IMG/VR virus record: IMGVR_UViG_3300037047_000060
Coordinates: 1 to 36,053 of that record
Reading direction: 5' to 3' (one strand)
Source: a virus
DNA: 36,053 nucleotides
Part shown: positions 1 through 36,053 of the stretch, piece by piece
Numbering within the stretch: position 1 is the stretch's first letter
How the letters are laid out: each line of letters begins with the position of its first letter
Program-made: the position numbers and the translations under genes
Notes under the pieces: model-generated
Databases searched by the model: none
What the model was told of the DNA's origin: nothing
What the model saw: only the letters and a program-made list of their open reading frames with translations

Positions 1-127
1 ATCCATGAAAAGAATAGGGTACATATACGAAAAGATTTATGATAAAGAAAATTTAAGAACTGCAATTTATAAAGCAGCCAAAGGCAAATCAGATAAGAGG
101 AATATTAAGTTTATTTTAGATAATATT
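1..127. repeat. Terminal overlap. Bases 1-127 are identical to 35927-36053, so the window is a closed circle of 35,926 bp.
   Basis: Direct comparison of the two ends. Both read atccatgaaaagaatagggtacat...ttattttagataatatt, at a constant offset of 35,926. Confidence 0.95.
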
Positions 128-1144
128 GACAAATTTATAGACAGGCTTCACGAAGATCTAAAAAACGAAACATATAAACTTTCTGAAAATAGAATTAAAT
201 ATATTAAAGACGGTCCTAGACAAAAAGAAAGAATTATAACTGTACCGGCATTCTATCCAGATCAGGTTATTCACTGGGCATTGACAATACAAATTCAAAA
301 GGTAATGTCAAAGGGAATGTATTACTACAATTGTGGTTCTGTTCCAGGTAAAGGCGCACTATTTGCAAAAAACTATGTCGAAAGAGTTTTAAAAACGAAT
401 CCAAAATATGCTTTAAAAATCGACATTAAGAAATTCTTCCCATCTATTTCAAATGAAAAAATGAAACAACTATTTAGAAGAAAAATCAAAGATGATAAAG
501 TTCTAAGATTAATAGATGCCATCATCGACAACGGTGGGAAAGGATTACCAATTGGTTATTATACGAGCCAGTGGTTCTCAAATTTCTATTTAGAAGAGTT
601 AGATCACTTTATCAAAGAAGTAATCAAAATTCCGTATTATGTCAGATATGTAGATGATATGGTTTTATTTTCAAACAATAAAAGACAACTTCATCAAACA
701 AAAAACATGATCGAAGAGTTTCTGACCGGATATGAATACAGGCTAAAAATAAAAAATAATTGGCAAGTATTTCAAGTTTCCAAAAGGCCTATAGATTTTG
801 TAGAATATCAAATGTCACCAGGATTCACAAAGCTAAGGAAGCATATTTTTATAAGACTAAATAGATGCTCAAATCGATTAAGTAAAAAAATAACATTAAA
901 AAATGCTAGATCACTCGTATCCATGATGGGATGGATGATTCACACAAGCAACGGCAAGCGATATATTGAAAAATATATAGAGCCATTATCAAATACAACA
1001 AACTTAAAAAAATATATTGGGAGGATTCAAAAACATGAAAATAATCGAATCAGTGCAAGGGCAGATCGAACAAGCTCAAATTCTTGTCAAAGCAGAATCA
1101 ACAGTTTTCATCCACAAGAATATCAATCAAATAGAGCCACATGA
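5..1144 (+). CDS. Diversity-generating retroelement (DGR) reverse transcriptase
   Basis: 379-aa ORF with RT motifs: ERIITVPAFYPDQVIHWAL, NCGSVPGKG, the DGR-typical LPIGYYTSQWFSNFYL (I/LGxxxSQ) and the catalytic YVDD (VRYVDDMVLF). It lies about 115 nt downstream of a template repeat. RBS aaggag precedes the ATG in the copy at 35920-35933. Confidence 0.95.
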   Translation: MKRIGYIYEKIYDKENLRTAIYKAAKGKSDKRNIKFILDNIDKFIDRLHEDLKNETYKLSENRIKYIKDGPRQKERIITVPAFYPDQVIHWALTIQIQKVMSKGMYYYNCGSVPGKGALFAKNYVERVLKTNPKYALKIDIKKFFPSISNEKMKQLFRRKIKDDKVLRLIDAIIDNGGKGLPIGYYTSQWFSNFYLEELDHFIKEVIKIPYYVRYVDDMVLFSNNKRQLHQTKNMIEEFLTGYEYRLKIKNNWQVFQVSKRPIDFVEYQMSPGFTKLRKHIFIRLNRCSNRLSKKITLKNARSLVSMMGWMIHTSNGKRYIEKYIEPLSNTTNLKKYIGRIQKHENNRISARADRTSSNSCQSRINSFHPQEYQSNRAT

Positions 1145-1304
1145 AGATGATGATACAATGCTTTTTGAATACTGGGAAGCCCAATTATCATATGAAGAAT
1201 TTGAACACTATAAAAGCATAGCAGAAGATGATGAATATGATGGACCACTATCTGATGATGAAAAGTATATAATTCAAGTGATTAAATCCGAAGAATTGAG
1301 GTAA
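1035..1304 (+). CDS. Hypothetical, strongly acidic small protein
   Basis: ORF with RBS gggagg upstream of the ATG at 1035 (the track start at 1017 is less likely). Rich in D/E, no recognisable motif. Overlaps the 3' end of the RT gene. Confidence 0.6.
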   Translation: MKIIESVQGQIEQAQILVKAESTVFIHKNINQIEPHEDDDTMLFEYWEAQLSYEEFEHYKSIAEDDEYDGPLSDDEKYIIQVIKSEELR

Positions 1305-1309
1305 TTATC

Positions 1310-1582
1310 ATGGAACTAAAAAAGCCAGTAATAACCATAGGGTTTAATGAAACAGAAATATTAAAACAATTTTCATCAGATGAGTATCTATTAATAGACT
1401 CAGAAGAAAAAAAGGTCGAACTTTATAGTGGTGGTCAAATCACTCAAGGATATAGTCAGTTTAATTTAGCAAAAAAGACTTTCTTGAAAGCTGAAGCTAA
1501 CAAAAAGTCTCTAATTAAAATTGATAGCCCATTAACAGGGATAACAATGGATGTTTTGTATAAAAAGTGGGTGATTGACTAA
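1310..1582 (+). CDS. Hypothetical protein
   Basis: 90-aa ORF tightly packed between its neighbours. Its stop overlaps the next start (ATGT at 1582). Confidence 0.6.
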   Translation: MELKKPVITIGFNETEILKQFSSDEYLLIDSEEKKVELYSGGQITQGYSQFNLAKKTFLKAEANKKSLIKIDSPLTGITMDVLYKKWVID

Positions 1583-3903
1583 TGTATATCACTTTGTATA
1601 AAAATGATCCAGAAACAATATTCACAGCACCTGCAGCAACGCCTAGTCTATCTAACTATTTGCAAATAGTAGAAGGAAGCAGAGGAAGCTTGTGGCAATG
1701 CACAAGAACAGGAAGCGCAGGAGGATGGATAGAAGTATCAAATCCCGGAGGTGCAGTGATGGAATGTAATACTTGCCCACCTACAGGTGTAGGATCTCCA
1801 GGGCAATATTGCGGGTGCTATTTGGGATACTCAAGATATTATCAATATATACCTGAAACATATGTTTATTCATGGACCAAAGTTCAAGATGGATACCCAG
1901 AGATAATCTTTGGCGGAATCGTAAAAGAAGTAAGAGAAGATATTACTAAAAGAGTCTATGATAAAGATAAATCTACATTTGAAGGACTAGCTGATGAAAC
2001 ATTAGATGAACCACTAATCTTTGTAGTAAAGGAAGATGATGGAACATATGTGTATTCTGGATATGTAAACTCATGGTCACAGGATGCAAAAGTGTGCAGA
2101 TTTAAAGGTCTAGACTTCAAAACAATACTAGACACAGATGTAAGCCTAGACTTTTATGCAGACGTTGCAGAAGTTAACTTACAAGTATCTACCATATTAA
2201 ATAAAGTTTTTGATGCATTTGATAACAATCAACCACCTGTAGTATTTAATGTTCCAAGCATAACTACAGATACAGCATACATCACTAACTTCCTAGGGCA
2301 GGTGTTTACTACGAACGCACTTAAATTTATAAAAGTATATCTAGCAACTGCAGGATTGTTTATGCTTCCATTTTTTAATGAAATATCAAAAGAAATAGAA
2401 ATGGATGTCACATCTACTAATCAAGCAGCGACAATTCATCTTGATGACTTTGTTCATGAAAGTACTAAGACAGATACAAAAACTAACAAGTGCATCGCCA
2501 CAGTATCGCTTCCACAGGACTCAGAAGACACACCTGCAAACATTCAATGGATCAGAAGTTCAAAAGCCTACTATGATAGCTTACCAAGCAATCGTAAAAA
2601 GCAAGGCGAAGGTGTTGTAATTAATGAATCAGAATTCATAAGATTTCCAGGATCAAATTGGGGATACTTTGAATCAGAACCATCATCACCAAATAAATTT
2701 ATCAAATTAACTGTTTATCAATCATATGCAGATTTTAATACAATACTTACTACATGGAGCAAAAAGTTTATACTTCATATTCCATATCATCCAAATTTAG
2801 ATATGGCAGCATCTTTCATGAGAGAAAACGGTAGTGGATCGGCATATTTTAATAACACCAGACAAATGAATACGACAGTTCCAGTGATCGAAATTCATCC
2901 ATATACTGACTTTGGACAAGGATGGTTTATTGTAGAATTAAAAGGAACATACCCATTACCTTATGCTTATTATGAAATATTCTTGAAATTTAAAGGAGTA
3001 ACCAATCCGTCAGTAACATTAGGAACGACATTCAAAAATGAGCTTGCTAACAAAGTAATATTTGCAAAACAAACATCAATCCAAAATGTCAGACCTTATG
3101 AATTCGGGAAAACATATCAGCAGCAACCATGGTATATGTATCCAAAAGAAGTCTTACAATACGATGGCGACTATCCACCATATGGCGATGCTTATAGAAC
3201 ATTTTATTATAGTTACGATCACACATTTACAGCATTAACAGGCACACATACATTGCTAACACTATTAGGTACATGCCCTATAGACACATCGAGAATTAAA
3301 GTGTACTTAGGAGGCGATTTAGTATTTGATGGAGTAAATCAGTATGGAGCGCTAGAGTATGCAGAATTGATAAATTGTAGTATAGGTGTTTATTTCGGAT
3401 TTCAAGGTGGCGAACAGTTTTATTTCTACTTTGATGGAAGCTATGTAAACGACTACTACCCATCATCATTAAGAATTGTAATTGATGAAGTAGAAGTCTA
3501 CTGGCAAGTAGGACAGATACCACGTGAACCAAAACCAGTCCCATCAAGAAATTATTTTCTAGGAAAAGACAATCAGATATATGAGCAATTCATTGCACCT
3601 GCAAATCAAATATTCCCGGTGCAGCAGAAAATCATTGCAGAAGAGTTCTTCTACAAAGCACAATTTAATGCAGTATATGAACTCGTCAATTCAAGGTTTA
3701 ATCAAAACATTATTGTGCTAGACAATAGCAAAGTCAACCCGTTAGAATTATCAAATCTAGGCTTAAACGCTCAGATCACAGTCTATGATAAATTAAACAA
3801 TGTTGCTATACTACCAGTAAGCGAAATTGAAATCAGAAACGGCAAAAAAAGTGTTAAGCTTGGTTTTAAAAAAATATTTCTAACTGAGGTAATTAAGGGA
3901 TAA
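1582..3903 (+). CDS. Large tail-associated structural protein (Tal or receptor-binding type, putative)
   Basis: 773-aa ORF. On the circular map it lies downstream of the tape-measure and distal-tail genes. Function is inferred from size and position only. Confidence 0.45.
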   Translation: MYITLYKNDPETIFTAPAATPSLSNYLQIVEGSRGSLWQCTRTGSAGGWIEVSNPGGAVMECNTCPPTGVGSPGQYCGCYLGYSRYYQYIPETYVYSWTKVQDGYPEIIFGGIVKEVREDITKRVYDKDKSTFEGLADETLDEPLIFVVKEDDGTYVYSGYVNSWSQDAKVCRFKGLDFKTILDTDVSLDFYADVAEVNLQVSTILNKVFDAFDNNQPPVVFNVPSITTDTAYITNFLGQVFTTNALKFIKVYLATAGLFMLPFFNEISKEIEMDVTSTNQAATIHLDDFVHESTKTDTKTNKCIATVSLPQDSEDTPANIQWIRSSKAYYDSLPSNRKKQGEGVVINESEFIRFPGSNWGYFESEPSSPNKFIKLTVYQSYADFNTILTTWSKKFILHIPYHPNLDMAASFMRENGSGSAYFNNTRQMNTTVPVIEIHPYTDFGQGWFIVELKGTYPLPYAYYEIFLKFKGVTNPSVTLGTTFKNELANKVIFAKQTSIQNVRPYEFGKTYQQQPWYMYPKEVLQYDGDYPPYGDAYRTFYYSYDHTFTALTGTHTLLTLLGTCPIDTSRIKVYLGGDLVFDGVNQYGALEYAELINCSIGVYFGFQGGEQFYFYFDGSYVNDYYPSSLRIVIDEVEVYWQVGQIPREPKPVPSRNYFLGKDNQIYEQFIAPANQIFPVQQKIIAEEFFYKAQFNAVYELVNSRFNQNIIVLDNSKVNPLELSNLGLNAQITVYDKLNNVAILPVSEIEIRNGKKSVKLGFKKIFLTEVIKG

Positions 3904-3933
3904 GCCAAACCCTTAAAGATAAGGAGGACTTAA

Positions 3934-4314
3934 ATGGTAAAAATAAAGATTGCATTGCAACGACATGGCACTGAAATTGAACTATCAACATCAACCCAGA
4001 TCCAAGTAGGAAACTACGTTGTCGTCCATGCGCCACAAGGACACGAAGTCTTTGGGAAATTCATGACAGGTCAAGTATTGGAAGTATCGGAAGATTTATC
4101 CAAAAGCGAAGAATCATTCGTTCAAAAAATCGATACAACTTATTACGACATCCTGCAGGAAGAAAAGGCGCAATCATCAAGAATGAAAGAGATTCTTGAT
4201 AAGATATGGCATGAGAAAACTGTCGATGAAAAATTGACAATACTTGAAGCCACAGAACCACAGATCCAGGATCCATTGCTTGAAGAAACTAAGGAAGAAG
4301 AAGGTACAGACTAA
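3934..4314 (+). CDS. Hypothetical protein
   Basis: 126-aa ORF with a strong RBS (aaggagg) 7 nt upstream. Confidence 0.7.
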   Translation: MVKIKIALQRHGTEIELSTSTQIQVGNYVVVHAPQGHEVFGKFMTGQVLEVSEDLSKSEESFVQKIDTTYYDILQEEKAQSSRMKEILDKIWHEKTVDEKLTILEATEPQIQDPLLEETKEEEGTD

Positions 4315-4664
4315 TGGAGGAAAAGATTATAAACAGAGCCTTTGCGTTCAGGCTTGGGGATCGTATGCCGAAATGGCTTAGAATCCTTTACTACATCGTA
4401 TTGTTCGGAACGCTAGTGTATGTCCTAATCTGGCTTATAGCAAAACTGCTCATAGGCATCCAGAAATTAGGATACACATTGTTTTCACCGTCATGGTATT
4501 GGCCAATCATCACAAGCTTGTTCATTCTAGCTGTAGGCACATTTTTTGTGGCACAAGTCATACTAGGACTTGACCCCTGGGGAGCGTTTACTCAATGGAT
4601 AGAAGAAAGCGTGATCAGAATATTTGGAGGGGTCTATGTGGGGGAAATTACGAACATTAATTGA
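4314..4664 (+). CDS. Small membrane protein (holin-like candidate)
   Basis: 116 aa with 2-3 long hydrophobic stretches (ILYYIVLFGTLVYVLIWLIAKLLIG; WPIITSLFILAVGTFFVAQVILGL). The start overlaps the preceding stop. Confidence 0.6.
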   Translation: MEEKIINRAFAFRLGDRMPKWLRILYYIVLFGTLVYVLIWLIAKLLIGIQKLGYTLFSPSWYWPIITSLFILAVGTFFVAQVILGLDPWGAFTQWIEESVIRIFGGVYVGEITNIN

Positions 4665-5409
4665 ATTAATCCTTTATTACGTCTTTACAGCCATTGCAGG
4701 TTTTATGGATAGCATAGAACTGGGTTGGCTTCAAAAAACATTTTACATGCTTTCTATAGTGCTATTACTTGTGGCCATGGGCAAAGTAATGAAAGGTAGT
4801 AAGATGAATGTAGAGAAAATGACATCTGCAGCATCGACTGCGGAGCAGGTATTAAATCCAGAGGCTAAAGCGAGATTAGCAGTTAGACTATTAAGATCAT
4901 TCAAAAAAGGAGGAATCATCATGTTTGGATGGGCAAAAAGATTAAGTGTAGTACAAATTGTATCATTCGTCTTTACGTTGTTATTAATTATCTTGGGAGT
5001 GCTTTCGGTCGTAGTACCAGAGCTAACACCGTTTAGCGAATACATTGTTGAAATCCTTGTGTTTGCAGGGTTCTCAGCAGCACCCGGTATCCTTTCATTC
5101 GGTAAGGAACTTGGCGAAAAAGCGAAAAGAGTTAAAGAAGCAAAAGACAAGAAATACGCATTGCTTAAAGAACTCAAATCTATCGATCATGACATCAAAA
5201 CTATTACTGATTTAAATACTGATGTCATTGAAGCTGTCAATCGTATTAAAAAATTACATGCAGGCTCGCTAACAGCAGAGCAGCAAATCAGATACGATAG
5301 CTATGAAGCGCAATTGAAAGCACTCAAAGCAAGGACAGACGAGATTGGAATTGAAGTAGATTCACTAAATACTATCATTAACGATAGCGGAGGTGAACTC
5401 CATGGCTAA
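4636..5409 (+). CDS. Membrane protein with a C-terminal coiled coil
   Basis: The ATG at 4636 follows ggagg (the track start at 4624 is TTG). About 4 hydrophobic segments are followed by a charged heptad-like tail. Confidence 0.6.
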   Translation: MWGKLRTLIELILYYVFTAIAGFMDSIELGWLQKTFYMLSIVLLLVAMGKVMKGSKMNVEKMTSAASTAEQVLNPEAKARLAVRLLRSFKKGGIIMFGWAKRLSVVQIVSFVFTLLLIILGVLSVVVPELTPFSEYIVEILVFAGFSAAPGILSFGKELGEKAKRVKEAKDKKYALLKELKSIDHDIKTITDLNTDVIEAVNRIKKLHAGSLTAEQQIRYDSYEAQLKALKARTDEIGIEVDSLNTIINDSGGELHG

Positions 5410-5989
5410 GACTGATAAAGGATCCTATGGAAAAATCACCAGTGTTGAGGAACTTGTAAAAATTACAAATGAATCCGAAACTAAGATTGCTGTAGGTGTT
5501 ACCGAAAACGGTGGACTCTATATCATCAACGAAGCTGGTAAACCAGAAGCCGTCAACACAGATCGTGCATGCTCAATTTTAGGGGTAAACCTTGATGAAT
5601 TAAAACAAATCATCAGTTCAAGAGGAACTGTAGAGTTTGATAGATTCAATGTCAAAGAAGAAATCGTTCTAGACGCTCCCACAGCGAACGAAATCAACGA
5701 AGACGAACAAGAACCCATACCAAGTGCTGAAAAAGCGGAGGAAGACGAAATTGAAGCCAAAGACGATAAAGCGGAACAAAAAGTCGAGCATCAAACCGAA
5801 CCAGAACCAGAAACAGTTACTGTCGGTAAAGAACGCTACGATGAACTTATTGAATGCGAAGCCAAGAAAGACAAAGCACTTGAAGATCTTGAAGTAGCAC
5901 AAAATAAGATCCATGAGCTAGAAGAAAAAATAGCAGAACTGGAAGTCATCAAAGAAGCTGCAAAGACAATCGCAAAATTGTTCCAATAA
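5402..5989 (+). CDS. Hypothetical acidic coiled-coil protein
   Basis: The ATG at 5402 is 7 nt after ggaggtg. There is a long D/E/K-rich segment. The gene is followed by a terminator. Confidence 0.6.
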   Translation: MAKTDKGSYGKITSVEELVKITNESETKIAVGVTENGGLYIINEAGKPEAVNTDRACSILGVNLDELKQIISSRGTVEFDRFNVKEEIVLDAPTANEINEDEQEPIPSAEKAEEDEIEAKDDKAEQKVEHQTEPEPETVTVGKERYDELIECEAKKDKALEDLEVAQNKIHELEEKIAELEVIKEAAKTIAKLFQ

Positions 5990-5995
5990 CTTAAA

Positions 5996-6032
5996 GCCCT
6001 AGCATAGACTAAAATCTAGCAGGGCTTTTTTT
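5996..6032 (+). terminator. Rho-independent terminator
   Basis: The GC-anchored stem gccct(a)gc(a)taga pairs with tctagcagggc around the loop ctaaaa, followed by a T7 run (6026-6032). It sits directly after the stop at 5989. Confidence 0.8.
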
Positions 6033-6056
6033 ATTGCACTTCATGTCACATAAACG

Positions 6057-6085
6057 TTGACTAAGTAAACGCTATTTGATATAAT
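6057..6085 (+). promoter_or_regulatory. Near-consensus sigma-70-type promoter P1
   Basis: TTGACT (6057-6062), a 17-nt spacer, then TATAAT (6080-6085), with a TG at the extended -10 position (tGaTATAAT). The block 6050-6071 is identical to 17985-18006. Confidence 0.8.
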
Positions 6086-6123
6086 GGTGTTAGTAAGGTA
6101 GGGCGTAGCCCATGGAGGAAAAG

Positions 6124-6303
6124 ATGAAATACGGAATGCGACTAAGAGGGTTCAGCATAGGATGCCAACCAATGAATGGATTTATAAGACGACATGATGA
6201 TCCAACGAATAAATATTACGACATCATAGAATATGATAGAAAACTGACTAAGCAAGAAAAAGAAACATATAATCTAGACGAAATAAAGGAGGTAAAAAAA
6301 TAA
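6124..6303 (+). CDS. Hypothetical small protein
   Basis: ORF MKYGMRLRGFSIGCQP.... The ATG at 6124 is 5 nt after ggagg. The ATG at 6112 is an alternative start. Confidence 0.6.
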   Translation: MKYGMRLRGFSIGCQPMNGFIRRHDDPTNKYYDIIEYDRKLTKQEKETYNLDEIKEVKK

Positions 6304-6304
6304 T

Positions 6305-6373
6305 CGAAACTGGAGTCAACCACCATGACTCCAGTCCACTGGAATAGCCACCCAGTGCTGATGAGATAGGCTA
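6305..6373 (+). ncRNA. Hammerhead-type self-cleaving ribozyme candidate HH-1 (type II topology), predicted cleavage after C6336
   Basis: Core elements: C-GAA-A (6305-6309); helix III c-tggagtc/gactcca-g (6310-6317/6327-6334); U16.1-C17 (6335-6336); helix I cactgg/ccagtg (6337-6342/6352-6357); CUGAUGA-G (6358-6365). A pseudoknot pairs tagcc (6345-6349) with ggcta (6369-6373). The element is intergenic. Weak point: stem II has only 3 canonical pairs (gat/atc). Confidence 0.7.
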
Positions 6374-6386
6374 GGAAGGTAACACA

Positions 6387-6650
6387 ATGACAAAAGCACA
6401 AGTACAAGCAAAAATGGAAATTATACAGGATGAAATATTTAAAATAGAACAGGAATACATCCCAAACTTCGAAGAAAAAAAAGAAAAGATAGAAGAAAAA
6501 GCTGATGAAAGAGAATCAGGCGAAAACACAGAAAAAGAGCAAGAAAAAATAGAAAAAATAGATTTAAAAATTGAGTCACTAGAAGAAGTAAAAGATGCAC
6601 TACAGGAGGCATACGATAAGTATCAAGAACTACTTGATTTATACGAATAA
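6387..6650 (+). CDS. Hypothetical highly charged coiled-coil protein
   Basis: 87-aa ORF rich in E/K, with RBS aggaagg upstream. It is flanked on both sides by the hammerhead-like elements. Confidence 0.65.
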   Translation: MTKAQVQAKMEIIQDEIFKIEQEYIPNFEEKKEKIEEKADERESGENTEKEQEKIEKIDLKIESLEEVKDALQEAYDKYQELLDLYE

Positions 6651-6652
6651 AT

Positions 6653-6715
6653 CGAAACACTAGCACAGTCTAGTGTCTGCAGGAAATAGGCAACTTGCAC
6701 TGATGAGAGAGCCTA
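6653..6715 (+). ncRNA. Hammerhead-type self-cleaving ribozyme candidate HH-2 (type II topology), predicted cleavage after C6677
   Basis: Core elements: C-GAA-A (6653-6657); helix III c-actag/ctagt-g (6658-6663/6670-6675); U-C17 (6676-6677); helix I tgcagg/cttgca (6678-6683/6694-6699); CUGAUGA-G (6700-6707). A pseudoknot pairs taggc (6687-6691) with gccta (6711-6715). All helices covary with HH-1. Confidence 0.7.
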
Positions 6716-6727
6716 GGAGGAAAGAAA

Positions 6728-7228
6728 GTGAAGATACTAAATAAACTACAAGAAGCATTCAAGAATAATGTTTGGATGCCTGATCTACTAACAAAAGTAG
6801 ACTCAGATGCCAGATGGAGAGCAATCGATGTCATAGAAGAAATAAAAGGAATAAAAATAGATTGGAATTGGAAAGATACAGACTTTACAAAACTAGGATG
6901 CAATCCAATAGTCGTAGAATTCTCATCAACAAAAACTGATAAAATCACAATGAAGAAAGGGTTAAAAATTATTCAAAAATTTATCAAAAACACAGATTAT
7001 CAAATAATCACAGGAAATAATCTTGTAATACTAATTGATAAAGTAGAAGAATCATCAGAAATAAAATTTAAAGATACAATAGAGGAAGACTTAGAAGTCA
7101 TAGGTGCTATACCAGCTATAGGTAGTTTAAGTTCTAAATGGATAAGAGAAACAGCAGAATTTCAGAATATAAAAAAAATATTGATAAAATTAAAAAACGG
7201 AGGAAATAAAAATGAAAGTAAAGATTAA
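6728..7228 (+). CDS. Hypothetical protein
   Basis: 166-aa ORF with a GTG start 7 nt after aggagg. Confidence 0.65.
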   Translation: MKILNKLQEAFKNNVWMPDLLTKVDSDARWRAIDVIEEIKGIKIDWNWKDTDFTKLGCNPIVVEFSSTKTDKITMKKGLKIIQKFIKNTDYQIITGNNLVILIDKVEESSEIKFKDTIEEDLEVIGAIPAIGSLSSKWIRETAEFQNIKKILIKLKNGGNKNESKD

Positions 7229-7637
7229 ACTAGAATTTAGAAACGGAATGGTGTTTGAATCACAAGAATGGAATCAAATAAAATCTAACCATCATCTAGA
7301 ATTTCTTGTACAAGAAATGATAGAAGAAAATGGAGTAGAGCTGGGAAAGCCAACTGTGAAATACATAACAGATCCAGAAGAAAAAAGAGATATCGGCAAT
7401 CTGGCATGGACACCTACTAAGATAGGCGAAATAAGCGAAGGTAACTATGTTACCCAAATATTATCCAAACATCCAAGAAAAATCGCTAGAATCGAAAAAA
7501 CAGAGCATCTGGTTACGCTATATGAAGAAGGAAGAAATCAACCATACTTTAAAGCAAACCCAGAGTATCCTATGGATTTATTAATCGATCACATAACAAA
7601 AGAAGCTGTAACTGATTTGGAGGCTTATTATGAATAA
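7212..7637 (+). CDS. Hypothetical protein
   Basis: 141-aa ORF with RBS ggagga upstream. Overlaps the preceding stop. Confidence 0.65.
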   Translation: MKVKIKLEFRNGMVFESQEWNQIKSNHHLEFLVQEMIEENGVELGKPTVKYITDPEEKRDIGNLAWTPTKIGEISEGNYVTQILSKHPRKIARIEKTEHLVTLYEEGRNQPYFKANPEYPMDLLIDHITKEAVTDLEAYYE

Positions 7638-7944
7638 AGAAGTTCCAAAAAGTTTATATGGATATGCAAACTTTATCAGAAAAGCACAAAAGGAAGATTT
7701 GATACCAAAAGAAAGATACATCATAGAATATCAAATCAAGGTTAGTAAAGAAGAATTCGAAGCTTTAATCAATAACCCATTAGAAGATAAAAACTACATA
7801 GAAGAAAATATAACAACTATGTACTTTGATGGCGATGGTGTATGGCACTGCTTACTTGTAACATGTGAAGGATACAGTTATGGAGTTCTAATAGAATCGG
7901 AAGGATACAACTATGCCAGATATGCAGCACTCATCACACTGTGA
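7630..7944 (+). CDS. Hypothetical protein
   Basis: 104-aa ORF with RBS ggagg upstream. Confidence 0.65.
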   Translation: MNKEVPKSLYGYANFIRKAQKEDLIPKERYIIEYQIKVSKEEFEALINNPLEDKNYIEENITTMYFDGDGVWHCLLVTCEGYSYGVLIESEGYNYARYAALITL

Positions 7945-7954
7945 GGTAGAAAAA

Positions 7955-8362
7955 ATGATTTACTATGAAAAGACAAATCTAAACTTTAGAAACAAAAAAA
8001 CTACAGATTGTGTCGTCCGGGCAATAACAGCAGCATCTGGAAAAAAATACAACGAAATACTTGATATGCTTATAGATGAATACAAGAGAAGTGGAAATCA
8101 CATTGCAGATCCAAAAAATTATTCAAAAGTAATTAGTGAACTAGGATTCATAAAATATGCCCAACCAAAGAAATGGGATAAGAAAAAATACAGAATAGAT
8201 GAAATCGAAAAAGTAGCAGATGCAGATACTCTAATTATTAGTGTCAATAAACATTTAACATGCATTAAAACGATAGATCATAGAAAATTCTTAATTGACA
8301 CATGGGATTGCAGAAACAAATACATCCGAAATTATTGGATAAAGAAAGAGGTAAAGAAATGA
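7955..8362 (+). CDS. Hypothetical protein with a possible papain-like Cys/His/Asp arrangement
   Basis: The ATG at 7955 follows gaggt. The motifs TTDCVVRAI ... NKHLTCI ... IDTWD resemble a cysteine-peptidase triad order. This is a weak inference from pattern only. Confidence 0.35.
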   Translation: MIYYEKTNLNFRNKKTTDCVVRAITAASGKKYNEILDMLIDEYKRSGNHIADPKNYSKVISELGFIKYAQPKKWDKKKYRIDEIEKVADADTLIISVNKHLTCIKTIDHRKFLIDTWDCRNKYIRNYWIKKEVKK

Positions 8363-8805
8363 ACAACGAAATGATGAAGAACATCTTGCTAGAAGTAGCA
8401 AAGATAGAAAATAATCCAAAAAAGGTAGTAACACTAGAGATTGCTACAGTGAATGAAAACAACCAATCAAAACAAGTGATTGTAGCCATCCATGGCAAAG
8501 GATACAACATTAGAAAAGAAGCTAGAGATGTAAATCCAATCTGCGAAGTAATGGAGTCAACCATTATAGAAGCGATGATAATGCTAGAAAAGGATATCAG
8601 ACCAAAAGAAGAATCAGATGCATGCGTTATCAAAGCTGCAAGAGAAGCAAACGGACTGGACCAATTACAAGCAGCAAATATCTTAGGAATTACCAAGCAA
8701 CAACTCAGCACATGGGAAAATGGAAACAGAGTTCCGGGAAAAATAAACAAAGAAAAGATATCCAAAAAACTAGGGTTTCCAGTTGAATACTTCGATAAAG
8801 AGTAA
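8359..8805 (+). CDS. XRE-family helix-turn-helix regulator with an N-terminal extra domain
   Basis: The C-terminal GLDQLQAANILGITKQQLSTWENGNRVP is a classic HTH_XRE signature. The ATG at 8359 follows agaggt. Confidence 0.75.
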   Translation: MNNEMMKNILLEVAKIENNPKKVVTLEIATVNENNQSKQVIVAIHGKGYNIRKEARDVNPICEVMESTIIEAMIMLEKDIRPKEESDACVIKAAREANGLDQLQAANILGITKQQLSTWENGNRVPGKINKEKISKKLGFPVEYFDKE

Positions 8806-8833
8806 AAAGTATACACGATGTAAACAAAGTGCA

Positions 8834-8862
8834 TTGACAAAGTAAGCGGTAGCGACTATAAT
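8834..8862 (+). promoter_or_regulatory. Consensus sigma-70-type promoter P3
   Basis: TTGACA (8834-8839), a 17-nt spacer, then TATAAT (8857-8862). Its -35 region (TTGACAAAGTAAGCG) resembles P1 and P2 (TTGACTAAGTAAACG). Confidence 0.8.
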
Positions 8863-8889
8863 AAATCTAAAATGAAAGGAAACAGATAT

Positions 8890-9126
8890 ATGGCAATCAA
8901 ATCCGCAAACGCTGAAATCGTCAAAGCACTTATGCACATTGGCAACATAAAGCAGAATCAACTAGCAGAAATCCTAGGAATAACTAGGGTAGCAATGTCG
9001 CATAAGATAACTGGCAAAAGTAAGATATTCCCAAAAGATGTAAGTAAGCTTAGTGAACACTTCAAAGTTAAAGAAGAAGTCTTCTATCAAGAAGATGTGA
9101 AAAGTATACTAGTCATAGAAAAATAA
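8890..9126 (+). CDS. Cro/CI-type HTH regulator
   Basis: IKQNQLAEILGITRVAMSHKITGK is an HTH motif. The ATG at 8872, about 10 nt after the -10 element, is an alternative near-leaderless start. Confidence 0.7.
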   Translation: MAIKSANAEIVKALMHIGNIKQNQLAEILGITRVAMSHKITGKSKIFPKDVSKLSEHFKVKEEVFYQEDVKSILVIEK

Positions 9127-9142
9127 AATAGGAGGTTCTAAT

Positions 9143-9466
9143 ATGACAGAACAGGAAAGAAAAAAAGAAGTAAACGAAACAATCTTTGAGGCTCAAAAAA
9201 CAGTATCTGAAATTAAGATATTTTATGGGCAGATATCAAAAAATATTCAATCCCAGACCTGCGAGAAAAATGAAATTGAATCCGCAATTGCAGGAGCAAA
9301 AAACAGACTAAGTAGGCTAGGTGTAAGTCAAGAAGAAATTGATAAAATTGACTTCTATCTAACAGATCCAACAGCGAAGTTCATCATGTGGTGCAATCAA
9401 AATGGGCTACAACCAAAAGATTATAAGTCATTAGAACGTTATCAAAAGGAAGTAGGGATATCATGA
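9143..9466 (+). CDS. Hypothetical protein
   Basis: 107-aa ORF with RBS taggagg upstream. Confidence 0.65.
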   Translation: MTEQERKKEVNETIFEAQKTVSEIKIFYGQISKNIQSQTCEKNEIESAIAGAKNRLSRLGVSQEEIDKIDFYLTDPTAKFIMWCNQNGLQPKDYKSLERYQKEVGIS

Positions 9467-9993
9467 GATTAGCAGAGATTAGAAAACAAAAAAAAATAAG
9501 CAAAAGCGAACTTGCAATTGCAGTAGGAATTAAAGAAAAAATTATGGTAATGATTGAAGATTACAGAGTACTTCCAACACCAGATACTATGATAAAAATT
9601 GAAACAGCACTGAATGCAGATCGTCTTCAAATTTACTCCAGGGAAGAGATTAGACTACTAAGAAAAAAGAACGGTAGAAATGACATTCCAGATGATTATC
9701 CATACTTTCATATTCACGTAAGACTTGATAGAAAGTTCAAGAATTTATTTTCAAAAGAAGCACTTAAAGAAGCAGGATATAAAAGCTTGAATGATTGGTT
9801 CATGAGAAGAGCATATGACTTAATCAAACGCATAGAGTACGTCACCGAAGCAAAAAAGAAAAAAGACCCCGCATACCTTCCGCCAGAAGAAATTAGAGTC
9901 TTATTTGACAACCCATTTATTGTCAATAATAGAATATCAAAAAATCTATTAAATGTCAATGGGAAGGAAAATAGGAAATGTCAAGAAGAGTAA
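9463..9993 (+). CDS. HTH-domain protein
   Basis: The N-terminal ISKSELAIAVGIKEKIMVMIEDYRVLP is XRE-like. The start overlaps the upstream stop (ATGA). Confidence 0.6.
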   Translation: MRLAEIRKQKKISKSELAIAVGIKEKIMVMIEDYRVLPTPDTMIKIETALNADRLQIYSREEIRLLRKKNGRNDIPDDYPYFHIHVRLDRKFKNLFSKEALKEAGYKSLNDWFMRRAYDLIKRIEYVTEAKKKKDPAYLPPEEIRVLFDNPFIVNNRISKNLLNVNGKENRKCQEE

Positions 9994-10631
9994 AATACTT
10001 TGGTGGACAGCATCAAACATGGCCAATCAAAGATCCAAGGGAACTAGAAAGATTTATGTTTCAATTATTAAAAAAAAGAGAATCAGCAAAAACACCAGTC
10101 AAAAAAGAGCAAGCGGACAGAAACTGGATGCTATGTGTCCTAGGATTTAATACAGCACTCAGAGCAGAAGATTTGCTGCAGATAAGAGTCAAAGATGTTT
10201 TAAAAGGTTATGTATCCATCAAGGAAAATAAGACCGGGAAAATGCAAAATTACAAAATGAACAAGCAACTACATGATGACATCTTAGACTATATTCAAAG
10301 AAACAATTTGACTGAGTATGATTACATGTTCATGGGTCAGAAAAAGATACATCAAGGCAAGAAAATATACCTACCTATAACAAGGCAACAAGGACACAAA
10401 ATCGTATCAGATACTGCAAATGAAGTAGGAATAGGATATACATTCGGATTGCATAGTTTAAGAAAGACATTCGGATATCACTACATATTAGGTGGAGGAT
10501 CCTGGCAAACACTTTCAAAGATGTATAACCATAACGACATCATAACGACTCAACTATATGTTATGTGGGATTTAAATGATGCTCAAAAAGAAAGAGTTAA
10601 AGTTTATATTGGCGGAGTCCATAAAAAATAG
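9978..10631 (+). CDS. int: Tyrosine recombinase / integrase (short form, essentially the catalytic domain only)
   Basis: Box I GFNTALRAEDLLQIRVKDV, box II HSLRKTFGYHY (HxxR) and a terminal TTQLYV tyrosine. Only 217 aa. Confidence 0.8.
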   Translation: MSRRVKYFGGQHQTWPIKDPRELERFMFQLLKKRESAKTPVKKEQADRNWMLCVLGFNTALRAEDLLQIRVKDVLKGYVSIKENKTGKMQNYKMNKQLHDDILDYIQRNNLTEYDYMFMGQKKIHQGKKIYLPITRQQGHKIVSDTANEVGIGYTFGLHSLRKTFGYHYILGGGSWQTLSKMYNHNDIITTQLYVMWDLNDAQKERVKVYIGGVHKK

Positions 10632-10651
10632 AAAGAGAAAAGGTATTTAAA

Positions 10652-11437
10652 ATGGCAAGAAGAATGTTCTCAGATCAAATAACCGACAGCGACATGTTCC
10701 TAAACATGCCTGTATCAGCACAAAACTATTACTTCCATCTTATCTCAAAAGCTGATGATGATGGGTTCGTAAAAAACCCTATGGCAGTCATGAGAAACGT
10801 AAAAGCAGGTCAAGATGATTATATGCTTCTGATAGCAAAAAGATTTATAATCGCATTTGATAACGGAGTGGTAGTTATAAAGCATTGGCGAATCCACAAT
10901 CTAATAAGATGGGATAGATACAAACCTACAGTTTATCAGGAGCAAATGGCACTGCTAGACATGAAAGAAAACAAAGCTTACACACTAAAAGAAATCCAGA
11001 ATCCATCAGATTTATTCGACTTAATAGAAGAAGAAAATGACTCTGGCAACCAAATGGCAACCAAAGATAAGTTAAGAGAAGTTAAGTTAAGAGAAGTTAA
11101 GAGAGATAAACCTGCGCAAATAACATCGCAGGAGGTTATTCAAGAAGAATCATTGCAGGATAGATTCGAACGCTTCTGGAAAGCATATCCAAAGAAGAAG
11201 GCTAAAGATAAAGCTGAGTCATGGTTTAAAAGAAGAAAACCTACAATAGAACTTGTTGACATCATGATAGAAGCAATTCTAAAGTTTAAAAAGACCGAAG
11301 ATTGGATAAAGGAAGATGGTAAATTCATACCATATCCTGCAACATGGCTAAATGGTGGACGATGGAAAGATGAAATTGATAGTGATATTGTTAAAAGAGT
11401 TGAAAGCAGATGGGGAGGGTTCTTAAATGCTGAGTAA
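10652..11437 (+). CDS. Phage replisome organiser / replication initiator (N-terminal Phage_rep_org-like domain)
   Basis: The N-terminus MARRMFSDQITDSDMFLNMPVSAQNYYFHLISKADDDGFV... is typical of the replisome-organiser N-domain. The gene contains an internal DNA tandem repeat. Confidence 0.7.
   Translation: MARRMFSDQITDSDMFLNMPVSAQNYYFHLISKADDDGFVKNPMAVMRNVKAGQDDYMLLIAKRFIIAFDNGVVVIKHWRIHNLIRWDRYKPTVYQEQMALLDMKENKAYTLKEIQNPSDLFDLIEEENDSGNQMATKDKLREVKLREVKRDKPAQITSQEVIQEESLQDRFERFWKAYPKKKAKDKAESWFKRRKPTIELVDIMIEAILKFKKTEDWIKEDGKFIPYPATWLNGGRWKDEIDSDIVKRVESRWGGFLNAE
11069..11105 (+). repeat. Perfect 15-nt tandem repeat (aagttaagagaagtt, 2 full copies plus a partial) inside the replisome organiser gene
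   Basis: 11069-11083 equals 11084-11098, followed by the partial copy aagagag. It encodes KLREVKLREVKR. Confidence 0.85.
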
Positions 11438-11954
11438 AAAAGTATTTGTACAAGGTATGGAACTTCTAAATGCATTCTATGTATACTTCAAACTTGACTT
11501 AGACAATCCACTTGTACAGCAAGTATGGTACATGACATTCAAAAACTTATCAGATGCGGAATTCGAATCATTAATACAAAACTATATGATGGAAAATTCA
11601 AGACCGCCAGACTCACCTACAAGACTTATAGAATCCATGAGAGATAAAATAGCAAGTAAAAATATAAGTGGCGAAGCTGCATGGGAAAATATATTATTAA
11701 TGCTCAGAAATAAAAAGTATCAAGGATACAATCCATCATCAGGAACAATCTACTACATAGAAGATATGATAAATGATATAACAGATCCTGCATTAAAAAA
11801 AACTATATCAGAAATGAAATCTCAAATTAAAGACTACACAAATGAATGGGTAAGAAAAGAGTTCATAGAAAATTATGAACTAAATGTTAAGCAACAAGTA
11901 AAAAAAATAATAAGTATAGACTTCAACATCAAAGCAATTGATTATAAGAAGTAG
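11427..11954 (+). CDS. Possible helicase-loader-like replication protein
   Basis: Position directly after the replisome organiser. The N-terminal region is reminiscent of SPP1 G39P-type loaders. Assignment is tentative. Confidence 0.4.
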   Translation: MLSKKVFVQGMELLNAFYVYFKLDLDNPLVQQVWYMTFKNLSDAEFESLIQNYMMENSRPPDSPTRLIESMRDKIASKNISGEAAWENILLMLRNKKYQGYNPSSGTIYYIEDMINDITDPALKKTISEMKSQIKDYTNEWVRKEFIENYELNVKQQVKKIISIDFNIKAIDYKK

Positions 11955-11965
11955 GAAGGAATCTA

Positions 11966-12232
11966 ATGGAACAAAAAATCATAGAAGTACCTATTGAATT
12001 TATAACAGCTATGATAGAAGAACATGGAATCAATCATACATTAAAAAGAGATCAGAATTTATATATAAGTAAAGAAGATGATGTATGGGTAGCATGCGAC
12101 AATACAAGCGGTGACTGCAATATCGAAAGTTACAAATCAAAGAATAGAGCAATCAGATACTTACTTGGCGAAGATCCAGAATCACTTGCAGAAGAAGAAG
12201 AGTGGGATGATAATGCTTATAACGTCAAATGA
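11966..12232 (+). CDS. Hypothetical protein
   Basis: 88-aa ORF with RBS aggaagg upstream. Confidence 0.6.
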   Translation: MEQKIIEVPIEFITAMIEEHGINHTLKRDQNLYISKEDDVWVACDNTSGDCNIESYKSKNRAIRYLLGEDPESLAEEEEWDDNAYNVK

Positions 12233-12551
12233 GAATCATCACACTAAAGAGCAAACAAAAATAACCGAAGAGTTTGCAGCAGAAGTATCCAAAAGATATG
12301 GACTGACAGATTATGAAATAAGATGGATAACCAGATGCCCATTCATACAATTTAAAAAAAATGGAATCATCATATTCGAAACAGGTGTATATGAACAAGG
12401 ATACTCACTATCAAAATGTATAAAACCTTTATACTATCAAAACATCATAACAGCAGCAAAGAACAAAGAAATAGTATTCAATGAAATAGATAAAATCCTA
12501 AATACCAAAACAAATAAAACGATCACTCAAATTTCAATATTTGATATCTAA
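12207..12551 (+). CDS. Hypothetical protein
   Basis: The internal ATG at 12207 or 12213 of track ORF 12111-12551 avoids a long overlap with the upstream gene. Confidence 0.55.
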   Translation: MIMLITSNENHHTKEQTKITEEFAAEVSKRYGLTDYEIRWITRCPFIQFKKNGIIIFETGVYEQGYSLSKCIKPLYYQNIITAAKNKEIVFNEIDKILNTKTNKTITQISIFDI

Positions 12552-12564
12552 ATCGGAGGCTAGA

Positions 12565-13530
12565 ATGAGTATAGAATTTATAGAAGTTAAACAGTACACA
12601 GTATCAGAGTACTTAGTAGAGTTAATGAATGAATATGGAGCAAAGTTTGGAAATGAAATAGCATATCGAATTGAAGATAAAGAAACAGGAACAATAATTG
12701 TAGAAGCGAACCTAGGAATGTATCTGGAAAACTATCAATTAATAGATCCATACATTATGATGAAAGCAAAAATTACAGCGATAGAAAAAACAACAACTTA
12801 TTATGAATTTAAATATGGACCATTAGCTAACAATGCACCACTTAAAGCGAAGACAGATAAAATAGGTTACATCATCCAGATCGATACAAAAAAAGAAAAA
12901 ACAGCAACTGAATCTACAGAAGAAAAAGTGTTGATATATAGTATCGAACCAGAATACATCGAGAAAATTGCAAATGGACAAAAGACTATAGAAGTAAGAA
13001 AGAGAAGATTGCCACAATGGGCGATTGATAAGATAGAAAAAGGCGATGTAGTAAACGGTTATGGTTATTGCACAAAGAGCAGATCAAGGTTGGCACAATC
13101 TCCAATAGGACGTATATTCATACAAAACAAACCAAAACTAGGACGTGAACTAAACGGTCTAGTAATTGTTAAATTTCAAATAACAGGTGATGATGAAATA
13201 ACTCATGAACAGATCGTAACTGATAAGTTCGGACTAGATGAAACAAATTATGAATACATGACTGAAAAAATGAGAGAAAAAGAAATACTTGAAAAATCAT
13301 GTCTAAGTCTAGATAAATTGCTTTATTATCATGATGGTAGAATCTATGCACACTATCTGAGCAATGTAGAAAAGATAGAACCAATCAAAATAAACAATTT
13401 TTACAAAGTACTCAGTGAAAGAGAAAAAAGCTTGCTATGGGAAATGGATCTGCCGATGTGGAAAAGAATAAAAAAAGCACCACAATCATTCATGACAGCC
13501 TACATATATGGAGGAAATAATAATGGATAA
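12565..13530 (+). CDS. Hypothetical protein with an ASCH/PUA-like central segment
   Basis: The ATG at 12565 follows cggagg. The segment VLIYSIEPEYIEKIANGQKTIEVRKRRLP resembles an ASCH domain core. Confidence 0.5.
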   Translation: MSIEFIEVKQYTVSEYLVELMNEYGAKFGNEIAYRIEDKETGTIIVEANLGMYLENYQLIDPYIMMKAKITAIEKTTTYYEFKYGPLANNAPLKAKTDKIGYIIQIDTKKEKTATESTEEKVLIYSIEPEYIEKIANGQKTIEVRKRRLPQWAIDKIEKGDVVNGYGYCTKSRSRLAQSPIGRIFIQNKPKLGRELNGLVIVKFQITGDDEITHEQIVTDKFGLDETNYEYMTEKMREKEILEKSCLSLDKLLYYHDGRIYAHYLSNVEKIEPIKINNFYKVLSEREKSLLWEMDLPMWKRIKKAPQSFMTAYIYGGNNNG

Positions 13531-13720
13531 AGCATTAACAGCAAAGCCCGGACAAGCTGTAAAAGTTAAAATCAATGGCGAATGGGTAGATGGAATATAT
13601 ATCCAAACAACAATGTTCCACATTAAAGTAGCAGTTTTATATAATGGTGAGATAAGACAAATTAATGCAGAACATCATCAAGTAAGAGATTTTAAATCGA
13701 GAGTGGGTGTACCTAGATGA
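13523..13720 (+). CDS. Hypothetical small protein
   Basis: The ATG at 13523 is 7 nt after ggagga. 65 aa. Confidence 0.55.
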   Translation: MDKALTAKPGQAVKVKINGEWVDGIYIQTTMFHIKVAVLYNGEIRQINAEHHQVRDFKSRVGVPR

Positions 13721-14301
13721 TTGTAGAAACTCCTGCAGGAAAAGGAAGATATGGAATCATATTAATAGATCCACCATGGCAACTGATGAGAGGTGGAAAA
13801 ATGAAAAAAAAGCCGAATTCATCAGGAATGCCAGTTCCATACAAAACAATGGCACTAGAAGAAATCAAATTATATATCCAAAATATAGTCAGTGAATCAC
13901 AAGAAGCAAATCTATTTATATGGTGCATTCAAAAGTACTACATAGAACTTGATAAGATGATGAAAAGCTTAGGCTATAAAAAACACACAGACATCATATG
14001 GTCAAAAGGAAATGGTCCATGTCCTGCATTCACAATGAGAATGACTCATGAGTACCTGCAGTGGTGGTACAAGCCCGGACACATTCTAATGCCAATCAAT
14101 CCAGGACATCATGCAACAGTCATACATGAACCCAACTCAGACCATAGCAAAAAACCAAAAGCAGCATACGAATTGATAGAATCAATGTTCCCAGATGCAA
14201 TGAAATACGAAGTGTTTGCAAGAAAAGAGAGAATCGGATGGGATGCATTCGGTGACGAACTAGGAGGAAGTGGCCATGGGCGATGTGAAGAAACCAAGTA
14301 G
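13717..14301 (+). CDS. MT-A70 family DNA N6-adenine methyltransferase
   Basis: YGIILIDPPWQ (DPPW catalytic motif) plus the C-terminal HSKKPKAAYELIESMFP...ARKERIGWDAFGDE, typical of the MT-A70/Dam-like phage family. Confidence 0.85.
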   Translation: MIVETPAGKGRYGIILIDPPWQLMRGGKMKKKPNSSGMPVPYKTMALEEIKLYIQNIVSESQEANLFIWCIQKYYIELDKMMKSLGYKKHTDIIWSKGNGPCPAFTMRMTHEYLQWWYKPGHILMPINPGHHATVIHEPNSDHSKKPKAAYELIESMFPDAMKYEVFARKERIGWDAFGDELGGSGHGRCEETK

Positions 14302-14671
14302 CGTAAGAAATCGAAAAGGGGAAGTGTGGAAGTTCTTAGGAACAAAGCACCTGATCAGCAATTATGGAAGATGTTACTCACTAACATTTAAAAGAATTAT
14401 AAAGCAATTTAAAAACAACAGTGGGTACTACAGAATCAAAGTAGGAACAAAATGGCACTTCACCCACATCAAAGTCGTAGAACTGTTTGGCGATATCAAC
14501 GGAGTGAATCTAGCACACATAGACACTCTAGTAGGAAATGGACTATCAATCGATCACATCGATAGAAAAAAAAGAAACAACAAACAAAGTAATCTAGAGC
14601 TAGTCACACATCAGGAAAACTGCCAAAGAAAGTTCAAAAAAAACGATAATGATGAGATATCAGATAAATAA
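14270..14671 (+). CDS. HNH homing endonuclease
   Basis: GLSIDHIDRKKRNNKQSNLELVTHQENCQRK is an HNH_3-type motif. Confidence 0.8.
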   Translation: MAMGDVKKPSSVRNRKGEVWKFLGTKHLISNYGRCYSLTFKRIIKQFKNNSGYYRIKVGTKWHFTHIKVVELFGDINGVNLAHIDTLVGNGLSIDHIDRKKRNNKQSNLELVTHQENCQRKFKKNDNDEISDK

Positions 14672-15470
14672 CGAATCAGCACGTGCATGGTGCATCAGAA
14701 ATCAAGTAAGTTATCCAAAAACACTTAAGCTCATCAAATCTGGAATAGAAGAAGAAGAAATAAAAAAGATATTAGGGAAGCGATACGAAGCAAGAACAAT
14801 CGAGCAAGCAACATCCATAGCAGCAAAGAAATGGATGAACGCTAAGACGAGAGAAGATAGAATCGCAATCAGATCATGGTTCACAAAGCAATACGAGGAA
14901 CATCCAAGATACAGCGAAATGTGGGATAAGATAGTCAATGGTCAAGCACAAATTAAATGGCTACCAGTCGAAGGTTATCCCGGATATGAGATTAGCAACA
15001 ACGGAATCTTAAAGAAGTACCTGAAAGATGTATCACTGGTACTCAGACCACATAAAAAAAAGAAATGGAACAAGTCCAGAACAAAATGCAGATATCATTT
15101 ATTCGTAAAAATATACGGACCAGAAGGAATGAAGTATATCAAATTAGCAAAAATAGTAGCAACAGCATTCATCAGACCTACAGATAACTTATATATTCAT
15201 CACATCGATGGGAACTACAGAAACTGCAGAGCTGATAACTTAGAATTGGTAGATAAAAGTAGCCATGGACAACTCACAGGATATCAGAAAGACCAATCTA
15301 AAGTTATACAACAGTTGGATGCTGAAGGAAACATAATCAAAGAGTACAGATCATCAAGAACAGCAGCAAAAGCATTATTCGTAAGTTATCAAACAATCCT
15401 AGACATATGCCATGGCCGAATTAAAAGAGAAGCGATTGTCAATGTCAGATTTAAAAAGGAGGAAAAATAA
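14649..15470 (+). CDS. HNH homing endonuclease with NUMOD-like modules
   Basis: WLPVEGYPGYEISNNGILKK (NUMOD4-like), IHHIDGNYRNCRADNLELV (HNH), and the C-terminal EYRSSRTAAKALFVSYQTILDICHG (NUMOD1/IENR1-like HTH). Confidence 0.8.
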   Translation: MMRYQINNESARAWCIRNQVSYPKTLKLIKSGIEEEEIKKILGKRYEARTIEQATSIAAKKWMNAKTREDRIAIRSWFTKQYEEHPRYSEMWDKIVNGQAQIKWLPVEGYPGYEISNNGILKKYLKDVSLVLRPHKKKKWNKSRTKCRYHLFVKIYGPEGMKYIKLAKIVATAFIRPTDNLYIHHIDGNYRNCRADNLELVDKSSHGQLTGYQKDQSKVIQQLDAEGNIIKEYRSSRTAAKALFVSYQTILDICHGRIKREAIVNVRFKKEEK

Positions 15471-15766
15471 TGGAAGAGCTTAACTTTGCAGAAGAAGTCA
15501 AAAAAGCAATAAATATATTTAAGAATCATGAGCCATCAAAAAAAATGGCAATAGCAGTTAATGATCATGGACTTAAAATTATAAAAAGAAGTTCTATGTT
15601 AAAAGATGAAGAAGAAGTACTCAATCGGAAGATTTATAAAACAATGTATGGATTCCCAGTTTATCACATTAAAAACATGCCAAATGAGTTCTTGGTAGCA
15701 GAAGAAGAGTATATAAAAGATTTCTTGAAAAATGGTTCTAAGATAGGGGTAATTGTATGTTGCTAA
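15470..15766 (+). CDS. Hypothetical protein
   Basis: 98-aa ORF with RBS aaggagg upstream. Confidence 0.6.
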   Translation: MEELNFAEEVKKAINIFKNHEPSKKMAIAVNDHGLKIIKRSSMLKDEEEVLNRKIYKTMYGFPVYHIKNMPNEFLVAEEEYIKDFLKNGSKIGVIVCC

Positions 15767-16230
15767 AACTAGAAAGAGTAAGTACAGATTATAGTGAAGG
15801 AGGAAATAAACATGTGTTTACAAACGGACATCACAATTATTATGTGGTATCAAGCACAAGTTTAGATCCAGGAAAATACTACGAAATCAACCTGTATGAA
15901 TGTCAAGACGTAAGAGTGAACAGATACTACATAGATGACATCAAATCAATCTCAAACGAAATTGAAGCTGCTCTAGAACTTATGATTGATGAAGCACTAG
16001 AACTTCTAGGACACGAAGAAATACTGAAACTGCCATTCCATGAAAGTATGGAAAAAGTTAACAAGATTGCAAATGCACTTCATGAGTCAAAAACAGCATG
16101 CAGCAAAATAAGACAACTTGAATTATACAAGGAAGCATATGAGATATTCATGAATAGAGTCTGCGAAATCACAGCAGAGGAAAGAAAGCGAATCATAGAG
16201 ATTGCTAGAAAGATAGAGGAAGAAAAATGA
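15757..16230 (+). CDS. Hypothetical protein
   Basis: 157-aa ORF in a packed gene array. Confidence 0.6.
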   Translation: MLLKLERVSTDYSEGGNKHVFTNGHHNYYVVSSTSLDPGKYYEINLYECQDVRVNRYYIDDIKSISNEIEAALELMIDEALELLGHEEILKLPFHESMEKVNKIANALHESKTACSKIRQLELYKEAYEIFMNRVCEITAEERKRIIEIARKIEEEK

Positions 16231-16508
16231 TAAAACTAACTTATGTATTAATGGGCAAAGGTACAAAGAATGGAATTAGATTATTCAATGGACAGTTTAT
16301 AAAGACAGAAGAACCCATTGATGCAGTCTACTATGGATCACAAGGATATGTAATAGGCAACGATGAAGAGTCATGCTTAGCACAAATCAGACCAAAGCTG
16401 AAAAGAAAGTATGAAGGTATCAGAATACTAAGTATAGACATCATTGAGAAAACCCCAAAAGAAGAATTACAGGATCATAGTACCACAAGTAAAAAAAGGC
16501 TCATTTAA
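16227..16508 (+). CDS. Hypothetical protein
   Basis: 93-aa ORF. Its start overlaps the preceding stop (ATGA). Confidence 0.6.
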   Translation: MIKLTYVLMGKGTKNGIRLFNGQFIKTEEPIDAVYYGSQGYVIGNDEESCLAQIRPKLKRKYEGIRILSIDIIEKTPKEELQDHSTTSKKRLI

Positions 16509-16613
16509 CGGAAACCAAATTTATTGTAATATTTTTATAACAAAAAGAAAAAACAAAAAACGAGTTAAAAGCCTTACTGACTTGCAAAGTGTATCAAACG
16601 ATTTAAAATAAAA

Positions 16614-16644
16614 AATCTTACAATCTTTATGATTATGTAAGATT
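16614..16644. promoter_or_regulatory. 9-bp inverted repeat (aatcttaca / tgtaagatt) within the longest non-coding gap
   Basis: 16614-16622 pairs with 16636-16644 around a 13-nt loop. It is flanked by A-runs on the + strand. A possible promoter lies just upstream: TTGCAA 16582-16587, 16-nt spacer, TAAAAT 16604-16609. Confidence 0.4.
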
Positions 16645-16671
16645 AAAAAACGCCAAAAGGATGGATAATAT

Positions 16672-17106
16672 ATGAATTTAGAACAAGCAATTCAGATAGC
16701 AAATAAGTATAGAAATAATTATTATAACGATATTGATTCAGAAAAAAGAGAAGTTGCTAATGCAATAAATGTATTACTATCACAAGCAATAAGAAAAAAT
16801 AATCTTTATAAAGAATTGTTTGAATTGTTAGGAATTAGAATGACAGACATCGGAATATCTTATGGAATTATATATAGTAAAAAGGCAGATAGCATTTTAT
16901 TAAAAATTGAAAAAATAGAAAAACAAAATCAAAAAAAAGATATTTTTGATGGATTAGATATCATAAAAAAAGGTACTATCCATGATGAAGATTATACGTC
17001 TACGTATGAACTTACAAACGGAGGAGTTGAAAATCCACCAAAGCAAAAACCAACTGTTGCTACAAAAAAACCAATTAAAATAGGAGATCGAAATGAAAAA
17101 ATTTAA
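16672..17106 (+). CDS. Hypothetical protein
   Basis: 144-aa ORF with RBS aaaggatgg upstream. Confidence 0.6.
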   Translation: MNLEQAIQIANKYRNNYYNDIDSEKREVANAINVLLSQAIRKNNLYKELFELLGIRMTDIGISYGIIYSKKADSILLKIEKIEKQNQKKDIFDGLDIIKKGTIHDEDYTSTYELTNGGVENPPKQKPTVATKKPIKIGDRNEKI

Positions 17107-17521
17107 TTATCAAAAATTAAGAAAAGAGAACCAGGATCGATACAACAAGTTCTTTGAAGAAAATGGGTTCTTCGCATTTGACAATCAACAATTTGAAGAA
17201 GGTAAAAAAAAGATTAATACACCAAACAACGAAGACATTGTCAGCATAGGCATGGGCGGATACATAAAGAAAAGCAGCAGAGAAGAATACAGCAAAATGG
17301 TAAAAGAAACCAGTCAAAGAGAATCTGATTGGCTCCAGGATCATGAAAACTTAAGACAAGCATTATTATATGAGCTAGCAAATCATGAGTATCATATTAC
17401 CGAAGATGTTGAAGACACACTTGATGCACTGTCGATGCCAAAAGGTTACTGGCAGAATCCAATCAACATCAATCTGCTAACATCAGTCATAAAAGAATAC
17501 ATGAAACGTAATAACTACTAA
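17093..17521 (+). CDS. Hypothetical protein
   Basis: 142-aa ORF with RBS taggag upstream. Confidence 0.6.
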   Translation: MKKFNYQKLRKENQDRYNKFFEENGFFAFDNQQFEEGKKKINTPNNEDIVSIGMGGYIKKSSREEYSKMVKETSQRESDWLQDHENLRQALLYELANHEYHITEDVEDTLDALSMPKGYWQNPININLLTSVIKEYMKRNNY

Positions 17522-17540
17522 ATAAGAAAGAGGAAAAACA

Positions 17541-17957
17541 ATGAATCCAACTGAAGGAATGATGATTAGAAATAGACAGTCAAAAGAGATTTATCTAGTA
17601 ACACAAAGAACAACCGAAAATATTTATATTAGAAACAGCAAAGGTTCAATAGGAAAATTATCGCTTGATGAATTTAAAGAAGAATATGAAATAGTAACAT
17701 ATGGACTCAAAACAGAAGGTAGAGCAAAAGAACCATATGAAGCACCAAAAGTTGAATTCATATCATTTGAAGACATCTACAGATTAACTGAAAAAACAAT
17801 TCCGATGAGAGCATCTGAGATAGAGAACATCCCAGATCATCTTAAAGGAAAAGAAATATGTGCTTATTGTTGGGAACCATTATACAAGCACAATTCAAAA
17901 GTAAATAGATACTACAACTACTGTCCGGGATGCGGAAGAAAAGTAGCTGAGAAGTAG
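17541..17957 (+). CDS. Hypothetical protein with a C-terminal zinc-ribbon-like CxxC...CxxC
   Basis: CAYCWEPLYKHNSKVNRYYNYCPGCGRK at the C-terminus. RBS agaggaaa upstream. Confidence 0.6.
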   Translation: MNPTEGMMIRNRQSKEIYLVTQRTTENIYIRNSKGSIGKLSLDEFKEEYEIVTYGLKTEGRAKEPYEAPKVEFISFEDIYRLTEKTIPMRASEIENIPDHLKGKEICAYCWEPLYKHNSKVNRYYNYCPGCGRKVAEK

Positions 17958-17991
17958 AATTCAATCTTTAAACCATTGTAATATATAAACG

Positions 17992-18020
17992 TTGACTAAG
18001 TAAACGTTAAGTAATATAAT
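17992..18020 (+). promoter_or_regulatory. Near-consensus sigma-70-type promoter P2 (paralogue of P1)
   Basis: TTGACT (17992-17997), a 17-nt spacer, then TATAAT (18015-18020). TAAACGTT occurs twice (17986-17993 and 18001-18008), flanking the -35 element. The 22-nt block 17985-18006 is identical to 6050-6071. Confidence 0.8.
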
Positions 18021-18055
18021 GGTTCTAGATAAAAAGAAAACATCGGAGGAATAGA

Positions 18056-19639
18056 ATGGACTTATTCAGCACAATGGTACCTAGCATTAAGTTTTCAAAG
18101 AACAATGAACTAACTATGAATGAAAACTTTGCAGGAATAGGTGCATTTAAAAAAGGGTTCGAAAGAGCAGGCTTCAAGGTAAAAGTTGTTGCAATTAGCG
18201 AAATAGATAAATACTGCATCCAAACATACAATGAGATACATGGACCAGTTAATAACCTAGGCGCTATAGGCTCATTCGATAGGCTTCCTGCAGGAGTTGA
18301 TGTATGCACATGGTCATTCCCATGTCAAGACATTTCAAATGCAGGACATGGCAAAGGAATGGAAGAAGGAACCAGATCCAATTATGGGTTCGTATTCTTA
18401 GAAACATTAAGAAATACACCTATAGAAGAAAGACCAAAAGTACTCATCATGGAAAACGTTGCATTGTTATTCAGCAAAAAGTTTCATAAATATTGGAGTA
18501 GGATACTTACGATATTATCGGAATGCGGATATCAGAACTATCCAGGGAAAATGAATGCCAAAGATTATGGGGTAGCACAAAACAGAGATAGAGTCTTTAT
18601 AGTATCCGTACTAGGCGAATATAGTTACGAATATCCTAAACCATTCAAATTAGAAAAAAAGCTTAAAGACTATTTAGAGCCACAAGTTATTGAAAAGTTT
18701 TATTTAACAGCAGATCAGATACTTTCAATGTTTAAATCTAAATATGAAAGTATGGGTATCAAAAGAGTTAAAGAAGAAGATGCTGAAACAATCAATGCAA
18801 TCACAACGATGCAGGGCGGAAATAGAGAACCTAAAATAATTGAAAACATTAAGAAAGATGAAAGAGAACCAAAGATAGCATACGCAGTCGCAAGTCGTGA
18901 ATTCAGAGAACGTGGTTTTATGGAAATAGCACCCACACTTCTATCAAGAGATTATAAGGATCAAAAAATATTAGAAATACCACAAGATAAAACGATATGC
19001 ATAAACTCAAAGGTGGATGGGAAGCAACCAAGCATTCAAAACAGAGTGTATGATGTCGAAGGACTTTCAACCGCTATAACAACGTCATTCATGACAAATA
19101 GTGCAGAACCACAGTTCGCATATGGACCACAAAAAAGAGAATTCTCAGGTTTTAAAGAAATTGCCCATACATTAAGAGCAACTGACTATAAGCAACCTAA
19201 CGTAGTTTTAATACCTGAGAAGACAAAAAAAGAATATGCAGAAGCAACCGATGGCGATGGAATCTATATCAACAGACCATATCAAAAAAGAGGTACAGTC
19301 CAAAAAGGAAAGATACACACAATAAAAACTTCACCAGATGACATAGGTCTAGTAGAAAACATCCAGACCGAAGTAAAAAAATTAAAGTTAGTCTACGACT
19401 TGGGATTATTTAGAATATACGAAGACGAGGACAAAAAAGCATATCTTATGAATAAAGATGGTCAACTATCAAGAATTAGAAAAGTGACACCACGTGAATC
19501 ATGGAGGCTCATGGACTTTGATGAAGAAGACTTCAATAAAGCAGAAAAACTGAACAGCAACACTCAATTATATAAACAAGCAGGAAATTCAATAGTCGTA
19601 GGAGTTATAGAACAAATAGCAAGAATGATGATGGAGTAA
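18056..19639 (+). CDS. DNA (cytosine-5) methyltransferase with an expanded, internally repeated target-recognition region
   Basis: Motifs: I FAGIGAF, IV SFPCQDIS, VI IMENV, VIII QNRDRVFIV, IX VTPRESWRLMDF, X AGNSIVVGV. About 270 aa lie between motifs VIII and IX. That region holds duplicated segments (AYAVASREFRERGFMEIAPTLLSRDYKDQKILEIP and AYGPQKREFSGFKEIAHTLRATDYKQPNVVLIP) and three xTIxT(S/M) motifs. Confidence 0.9.
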   Translation: MDLFSTMVPSIKFSKNNELTMNENFAGIGAFKKGFERAGFKVKVVAISEIDKYCIQTYNEIHGPVNNLGAIGSFDRLPAGVDVCTWSFPCQDISNAGHGKGMEEGTRSNYGFVFLETLRNTPIEERPKVLIMENVALLFSKKFHKYWSRILTILSECGYQNYPGKMNAKDYGVAQNRDRVFIVSVLGEYSYEYPKPFKLEKKLKDYLEPQVIEKFYLTADQILSMFKSKYESMGIKRVKEEDAETINAITTMQGGNREPKIIENIKKDEREPKIAYAVASREFRERGFMEIAPTLLSRDYKDQKILEIPQDKTICINSKVDGKQPSIQNRVYDVEGLSTAITTSFMTNSAEPQFAYGPQKREFSGFKEIAHTLRATDYKQPNVVLIPEKTKKEYAEATDGDGIYINRPYQKRGTVQKGKIHTIKTSPDDIGLVENIQTEVKKLKLVYDLGLFRIYEDEDKKAYLMNKDGQLSRIRKVTPRESWRLMDFDEEDFNKAEKLNSNTQLYKQAGNSIVVGVIEQIARMMME

Positions 19640-19643
19640 GAAA

Positions 19644-20555
19644 ATGATAATCATAGGCAATGCATTAGAAGAATTGAAAAAGCTTGAAGATGAAAGCATA
19701 GATTGCATCATTACATCACCACCATACTGGTCATTAAGAGATTATTAAACTGCAGGACAAATCGGACTTGAACCTACAATTAAAGAATATATCCAAAATT
19801 TAATAAAAGTTTTTAATGAAGCAAAAAGAGTTTTAAAGAAAGATGGAACCTGTTGGGTTAACATAAGCGATACATACTCAGGCGATAAGACTGGAAAGAC
19901 AGATCAGAAGATGCAATACATACCAAAGCAAAATCTAAAGAAGAGAGTGAGAGAACTCCCAAGAAAATCGCTATGTAACATACCTGCTAGGTTTTCAATA
20001 GCAATGCAGGACGAAGGATGGATACTTAGAAACGAAATTATATGGTACAAACCAAACGCTATGCCATCGAGCGTAAAGGACAGGTTCACAGTAGACTTTG
20101 AAAAGATATACTTCTTCACAAAGAACACAGAGTATTACTTCAACCAACCAAAAGAACCTATGAGAACAAACGATATAAGCCAACCAAGAGGAAGCAAAGG
20201 GGTTCTAGGATCAATGAATGGAGGAAGAAGAAACAAGCAGCAAGAACAACCAAGGCCAACAGAACAGAACCTGATGCGTAACAAACGTACAGTATGGACC
20301 ATAAACACCCAAAGAAGCACGTACGAACACTTTGCAATGTTCCCTAAAGAACTAGTGGAAACCATCATAGAAGCAGGATGTAGACCACAAGGTGTAGTCC
20401 TAGATATGTTCCTAGGCTCAGTTACCACAATCAAGGTGGCAAGCACAATGAATAGAGCATACGTGGGTATTGAAATCAATCCAGAGTATGCTCAGATAGC
20501 AAAGAAAAGAATGGAAAATGTTCAGATCAGTATATTTGGATGGGAAGATGGATAA
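19644..20555 (+). pseudogene. SPPY-type (N4-C / N6-A, beta-class) DNA methyltransferase interrupted by one in-frame TAA (19746-19748)
   Basis: The ATG at 19644 gives MIIIGNALEELKKLEDESIDCIITSPPYWSLRDY, then TAA. The same frame continues open as TAGQIGLEPTIKEY...NEIIWYKPNAMPSSVKDRF...FPKELVE...VLDMFLGSVTT...GIEINPEY to 20555. Motif I is degenerate (GSVTT instead of GSGTT). Confidence 0.8.
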
Positions 20556-20594
20556 AAAATAAGAAGAAACACAGTAGAAAGGATGTAGAAACCA

Positions 20595-20897
20595 TTGAAA
20601 ACACCTGACAATGTGATAAAATTCTATCAATCTGAAGCATGGAAACGTGTAAGAAGAATGATAAGAGCTGAACGCATGGGAGTGTGTGAAGAGTGTGGTG
20701 GTGTGGGTACAGAAGTACACCATATCATTCCAATATCAGCGGACAATGTATCAGATCAAACCATAAGCATCAACCCAAAGAACCTGCAACTACTATGCAG
20801 AGAGTGTCACAACTCAAAACGTGCGCGCGAAGTGCAGTTGAGGGATGAATTAATGTTCGATGAGATAGGCAATCTCATAAAGAAACCGAACAGATGA
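20595..20897 (+). CDS. HNH endonuclease (terminase-associated type)
   Basis: FYQSEAWKRVRRMIRAERMGVCEECGGVGTEVHHIIPIS...NLQLLCRECHNSKR. The start appears to be TTG. Confidence 0.8.
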   Translation: MKTPDNVIKFYQSEAWKRVRRMIRAERMGVCEECGGVGTEVHHIIPISADNVSDQTISINPKNLQLLCRECHNSKRAREVQLRDELMFDEIGNLIKKPNR

Positions 20898-20903
20898 AGC
20901 ATA

Positions 20904-20954
20904 CCCCCCCGGTCTGATTCGAAAATAAACAATTCTGCCACACCGGGCGTGGGG
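20904..20954. other. GC-rich island with an imperfect C-run/G-run inverted repeat (candidate cos/packaging site or terminator)
   Basis: ccccccc-gg (20904-20912) faces ccgggcgtgggg (20943-20954) in an otherwise AT-rich genome, immediately after the HNH gene. Confidence 0.3.
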
Positions 20955-21028
20955 TTCTTCACGAAAATATGCCGATTTTTGAAAAAACTTGACATTATGT
21001 TAAACTTTTAGAGAAGGATGTGAAAAGC

Positions 21029-22291
21029 ATGGAAGTTAAAATGATAGATCCAAAAAGTATTATTCCGTATGAAAATAACCCAAGAAAGAATGACAAAGCT
21101 GTAAAACCTTTGATGGAATCCATTCAGCAATTTGGGTTTAATGTTCCAATCACAGTAGACAAGAACATGGTAGTAGTTACAGGTCACACACGATTAAGAG
21201 CAGCACTAAAACTTAAGATGACAGAAGTTCCCATTATCATTCTTGATGGACTTGACGATGAAAAAATCAAAGCATTTAGATTAGCAGACAATAAGTTGTC
21301 CGAAATTGCTGATTGGGATATACAAAAACTGATTGAAGAACTACAAGGCATAGAAATAGACATGACAATCTTCGGCTTCAAAAAAGAGAAGAGTGTTGAT
21401 GATGTAGATGGCGATGATTACGACTTTACACTAGATCCAAAACCAAAGAGTAAACTAGGCGACATTTATCAACTCGGAAGACATCGACTAATCTGTGGCG
21501 ATGCACGTATCAAAGATGACATTGATAATTTAATGGATGGAAAAATGATAGACTGCATCATTACAGATCCACCATACAATGTTGACTATAAAGGCGGAGG
21601 CTCTAACAAGCGAAGCGGTATTCAAAACGACAACATGAATGATGATGCATTCCTAGAATTCCTAACTGACAGTTTTGGAAACATGGCAGCTTATCTCAAA
21701 CCGGGCGGATCATTTTATATATGGTATGGCGATAGCAATGATATCGAATTCAGAATGGCAATCAAAAGAGCAGGACTTGATATCAAGCAAACTATCAACT
21801 GGGTAAAGAACGCATTCACACTTGGAAGACAGGACTATCAATGGCAACATGAACCATGCATCTACGGATGGAAGCCCGGTGCAGCACACTACTTCATTGA
21901 TGACAGAACATGGTCGACAGTATTCTCTGATGACTTTAACATCAGCAAAATGAATGCTAAAGAAGTAAAAGCAATACTGACTCAAATCTTCGAATCAGTT
22001 CAAACAAGTGTACTAAGATATGATAAACCAACAAGAAGCGCAGAGCATCCTACAATGAAACCAGTCAAGTTGATTGCAAGGCTGATGCAAAACAGCAGCA
22101 ACCCGGACGAAAGCATTCTGGATCCATTTGGAGGTTCTGGTACCACACTTATTGTAGCTGAACAAATGAATAGAACTTGCTACATGTCAGAACTTGATCC
22201 CAAGTATGTTGATGTCATAATTAACCGATGGGAAGAGATGACAAAGCAAAAAGCTGTTAAACTAAATAATAGCGAAACCATGGGAGGATAA
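21029..22291 (+). CDS. ParB-like nuclease domain fused to a DNA N6-adenine/N4-cytosine methyltransferase
   Basis: The N-terminus IPYENNPRKNDKAVKPLMESIQQFGFNVPITVD...GHTRLRAA is a ParB/Srx fold. IITDPPYNVDY is motif IV and LDPFGGSGTTLIVAEQ is motif I. The ATG at 21029 is 10 nt after agaagga (the track start is a GTG at 21020). Confidence 0.9.
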   Translation: MEVKMIDPKSIIPYENNPRKNDKAVKPLMESIQQFGFNVPITVDKNMVVVTGHTRLRAALKLKMTEVPIIILDGLDDEKIKAFRLADNKLSEIADWDIQKLIEELQGIEIDMTIFGFKKEKSVDDVDGDDYDFTLDPKPKSKLGDIYQLGRHRLICGDARIKDDIDNLMDGKMIDCIITDPPYNVDYKGGGSNKRSGIQNDNMNDDAFLEFLTDSFGNMAAYLKPGGSFYIWYGDSNDIEFRMAIKRAGLDIKQTINWVKNAFTLGRQDYQWQHEPCIYGWKPGAAHYFIDDRTWSTVFSDDFNISKMNAKEVKAILTQIFESVQTSVLRYDKPTRSAEHPTMKPVKLIARLMQNSSNPDESILDPFGGSGTTLIVAEQMNRTCYMSELDPKYVDVIINRWEEMTKQKAVKLNNSETMGG

Positions 22292-22292
22292 C

Positions 22293-22454
22293 ATGAAACC
22301 AAAGAAACAAACAAATCCAAAAAGAATTGTAGTCATTGACGATGCAGGAAATGGCGATGCAACATGCACTGTTGTAGCAAAAGTCAAAGATGGAGTTGTA
22401 ACGATTATTAGCGAAAAACTTGAAAAGAGTAGAAAAGGAGTTCAAAACCGATGA
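22293..22454 (+). CDS. Hypothetical small protein (53 aa, below the ORF-track cut-off)
   Basis: The ATG at 22293 follows gggagga. It fills the gap between the ParB-MTase and metK, and its stop overlaps the metK start (ATGA). Confidence 0.5.
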   Translation: MKPKKQTNPKRIVVIDDAGNGDATCTVVAKVKDGVVTIISEKLEKSRKGVQNR

Positions 22455-23527
22455 GATTATTCAGCACTGAACAAGTATCAAAGTATCACCCAGACAAATA
22501 TGCAGATCAGATAAGCGATGCAATCCTTGATGCAGCACTTAAGAAAAACAAAAATGCCAGAGTCGCTGCAGAAACACTTGTCAAAGATAAGATTGTTATT
22601 GTCGCAGGGGAAACAAGCGAAGAATTCTCCAGGGAAGAGATTGAAGCAATCGTTAAAAACATAGCATTCAAACTTAGATATGAAGTAGAAACAGTCATCA
22701 ATCTTCTTGGAAAACAGTCACAACAAATAAATCATGCAGTTGATGGCAATGATGCGGATGATCCTGCAGCAGGCGACCAAGGCATCATGTTTGGATATGC
22801 AACAAGCGAAACATCAAGTTATCTTCCATTCGGATTCCATATTGCAAATCACATCATCAAACACATTGAACATTACGCTGACGAAGGAAGAATATTCAAA
22901 GGCGATGCAAAAGTTCAAGTTACAGTAGACTTAGATAAATATACTAGAGAATCAATTCATACAATTTTAGTCAGCGCATGTCATTATGAAGACATTGATG
23001 AAAAAACTGTGAAGAAAACGATTCAGGACATCATTGTCAATTCATTAAGATTTAACGAATGTAAAAATATTGATGAAGTGATAATCATAGCAAATCCATC
23101 AGGCGTGTGGACCATAGGCGGACCAGTAGCAGACTCAGGACTCACAGGAAGAAAGATAGTCTGCGACCAATATGGCGGATACGTTCAAGTGGGTGGTGGC
23201 GCATTCTCTGGAAAAGATCCAAGCAAGGTAGACAGAAGCGGTTCCTATGCAGCAAGAGAAATTGCAGTAAGAGCAATCGATAAATTTAAGAAATACGGAC
23301 TAGCAGACGTTCAAATTCAAGTAGCCTATGGAATAGGTATCAAAGAACCATTAAGCGTCAACGTCATTCTTAATGGAAGTTTAACTGCCGATGATAGAAA
23401 AGAAATTCATGAATATATCAATCGAATTGAATTAACTCCAGGATCGATAATCAAACGTCTAGGACTCAAAGATTTAAAATACAGTGAAATAGCAGGCGGA
23501 TGCCACTACTATGGCAAACACTGGTAG
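22451..23527 (+). CDS. metK: S-adenosylmethionine synthetase (MetK homologue, phage-encoded)
   Basis: HPDKYADQISDAILDA, AAGDQGIMFGYA, GGPVADSGLTGRKIV and GGGAFSGKDPSKVDRSGSYAAR match the MetK signature blocks. 358 aa. Confidence 0.9.
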   Translation: MRLFSTEQVSKYHPDKYADQISDAILDAALKKNKNARVAAETLVKDKIVIVAGETSEEFSREEIEAIVKNIAFKLRYEVETVINLLGKQSQQINHAVDGNDADDPAAGDQGIMFGYATSETSSYLPFGFHIANHIIKHIEHYADEGRIFKGDAKVQVTVDLDKYTRESIHTILVSACHYEDIDEKTVKKTIQDIIVNSLRFNECKNIDEVIIIANPSGVWTIGGPVADSGLTGRKIVCDQYGGYVQVGGGAFSGKDPSKVDRSGSYAAREIAVRAIDKFKKYGLADVQIQVAYGIGIKEPLSVNVILNGSLTADDRKEIHEYINRIELTPGSIIKRLGLKDLKYSEIAGGCHYYGKHW

Positions 23528-24008
23528 GAAACCCATTCCTGCAGAAGCCATCGACAACCAAAGTCATAAAAAAAACAGTGAAGAAATCGAGATGCGTAAA
23601 GAGATAGAAGCCAAGCTTAAAACTAAAGCAAAGCTGACAGTTCCTAAGTATCTAACAGATGAAGCCAAGAAAGAATGGCGAAGAATCATGAGATTGTATA
23701 ATCAAATGGAATTGAAAATCCTAAACGATCTCGATATCACTGCATTAGTCATGTACTGCGAAGCAACAGCGATATATAAAAAGGCTCAAGAAACATGGGC
23801 AAAGGTGAATCAAGTCGTATCCGGGAACGATGCCGGGCAAAAAATGCTTGATAAAACATTTGCTACGATGGAAAAACAGTCTAAGATTATATCAAAATTG
23901 GCAGAGCAGCTTTGCCTAACTCCTGTAGGAAGAGCAAGAATTGGAAATGCTCACAGCAAAAACAAGCCAAAAAGTGATGTGCTTGATCTCATGAATGAGG
24001 AGGACTAG
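23511..24008 (+). CDS. terS: Terminase small subunit (P27 family-like)
   Basis: MANTGRKPIP...PKYLTDEAKKEWRRI...LCLTPVGRARIG is typical of P27-family TerS. It directly precedes TerL and overlaps metK by 17 nt. Confidence 0.8.
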   Translation: MANTGRKPIPAEAIDNQSHKKNSEEIEMRKEIEAKLKTKAKLTVPKYLTDEAKKEWRRIMRLYNQMELKILNDLDITALVMYCEATAIYKKAQETWAKVNQVVSGNDAGQKMLDKTFATMEKQSKIISKLAEQLCLTPVGRARIGNAHSKNKPKSDVLDLMNEED

Positions 24009-24009
24009 T

Positions 24010-25734
24010 ATGGATTATCAAGATAAACCAAACTATATCCGAGAGTACATCGAAGAGATCGAGTCTGGACGAATAATAGTTTCTAAAAAAGTAAAGAAAG
24101 TATACCTAAAATGGATGAAGCCGATTATTAATGACGAGCATCCATTGTATTACTTTAACCCTAATCCGGGATTAAAATTTATCAAGTTTTCTGAAACCTA
24201 TTGTAAACAATCAAAAGGCGAATGGTCAGGGAAACGTATTGAATTGATGTTATGGCAAAAAGCATGGGCGCAAACACTATTCGGAACACTAAGAAGAGAT
24301 ACTCATCACAGAAGATTTACAGAGAGTTTTCTAGTCGTAGCACGTAAGAACGGTAAAACCACAATGAATGCGCCTTTAACGCTCTTTGGAATACTCCACG
24401 AAAAAGGAGCAGAAGTCTACGCTGCAGCAACTGTAACAAGCCAAGCACAACGTATTATCGAAGAAGCTATCGACATGATAAAACGTGAAAGAGAACTTGA
24501 TAAGATATTTTCATTTCGCATCGCACCACCTAAAAGCATTAAACTTAAAGGATCATCTTCCTTGGCCAAAGTATTGTCATCAAACGTTCAAACTTTTGAT
24601 GGACTCAATACAAGCTTAGGAGTAATTGATGAGGTTCATGAACTAAAAAGACAAATCTATGATATTCTAAAACAGTCAACATCAGCCAGACAACAACCAA
24701 TCATATCGATGATTAGTACTGCAGGGTTTGTAAGAGAAGGTCTGTATGATAATATGTACGACCACGCAGTCAACATTTTAGAAGGAATTAGCCCGGACGA
24801 TACATTGTTACCACTAATCTATGAGATGGACTCAATCGAAGAGATAGCAGACGAAGCAATGTGGATAAAGGCAAATCCATCCTTAGGTGTCATCAAACAG
24901 ATAAAATACATCCAGGATCAAGTTCAAAGAGCAGAGTCAGATAAAAACTATATGAACACAGTCTTAACAAAAGACTTTAACATCAGAGGAATCACAGGAA
25001 AAGGATGGCTAAGCTTCGACGATCTTAACAATGAGATTGTATATACCGAAGAACAATTGAAGAAATTCGACAATTCATTTGTTATAGGTGGGTTAGACTT
25101 GTCAAGAACTGGTGACCTAACAAGTTTCACAACAATGCTATTCGATAAAGCAGACATGATAGAAGGTAAAAAGCCTCGAGCGATAGCAATAACAATGTAC
25201 TGGATCACCGCAAAATTCTACAATGAAAGAATTCAAGATAAGAACAATAAGATACCATGGGCAGCATGGGTTGAACGTGGACTTGTAAGAATATCAGGTA
25301 CGGAACTTATAGAATACAGAGATATTGCAGATTACATCAGCAATAACTTTAGAGAAAAAGGATGGATGTACCAGTACATTCAATACGACAGATATTCAGC
25401 TCAATACTTAATATCCGACTTAGTTTCTAGAGGTTATCAGAAAGACACATGCCTAGTAGCGACAGCTCAAGGAGCAAAAACATTAAGTATACCTATGCAG
25501 TTGATTGAAGCAGATCTAAGACAAAAGGTATTGTGCTACCAAAACAATCCAATCACCAAATGGTGTTTATCAAACGTACAGCTTGAACAGGATAGAAATG
25601 GTAACTATATGCCTAAGAAAATCAATGATCAGAGAGAACGCAAAATAGACGGCTTTGCAACGATTCTAAACTGTTATGTTAGAATAGCAGATGATATAGG
25701 TTACTACCTAGGACCAAGAAGACAGGAGGGATAA
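24010..25734 (+). CDS. terL: Terminase large subunit
   Basis: 574 aa. Walker A-like VVARKNGKTT, the Walker B/coupling segment GVIDEVHE, and a C-terminal nuclease region. The ATG at 24010 follows gaggagg. Confidence 0.9.
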   Translation: MDYQDKPNYIREYIEEIESGRIIVSKKVKKVYLKWMKPIINDEHPLYYFNPNPGLKFIKFSETYCKQSKGEWSGKRIELMLWQKAWAQTLFGTLRRDTHHRRFTESFLVVARKNGKTTMNAPLTLFGILHEKGAEVYAAATVTSQAQRIIEEAIDMIKRERELDKIFSFRIAPPKSIKLKGSSSLAKVLSSNVQTFDGLNTSLGVIDEVHELKRQIYDILKQSTSARQQPIISMISTAGFVREGLYDNMYDHAVNILEGISPDDTLLPLIYEMDSIEEIADEAMWIKANPSLGVIKQIKYIQDQVQRAESDKNYMNTVLTKDFNIRGITGKGWLSFDDLNNEIVYTEEQLKKFDNSFVIGGLDLSRTGDLTSFTTMLFDKADMIEGKKPRAIAITMYWITAKFYNERIQDKNNKIPWAAWVERGLVRISGTELIEYRDIADYISNNFREKGWMYQYIQYDRYSAQYLISDLVSRGYQKDTCLVATAQGAKTLSIPMQLIEADLRQKVLCYQNNPITKWCLSNVQLEQDRNGNYMPKKINDQRERKIDGFATILNCYVRIADDIGYYLGPRRQEG

Positions 25735-25735
25735 G

Positions 25736-26953
25736 ATGGGATGGTTTCAAAACGCAACTGAATACGTTGCAAATATATTCAAAGGTAAGAAAACAGGAAG
25801 TCAACTCAAAAGCCTAAATGTCAACAGTCCACACTTTACAGGCGAAAGTAATCCTAAATTAAATGAAACGTTTGTGACCGGGTGCAACACACACGCAAGA
25901 CATGGTTCTAAAATCAGACCTTTGGTTTATTACAAAGGAGCAGTCTCTTCTAACAAAAATACACTTAATTACTTACTAAGTACCAGACCTAATCCTGCAA
26001 TGAATGCACCCACATTCTGGGAAAAAGTAGTCCTTGAGTATTACATGAATAATAACGCTTTGATATTTGTTGAAAGAGGCGACAGTATAGCGTCTGATAG
26101 AGTAAAAGCACTTTGGATAATCCCTACAGACTCTGTAGAGATACGATCAGACGAAAAGCAGCTGTACTTTAGATTCAGAATAGGCAGTCAGACATACATT
26201 ACAGATATGAATGATATGATAATTTTGTCAAGAAACGTTGGCTTCTTAGTTGACACATTTGGAAAAATTGACAAATCGATTGAGCAAGTCATAAAGATAA
26301 TCAAAACAAACTATGAAGGTCTAGAACAATCAATTCGAATGTCTGCATTTATCCGTTTCTTAGTTTCAACACCTACACTACTCTCAGAAGAACAAAAAGA
26401 AAAAAGAGCTAAAGAATTCTCTGACAGGTACCTTGGAAGCGAATCAGCAGGGATAGCATATATCGATGCAGCACAGCAAGTTATCCAACTAGATACAGCA
26501 AAAGGTAAATATGCAGATTCCGATGTGATGAGTTTACTAGAAAAGAAAGTTAAAGATTATCTTAACATCAATGATGCGATGCTTTCTGCAAATTATAACG
26601 AAGATCAGTTCCAAGCGTATTACGAAACTAACATGGAACCAATCGCTATAAAGATAGCAGCTGAACTGACAGAGAAAATCCTAACACCTAGAGAAAGAGA
26701 AGTAGGCAATGAGATCAGAGTGGATGCAAACAGATTGCAAACCGCTTCACTCAAAACCAGAGCTCAAGTTGCAGCCATTATTCAAAAATCACCTATTCAT
26801 ATACCAAACGTTGTCAATGAACTTCTTTACATACCACCAGTTGAGGGTGGCGATGAACCATACACATTCCTAAACTATGCTAAAACGCAAGAGCAGAAAG
26901 AGCAAGAAGAGGAAGATAACATCACAAATCCAAAACCGAAGGAGGATAAATAG
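25736..26953 (+). CDS. Portal protein (HK97 family-like)
   Basis: 405 aa, positioned between TerL and the prohead protease. The C-terminal tail is acidic. Confidence 0.8.
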   Translation: MGWFQNATEYVANIFKGKKTGSQLKSLNVNSPHFTGESNPKLNETFVTGCNTHARHGSKIRPLVYYKGAVSSNKNTLNYLLSTRPNPAMNAPTFWEKVVLEYYMNNNALIFVERGDSIASDRVKALWIIPTDSVEIRSDEKQLYFRFRIGSQTYITDMNDMIILSRNVGFLVDTFGKIDKSIEQVIKIIKTNYEGLEQSIRMSAFIRFLVSTPTLLSEEQKEKRAKEFSDRYLGSESAGIAYIDAAQQVIQLDTAKGKYADSDVMSLLEKKVKDYLNINDAMLSANYNEDQFQAYYETNMEPIAIKIAAELTEKILTPREREVGNEIRVDANRLQTASLKTRAQVAAIIQKSPIHIPNVVNELLYIPPVEGGDEPYTFLNYAKTQEQKEQEEEDNITNPKPKEDK

Positions 26954-27607
26954 ATGGATAAAAAGCTTATTAATGACTTACGAATAAATCGCCATGGCAA
27001 CTATATGAGAGAGTTCTCAGGAGTACATGCCAGATCAGAAGGAACTGAAACAGCACCAAAGATGATTGTAGAAGGACAACCAATCGTATTCAATAAAGAA
27101 ACAGTTTTATTTCAATACGAAGGAGTTGAGTATAAAGAAATTATTGACTCAGCAGCATTAAACAACACTGACATCAGTGAATGCTTCCTAAAGTTTAATC
27201 ACGATGACAATCATGTTGTAGCAAGAACCAAGAATAAATCCTTGGAATTAGAAATCAAACCTGAAGGTGTTGATATTAAAGCAGAACTAGTAAACACTCA
27301 AGCAGGCAGAGATATGTACGAATTAGTTCGAACAGGCATCATCGATAAGATGAGTTTCGCTTTTACTATAGAAGAAGAATCCTACAATAAGGAAACCCAC
27401 ACATGGACAGTACGAAAAATAGGAAAACTCTATGACGTAGCAGCAGTCGCTCATCCTGCTTATGAACAAACTGAGATATATGCACGCAGACTTGGTGAGG
27501 TGGAGGCTTCACGTAAGAAGGAATTGGATGATTCCATTGCGAAAGAAAAAATCCAGTTAGAAAACAGACGTAAAGATGTGCTTGCAAGATTAGAAAAAAT
27601 AAAATAA
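26954..27607 (+). CDS. Prohead maturation protease (HK97 / S78-like)
   Basis: Position and size fit. The segments FNHDDNHVVART...MSFAF...DVAAVAHPAYEQT are typical of HK97-type prohead proteases. Confidence 0.8.
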   Translation: MDKKLINDLRINRHGNYMREFSGVHARSEGTETAPKMIVEGQPIVFNKETVLFQYEGVEYKEIIDSAALNNTDISECFLKFNHDDNHVVARTKNKSLELEIKPEGVDIKAELVNTQAGRDMYELVRTGIIDKMSFAFTIEEESYNKETHTWTVRKIGKLYDVAAVAHPAYEQTEIYARRLGEVEASRKKELDDSIAKEKIQLENRRKDVLARLEKIK

Positions 27608-27615
27608 GGAGATCA

Positions 27616-28821
27616 ATGAAAATGAACATTGAACAATTAAGAAGTAAAATCGAAGCATTACGCAGTAAGATTGAAGGCTTCAAAACCGAAGCTAAGACAG
27701 CAACATCTGAAAGATTACTTCAAATCGAAGAAGAATCCAGAAATGCTGAAACAGAAATGGTTACTCTTAACACACAATTAAGAGAAGCATTAGCAGGAAG
27801 ATTTGCACAAGCTCCAGTTGTTCAAACACAACAACCAGGATCTACAGAAATTGACCAAAGAATTTCAAAAATGAAGAGAAAAAATGCTCTCGCTGAAATC
27901 ATCGGACGTGGTTTCAAAAAGCAAGCTTTCTCTGAATCAGAAAAACGTGCATTAGGCGTAGCATTAACAACCACTGCTGAAACTTATGTTGCAGCAACAG
28001 AACTTGTTGATGGTGTTAACAATGCAGGTGTATTTATCCCAACAGGAATCATCTTAGATCTTCTAAGAGAAGAAGGTTTACTAAGTCCTATTCTTCGTGA
28101 TATTTCATTCACAAGCATTCCCGGCTTAGTAGAATTTGTATTCAGAAAATCACGTGATAAGGCAAAAGCAAAAGCTGAAGGTGCATCTGGAAAAGACAAT
28201 CAAATGGAATGGGATACAGTAACAGGTGTCAAAGGTTACTTACAAACCATTATTGCAGTTACAGATGAAGTTCAAGCATTAACAGCATTTGACTTTGGTT
28301 TATATATCATCGATCAAATCATTCAAGATTTAAATGAAGACTGGGTTTATGAACTAATCTATGGTGCAGGAAACTCTAACCACATCAAAGGTATCACAGT
28401 AGGCGCTCTAGCAGCAGTTACTGGCGGATATGATGCAGGTAAAGAAATTGATGCATTAATCGCAGGGTTAAGTAAACTAACACCTAAGTTCAGAAGAAAT
28501 GCAAAGATTTATGTTGCGACTGATGTCTACGACAAAATCCTATTCTCAACTGATGACAATGGCAACTTCAAGTATCCAGTTTTCAATAACTCAACAGGAA
28601 TCTCTTCATTCGGTTCAGTAAGAGTTGAAACTGATGAAAACTTAACTGCAGGCGATTTCATCATCGGTAACGTCACCAAGTTCTTCAAAGCAAACTCATT
28701 GATTCCAATCAGAATTGAAGCAAATCGTATTCCACGAAGTGCAGTTACTGAGTATATTGCAAGTGAATTCTGTGCAACAACTCCAGTAGCAAACGCATTC
28801 GTCCATGGCGTCAAGAAGTAA
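27616..28821 (+). CDS. Major capsid protein (HK97 fold) with an N-terminal coiled-coil delta domain
   Basis: 401 aa directly after the protease. The N-terminal heptad-rich segment is followed by a typical capsid body. Confidence 0.8.
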   Translation: MKMNIEQLRSKIEALRSKIEGFKTEAKTATSERLLQIEEESRNAETEMVTLNTQLREALAGRFAQAPVVQTQQPGSTEIDQRISKMKRKNALAEIIGRGFKKQAFSESEKRALGVALTTTAETYVAATELVDGVNNAGVFIPTGIILDLLREEGLLSPILRDISFTSIPGLVEFVFRKSRDKAKAKAEGASGKDNQMEWDTVTGVKGYLQTIIAVTDEVQALTAFDFGLYIIDQIIQDLNEDWVYELIYGAGNSNHIKGITVGALAAVTGGYDAGKEIDALIAGLSKLTPKFRRNAKIYVATDVYDKILFSTDDNGNFKYPVFNNSTGISSFGSVRVETDENLTAGDFIIGNVTKFFKANSLIPIRIEANRIPRSAVTEYIASEFCATTPVANAFVHGVKK

Positions 28822-28836
28822 TAGGCGGTACATAAA

Positions 28837-29208
28837 ATGGGAAGAAATGCAGATCAATTGAAAGTTGCTTTGAAAAATGTAGCTAGCAAAGATGTAGATG
28901 GTTCTACAAAAGGCGAAATCCTTGAGAACTTCAATCTTCAATACGAAGACGTCGAGCTAACAATCAACGTTGTTGACTCTGTAGGCGAACCTGTAGCAAC
29001 ACCTACAGTTGTACTCAAAAAAGGTGCAACAATCGGCAGTGGCGATACAGTCACTGCATCAGCAGGTAAGTATCCAGTATTATATGGAACTTACAACTAT
29101 TCGATAACAAAGACTGGTTATGTAACAAAGACTGGCTTAATCACGATCGGATACGATGAAGCACGTGCAGGCGTTGCAACATCAACAATCGCTCTAGTAG
29201 CATCCTAA
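28837..29208 (+). CDS. Hypothetical head-associated protein (beta-sandwich / Ig-like candidate)
   Basis: 123 aa after the capsid gene. It contains a beta-rich segment TINVVDSVGEPVATPTVVLKKG...YNYSITKTGYVTKTG. Confidence 0.45.
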   Translation: MGRNADQLKVALKNVASKDVDGSTKGEILENFNLQYEDVELTINVVDSVGEPVATPTVVLKKGATIGSGDTVTASAGKYPVLYGTYNYSITKTGYVTKTGLITIGYDEARAGVATSTIALVAS

Positions 29209-29238
29209 AAAATAAAAATATGAAAGGGGTGGCATGAC

Positions 29239-29538
29239 ATGTCAGTAGCAACAGGCGCAGATTTAGTAAATAAGATTGCATATGCAGTTGGATACGATGT
29301 ATCTGATTTAGTTTCAAAAACATATATCGAAGATCTTATTGATGCAGGCATCGAAGATATGAAAGGCGCAGGAGTTCCAGAAACAGTCATTGTTTCTACG
29401 AACAAACTGTTAGTAGCCACCCTTACCATATTTGTAAATGACAATTTAAACTTAACAACAGGAAACCATAAAACAAGCACAATGTATATTGCAAATATTG
29501 ATAAGCTAAGATCAGTTATCACTGAATCGATAGAATAG
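29239..29538 (+). CDS. Head-tail connector protein (gp6-like)
   Basis: Size and position in an HK97-like module. Confidence 0.55.
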   Translation: MSVATGADLVNKIAYAVGYDVSDLVSKTYIEDLIDAGIEDMKGAGVPETVIVSTNKLLVATLTIFVNDNLNLTTGNHKTSTMYIANIDKLRSVITESIE

Positions 29539-29545
29539 AGGTGGT

Positions 29546-29911
29546 ATGATGAGAATAAATACCACCATTTATTTATTTAATATTGTTCAAGTGCAAGATT
29601 CGAATACAGGCGAACGTGTAAAGACGATTGAGTCTGTAGTGCGTGTTCAAGGTTCAGTTGGACCAACCGGGAGTTCAACATATTGGCAAGCACAAGCAGC
29701 AAACGTTCAGCTGAGAGGAACTATCCAGATCCAGAACAGGGTGTACAAAAAACAGAAATACATCTACTTTAAAGAGAACGGCCAAGGACAAGTCTACAGT
29801 TGCAACTCTACAGCAAAGGCAGAAGATGAACACTTAATAAAAATTAATTATGAAGATATAAAAGAAGAAGGTATAAAGGAGTTGATTGAAGATGCTATCC
29901 AAGGACTATGA
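29546..29911 (+). CDS. Head closure / head-tail adaptor protein
   Basis: Size and position. RBS gaggtgg upstream. Confidence 0.5.
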   Translation: MMRINTTIYLFNIVQVQDSNTGERVKTIESVVRVQGSVGPTGSSTYWQAQAANVQLRGTIQIQNRVYKKQKYIYFKENGQGQVYSCNSTAKAEDEHLIKINYEDIKEEGIKELIEDAIQGL

Positions 29912-30251
29912 TTCATTATGGAATCTTCTAAAAGATACTAATTCCGCTCCAGTCTACATGGAAAAAATGGATGAAGAAGAATCTAAAATACCTGCTAAAT
30001 TTGTAATCTTTGAACGCTCAACGACAGATCAATCAGCCGAATCAGGCGATGGCATCGAAATTCTTAGAGAAAAGTATTTCACAATCAGTATTTATGCTAA
30101 AAAAATCAACGATGCAGTCACAATCATGAATGCATACAGGGATAAACTTATTCAAAATGGTATCCGTTTTACACAACAAGGACCTATATATGATACAACC
30201 AGTCAACGATACACTGTAGACTTGGATGGAAGATACTCATATGGCGTATAG
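29886..30251 (+). CDS. Hypothetical neck/tail completion protein
   Basis: 121-aa ORF in the connector gene block. Confidence 0.45.
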   Translation: MKMLSKDYDSLWNLLKDTNSAPVYMEKMDEEESKIPAKFVIFERSTTDQSAESGDGIEILREKYFTISIYAKKINDAVTIMNAYRDKLIQNGIRFTQQGPIYDTTSQRYTVDLDGRYSYGV

Positions 30252-30636
30252 CGAATTTGAGAAACAGATGCAAAACATCATTAAAAGTGTAACAGCTGAT
30301 ACCAAAAAAAATGTAGAAAAAGGACTCGATGAAGCATCAAAAATTATGAAAGAAGATTTAGATGCACATAGTCCACAAAGTACCAATCCAGGGGAAAAAC
30401 TAAAAGGATCCTGGATGATTAAAAATAAGTACACCGGGGTTCGCTATGTGGGTTCTACCAAATTGGTACCCACAACAAGAAATGGGCGAAAAACGACAGT
30501 GCCACTTACAATTGTATTAGAACATGGCGCTAAAAGTCCACACCGGGGTTTTATGCGTAGAAGATTTCAAGCCCAAAAAGCAAATATTATCCTAGCAGTA
30601 AAGAAAGCTATTGAAGGAGGAAACAATAATGGCTAA
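30226..30636 (+). CDS. HK97 gp10-family tail/neck protein
   Basis: ...TIVLEHGAKSPHRGFMRRRFQAQK resembles the HK97 gp10 family. The ATG at 30241 is an alternative start. Confidence 0.6.
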   Translation: MEDTHMAYSEFEKQMQNIIKSVTADTKKNVEKGLDEASKIMKEDLDAHSPQSTNPGEKLKGSWMIKNKYTGVRYVGSTKLVPTTRNGRKTTVPLTIVLEHGAKSPHRGFMRRRFQAQKANIILAVKKAIEGGNNNG

Positions 30637-31234
30637 AACTAAAGAAGTACAATTTAACGTGAAGAATGTTAAATATTGTTTAGCATCAACACCACTTGTT
30701 ATCAATGACGTGGCGTATGCTAGTCAAATCAGTTTTGAAGCAGCAATCAACAAACTCCCTATCTACGGTGACGGTCAGAAACTGACTGAAATCTTCGCAG
30801 ATCAAGGGTTCACTGGAGCATTGACTCTCATTCAAGTACCAGAAGACTTCCTTAAGGACTTAGGTTACAAACAAGAAGTCGATGGCACTGGTATCGCAGA
30901 TATCTCTGTTTCGAAGTCCGTAGAAGTTCATCTCTACTATGAGATTGAAGTTCATGAAAATGACGTTACCAAAACAGTCAAGTTCTGGTGCTACAATGTC
31001 ATTCTTGAAAGACCTGCTGAAAGTTATCAACAAACCACAGAAACACCAAATCTTACTACCTATGAGTTGCCATTTACAATCTTAGGTATTAACTTGTTGA
31101 ATACTGCAGGCACTGGTGACTACACCGATACAAACGGTAACACAGTCAAAGTATGGCGCCAAAGAAAACGCCCTGCAGACACTGATTACGCTACGTTCGG
31201 CACATTCACCGCACCTAAAGTAAAAGCAGCGTAA
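30629..31234 (+). CDS. Major tail protein
   Basis: The ATG at 30629 follows aaggagg. About 200 aa, directly upstream of the chaperone pair and the tape measure. Confidence 0.7.
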   Translation: MAKTKEVQFNVKNVKYCLASTPLVINDVAYASQISFEAAINKLPIYGDGQKLTEIFADQGFTGALTLIQVPEDFLKDLGYKQEVDGTGIADISVSKSVEVHLYYEIEVHENDVTKTVKFWCYNVILERPAESYQQTTETPNLTTYELPFTILGINLLNTAGTGDYTDTNGNTVKVWRQRKRPADTDYATFGTFTAPKVKAA

Positions 31235-31245
31235 GAGGCTAATTT

Positions 31246-31638
31246 ATGGCGGTATCTATTAAAATTCCTTTGGTTGAAATGGCAAAAAATCAAGCTACAG
31301 GTAAGCTTGAATACCAAAGAAGAGAAATCCTTGTACGAGTAAACACTTCGGTGTTGGCTAACTACAAATGGGAAAGAACATTCCAAGCAGAGAAAGACTA
31401 TGACCTAGTCCATGCTGTAGGACTTACCCAGATCAACCTTAAGAACCTGCAGAAGAACCCTATGATAGGCACAACTCTTATTGAGAGCCTTCGAGTGGTT
31501 TACTGCTTTATTGAAAGCCCGGAACTTCCAACCTTTGTAGATTTCCTAAACGGAGTCAGCGAAGAGAATCTTAGCGATGTAATTGATAAGATTACTGCTA
31601 TCATTGAAGAAGTTAATTCCGTATCAGGAAAAAACTAA
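31246..31638 (+). CDS. Tail assembly chaperone (G-like)
   Basis: Position before the tape measure. Ends at the slippery site A_AAA_AAC followed by TAA. Confidence 0.8.
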   Translation: MAVSIKIPLVEMAKNQATGKLEYQRREILVRVNTSVLANYKWERTFQAEKDYDLVHAVGLTQINLKNLQKNPMIGTTLIESLRVVYCFIESPELPTFVDFLNGVSEENLSDVIDKITAIIEEVNSVSGKN

Positions 31639-31937
31639 AAGCTCGATCACAATATCTGCAAGCGCTTATTGACCGATACGGCAAAGGCAATGGCAAAGAG
31701 CCAACAGTGATCGAGCCATCACCCATATTGGCTCGCATTCAATCAGCATTGGATGCAAAGCTTCCATATGACCTAATCACAAGCATTTCATACCATGACA
31801 TGTATGCGATGCTTGTTGAAATATGGATCACAAATTTTCAACACTATGGTAAACGCATGGAAGAAGAAAGACTGGGAAGTCGTAACGTTGAAAGACGACA
31901 AGCATCCAATTCAGATTACTTAGAACTACTCAAATAA
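31246..31937 (+). CDS. Tail assembly chaperone frameshift fusion (GT-like; 31246-31635 joined in the -1 frame to 31635-31937)
   Basis: The -1 frame is open from the heptamer into track ORF 31707-31937. This is the canonical arrangement upstream of a tape-measure gene. Confidence 0.75.
31629..31635 (+). promoter_or_regulatory. -1 programmed ribosomal frameshift heptamer A_AAA_AAC
   Basis: The zero frame reads GGA AAA AAC TAA. The -1 frame reads on as LKARSQYLQALIDRYGKGNGKEPTVIEPSPILARIQ..., open through to 31937. Confidence 0.8.
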
Positions 31938-31950
31938 AGGGAGTGATTTC

Positions 31951-34089
31951 ATGGCAGCCGAAACAGCAAAAGGTGTAATAATCACCATAGGAGCGGACAC
32001 TAAACAATTCGAAAAAGGTTTAAAAACAATGGACCGTGAAATCAAAAACACGTCCAAGCAAACCGCTGCACTTGTAGAATCACTCAAAATCAAGTGGGAT
32101 GATAAAACCTTTATTGAAGCCCAAAAGTCCGCACAAAAAGCACTTGACGATACCAACTCGAAAGCTAAATCATTGCGCGATCAGATGAAGTATCTTGAAG
32201 AAAGCGGAGGTTCTGTAGACAGCGAAGGATATCGCAAACTACAGACTCAACTAACCCTGACTGAAACAAGTGCTATTAAACTAAAGAAAGAACTCCAGGA
32301 TCTTCAAAACATAAAGTTTGAGAATCTAGCAAACAAATTTAATACTGCAGGATCCGCTATAACAAAGGTAGGACGGTCGCTTGCTGTATTCTCAGCAGCG
32401 GCTGTCGGTGCCTTAGTGGGTACTACAGCACTCTTCAACAGCACTGTGAAACTAGCAGCAGAAATAGACGATATGAGTCAAGCTGTCAACCTGAGCGCAG
32501 AACAGTTCCAGAGATGGCGCTATATTGCAAATCAAGTGGGTGTTGATAATACGACACTACAGACAGCCCTTGCTAAGACACAGGGTTCTTTTGCTAATCT
32601 TGCACAAGGTGTATCGAATACTGGCTCCAAGGCGTTAGAACGTCTTGGTTTTAGTGCATCCGATGCAGCTAAAGGCATGGGAGCGAACTTCGAAGCGATG
32701 ATCCAAAGATTAAGTGGCATCTCAGATGCATCAGAACAAGCGTATCTGGCAAACGAAATCTTTGGCGAACGTTTAGGATCCAAAGTTATCCCATTATTAA
32801 ACAGCGGCGCGGAAGGCATAGCACAACTCACCAAAGAGTTTGAATCACTAGGATACATGACAGATAGTCAAGTCGCAAGCCTAGCAGCATATGACGACCA
32901 ATGGCTAGCGATTAAAACATCATTCAAAAGCATTAAGAATGACATCAGCGTATCCTTGCTACCACTATTCCAAGCACTGACAAACATCATCCAAGAGAAA
33001 ATAGTTCCTGCAGTCCGTTCCATGGCCGAATGGTTTGCAGATTTATCAGATAAAACAAAAACAAACATCGCCATCATGCTGACAGTAGTTGCAGCACTGG
33101 CTCCAGTGATTCTAATCATAGGAAAGCTCACATCAGTTATGGGAAGCTTAATAGGCGGTATAGGCGGTCTTTCTAAAGCATTGACATTCCTAATGGCACA
33201 TCCTATCATCGCAGCAATAGCAGCCATCGTAGGCATCATGGTACTACTTTATACAACTAATGAGAAAGTAAGAGAATCAATAAATAACATAGTATCTACA
33301 ATAGGAACTGCACTGGCTCCAATTATGCAAATGCTAGGTGAATTATTCAATCAAGTACTTCAAGCAGTAATGCCTTTGGTAACTATGATAGGCGATTTAC
33401 TTGTTCCAATTTTAGATATGATAGGACCATTATTAACACCACTTATTGACTTATTAAAAGCAGCATTAGTTCCAGTCATGGCGATACTATCAAACAATAT
33501 TAAAGTCTTCATGGCAATACTAACACCAGTGATTAAATTACTGCAAATGGTCCTGGTACCAGTTATGGCTATAATTCAAAAAAGCATAGGATTTATAACG
33601 CAATTGATGCAACCACTTAAAAATGCACTTATGGGATTAGCTCCAGTGTTTAACTTTATTTTTAATCTATTTCAAAAAGGTTTAGAACTTGTAGAAAAGG
33701 GTATTCAATTTGTGCTCAAAGGCATAGAAAACGTCATTAATAGCGGAATAGATATGATAAATCATTTGATCAGAGCAATAAACAGTCTTGGTAAATGGTT
33801 AGGTATATCATTAGAAGAACTTAATCACATCCGCATTAATATTGAGTCAGGAACAACATCACAGCCATCACCCACACCACAACAAGTTGAAACTCCTGCA
33901 GGAACAGCACAGACCGCATTAGATGGCGCATATGGACAAGGTATCAGCAACAGCTACAATACCACTACCACGAACGACTACAGCAACAAAGAAGTCAATA
34001 TCAACGTGACAGTCCAGAACTATGCGGAACAAGTCGATGTGGATGATATGGTAAGACAAATCAATATCAAGCTAGCGGAGGCAATGTAA
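31951..34089 (+). CDS. Tape measure protein
   Basis: 712 aa with an N-terminal coiled coil, a long hydrophobic and repetitive central region, and a canonical position. Confidence 0.85.
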   Translation: MAAETAKGVIITIGADTKQFEKGLKTMDREIKNTSKQTAALVESLKIKWDDKTFIEAQKSAQKALDDTNSKAKSLRDQMKYLEESGGSVDSEGYRKLQTQLTLTETSAIKLKKELQDLQNIKFENLANKFNTAGSAITKVGRSLAVFSAAAVGALVGTTALFNSTVKLAAEIDDMSQAVNLSAEQFQRWRYIANQVGVDNTTLQTALAKTQGSFANLAQGVSNTGSKALERLGFSASDAAKGMGANFEAMIQRLSGISDASEQAYLANEIFGERLGSKVIPLLNSGAEGIAQLTKEFESLGYMTDSQVASLAAYDDQWLAIKTSFKSIKNDISVSLLPLFQALTNIIQEKIVPAVRSMAEWFADLSDKTKTNIAIMLTVVAALAPVILIIGKLTSVMGSLIGGIGGLSKALTFLMAHPIIAAIAAIVGIMVLLYTTNEKVRESINNIVSTIGTALAPIMQMLGELFNQVLQAVMPLVTMIGDLLVPILDMIGPLLTPLIDLLKAALVPVMAILSNNIKVFMAILTPVIKLLQMVLVPVMAIIQKSIGFITQLMQPLKNALMGLAPVFNFIFNLFQKGLELVEKGIQFVLKGIENVINSGIDMINHLIRAINSLGKWLGISLEELNHIRINIESGTTSQPSPTPQQVETPAGTAQTALDGAYGQGISNSYNTTTTNDYSNKEVNINVTVQNYAEQVDVDDMVRQINIKLAEAM

Positions 34090-35648
34090 TGATAAGAAAA
34101 TTTAAACTATGGAATTATCAAATGACAAGTTCATATGATATTTCATTAAATTCGATAAAGGTAACTGATGTAAAAGGACTAGGATCAAATATCAATCATC
34201 AAGTTTATGATGACAAGTATAAAAAAACAATTTTAAAGAGTGATATTAAGTTTTCGGATATTGAATTAACAATCATATTTGGGCTAAAAAACGACGCCTA
34301 TGCGGATTTTATGAACTTCATGCAGTTCTTAGCAACTAATGGCAAAAAACCTTTCACGCTTGAATATACGCATAATTCAGCTACAAGATATGTTGATGTT
34401 ATGCCGAAGAATATGCCAAAGTCTCAAAAATCACAATTTAGGATATTAACTGAAAATTTTACATTTGAAAGATTAACACCATATTATGAACTTATCGAAG
34501 AAAATGATGTAACATCTGTGGTTATAGAAAATGACTACATCGAAGATATTAAACCTATCATCAAAATTAAAGGTACGTCATCAGCATCAACTATTCTAAA
34601 GTTTAATAGTCATTCATCCGATGAAAATATAATTTTGGGTATCACAGGCCTTCCAAAAGACAATACATTGTTAACAAGGTTATATAGTTCAAATGGTTTG
34701 GGTTATCGAATCATCGATGCTGGCGATTATACATACGTACAATCTGATTTTGATAATTTGTACCCATACTCAGAGATGAAAGAAGTTGTTGATGAATTTG
34801 GGAATGTATTCATCAAAATTCCCAAGTTCTATATGTTTAATAGTGGAAATGAAAGAGCAATTTCTAAGCATAAGATTGATGATAACTGGTTCTTACCACC
34901 GGTATTCTATGGTCCAGATGGAGAACTTGATTACTTCTTGTATGGAAAATATCCTGCATTTACAGTAGGAACCAAATTAACAAGTAATACCGGGGTACTT
35001 CCTACCGTATCACAAAACATTACTACGTTTAGAACAAGAGCTAAAGCAAACGGTCTTGGCTATCAACAGCTAGATATCTGGGCAATCAATGTAATTCAAA
35101 CATTATTTTTAGTAGAGTTTGCTACTTCGAATTCACAAAACTTATTTAGAGGAAGAGTAGATCATACAGAAAGAGTAGTAACTGGAGCAACTGATTATAT
35201 TAAACAACCAAGCGGTGTCCATAAAGCAACCAATCAATTTAAGTATAGAGGAATTGAAGATGTATTCGGACACATATGGCAGTTTATAGATGGTATTAAC
35301 TTTGATGAAGAAAACATCATGATTTGTTATGATCCTGAAAAGTATATCAGTACATCCATAACTGCAGATTATGAGCTATTTGGCCAAAGACCTATGGCGA
35401 ACGGTTATGTTAAAGAAGAAACATTTAACATAGATCATAAAGGATTTCAATTTCCAAGTGTTTTAGGTGCATCAACATCCACATATTATGCGGATTATTA
35501 CTATCAAGCGACAGGATTAAGAATTGCATTATTCGGCGGTAGCTGGAGCAGTGGCTCGTATGCGGGTCTCTGGTATTGGTATTCTGACAATGCTGCTTCG
35601 AGCACGAGCTCGAGCGTCGGCGGTCGCCTTCTTAAAAAACCCTTGTAG
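34089..35648 (+). CDS. DGR target protein: a tail protein with a Dit-like N-terminal half and a C-terminal FGE-sulfatase/C-type-lectin-fold domain carrying the variable repeat
   Basis: The C-terminal YRGIEDVFGHIWQFIDG ... FGGSWSSGSYAGLWYWYSDNAASSTSSSVGGRLL is the typical CLec/FGE-type DGR scaffold. The last 35 codons or so are the VR. The start overlaps the tape-measure stop. Confidence 0.9.
   Translation: MIRKFKLWNYQMTSSYDISLNSIKVTDVKGLGSNINHQVYDDKYKKTILKSDIKFSDIELTIIFGLKNDAYADFMNFMQFLATNGKKPFTLEYTHNSATRYVDVMPKNMPKSQKSQFRILTENFTFERLTPYYELIEENDVTSVVIENDYIEDIKPIIKIKGTSSASTILKFNSHSSDENIILGITGLPKDNTLLTRLYSSNGLGYRIIDAGDYTYVQSDFDNLYPYSEMKEVVDEFGNVFIKIPKFYMFNSGNERAISKHKIDDNWFLPPVFYGPDGELDYFLYGKYPAFTVGTKLTSNTGVLPTVSQNITTFRTRAKANGLGYQQLDIWAINVIQTLFLVEFATSNSQNLFRGRVDHTERVVTGATDYIKQPSGVHKATNQFKYRGIEDVFGHIWQFIDGINFDEENIMICYDPEKYISTSITADYELFGQRPMANGYVKEETFNIDHKGFQFPSVLGASTSTYYADYYYQATGLRIALFGGSWSSGSYAGLWYWYSDNAASSTSSSVGGRLLKKPL
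35532..35633 (+). repeat. DGR variable repeat (VR)
   Basis: Aligns without gaps to 35715-35816 (offset 183). The 13 mismatches all fall where the TR has A. There are 0 mismatches at TR C, G or T. Confidence 0.95.
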
Positions 35649-35654
35649 GGGGTT

Positions 35655-35673
35655 GTAAGGGGTCTCCCCTTAC
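35655..35673 (+). promoter_or_regulatory. GC-rich hairpin downstream of the VR (candidate DGR target-recognition cruciform)
   Basis: gtaagggg-tct-ccccttac: a perfect 8-bp stem with a 3-nt loop, 22 nt after the VR/TR homology ends. Confidence 0.6.
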
Positions 35674-35681
35674 TAAACTAC

Positions 35682-35709
35682 TTAATTGTTTTTAATAACC
35701 GGGTATAAT
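35682..35709 (+). promoter_or_regulatory. Candidate promoter for the TR-RT transcript
   Basis: TATAAT at 35704-35709, about 6 nt before the TR begins. A weak -35-like TTAATT sits at 35682-35687 with a 16-nt spacer. Confidence 0.45.
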
Positions 35710-35714
35710 ATGCG

Positions 35715-35816
35715 ATCGGCGGTAACTGGAACAATGGCTCGAATGCGGGTCTCTGGTATTGGAATTCTAACAATGCTGCTTCGAACACGAACTCGAACAT
35801 CGGCGGTCGCAATCTT
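35715..35816 (+). repeat. DGR template repeat (TR)
   Basis: The invariant donor copy adjacent to the RT. It contains 26 adenines, including 6 AAC and 5 AAT codons in the VR reading frame. 13 of the 26 adenines are substituted in the VR. Confidence 0.95.
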
Positions 35817-35930
35817 TTACAAGTTAATACTTTATGCATATTATATCCATAGCCCTAGCTAAAAAACACTCATAAGGGATTGGTCTAGTAAGTCATTGAA
35901 AAACCAATAAGAGTAAAAGAAGGAGTATCC

Positions 35931-36053
35931 ATGAAAAGAATAGGGTACATATACGAAAAGATTTATGATAAAGAAAATTTAAGAACTGCAATTTATAAAG
36001 CAGCCAAAGGCAAATCAGATAAGAGGAATATTAAGTTTATTTTAGATAATATT
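35931..36053 (+). CDS. 5' part of the DGR RT gene (duplicate of 5-127 caused by the terminal overlap)
   Basis: Identical to the start of the window. RBS aaggag at 35920-35925. Confidence 0.9.
   Translation, partial: MKRIGYIYEKIYDKENLRTAIYKAAKGKSDKRNIKFILDNI

Follow-up and report, generated by a model that had tools for sequence, protein, structure and literature searches.

Two probable type II hammerhead ribozymes bracket a small gene in the accessory operon of a siphovirus-like phage

Results

Organisation of the locus

The window, that is the whole stretch of 36,053 nucleotides analysed here, comes from a siphovirus-like phage with a circular 35.9-kb genome and a low-GC bacterial host. The phage terminase shares no more than 39% identity with those of cultured Bacillota phages, and searches of the GenBank phage collection returned nothing for positions 4000-12000 (megablast) or 6100-6760 (blastn). 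All predicted genes of the window are on the + strand. The two gaps that contain the elements described below, HH1 and HH2, belong to an accessory, anti-restriction-type operon (Table 1). The promoter scan found 11 of 12 consensus matches plus the TG at 6057-6085, and this putative promoter is likely to be the start of the ribozyme-containing operon. The 44-nt repeat in which it lies has a second copy, 86% identical, at 17985-18028, where it precedes a DNA methyltransferase gene. No terminator-like sites were found on the + strand between 3500 and 10000.

The DarA_C domain of the first cistron was identified with an E-value of 2.9e-12 and a score of 47.3 bits, the cut-off being 27, and the stop codon of this gene abuts HH1. 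The bracketed cistron, ORF87, encodes an acidic protein (28 D/E, 14 K/R, pI 4.4) that was modelled by AlphaFold2 as a two-helix hairpin (pLDDT 94.3). It had no match in Pfam, PHROGs or a PDB sequence profile, Foldseek on the confident model together with profile searches gave generic coiled-coil matches only (E >= 0.5), and three homologues were found in 5.8 billion proteins. The downstream cistron, ORF166, had no family match in Pfam or PHROGs and no relatives in viral contigs by peptide patterns; homologous regions were detected by tblastx in the related phages L001, L002 and L003.

Table 1. Coordinates of the promoter-like site, cistrons and ribozyme parts in the window
Feature	Position	Strand	Basis or remark
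Promoter-bearing repeat	6050..6093	+	-35 TTGACT, 17-nt spacer, TG, -10 TATAAT at 6057-6085
First cistron, 63 aa, DarA_C (defence against restriction) domain	6112..6303	+	Pfam PF18789
HH1 upstream stop codon TAA	6301-6303	+	sequence
HH1, type II hammerhead (predicted)	6303..6377	+	core, stems, RF02276 full-length match
HH1 stem II	A6303-U-C6305 (3' strand) with GAU 6365-6367 (5' strand)	+	sequence
HH1 G12-A13-A14	6306-6308	+	sequence
HH1 stem III, 10 bp, A15.1-U16.1 first	6309-6335	+	sequence
HH1 C17, predicted cut 3' of it	C6336	+	sequence
HH1 stem I CACUGG/CCAGUG	6337-6357	+	sequence
HH1 CUGAUGA	6358-6364	+	sequence
HH1 pseudoknot, 5 bp	loop I 6345-6349 (UAGCC) with 3' tail 6369-6373 (GGCUA)	+	sequence
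Shine-Dalgarno-like GGAAGG for ORF87	6374..6379	+	directly after HH1 pseudoknot strand; 7 nt to ATG 6387
ORF87, bracketed cistron, 87 aa	6387..6650	+	ORF list
HH2 upstream stop codon TAA	6648-6650	+	sequence
HH2, type II hammerhead (predicted)	6651..6719	+	core, stems, RF02276 full-length match
HH2 stem II, 2 bp + A-G mismatch	AUC 6651-6653 with GAG 6707-6709	+	sequence
HH2 G12-A13-A14	6654-6656	+	sequence
HH2 stem III, 7 bp	6657-6676	+	sequence
HH2 C17, predicted cut 3' of it	C6677	+	sequence
HH2 stem I UGCAGG/CUUGCA, one G-U pair	6678-6699	+	sequence
HH2 CUGAUGA	6700-6706	+	sequence
HH2 pseudoknot, 5 bp	loop I 6687-6691 (UAGGC) with 3' tail 6711-6715 (GCCUA)	+	sequence
Shine-Dalgarno AGGAGG for downstream cistron	6715..6720	+	overlaps last HH2 pseudoknot-strand base
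Downstream cistron, 166 aa (ORF166), GTG start 6728	6728..7228	+	ORF list; first gene of predicted 3' product

Both gaps contain a complete hammerhead core

The initial annotation had described two type II hammerhead-like elements around ORF87, and this description stands: all invariant hammerhead nucleotides were found on the + strand, in type II order, in both copies, and its helix sequences and cleavage positions (after C6336 and after C6677) proved correct when checked against the sequence. In each copy the permutation runs GAAA, stem III hairpin, C17, stem I hairpin and CUGAUGA, with stem II open. The core strand C3-U4-G5-A6-N7-G8-A9 is complete in both, and among relatives N7 alone varies. 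G12-A13-A14, the A15.1-U16.1 pair and a non-G H17 are likewise present (A6309-U6335 and C6336 in HH1, A6657-U6676 and C6677 in HH2). The published acceptance rule asks for Watson-Crick pairs adjoining the core in all three stems, at 10.1-11.1, 1.1-2.1 and 15.1-16.1 (PMC3088659). The corresponding pairs are G6365-C6305, C6337-G6357 and A6309-U6335 in HH1, and G6707-C6653, U6678-A6699 and A6657-U6676 in HH2. Stems I and III differ in sequence between HH1 and HH2 while their complementarity is kept, as had been proposed for the two paralogues, and the helices were found to covary in relatives as well.

In each copy, loop I also pairs with the 3' tail to form a pseudoknot of 5 bp, which had been missed in the initial annotation and which covaries between the copies (TAGCC/GGCTA in HH1, TAGGC/GCCTA in HH2). 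A loop I/3'-tail pseudoknot with a short stem II was already described for the type II hammerhead by Perreault et al. 2011, and a stem II of 2-3 bp stacked on this pseudoknot is the published hallmark of the type (PMC3088659). With five pairs each, HH1 and HH2 agree with the type II definition, in which at least 4 bp join loop I to the nucleotides just 3' of stem II. The weakness of stem II, raised earlier as a caveat, is therefore what is expected of a type II hammerhead.

The minimum-energy fold of HH1 consisted of exactly two hairpins, stems III and I, and the stem III hairpins of HH1 and HH2 were stabler than shuffled sequence (z = -4.8 and -3.9). The helices of HH2 are weak, with a stem I that folds at -4.4 kcal/mol and has a G-U pair and a stem II of 2 bp only, and a nested-only fold of HH2 favours the pseudoknot helix over stem I. 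Folding also predicted an alternative 9-bp hairpin at 6634-6655 that could sequester C11.1, G12 and A13 of HH2.

Search scores and occurrence by chance

The Rfam model Hammerhead_II (RF02276) matched HH1 and HH2 end to end with 34.2 bits each. Searches of short stretches gave E-values of 3e-5 and 6e-6, and the whole-window search gave 2e-3 for HH1. Greater AT-richness and a longer stem III loop put the window copies 2.8 bits below the gathering score of 37 bits, which is a curation cut-off and not a structural feature, and neither copy came up in the search run at this score. Copies at the orthologous position exceed the gathering score in L002 (41.9 bits) and L022 (38.6 bits), and others score up to 52.1 bits. 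The covariance-model check suggested in the initial annotation thus came out borderline for the window copies themselves and positive for the orthologous copies in L002 and L022.

The pattern CGAAAC-N(8-30)-GTC-N(12-35)-CTGATGAG has two occurrences in the window, whereas 100 dinucleotide-preserving shuffles contained none. A third CTGATGAG, at 13783, was rejected as a chance occurrence, lying inside a DNA methyltransferase gene (DPPW motif in the translation) and without hammerhead helices. A model was also built from relatives (29 sequences, both window copies included) and run with filters off. HH1 and HH2 were its sole sites in 36 kb, with 67.9 and 67.4 bits, scores that are partly by construction since the window copies are among the building sequences; the next best site reached 10.2 bits, and no third hammerhead copy was found in the window by this model. 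No other ribozyme class, pistol included, and no more hammerheads were matched in the window at Rfam E <= 1. Scanning reference genomes with the pattern gave two matches only, both in metagenome-assembled genomes, one of Thermoanaerobaculia and one of Patescibacteria.

Conservation and covariation among related phages

The initial annotation had made its proposal depend on the core being conserved in homologous phages, and the core was kept in 42 of 42 copies from related phage contigs. Pairs were counted in an alignment fitted by the model to stems I-III, with the pseudoknot outside the model; this alignment was used because MAFFT had not kept the stem I strands in one register. Across the 42 relatives the proposed pairs form in 91.8% of cells, compared with 30-38% in shifted registers, and compensatory changes on both sides were seen in 14 of 20 pairs. 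Stem III pairs in 100% of cells, the A15.1-U16.1 pair is invariant in all 39 distinct relatives (39/39), and at the third position of stem II 19 sequences have a G-C pair and 12 an A-U pair. Covariation extends to four of the six pseudoknot pairs, and at least five contiguous Watson-Crick pairs form in the pseudoknot of 69% of copies, compared with 4.6% when loops were shuffled. The subgroup comprising the window copies and their relatives differs from the type II hammerheads of RF02276 in its near-fixed stem II (UC/GA) and tail (GAYAGGCUAG). In most copies of the family the ribozyme begins 0-5 nt past a stop codon, and it lies 16-40 nt ahead of the next start; the flanking genes are small and diverse, mostly without a Pfam match.

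Proposed processing of the operon transcript

Transcription would probably start at the promoter-like site and continue through the DarA_C gene, ORF87 and ORF166 and beyond. Each ribozyme could fold only after its last ~20 nt had been transcribed. The strand after CUGAUGA would then pair with the three nucleotides past the upstream stop codon to form stem II, followed by the 5-bp pseudoknot with loop I, pairings that the sequence and its covariation show, and the pseudoknot would keep stems I and II parallel. From the chemistry of the class, the core would catalyse internal transesterification 3' of C17, and the predicted ends are 2',3'-cyclic phosphates on C6336 and C6677 and 5'-OH groups on C6337 and U6678. 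Three RNAs are predicted: a DarA_C mRNA, a 341-nt ORF87 mRNA (6337-6677) and a downstream mRNA. As a result of the type II topology, upstream products would end in the stem III hairpin, and downstream products would start with the stem I hairpin and the pseudoknot strand, right before the RBS. It is likely that small neighbouring genes would in this way be placed on independent mRNAs, with their stability and translation mutually uncoupled. The tight packing of stop codon, ribozyme and RBS is consistent with such an mRNA-cutting role.

A 5'-OH end can draw RNase J1 to an RNA in Firmicutes, as in the glmS precedent, and cleavage could therefore make the downstream product less stable instead of protecting it. 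Phage T7 has RNase III sites between its early genes. These resemble HH1 and HH2 in that intercistronic hairpins split a polycistronic transcript and upstream products end in a hairpin; at the T7 sites, however, a host enzyme cuts, whereas HH1 and HH2 would cut themselves and leave 5'-OH and cyclic phosphate ends.

Discussion

From their sequence, we consider it very probable that HH1 and HH2 are pseudoknot-stabilised type II hammerhead self-cleaving ribozymes which would cut the mRNA of the accessory operon between its cistrons. The role of mRNA punctuation which we infer for them corresponds to the standard hypothesis for such hammerhead clusters, the cutting of transcripts into separate mRNAs (PMC3088659, PMC6765202), although a review regards the function of such ribozymes as still unsettled (PMC6765202).

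The nearest known systems are the type II hammerheads themselves (PMC3088659, RF02276), with which HH1 and HH2 share the core, the permutation, the stem II of 2-3 bp and the phage or prophage setting, differing from those of RF02276 in being AT-richer and having a longer stem III loop. Clusters around single prophage genes, among them the anti-restriction gene ardA, have been known since 2011, and three tandem arrangements cleaved in vitro at all sites, the Agrobacterium tumefaciens set also in E. coli (PMC3088659). The ardA triple hammerhead of A. tumefaciens and the tandem set of Clostridium scindens likewise bracket single small varying genes in an operon (PMC3088659), and where ardA stands beside a ribozyme in A. 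tumefaciens, a gene with a DarA_C domain does so in the window. These clusters, which have been shown to cleave (PMC3088659), belong to another host lineage and involve other genes than the window copies, for which cleavage is predicted.

Other pseudoknotted and paired ribozymes can also be compared. The pseudoknot hammerhead of PDB 8YDC and the pistol ribozyme also use a pseudoknot as the tertiary contact that makes the core fast, but in 8YDC the pseudoknot replaces helix II and there is an extra helix IV (PMC11300833), whereas the window copies keep a helix II of 2-3 bp and use loop I. Assignment to the 8YDC-type or pistol class was rejected, since stem II is kept and shows covariation, the pseudoknot is made with loop I, and helix IV is lacking. 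In retrozymes and viroid-like RNAs two hammerheads release a defined segment with ligatable ends, as would HH1 and HH2; those hammerheads are of type I or III and belong to circularising non-coding repeats, unlike a type II pair around a coding cistron in a DNA phage (PMC4918200, PMC7229834).

It is possible, though doubtful, that the ribozymes serve mainly as DNA-level junctions of exchangeable cassettes and that RNA cleavage is secondary, which would be compatible with the cutting of mRNA. Conserved repeats of ~70 nt would supply the homology for adding, deleting or swapping units of a gene plus a ribozyme between phages. In L001/L022 and L003, which are otherwise collinear with the window, one or two additional small-gene units, each after a further hammerhead, lie between ORF87 and the homologue of ORF166. 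Ribozymes 2 and 3 of L001 are identical across the ribozyme, and their recombination would yield the arrangement in the window; furthermore, identity between the window and L003 falls from ~97% to a mosaic within the bracketed region, and the diversity of the flanking genes in the family, mostly without a Pfam family, fits with exchange. However, recombination alone would not hold all catalytic nucleotides invariant while the helices covary, HH1 and HH2 have only the core sequence in common and so offer little mutual homology, and the comparison covers three related genomes only. Rather unlikely is the combination of both functions, in which units of gene and hammerhead travel between phages by recombination at the ribozymes while self-cleavage gives each unit its own mRNA. 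If this were true, such units would bring their own 3' hairpin, 5' leader and RBS wherever they were inserted, and the long-orphan phage hammerheads would gain a joint function at the DNA and RNA levels.

The remaining alternatives concern the fate of the RNA. Perreault et al. suggest that regulated cleavage is possible for phage hammerheads (PMC3088659), and HH1 and HH2 could be switches coupled, for example, to upstream translation or to the binding of ribosomes to the neighbouring Shine-Dalgarno, which the pseudoknot strand adjoins in HH1 and overlaps by one base in HH2. Since stem II begins 0-5 nt past the stop in most family copies, a terminating ribosome would cover the 5' part of the ribozyme, and the predicted 6634-6655 hairpin competes with the HH2 core. 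This hairpin is not conserved in L003, and for that reason a translation-coupled HH2 switch is kept only as a low-probability alternative. There is also no ligand-binding or extra domain, genome economy accounts for the tight packing equally well, and tandem prophage hammerheads cleaved efficiently in plain in vitro transcription (PMC3088659), so that we regard regulated cleavage as unlikely.

Circularisation or splicing out of the 341-nt piece, through the reverse hammerhead reaction or a host ligase of the RtcB type, would suit the predicted 5'-OH and 2',3'-cyclic phosphate ends, which are substrates for RtcB-type ligation. As the HH1 and HH2 cores are identical, a complete chimeric hammerhead would be restored once the ends were joined. 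Such a fate of the 341-nt piece is nevertheless very unlikely, given that Perreault et al. detected no spliced or circular products when they looked for them in such clusters (PMC3088659), that the examined sequences of L002 and L005 have one ribozyme only beside the homologous gene, and that ORF87 has a stop codon, with no obvious translational gain from circularisation. It is equally improbable that the elements are dead hairpin repeats acting only as RNA stabilisers or terminators of antisense transcription. On the minus strand, stem III with the AT-rich stop-codon region is terminator-like at both sites, and the stability of stem III relative to shuffled sequence would fit such a role. Yet that terminator-like score depends on the local AT-rich flank and all predicted genes of the window are on the + strand, while 13 invariant unpaired core nucleotides, together with the covarying pseudoknot and stem II, are kept in the 42 copies from divergent phages, which mere hairpins would not require and as would be expected of the self-cleaving ribozymes that we favour.

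Since the prophage equivalent was described in 2011, the HH1/HH2 pair is a new example and not a new kind of arrangement, and knowledge of the ribozyme class itself is unchanged. A standard pipeline would leave both copies unannotated because their scores are just below the Rfam threshold, and type II hammerheads of the AT-rich phage subgroup are probably more numerous than counts suggest. The family adds a regularity, in that the ribozyme starts right past the stop codon and its pseudoknot strand reaches or enters the next RBS. With one likely promoter, three small cistrons and two ribozymes, the locus is a compact test case for the role of phage hammerheads, and the terminal hairpin on each predicted product would offer a testable rationale for the use of the type II permutation in operons.

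Anatomy of the two hammerhead elements

HH1 and HH2, the elements on either side of the 87-residue reading frame ORF87 (6387-6650), were found by sequence inspection to share a common layout on the + strand (see table), in which A15.1-U16.1 forms the first pair of stem III in both. When the sequence was re-read, the helix sequences of the initial annotation proved correct and its predicted cleavage positions, after C6336 and C6677, correctly placed. Absent from that description was a pseudoknot of loop I: in HH1, UAGCC (6345-6349) can pair with GGCUA (6369-6373) directly 3' of stem II, and in HH2, UAGGC (6687-6691) can pair with GCCUA (6711-6715). The central base pair differs between the two, with complementarity kept.

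Positions of the hammerhead elements and other features (window, + strand, unless a contig is named)
Feature	Position, or position in HH1	Position in HH2	Details
Upstream stop codon	6301-6303	6648-6650	TAA
Stem II, 3' strand	6303-6305	6651-6653	AUC
G12-A13-A14	6306-6308	6654-6656	
Stem III hairpin	6309-6335	6657-6676	10 bp in HH1, 7 bp in HH2
C17	6336	6677	predicted cut 3' of C17
Stem I hairpin	6337-6357	6678-6699	HH1 CACUGG/CCAGUG; HH2 UGCAGG/CUUGCA, one G-U pair
CUGAUGA	6358-6364	6700-6706	
Stem II, 5' strand	6365-6367	6707-6709	GAU in HH1, GAG in HH2
Promoter-like site	6057-6085		TTGACT, 17 nt, TG, TATAAT
Methyltransferase/HNH loci	13717-14301, 18056-19639, 19911-20555, 21020-22291, 14270-15470		
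Retroelement variable repeat	35533-35633		3' end of tail-protein gene 34089-35648
Retroelement template repeat	35716-35816		
RT-18 RNA (Rfam)	35850-35922		54.7 bits
Ribozymes, contig L001/L022	L001 2921-3690 = L022 11220-11988		three, around two genes
Ribozymes, contig L003	255-1009		three, around two genes
Ribozyme, contig L002			one, after gene
Ribozyme, contig L005			one, after gene; pseudoknot differs, CCCCAU/AUGGGG

A 9-bp hairpin (UUGAUUUAU/AUAAAUCGA) is predicted at 6634-6655, across the ORF87 stop codon, and if formed would sequester C11.1, G12 and A13 of HH2. Since it was not seen in L003 or L001, it may be a chance feature. On the minus strand, stem III together with the AT-rich stop-codon region scores as intrinsic-terminator-like (6307-6337 and 6655-6678). 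The match is probably incidental to the ribozyme sequence, though such sites could block antisense transcription.

Searches of the window

Two matches to the pattern CGAAAC-N(8-30)-GTC-N(12-35)-CTGATGAG were present in the window, against none in 100 dinucleotide-preserving shuffles. CTGATGAG occurs a third time, at 13783, within a methyltransferase gene and without hammerhead helices. The Rfam comparison suggested in the initial annotation gave full-length matches of Hammerhead_II (RF02276) to both elements by E-value (3e-5 and 6e-6 when short stretches were searched; 2e-3 for HH1 in the whole window), but at 34.2 bits each they stay under the gathering score of 37 bits. Only the RT-18 RNA matched the window at the gathering threshold, and no further ribozyme family was found there at Rfam E <= 1. 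Since HH1 and HH2 fall below the Rfam cut-off, it is likely that AT-rich phage hammerheads are under-annotated. The weak stem II, of 2-3 pairs, had been entered as a caveat; since stem II of the RF02276 consensus is likewise 2 bp long, with a conserved 3' tail after it, a short stem II is normal for this class.

The ribozyme family in related phages

Homologues of ORF87 are rare, with only three in 5.8 billion proteins and one in IMG/VR, and their contigs carry hammerheads at corresponding places. Scanning viral contigs with a pattern that specified core and tail only yielded 24 loci; stems I and III were properly anchored at every match, and many loci turned out to have one or two additional copies not demanded by the pattern. 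A covariance model with 29 copies as input, HH1 and HH2 among them, then retrieved 42 copies in 26 sources. In the alignment of these 42, to which the pseudoknot and a third stem II pair were added by hand, standard pairs occupy 91.8% of cells, compared with 30-38% in registers shifted by 1-3 columns, and both-sided changes occur at 14 of the 20 pairs. Stem III is paired in 100% of cells, covariation is seen at all six pairs of stem I and at 4/6 of the pseudoknot, and the third stem II pair is G-C in 19 sequences, A-U in 12 and G-U in three. Since the pseudoknot lay outside the model, the evidence for it does not depend on how the alignment was made; in a separate count, at least 5 contiguous Watson-Crick pseudoknot pairs were present in 69% of copies versus 4.6% with shuffled loops. 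Returned to the window, the model scored 67.9 and 67.4 bits at the two known sites and 10.2 at the next best, and thus detected no third hammerhead.

Six relatives pass the Rfam gathering score, among them copies at orthologous positions in L002 (41.9 bits) and L022 (38.6 bits). Most copies of the family start 0-5 nt 3' of a stop codon, with 16-40 nt from CUGAUGAGA to the next start codon. The median ORF flanking them is ~85 aa long, and Pfam matches are few (nine families in total, each in 1-3 of the 63 ORFs scanned). The subgroup pattern occurred in reference genomes only at L030 7613-7668 and L031 1444-1524, in Thermoanaerobaculia and Patescibacteria metagenome-assembled genomes, far from the low-GC phage context.

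Genome and operon

Identical ends of 127 nt (1-127 and 35927-36053) show the window to be a complete phage genome of 35,926 bp, circular or terminally redundant. Genes for an integrase, a DnaD-like replication protein, HNH endonucleases, several DNA methyltransferases, and terminase, portal, capsid, tape-measure and tail proteins are present, every one of them on the + strand. Terminases of cultured Bacillota phages share no more than 39% identity with the one encoded here. A diversity-generating retroelement spans 34089-36053 and 5-1144, with A in the template copy at all 12 template-variable mismatches. Since the RT-18 RNA follows the template repeat and precedes, across the circle junction, the reverse transcriptase gene (5-1144), it appears to be part of this cassette.

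HH1 and HH2 lie within a run of small genes downstream of a strong promoter-like site, and no terminator-like site was found on the + strand within 3500-10000. The first gene (6112-6303) encodes a DarA_C anti-restriction domain. The promoter-like site, near consensus, is inside a 44-nt element (6050-6093) upstream of this DarA_C/hammerhead operon; a second copy (17985-18028, 86% identity) is upstream of a 527-aa DNA methyltransferase gene (18056-19639), suggesting joint control of two anti-restriction modules. Four methyltransferase genes, one fused to a ParB-like domain, are an unusually heavy load, and two HNH endonuclease genes lie side by side. Taken with the DarA_C gene, they suggest a phage strongly invested in restriction evasion. 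ORF87 itself had no informative match anywhere searched. It is strongly acidic (28 D/E versus 14 K/R, pI 4.4), and a high-confidence structure prediction (pLDDT 94) gives an antiparallel two-helix hairpin with a conserved turn region, ERESGENTEKEQEKIEKI.

Discussion

Sequence and comparative analysis support the initial interpretation of HH1 and HH2 as type II hammerheads, and show that their RNA is able to adopt this fold, in which the loop I pseudoknot here stacks on a stem II of 2-3 bp. By the chemistry of the class, cutting 3' of C6336 and C6677 would leave cyclic-phosphate and 5'-OH ends and release a 341-nt ORF87 mRNA (6337-6677). Type II topology would give each upstream product a 3'-terminal hairpin, stem III (fold energy -14.7 kcal/mol in HH1, -6.6 kcal/mol in HH2), and each downstream product a 5' end made of stem I and the pseudoknot strand, adjoining the Shine-Dalgarno sequence at 6374-6379 or 6715-6720. 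Every cistron would thus be turned into an mRNA of its own, with distinct end structures. In Firmicutes, glmS provides a precedent in which RNase J1 can be recruited by 5'-OH ends. Cleavage could either stabilise or destabilise a given product.

Both the kind of ribozyme and its arrangement are already described, in a similar gene context. Perreault et al. (2011, PMC3088659) reported type II hammerheads from nature for the first time and found them common in bacteria. In most of these, loop I pairs over 4 bp or more with nucleotides directly downstream of stem II, a pseudoknot needed for fast cleavage. Also reported was an anti-restriction gene, ardA, flanked by a triple arrangement; HH1 and HH2 therefore add further members to the described kind. 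Three tandem arrangements were cleaved efficiently at all sites during in vitro transcription, and processing of long phage transcripts into mRNAs the length of an operon or a gene was proposed; spliced or circular products were sought and none found (PMC3088659). A 2019 review still regarded transcript processing as a suggestion needing more work (PMC6765202). The pseudoknot hammerhead of a 2024 crystal structure (PMC11300833) is a different variant, in which helix II gives way to the pseudoknot.

What is mildly new, besides scores below the Rfam cut-off, is that differences between related phages consist of whole small-gene units, each with a further hammerhead in front. Such units, absent from the window, are present in L001/L022 and L003: between ORF87 and the homologue of the downstream 166-aa ORF (6728-7228), both L001 and L003 carry one more small gene and one more ribozyme, and in L003 that ribozyme is followed by a second extra small gene. 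Since ribozymes two and three of L001 are identical, recombination between them would give the layout of the window. This suggests that the ribozymes may also mark cassette boundaries.

Follow-up and report, generated by a model that had tools for sequence, protein, structure and literature searches.

Evidence for an Avd-less diversity-generating retroelement in the tail module of a circular siphophage genome

The stretch of viral DNA analysed here (IMG/VR record IMGVR_UViG_3300037047_000060, 36,053 nucleotides; hereafter, the window) contains a tail gene whose 3'-terminal sequence recurs shortly downstream with all differences confined to adenines of the second copy. The initial annotation read this pair, as variable repeat (VR) and template repeat (TR), together with a reverse transcriptase (RT), as a complete diversity-generating retroelement (DGR). 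The locus thus raises the question of whether it is a genuine DGR, whether it has been at work recently, and which protein it diversifies. As one DGR among tens of thousands (~31,000 have been catalogued; Handa et al. preprint), its existence would be unsurprising, and it is of a known kind in a simpler, Avd-less form. Based on the evidence given below, it is very probable that the cassette is a genuine DGR of the Avd-less target-TR-RT architecture, located in a complete circular siphophage genome.

Genome organization

The window represents a complete, circular, ~35.9-kb temperate siphophage genome, with the DGR situated in the tail module. Its ends form a direct repeat of 127 nt (35927-36053 being identical to 1-127), which is the assembly overlap of a circular genome, and the unique length without this overlap is 35,926 bp. 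The same genome has also been assembled in other permutations (contigs of 35,935 and 35,956 bp), and target, TR and RT are contiguous in two other assemblies of it with a different permutation. Because 1-127 equals 35927-36053, the RT codons found at 35931-36053 duplicate those at 5-127, and the window after the TR holds just the first 41 RT codons. The RT had been described as following the TR and as bearing YVDD and IGxxxSQ motifs; both motifs are present, while the stated order is true only across the circular junction.

The relatives used for comparison were taken from IMG/VR and from a protein cluster look-up. A search of the cassette DNA against 50,697 deposited phages gave zero matches, as did a search of the A-masked VR/TR pattern against JGI metagenome contigs, and an RT scan of genome contigs retrieved only two relatives (52%), both in Clostridia MAGs. 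Judged from the relatives, the host of this phage is probably Gram-positive (Bacillota), unlike that of Bordetella phage BPP-1, which carries the prototype DGR.

The repeat pair and its 3' elements

A repeat search matched the VR (35533-35633, plus strand) to the TR (35716-35816, plus strand) over 101 nt, at an offset of 183 and with 88% identity. Base-by-base comparison bore out the gap-free alignment proposed for 35532-35633 and 35715-35816, and found 13 mismatches, at the same TR positions as given in the initial annotation, each of them an A in the TR. The reported substitution spectrum was likewise reproduced, with eight A>G, four A>T and one A>C changes and mismatches at 0/76 non-A positions. 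The probability that all 13 mismatches would by chance fall on the 26 adenines among 102 positions is 1.1e-9 (hypergeometric). The VR spans the last 39 codons of ORF 34089-35648, and in the frame of this gene the TR does contain 6 AAC and 5 AAT codons, all 26 of its adenines being at codon position 1 or 2 and none at position 3. As a result, 3.7e13 peptide variants and zero stop codons are reachable from the VR. A second VR was looked for elsewhere in the genome and none was found.

The 26 VR positions had all been regarded as mutable. They are indeed templated by TR adenines, but the mutable count is 23 (TR 35724-35799). In 7/7 distinct VRs, TR 35715 faces T and TR 35811-35812 face CT; since these three are the same in every relative, they are repeat-edge differences (IMH vs IMH*, the latter at TR 35800-35816) and not products of mutagenesis. 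With the three edge adenines fixed, the mutagenised stretch is VR 35541-35616, which contains 23 A-templated sites in 13 codons. The window's own VR differs from the TR at 10/23 of these adenines.

The IMH-like 3' end of the VR (35617-35633, plus strand) consists of the GC-rich TCGGCGGTCGC (35617-35627) and CTTCTT, the TR counterpart of the latter being AATCTT, fixed in all relatives. This VR end is invariant in all VRs and sets the 3' limit of variation; by analogy with the IMH of BPP-1 (PMC5758913), it may well serve the same function here. Two adjacent inverted repeats are located 3' of the VR, one at 35638-35654, which includes the stop codon, and the other at 35655-35673 (GTAAGGGG-TCT-CCCCTTAC). 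The DNA of 35638-35673 folds with an energy of -16.2 kcal/mol (z = -3.6), and 0/200 shuffles fold as well. Both hairpins are kept in all relatives, and the TR has no inverted-repeat counterpart at its 3' side.

The target gene

The DGR target gene (34089-35648, plus strand) encodes a protein of 519 aa and is directly preceded by the tape measure gene (31951-34089), assigned by PHROG tape measure families. Its N-terminal hub domain (34092-34598, plus strand; aa 2 to ~170) matches the distal tail protein (Dit) family Dit_N of Pfam (E-value, 1.6e-14), with aa 2-127 aligned to positions 1-127 of the 129-position model. No homologue was retrieved in a first search with the N-terminal fragment, and an exhaustive search of 1.84 billion representatives gave 119 homologues, mostly of ~250 aa. 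The profile built from these had its PDB hits in a 'Distal tail protein' (30yx, 5e-21) and in ORF15 of phage p2 (6e-10). The AF2 model of this domain reaches pLDDT > 93 for aa 1-140, and its top Foldseek matches are the p2 baseplate chain ORF15/Dit (4v5i_AS, 2.7e-7), phiCD508 baseplate chains, the Bxb1 tail tip and the SPP1 Dit. Based on Pfam, profile and Foldseek results as well as the gene order after the tape measure, the N-terminus of the target is a siphophage Dit hub domain. The earlier designation of the target as a tail protein is therefore correct and can be narrowed to a Dit fusion.

The VR is carried by the second domain (34626-35645, plus strand; aa ~180-519), for which AF2 and Foldseek indicate a C-type-lectin fold. 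Modelled with pLDDT > 90 over aa 180-519, it matches TaqVP (5vf4, 6e-12) and Mtd (1yu0-1yu4, 7e-4 to 6e-3) in Foldseek searches against the PDB, with weak matches to FGE and TvpA, and profile search against the PDB also retrieved TaqVP (2.3e-5). PHROG 5302 ('tail protein') aligns to aa 238-518 of the target at 7e-54, and 889 homologues share the C-domain only. No match to this domain was obtained from Pfam or NCBIfam, including FGE-sulfatase and DUF6273. On the predicted structure, the target fits the C-type-lectin-fold variable proteins of DGRs (Mtd/TvpA/TaqVP class). The Dit homologues align to aa 2-170 only, and model confidence is low at aa 140-180 or 188-235; the lectin-fold domain seems either to replace the usual galectin-like C-domain of Dit or to come after it.

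The 'evolved' Dits of lactococcal and Lactobacillus siphophages carry carbohydrate-binding modules. Like them, the target has a Dit hub domain with an additional, baseplate-exposed binding module; unlike theirs, this module is not a fixed CBM but a DGR-diversified C-type-lectin-fold domain. The target of BPP-1 is a fibre-tip protein, whereas the Dit fusion of the window belongs to the tail hub. A literature search for a link between DGRs and Dit found none. DUF6273, Ig-like or Mtd-like domains have been reported in the DGR targets of Faecalibacterium phages (PMC11792537), unlike the target described here, with its Dit_N N-terminus and a C-domain without a Pfam match.

The reverse transcriptase

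The DGR RT (5-1144, plus strand; codons 1-41 repeated at 35931-36053) comprises 379 aa, with IGYYTSQ at aa 183 (nt 551) and YVDD at aa 215 (nt 647). In bRT of the Bordetella phage, the I, G and Q of the former motif touch the template base or the incoming dNTP (bioRxiv 10.1101/2023.10.23.563531). The protein belongs to Pfam RVT_1 (3e-14) and PHROG 1423 (2.6e-98). Its best relative in the PDB is bRT (8ub7; E-value, 2e-23; 86 bits), followed by a 224-aa 'RNA-directed DNA polymerase' chain (8bgj; 8e-14; 55 bits), group II RTs (1.8e-11; 47 bits) and retron-type RTs (34 bits). When compared directly with brt of BPP-1, the two are 29% identical (tblastn E-value, 5e-24). The last ~35 residues are of low complexity and overlap the next ORF. 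An A-only TR/VR pair likewise precedes the RT in four distinct relatives (5 loci).

The spacer RNA and the predicted long-range duplex

The spacer between TR and RT harbors the RT-18 RNA motif (Rfam RF03021; 35850-35922, plus strand), which scores 54.7 bits vs a gathering score of 41.3 and ends 9 nt upstream of the start codon of the RT. The motif was found at the same place in 10/10 non-Bordetella loci scanned, a figure that comprises 8 distinct relatives (L013, L015-L016, L018-L021; RT 38-59% identical), counts one contig twice (L017/L022) and includes the close relative L005. In an alignment of 49 sequences, helix P1 is 100% and helix P3 89% paired, and both covary through compensatory changes. 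De novo RNAalifold analysis of the TR-to-RT region recovered P1 and P3 of RT-18, and neither P2 nor the long-range duplex described next.

This U/A-rich duplex is predicted to form between a TR-proximal strand (UCUUUUAC, 35813-35820, plus strand) and a spacer-side strand (GUAAAAGA, 35913-35920, plus strand) located immediately upstream of the ribosome-binding site of the RT gene (AGGAG, 35921-35925). In 48 related loci, the corresponding site has an equivalent duplex of different sequence, and cognate strands pair more strongly there than non-cognate ones (-9.3 vs -5.9 kcal/mol; p = 4e-13). The same holds for the 9 independent sequence classes (-10.6 vs -7.1; p = 0.0016). On raw MAFFT columns, the duplex was no better paired than slid controls (66.0% vs 66.3% at +2); because this column count fails, support for the duplex comes from the alignment-free comparisons of cognate and non-cognate strands. 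A promoter search for the TR RNA gave one promoter-like site (35816-35844), which is no more than in shuffles, and a terminator scan gave none.

The absence of Avd and a candidate accessory gene

The accessory variability determinant Avd is essential in the BPP-1 system; it is found in 74% of curated DGRs and is not universal. In the window, Pfam bAvd matched 0/47 ORFs at E <= 0.1, under conditions in which the BPP-1 control was matched at 7e-36, and the best tblastn E-value with Avd was 0.58; together, these searches rule out an Avd on either strand. In the related loci, bAvd matched 0/133 small basic ORFs. The DGR can therefore be called complete, as it initially was, with respect to the Avd-less architecture, and not as regards Avd itself. 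The evidence supports the presence of all testable defining DGR features except this non-universal accessory gene. Avd-less DGRs are a recognised class that makes up 29% of a curated set (PMC5758913). Without Avd, the mechanism must depart in detail from that of BPP-1.

A small acidic ORF (1035-1304, plus strand; 89 aa; pI 4.2) overlaps the 3' end of the RT gene and is preceded by a ribosome-binding site, GGGAGG (1019-1024). In L022, the 59% relative, a homologue is found at this position, and nearly all relatives have acidic ORFs (pI 4.0-5.2) after the RT, one family being 170 aa long; the similarity of the 89-aa ORF to this family is weak (hhalign E-value, 1.2e-3; probability, 20%). Homologue search with ORF 1035-1304 retrieved its own cluster only, which probably reflects the omission of RT-overlapping ORFs during gene calling. 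The 89-aa ORF, a 90-aa ORF and the 773-aa downstream protein were all without matches in Pfam and NCBIfam. According to the literature, CH1 proteins are acidic (pI 4.7), 160-169 aa long and found only in avd-less DGRs (PMC5758913). The window resembles CH1-type Avd-less DGRs in having a small acidic ORF beside the RT, and differs, on a comparison made with the published description of CH1, in the length of its product. ORF 1035-1304 is a candidate accessory gene that may be functionally linked to the DGR.

Comparison with known systems

The locus shares with the BPP-1 DGR (mtd-avd-TR-brt) the adenine-specific TR-to-VR transfer and AAY codon design, a VR within the final ~100 nt of a C-type-lectin-fold tail receptor-binding gene, a GC-rich IMH with a downstream inverted repeat, and an RT with IGxxxSQ and YxDD. 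In both systems, a structured spacer RNA lies between TR and RT, represented there by Phage_DGR (RF03022) and here by RT-18. Unlike BPP-1, the window has no Avd, and its TR starts only 82 nt after the VR, with no intervening gene. In its order of target, TR and RT without avd, the locus is similar to Architecture A (TR-RT, no accessory gene) and to Lineage 3/CH1-type DGRs of Wu et al. 2018 (PMC5758913). RTs 35-40% identical to that of the window are encoded by Faecalibacterium phages, Lactobacillus phage LBR48 and Butyrivibrio phages Idris and Arawn, and LBR48 also shares the order TR, RT-18, RT and acidic ORF. For the Faecalibacterium phage DGRs, only TR, VR and RT are given as key components, and 'Avd' is absent from the text (PMC11792537).

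Variation among relatives and alternative explanations

The comparison set contained 12 sources, corresponding to 10 independent assemblies of near-identical phages. The TR was 100% identical in 12/12 sources, while seven distinct VRs were present among the 10 independent assemblies. Across these VRs, 23/23 A-sites vary, and zero non-A repeat positions do. Pairwise comparison of L006, L009 and L010 revealed differences at 14-17 of the 23 A-sites, whereas only 2-4 positions differ in the remaining 1537 nt of the gene, and in a 90% protein cluster with 9 members the variable codons are exactly the 13 that contain A. The expectation that variation would be confined to positions templated by TR adenines, with the TR itself invariant, was thus upheld by proxy, across independent assemblies. 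The invariant TR and hypervariable VRs of near-identical relatives, seen as between-assembly differences, indicate that the DGR is recently active.

It could be argued that the DGR is a relic here, having worked recently in the lineage in a copy that no longer diversifies its VR. The three assemblies of this genome (W, L003, L004) share a single VR sequence, Avd is lacking, and the C-terminal tail of the RT is odd. Against this stand an intact RT ORF with all catalytic motifs, and a TR, IMH, hairpins and RT-18 identical to those of relatives that have different VRs in an otherwise near-identical gene; the lack of Avd is, moreover, shared with the recognised class mentioned above. A relic is therefore considered quite unlikely. 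Far less probable still is that the gene 3' end was simply duplicated in a tandem-like manner and then diverged under diversifying selection, without reverse transcription. Tail receptor-binding tips are often under such selection, but here the differences are all at adenines of the non-coding copy, every such site varies and no other does, the non-coding copy is fully conserved across strains, and a DGR-type RT and spacer RNA adjoin the repeats, so that this explanation is effectively refuted. An RT of another system placed next to the repeat by coincidence has a negligible probability, since its NCBIfam scores as a group II RT (91.5 bits), retron St85 RT (79.4) or Drt3a defence RT (67.4) are far under the respective cut-offs of 300, 235 and 200, and since it bears the DGR-type IGxxxSQ motif, has the DGR enzyme bRT as its best solved relative and follows A-only repeat pairs in relatives as well.

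Proposed mechanism

The initial reading of the locus as a DGR is thus sustained by the A-only TR/VR pair, the VR at the 3' end of the tail gene, the IMH with its hairpins, the bRT-like RT and the lectin-fold target. If the locus works as in Bordetella phage BPP-1, the RT would bind an RNA that covers the TR and the RT-18 spacer immediately upstream of its own gene. Synthesis of cDNA would start a few nt 3' of the GC-rich end of the TR, probably cis-primed from the spacer strand that pairs with 35813-35820, and the RT would misincorporate opposite the 23 template adenines. The mutagenised cDNA would then replace the homologous part of the VR (35541-35616), with the GC-rich IMH and the inverted repeats marking the VR as recipient. 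The predicted outcome is a set of 13 randomised codons, drawn from the whole range of reachable variants (up to 3.7e13), on the putative ligand-binding face of the Dit-borne lectin-fold domain. Receptor binding being the presumed function of this face, the likely effect would be an altered choice of the host surface structure bound by the phage.

A broader proposal may be put forward tentatively, and taken as a whole it is somewhat more likely to fail than to hold: that the locus belongs to an Avd-independent branch of DGRs. RT-18 might act as a scaffold for cis-primed cDNA synthesis through the duplex of 35813-35820 with 35913-35920, in which case priming would be expected from a nucleotide near A35920, with 35812-35810 as the approximate site of the first templated base. 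The acidic protein, which would be translationally coupled to the RT, could perform part of the role of Avd. Finally, the same lectin-type variable module may have been grafted onto different tail parts, here onto Dit.

Significance

The locus is an unusually clean natural example of a DGR, combining a complete circular genome, an identical TR across ten assemblies, variation at 23/23 adenines and near-identical strains. At ~2.4 kb from the target 3' end to the acidic ORF, it is a compact test case for how DGRs work without Avd, and the RT-18 helices, the duplex between TR flank and spacer, and the acidic ORF offer predictions that can be addressed by mutation. The fusion described here suggests that, in phages infecting Gram-positive bacteria, Dit can act in host recognition and be diversified by a DGR. 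If the broader proposal is true, the baseplate hub itself would be a hypervariable receptor binder.

Repeat Pair and Mutable Positions

A repeat search of the window recovered a direct repeat of 101 nt with 88% identity and a spacing of 183 nt (35533–35633 and 35716–35816), the upstream copy of which, the variable repeat (VR), forms the 3′ end of the target gene (34089–35648). No further copies were found on either strand of the window. Base-by-base comparison of 35532–35633 with 35715–35816 exactly reproduced the 13 mismatches reported in the initial annotation: each is an adenine in the downstream copy, the template repeat (TR), facing G in eight cases, T in four and C in one, and none of the 76 non-adenine positions differs (P = 1.1 × 10⁻⁹ for all 13 mismatches falling on adenines; hypergeometric, 26 adenines in 102 positions). 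In the frame of the target ORF, the TR carries six AAC and five AAT codons, the same counts as reported initially, and all TR adenines occupy codon position 1 or 2.

TR positions 35715 and 35811–35812 face T and CT, respectively, in all seven distinct VRs compared and were therefore regarded as edges of homology. The 3′ edge pair lies directly after the GC-rich block TCGGCGGTCGC (35617–35627 in the VR, 35800–35810 in the TR) and, by analogy, corresponds to the IMH/IMH* of BPP-1, the Bordetella phage prototype; this distinction has been predicted for nearly all diversity-generating retroelements (DGRs) (PMC5758913). Since three of the 13 differences are fixed edges, the 26 mutable positions proposed initially are reduced to 23 adenines in 13 codons (ten AAY, TAT, ACG and ATC). 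Computation gave 7.0 × 10¹³ DNA and 3.7 × 10¹³ peptide variants reachable from these adenines, and no reachable stop codons. Two adjacent inverted repeats 3′ of the VR (35638–35654 and 35655–35673) fold far better than shuffled sequences (z = −3.6) and are conserved across all relatives, whereas no comparable inverted repeat was found in the sequence 3′ of the TR.

Variation among Near-Identical Relatives

Relatives were found by scanning IMG/VR with a repeat query carrying N at each adenine (two contigs), and by exact look-up of the target and reverse transcriptase (RT) proteins, whose 90% clusters had nine and seven members, respectively; the contigs were fetched. The resulting set comprised 12 sources, equal to 10 independent assemblies, and variation was measured between assemblies. 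The TR (35715–35816) was identical in all 12 sources and no non-adenine position of the repeat varied, i.e., with assemblies as a proxy for reads, neither of these two kinds of variation, which the initial annotation counted against a DGR, was seen. On the other hand, seven distinct VRs were present, and each of the 23 TR adenines in 35724–35799 varied in at least one of them (161 site observations: A 80, G 43, T 25, C 13). Protein-level variation of the target cluster was located in exactly the 13 codons that contain these adenines. Pairwise, the near-identical relatives L006, L009 and L010 differ at 14–17 of the 23 sites, versus only 2–4 positions in the other 1537 nt of the gene. Varying adenine sites together with an invariant TR and a near-constant remainder of the gene are expected from adenine-specific mutagenic homing that was both recent and repeated, but not from ordinary divergence or selection.

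Reverse Transcriptase

Downstream of the TR, the window contains only 41 codons of an ORF with an ATG at 35931. Bases 1–127 are identical to 35927–36053, which indicates a circular contig with an assembler overlap, and the ORF continues as ORF 5–1144, encoding an RT of 379 aa. Thus, the RT does follow the TR, as proposed initially, albeit across the circular junction and not inside the linear end of the window. Two independent assemblies of the same genome, one from a JGI sample (35,935 bp) and one from Logan (35,956 bp), are permuted differently, and both run without a break from the target gene through the TR to the RT.

The RT matches Pfam RVT_1 and PHROG 1423 (2.6 × 10⁻⁹⁸), and contains the previously noted YVDD (aa 215) and IGxxxSQ (IGYYTSQ, aa 183) motifs; in the Bordetella phage RT (bRT), the I, G and Q of the latter contact the template base or the incoming nucleotide (bioRxiv 10.1101/2023.10.23.563531). 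The closest solved structure is that of bRT itself (8ub7; 2 × 10⁻²³). Weaker matches include a 224-aa "RNA-directed DNA polymerase" chain (8bgj; 8 × 10⁻¹⁴), group II RTs (1.8 × 10⁻¹¹), retron-type RTs and Drt3a. Identification as a group II, retron or defence RT was rejected, with all NCBIfam models for these classes far below their cut-offs. The nearest RTs in deposited phages (35–40% identity) are those of Lactobacillus phage LBR48, Butyrivibrio phages and crAss-like phages; RTs of Bordetella phages were matched as well. In three 52% relatives (L015, 5001–5810; L019, 4001–4810; L020, 4001–4819), the RT ORF ends after 269–272 codons, and tblastn similarity to the window RT runs on to residue 325–342; an in-frame stop, a frameshift or recoding could account for this.

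Target Protein

The target gene lies directly 3′ of the tape measure gene (31951–34089). Its N-terminus matches Pfam Dit_N over the whole model (1.6 × 10⁻¹⁴). A word-indexed search with the N-terminal 235 aa (34089–34793) returned nothing, though a 96%-identical full-length protein is present in the database, a gap due to the search tool and not to the biology; an exhaustive search yielded 119 homologues aligned to aa 2–170, mostly of about 250 aa, the classical size of a distal tail protein (Dit). Their profile matches the PDB "Distal tail protein" 30yx (5 × 10⁻²¹) and ORF15 of lactococcal phage p2 (6 × 10⁻¹⁰). The AF2 model (pLDDT above 93, aa 1–140) is most similar to p2 ORF15, and also resembles phiCD508 baseplate chains, Bxb1 tail tip chains and SPP1 Dit. 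The N-terminal domain is thus a distal tail protein.

Residues ~180–519 form a second confidently modelled domain (pLDDT above 90), the best structural matches of which are DGR variable proteins (TaqVP, 6 × 10⁻¹², followed by Mtd variants); formylglycine-generating enzyme and TvpA match weakly (E-values, 0.27 and 0.32). This domain is widespread (889 matches), and is almost always joined to other N-termini. Of 39 targets of related DGRs, only two have Dit_N; tail-collar-fibre, tail-tube or BppU domains are found in some of the remainder. No link between DGRs and Dit was found in the literature searched.

Spacer RNA and Predicted Priming Duplex

The sole Rfam family in the window is RT-18 (RF03021; 35850–35922; 54.7 bits, threshold 41.3), which ends 9 nt upstream of the RT start codon. 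RT-18 belongs to a set of 19 "RT" motifs described from the neighbourhood of RT genes; in that work, RT-10 was shown to lie between the TR and brt of BPP-1, and a role for the other motifs in further DGRs was put forward as speculation (PMC5737381). RT-18 occupied the TR–RT spacer in all 10 non-Bordetella loci scanned, phage LBR48 included, while this position is held by RF03022 ("Phage_DGR") in BPP-1. Adenine-only TR/VR pairs are located just upstream of RT-18 in four distinct relatives (five loci), and its helices P1 and P3 covary (49 sequences). A conserved block outside the Rfam model lies directly 5′ of the P1 hairpin (35826–35849; alignment A5, columns 129–143; consensus ATTGCACnnCATATTCC, window version TATGCATATTATATCC). 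In many loci its sequence, TATAAT or CATAAT, resembles a −10 box, and in the window it overlaps the single promoter-like match (35816–35844); the block may be either an RNA element or a promoter.

Synthesis of BPP-1 cDNA is primed in cis by an adenosine of the spacer, within a duplex that the spacer forms with the TR 3′ end (PMC6182149; bioRxiv 10.1101/2023.10.23.563531). In the window, the octamer just 3′ of the TR GC block, UCUUUUAC (35813–35820), is complementary to GUAAAAGA (35913–35920) in the RT-18 tail. In 48 unique loci related to this one, a duplex can be formed at the corresponding pair of sites by at least eight different sequences (e.g., UUCUUGUUGGC/GCCAACAAGAA and UCUCAUUAG/CUAAUGAGA). 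Over these loci, the duplex energy was −9.3 kcal/mol for cognate pairs versus −5.9 for non-cognate and −5.2 kcal/mol for shuffled ones (p = 4 × 10⁻¹³ and 1 × 10⁻¹⁶, respectively); with one representative for each of nine sequence classes, it was −10.6 versus −7.1 kcal/mol (p = 0.0016), and the cognate partner was the best in four of the nine (p = 0.012). In a column-wise test on the MAFFT alignment, in which the U/A-rich strands are out of register, pairing was no better than in slid controls. The predicted priming duplex is regarded as supported but unproven.

Absence of Avd, Candidate Accessory Gene and Downstream Region

The Pfam bAvd model, which detects BPP-1 Avd at 7 × 10⁻³⁶, matched none of the 47 window ORFs on both strands (E ≤ 0.1); in related loci, it likewise missed all 133 small basic ORFs lying close to the RT. 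A tblastn search with Avd against the circularised genome gave only noise. According to Wu et al., avd is present in 74% of curated DGRs, the accessory-free TR–RT architecture accounts for 29%, and one lineage lacks avd (PMC5758913). The element therefore belongs to the known Avd-less class, in which sense alone it is "complete", as described in the initial annotation.

A candidate accessory gene, ORF 1035–1304 (89 aa; pI 4.2; RBS GGGAGG), begins within the RT, sharing the final 110 nt of that gene, and its homologue in a 59% relative (L022, 3604–3882) is in the corresponding position. Almost all of the ~60 related Avd-less loci have a small ORF with a strongly acidic product (pI 4.0–5.2; 52–271 aa; e.g., L013, 1840–2250, and L039, 4025–4537) that follows the RT or overlaps its end. 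These ORFs form several sequence families, one of 170 aa, to which the window family shows weak profile similarity (E-value, 1.2 × 10⁻³; probability, 20%). Acidic CH1 proteins occur only in avd-less DGRs (Wu et al., PMC5758913), and, compared by description, the acidic ORF may correspond to this accessory gene.

ORFs 1310–1582 (90 aa) and 1582–3903 (773 aa) follow, where a tail-associated lysin or tip protein is expected after Dit, and neither has Pfam, PHROG or NCBIfam matches. Based on their place and the lack of family matches, the DGR core (TR, RT and acidic ORF) appears to be an insertion that separates Dit from an unrecognisable tail protein further downstream.

Elsewhere, the window has an unusual load of DNA-modification genes (13717–14301, 18056–19639, 19911–20555, 21020–22291 and 22451–23527): an MT-A70 methylase, a C-5 cytosine methylase, two N6/N4 methylases, of which one is a fusion with a ParB_N domain, and an S-adenosylmethionine synthetase that is complete, with all three domains. 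Another MT-A70 match and one to DarA_C were found at other positions in the window. The methylases and the synthetase look like an anti-restriction package with its own methyl-donor supply.

Implications

The element is a true DGR, and comparison among assemblies gives strong evidence that it was recently active; the initial interpretation holds, as amended above for the mutable adenines, the position of the RT and the sense of "complete". Modestly new are the variable lectin domain anchored on Dit, the placing of RT-18 between TR and RT in a group of DGRs that lack Avd, the priming duplex predicted here, and the acidic ORF that recurs among the related loci. With these features, the cassette is a convenient system for the study of mutagenic retrohoming without Avd.

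Follow-up and report, generated by a model that had tools for sequence, protein, structure and literature searches.

Organization of the locus

The window analyzed here is the whole of virus record IMGVR_UViG_3300037047_000060 (36,053 nt), and it comprises a complete circular phage genome of 35.9 kb with a 127-nt terminal overlap. Since the genome is complete and circular, every phage gene is in view, and the reverse transcriptase (RT) reading frame, whose ATG also occurs in the terminal overlap, runs on as window positions 5–1144. We found a target gene, VR, 8-bp hairpin, TATAAT box, TR, structured RNA and RT gene in this order on one strand (Table 1), forming a DGR cassette of approximately 1.6 kb from the VR to the RT stop codon within the tail module. 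Position 35715 lies 66 nt from the target stop codon, and 114 nt separate position 35816 from the RT ATG at 35931. Both gaps, the target stop at 35648 and the placement of the hairpin and TATAAT box had been given in a first-pass annotation of this DNA, and all were correct on recheck. Basic ORFs running across the TR (e.g., 35686–35862, pI 11) were regarded as artefacts of reading frames within the repeat. A nucleotide search of phage genomes with positions 30000–36053 returned zero matches. The phage host probably belongs to the Clostridia.

Table 1. Positions of the DGR elements and adjacent ORFs in the window.
Feature	Position	Strand	Remarks
DGR target gene, 519 aa	34089–35648	+	Stop codon TAG at 35646–35648
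VR	35533–35633	+	Last ~33 codons of the target; ungapped TR match, offset 183
IMH-like VR 3′ end	35617–35633	+	GC block TCGGCGGTCGC (35617–35627), then CTTCTT
Hairpin, candidate target-recognition element	35655–35673		Perfect 8-bp stem, 3-nt loop: GTAAGGGG TCT CCCCTTAC; arms 35655–35662 and 35666–35673
TATAAT, -10-like box	35704–35709	+	6 nt upstream of first TR-homology base; putative promoter of TR, spacer and RT
TR	35716–35816	+	101-nt ungapped partner of the VR; 35715 is an A/T boundary position
IMH*-like TR counterpart	35800–35816	+	TCGGCGGTCGC, then AATCTT
RT-18 RNA (Rfam RF03021), predicted	35850–35922	+	54.7 bits (gathering score 41.3)
DGR reverse transcriptase, 379 aa	5–1144	+	ATG also at 35931 in the terminal overlap
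Small acidic ORF, 89 aa	1035–1304	+	pI 4.3; first 110 nt overlap the RT 3′ end
Small ORF, 90 aa	1310–1582	+	Stop overlaps the start of a downstream 773-aa protein

Adenine-specific variation in a tail protein

The N-terminus of the target matches the distal-tail-protein domain Dit_N (Pfam, 1.6e-14, residues 2–127), and residues 238–518 match PHROG 5302, annotated as "tail protein" (6.9e-54). Judging from these matches, the target is a Dit-like tail protein whose C-terminal, VR-bearing domain is of the receptor-binding type. The VR region is weakly similar to TaqVP, a DGR variable protein from Thermus (5VF4, E 0.038), and contains a GGxWxxG...AG...GxR pattern, which bears on the question of a C-type-lectin (or Ig) fold.

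All 12 mismatches between VR and TR are opposite TR adenines, for which P is about 5e-8 at an adenine content of 25%. Of the 25 adenines in the TR, 13 occupy first and 12 second codon positions and none a third, and there are 11 AAY codons. Adenines at the first two positions of AAY codons make mutagenesis non-synonymous while avoiding stop codons. We were able to compare the window with three further assemblies (L004, L024 and L025) that have an identical TR (0 differences). The window VR differs at 13 positions from that of L004 and at 11 from that of L024, every one of them opposite a TR adenine, while the RTs of the three contemporary variants sharing this TR are 98.9% identical. The L025 assembly runs into Ns within the VR, as might be expected of a heterogeneous population. 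A constant TR together with VR differences found solely at TR-adenine sites in natural variants indicates that the element is active; we conclude that it is a real DGR, apparently active in nature.

The last two VR/TR differences (AA in the TR, CT at 35628–35629 in the VR) directly follow the GC block, and had been proposed to mark an IMH/IMH* boundary instead of mutagenesis. The same CT is found in all three natural VR variants, which otherwise differ at 11–13 adenine sites, and a more distant relative, L005 (61% RT identity), has a non-adenine mismatch at this spot. These comparisons support the proposal that the terminal AA/CT behaves as an IMH/IMH* difference. In still more distant relatives, TR and VR both read CTT here.

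Hairpin downstream of the VR

The hairpin begins 21 nt past the VR end and is the sole perfect 8-bp hairpin with a 3–5 nt loop anywhere in the genome. DGRs have a GC-rich IMH at the VR 3′ end and a GC-rich inverted repeat 4–34 bp downstream (Guo 2011, PMC3240598), and the window has both, although its loop is TCT (3 nt) as opposed to the 4-nt GRNA consensus. Most relatives have a GC-rich hairpin of 7–11 bp 3′ of the target stop codon, with a different stem sequence and followed by A-rich, not T-rich, sequence; in Perkons (L003) and L028, long AT-rich inverted repeats take its place. The likeness to the BPP-1 cruciform suggested by the first-pass annotation thus gains from the uniqueness of the hairpin in the genome and from its GC-rich counterparts in most relatives, and we regard it as a candidate DGR target-recognition hairpin or cruciform, a known type of element. 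A role as an intrinsic terminator was considered and rejected, as no T-run follows the stem, no terminator was called in 33000–36053, and the sequence that follows in relatives is A-rich.

A putative promoter abutting the TR

TATAAT occurs only 11 times on the + strand of the genome, so the chance of finding a copy in the gap between target and TR is about 2%. It had been proposed that this box is placed such that it abuts the TR, and its position bears this out. The surrounding sequence GGGTATAAT is kept in L005, T(T/A)GTATAAT occurs upstream of the TR in L008, L010, L014, L019 and L021, and other relatives have a -10-like box. Alternatively, the TR RNA may arise by read-through from the tail operon, with no independent start. 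A consensus promoter scan did not call the TATAAT at 35704 because its -35 element is weak. The region as a whole showed no excess of promoter-like sites (14, compared with 13.9 expected from shuffles).

The RT and its spacer RNA

The RT (Pfam RVT_1, 3e-14) has an intact reading frame with the catalytic motifs PIGYYTSQ and YVDD, in agreement with the IGxxxSQ and YxDD pattern that defines the DGR clade. Its best sequence match among solved structures is the BPP-1 bRT (8UB7, E 2e-23). The spacer between TR and RT matches the Rfam motif RT-18 over its full length (model positions 1–84), ending at the RT ribosome-binding site. A match at the same position was found in 11 of 13 related loci, and 11 of the 13 predicted pairs in its stems show compensatory changes among relatives. 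On this covariation and the model score, the spacer is an RT-18 RNA. CTTTTAC in the 3′ flank of the TR (35814–35820) could pair with GTAAAAG (35913–19) just upstream of the RT ribosome-binding site. The position of this pairing is consistent across loci; its duplex energies were no better than those of shuffled controls (z 0 to -2.2), and we consider it a lead only.

Search for accessory proteins

The first-pass annotation had claimed that the cassette leaves no room for avd and that no recognizable Avd is encoded. The 66-nt and 114-nt gaps leave no space for an avd gene in the cassette. For the cassette, we took a match to the bAvd family PF22296 or the four-helix-bundle family PF05635 as the criterion for Avd. 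Searching the complete genome, we obtained no Pfam match to Avd, HRDC or MutS_I in 60 ORFs (50 on the + strand and 10 on the - strand), so that a clear Avd or HRDC homologue elsewhere in the genome, which would have overturned the claim, did not appear. Scans of 10 ORFs found no Avd, HRDC or MutS_I with NCBIfam and no Avd with PHROGs, and a phmmer search with BPP-1 Avd against the six-frame translation gave nothing. As a positive control, Pfam finds BPP-1 Avd at 7e-36 (PF22296). By profile, then, this is an accessory-less target-TR-RT layout in which no Avd, HRDC or MutS_I is detectable. Because the Avd family shows very little sequence conservation (Wu et al., 2018, PMC5758913), a divergent helical-bundle protein may be present among the approximately 25 unannotated small ORFs; the two ORFs adjacent to the RT were modelled.

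A comparable set of loci is formed by Clostridia prophage DGRs (L006–L008 and L010–L021), whose RTs are 49–52% identical to that of the window. Like the window, they have an RT-18 spacer, a GC-rich hairpin 3′ of the target stop codon, a -10 box 5′ of the TR and an acidic ORF directly behind the RT. In contrast to the window, they encode MSL (MutS_I, 127–133 aa) on the opposite strand after an endolysin gene, and their -10 box and TR are separated by a conserved leader of approximately 60 nt (AAGGGATTTGRTGTGT...). The acidic ORF of these loci exceeds that of the window in length and often has PF16778 at its end. An HMM built from the MSL proteins of these relatives had no match in the window six-frame translation (best E 0.4), whereas it detected those of L006–L008 and L010–L017 at 1e-26 to 1e-76. 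MSL-containing DGRs correspond to Architecture D of Wu et al. (2018, PMC5758913).

Small ORFs following the RT

Neither of the two small ORFs after the RT had been thought Avd-like, and their AlphaFold models, mainly beta and lacking a helical bundle, agree with this view. For ORF 1310–1582 the model is mostly beta and of low confidence (pLDDT 55), profile scans gave no family matches, and homologues were found in near-identical phages and L005 only. This ORF is not part of the DGR.

The model of ORF 1035–1304 has four strands and two helices (pLDDT 70) and no match in the PDB by Foldseek at E <= 0.001; an Avd-like identity was rejected on these grounds. The ORF is preceded by a good ribosome-binding site (GGGAGG at 1019). 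An acidic ORF lies across the RT 3′ end in 9 of 9 first-round relatives, and overlaps or abuts it in every relative examined, in different phage backgrounds; these ORFs are 82–175 aa long in most loci and 449 aa in Perkons, with pI 4.2–5.3. In the longer members of the family, the C-terminus is formed by PF16778, a domain of tail-fibre assembly chaperones that also occurs in phages outside this DGR clade; ORF 1035–1304 itself had no Pfam match. An exhaustive HMMER search with ORF 1035–1304 reached six clusters only. P0129, a relative encoded at locus L026, links it to family members over the N-terminal ~60 residues only, and its homology to the larger family is marginal (hhalign P 0.003). At L026, P0129 is preceded by a CLec tail gene that ends 18 nt before it, without an intervening RT. 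Together with PF16778, this suggests a simpler reading, in which the acidic protein is the partner of the target and the TR and RT were inserted between the genes of both. ORF 1035–1304 is thus probably a chaperone-like partner of the target or tail protein rather than a DGR component.

Proposed mechanism and alternative explanations

Taken together, we think it likely that the locus is a functional accessory-less DGR that generates diversity in the receptor-binding domain at the C-terminal end of a Dit-like tail protein. A transcript starting from the TATAAT that abuts the TR would extend through the TR, the RT-18 RNA and the RT gene. The RT would bind the RT-18-containing RNA in cis, as Sp RNA does for the BPP-1 bRT-Avd, and make an adenine-mutagenised cDNA, and the VR would be replaced up to the GC block TCGGCGGTCGC with the help of the downstream hairpin. 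No phage-encoded accessory protein would be needed, host functions completing the integration. The finding that bRT shows no activity unless Avd is present (bioRxiv 10.1101/2023.10.23.563531) counts against accessory-free activity. A more specific version, which we put forward tentatively as one possibility, is that RT-18 DGRs are two-component systems in which the RT and its own structured RNA suffice for cis-primed cDNA synthesis with adenine mutagenesis, no protein cofactor taking part. The RT-18 fold would then replace the Avd scaffold, and the CTTTTAC/GTAAAAG pairing could be the template:primer duplex. If this were true, the complete, MSL-free phage studied here would be the minimal natural example.

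The dependence of bRT on Avd, together with the lack of an accessory gene, could also mean that the cassette is an inactive relic and that its VR/TR differences are historical. We regard this as highly improbable, given that variants with an identical TR and 98.9% identical RTs have nevertheless accumulated 11–13 VR differences at adenine sites only, that the RT frame and catalytic motifs are intact, and that Ns interrupt the L025 assembly within the VR. It is also unlikely that the phage obtains an Avd-, MSL- or MutS-like function in trans, from the host chromosome or from a prophage in the same cell. Relatives with 49–52% identical RTs encode MSL on the strand opposite the RT and a few kb away, and this RT clade may therefore normally use an accessory that the host would have to supply here; the window phage lacks MSL yet is apparently active, and related DGRs are found in Clostridia MAGs. 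However, avd was sought elsewhere in genomes with Avd-less DGRs and none was found (Wu et al., 2018, PMC5758913), and dependence on a host accessory would narrow host range, while the DGR exists to change it.

An unrecognized phage accessory, for which the acidic ORF 1035–1304 is the candidate, is likewise improbable in our view. Such a protein would be translationally coupled to the RT and comparable to CH1 of the Avd-less Bacteroides DGRs, which is acidic and restricted to Avd-less DGRs (Wu et al., 2018, PMC5758913). The good ribosome-binding site and the constant position of an acidic ORF at the RT 3′ end would fit this role. On the other hand, P0129 comes immediately after a CLec tail gene at a locus where no RT intervenes, longer members carry a PF16778 domain found beyond this DGR clade, the homology linking ORF 1035–1304 to the family is marginal, and the protein has no nucleic-acid-binding features and a fold that is not Avd-like. 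Among these readings, we favor an accessory-less DGR.

Relation to known DGRs

The first-pass annotation had raised the prospect of an Avd-independent phage DGR. This reading is supported insofar as no Avd is detectable, but it does not stand as a new kind of element, as the class has already been published. Architecture A accounts for 75 of 372 DGRs, and Lineage 3 has been described as lacking avd (Wu et al., 2018, PMC5758913); crAssphage LMMB is a phage example of an avd-less DGR, published as lineage 3 (PMC7290462). Given these avd-less target-TR-RT DGRs, the window phage is a new example and not a new system. It shares with Architecture A1/Lineage 3 and crAssphage LMMB the target-VR(IMH)-TR(IMH*)-RT order on one strand, the absence of avd from both cassette and genome, and phage tail-protein targets. 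The RTs of the window and crAssphage LMMB are 32.5% identical (tblastn), and the two are likened here by layout. The host lineage is Clostridia-like here, as opposed to Bacteroides for crAssphage LMMB and Lineage 3.

As in BPP-1 (mtd-avd-TR-brt), information passes from TR to VR with changes specific to adenine, and the recipient is the C-terminal end of a receptor-binding tail protein. The two RTs belong to one clade (E 2e-23 for the match to bRT), and in both elements the VR ends with a GC-rich block and has an 8-bp hairpin 3′ of it. The differences are considerable. The avd gene, which in BPP-1 sits between target and TR and contributes 20 nt of the DGR RNA, is missing here; the spacer RNA is RT-18 instead of RT-10; the hairpin loop is TCT (3 nt) instead of 4-nt GRNA; the predicted TR transcript has almost no 5′ leader; and the target is of the Dit type, whereas that of BPP-1 is a tail-fibre tip protein.

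Approximately a quarter of DGRs lack Avd, while mechanistic and structural work has all been done on the Avd-dependent BPP-1, whose RT is inactive alone; in the literature we searched, we found no experiments on any Avd-less DGR. The window phage offers a clean minimal test case, with a complete 35.9-kb genome, a cassette of ~1.6 kb, evidence of ongoing natural activity, a defined RT-18 RNA and relatives that differ in MSL. While the known kinds of DGR are unchanged by our findings, the locus may serve as a minimal model or in the engineering of compact tools for mutagenesis, and the orphan Rfam motif RT-18 is now tied to DGR function.

The nearest cultured or curated phages by RT are Lactobacillus phage LBR48 (40% identical) and Butyrivibrio phages Arawn and Idris (35%), none of which has nucleotide similarity to the window. 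In all three the DGR comes after the last tail gene and before the lysis genes, whereas in the window it lies between the Dit gene and the next tail gene. In LBR48, the end of a CLec gene precedes the RT and its overlapping acidic ORF, and RT-18 is present. The window shares its gene order with Arawn, in which the target is followed by a gap of ~375 nt that holds the TR, then by the RT and an overlapping acidic ORF.

Layout and Natural Variation of the DGR

The window carries a direct terminal overlap of 127 nt (1-127 = 35927-36053), which indicates a circularly assembled, closed genome of 35,926 bp with a G+C content of 35.7%; all gene-like ORFs, and every ORF with a family match, are on the + strand. 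When the sequence was rechecked, every coordinate in the first-pass annotation proved correct; those of the target gene, the variable repeat (VR), the template repeat (TR), and the reverse transcriptase (RT) are tabulated below. All 12 VR/TR mismatches fall at TR adenines (P ~5e-8 given 25% A in the TR), and the 25 TR adenines occupy codon positions 1, 2, and 3 in 13, 12, and 0 cases, respectively, with 11 AAY codons. The RT (379 aa) matches Pfam RVT_1 and contains the motifs PIGYYTSQ and YVDD, its best relative of solved structure being the BPP-1 bRT (8UB7, E 2e-23). The target protein matches Pfam Dit_N at its N-terminus (residues 2-127, 1.6e-14) and a PHROG tail-protein family over its C-terminal half, and a weak alignment links its VR to 5VF4, the DGR variable protein of Thermus (E 0.038); this target consists of a distal tail protein (Dit_N) fused to the variable C-terminal domain. 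Its gene lies directly 3′ of a 712-aa ORF that, by position, is presumably the tape-measure gene. The TR-RT unit thus sits inside the tail module, between the Dit target and a 773-aa protein, whereas in the Butyrivibrio phage Arawn and in Clostridia prophages the DGR follows the last tail-fibre gene.

Features of the phage genome and MutS_I genes of related loci
Feature	Coordinates	Strand	Remark
Target ORF	34089-35648	+	stop TAG at 35646-35648
VR	35533-35633	+	gapless match to TR, offset 183
TR	35716-35816	+	gapless match to VR, offset 183
RT start ATG	35931 = window position 5	+	DGR spans circular junction
712-aa ORF	31951-34089	+	
Acidic ORF	1035-1304	+	
Main hairpin	35655-35673		
Weaker hairpin	35638-35654		
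TATAAT box	35704-35709	+	
Promoter-like site	35816-35844		
RT-18 RNA	35850-35922		
DNA methyltransferases (MT-A70, C-5 cytosine, N6/N4); DarA_C-like anti-restriction domain protein	13717-14301, 18056-19639, 19911-20555; 6112-6303		
HNH_3/NUMOD4 homing-endonuclease-like genes	14270-14671, 14649-15470		two adjoining genes
Separate HNH gene	20595-20897		upstream of terminase small subunit
MetK	22451-23527		
MutS_I (MSL), L006	3929-4327	-	
MutS_I (MSL), L008	8587-9003	-	
MutS_I (MSL), L010	7460-7858	-	
MutS_I (MSL), L014	7368-7751	-	

The TR of the window recurs unchanged in L004 and L024, two independent metagenomic variants of this phage, while their VRs differ from that of the window at 13 and 11 positions, respectively, all opposite TR adenines; over the 282 nt from target stop to RT start, L004 differs by 1 base. 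We read these VR differences as natural evidence of ongoing mutagenic retrohoming. A fourth assembly of this phage (L025) has a run of Ns at 6498-6539, exactly within the VR, as might be expected had VR heterogeneity broken the assembly, and a further N run in the RT. The last AA/CT mismatch between TR and VR had been proposed to mark the boundary between IMH and IMH*, the 3′ ends of VR and TR. All three VR variants share the CT without change; in L005, a relative with a 61% identical RT, the repeats mismatch here at a base other than adenine; and more distant relatives have CTT in TR and VR alike. In these alignments the mismatch behaves as an IMH/IMH* difference, as proposed.

Absence of Recognizable Accessory Genes

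At 66 nt and 114 nt, the intergenic gaps in the cassette are too short for an accessory gene between target and RT, as had been noted from the sequence. Pfam searches of 50 + strand and 10 - strand ORFs gave no match to Avd (PF22296, PF05635), HRDC, or MutS_I, nor did NCBIfam searches of 10 window ORFs, and BPP-1 Avd as a query found nothing in the six-frame translation; the same Pfam library picks up BPP-1 Avd at 7e-36. The earlier statement that no Avd is recognizable therefore holds. The two small ORFs after the RT had been judged not to be helical bundles, and their predicted structures agree: the acidic ORF is modeled with four strands and two helices (pLDDT 70; no match in the PDB), and ORF 1310-1582 as mostly beta with low confidence.

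RT relatives were drawn from IMG/VR (L004-L009), from Clostridia MAGs, and from the curated phages LBR48, Arawn, and Perkons, whose RTs are 35-40% identical to that of the window. In all relatives with upstream sequence available, VR and TR are 183-273 nt apart and directly 5′ of the RT, so the compact, avd-free layout is a property of the clade. Loci L006-L008, with RTs 49-52% identical, and prophage loci L010-L021, which were reached through the acidic-ORF search, encode a MutS_I protein of 127-133 aa on the opposite strand, 3′ of the endolysin gene. This protein corresponds to the accessory that Wu et al. (2018) call "MSL"; its gene runs convergently to the lysis genes and adjoins an HTH_26 gene in L014-L021. 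An HMM built from these MSL proteins found no match in the window. Unlike these relatives, the phage has no MSL counterpart and is therefore more minimal.

The first-pass annotation considered an Avd-independent phage DGR mechanistically interesting. The question is real, since the RT of BPP-1 needs Avd for activity (bioRxiv 10.1101/2023.10.23.563531), but it is not new. Among 372 DGRs, 74% had avd and 75 had Architecture A, in which no accessory gene accompanies TR-RT; no avd was found elsewhere in genomes with Avd-less DGRs, and Lineage 3 was described as lacking it (Wu et al., 2018; PMC5758913). The published DGR of crAssphage LMMB (PMC7290462), ordered TG-VR-TR-RT, also lacks avd. The layout seen here, TR-RT without avd, is thus already known from both sources. 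In the literature searched we found no paper characterizing an Avd-less DGR experimentally. The present locus adds a complete phage DGR that is free of accessory genes and demonstrably variable, identifies its spacer RNA as RT-18, and can be set against relatives that carry MSL.

Spacer RNA, Promoters, and Hairpins

The full-length Rfam RT-18 model matches in the spacer between TR and RT (54.7 bits, gathering score 41.3), and 11 of the 13 related loci have this RNA at the equivalent position; its stems covary, with compensatory changes in 11 of 13 pairs. Weinberg et al. (2017) assigned RT-10 to the interval between TR and RT in BPP-1, and a DGR role for other RT motifs was no more than speculation in their paper; here RT-18 is linked to a bona fide DGR. 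Immediately 3′ of the TR homology, CTTTTAC (35814-35820) is the exact complement of GTAAAAG (35913-35919), just 5′ of the RT ribosome-binding site, and in relatives CTTATTTT pairs with AAAATAAG at the same two places. Such pairing could serve as a template:primer-type duplex. In the window and relatives, duplex energies were no better than those of shuffled controls (z 0 to -2.2).

The TATAAT reported in the target-TR gap is present, as one of 11 copies on the + strand. L005 keeps it in the form GGGTATAAT, and the other relatives have a -10 box there; the window's -35 element is weak, and a consensus promoter scan called no promoter at the site. The Clostridia prophage group (L007, L008, L010, L014, L019, and L021) has a conserved leader of ~60 nt between -10 box and TR, beginning AAGGGATTTGRTGTGT (~3680-3745 in L010), whereas the window and L005 lack it, and in both the -10 box all but adjoins the TR. 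A second promoter-like site (TTTACA, 17 nt, TATTAT; 10/12 matches) lies directly 3′ of the TR and would drive RT-18 and RT without the TR. Neither L005 nor L007 preserves its spacing, so the site probably arose by chance.

The main hairpin after the target stop is the sole perfect 8-bp hairpin genome-wide, and most relatives have a GC-rich hairpin in the equivalent place with a different stem sequence. Its proposed resemblance to the DGR cruciform is borne out by stem and position: Guo et al. (2011; PMC3240598) described a GC-rich stem of 7-10 bp, 4-34 bp away from the VR, and only the loop differs (3-5 nt here, 4-nt GRNA consensus there). A role as terminator was rejected because A-rich sequence follows the hairpin in the Clostridia group. 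A weaker hairpin (AACCCTT GTA GGGGGTT, two G-T pairs) overlaps the target stop just 5′ of the main one; where the window has it, L005 has a perfect 8-bp hairpin (CTAAGAAG ... CTTCTTAG). In L028, a more distant relative whose RT is followed by an 82-aa acidic ORF (P0128), a 16-bp AT-rich inverted repeat (1475-1525) follows the target stop in place of the GC-rich hairpin.

The Acidic ORF and Other Phage Genes

All relatives examined have a small acidic ORF whose start lies in or at the 3′ end of the RT gene. Here the RT ORF extends 110 nt into it in another reading frame (1035-1144), its RBS (GGGAGG at 1019) is inside the RT coding sequence, and a comparable overlap occurs in first-round relatives. 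A profile built on these ORFs retrieves 221 proteins, most with a C-terminal tail-fibre assembly chaperone domain (PF16778); the window ORF has no such domain. An exhaustive HMMER search with the window ORF found six clusters only, one of which, P0129, combines a window-type N-terminus (E 6e-13) with the larger family's C-terminal module (E 5e-11). The P0129 gene lies 18 nt 3′ of a CLec tail gene with no RT in between. We take the acidic ORF to be, most probably, a chaperone-like partner of the target protein, with the TR-RT unit sitting between both genes; a role as DGR accessory is improbable.

Elsewhere, the phage encodes homing-endonuclease-like and HNH proteins (table) and a full-length MetK (S-adenosylmethionine synthetase; three of three Pfam domains, 1e-22 to 1e-37). 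The methyltransferases, the DarA_C-like protein, and MetK suggest heavy investment in restriction evasion.
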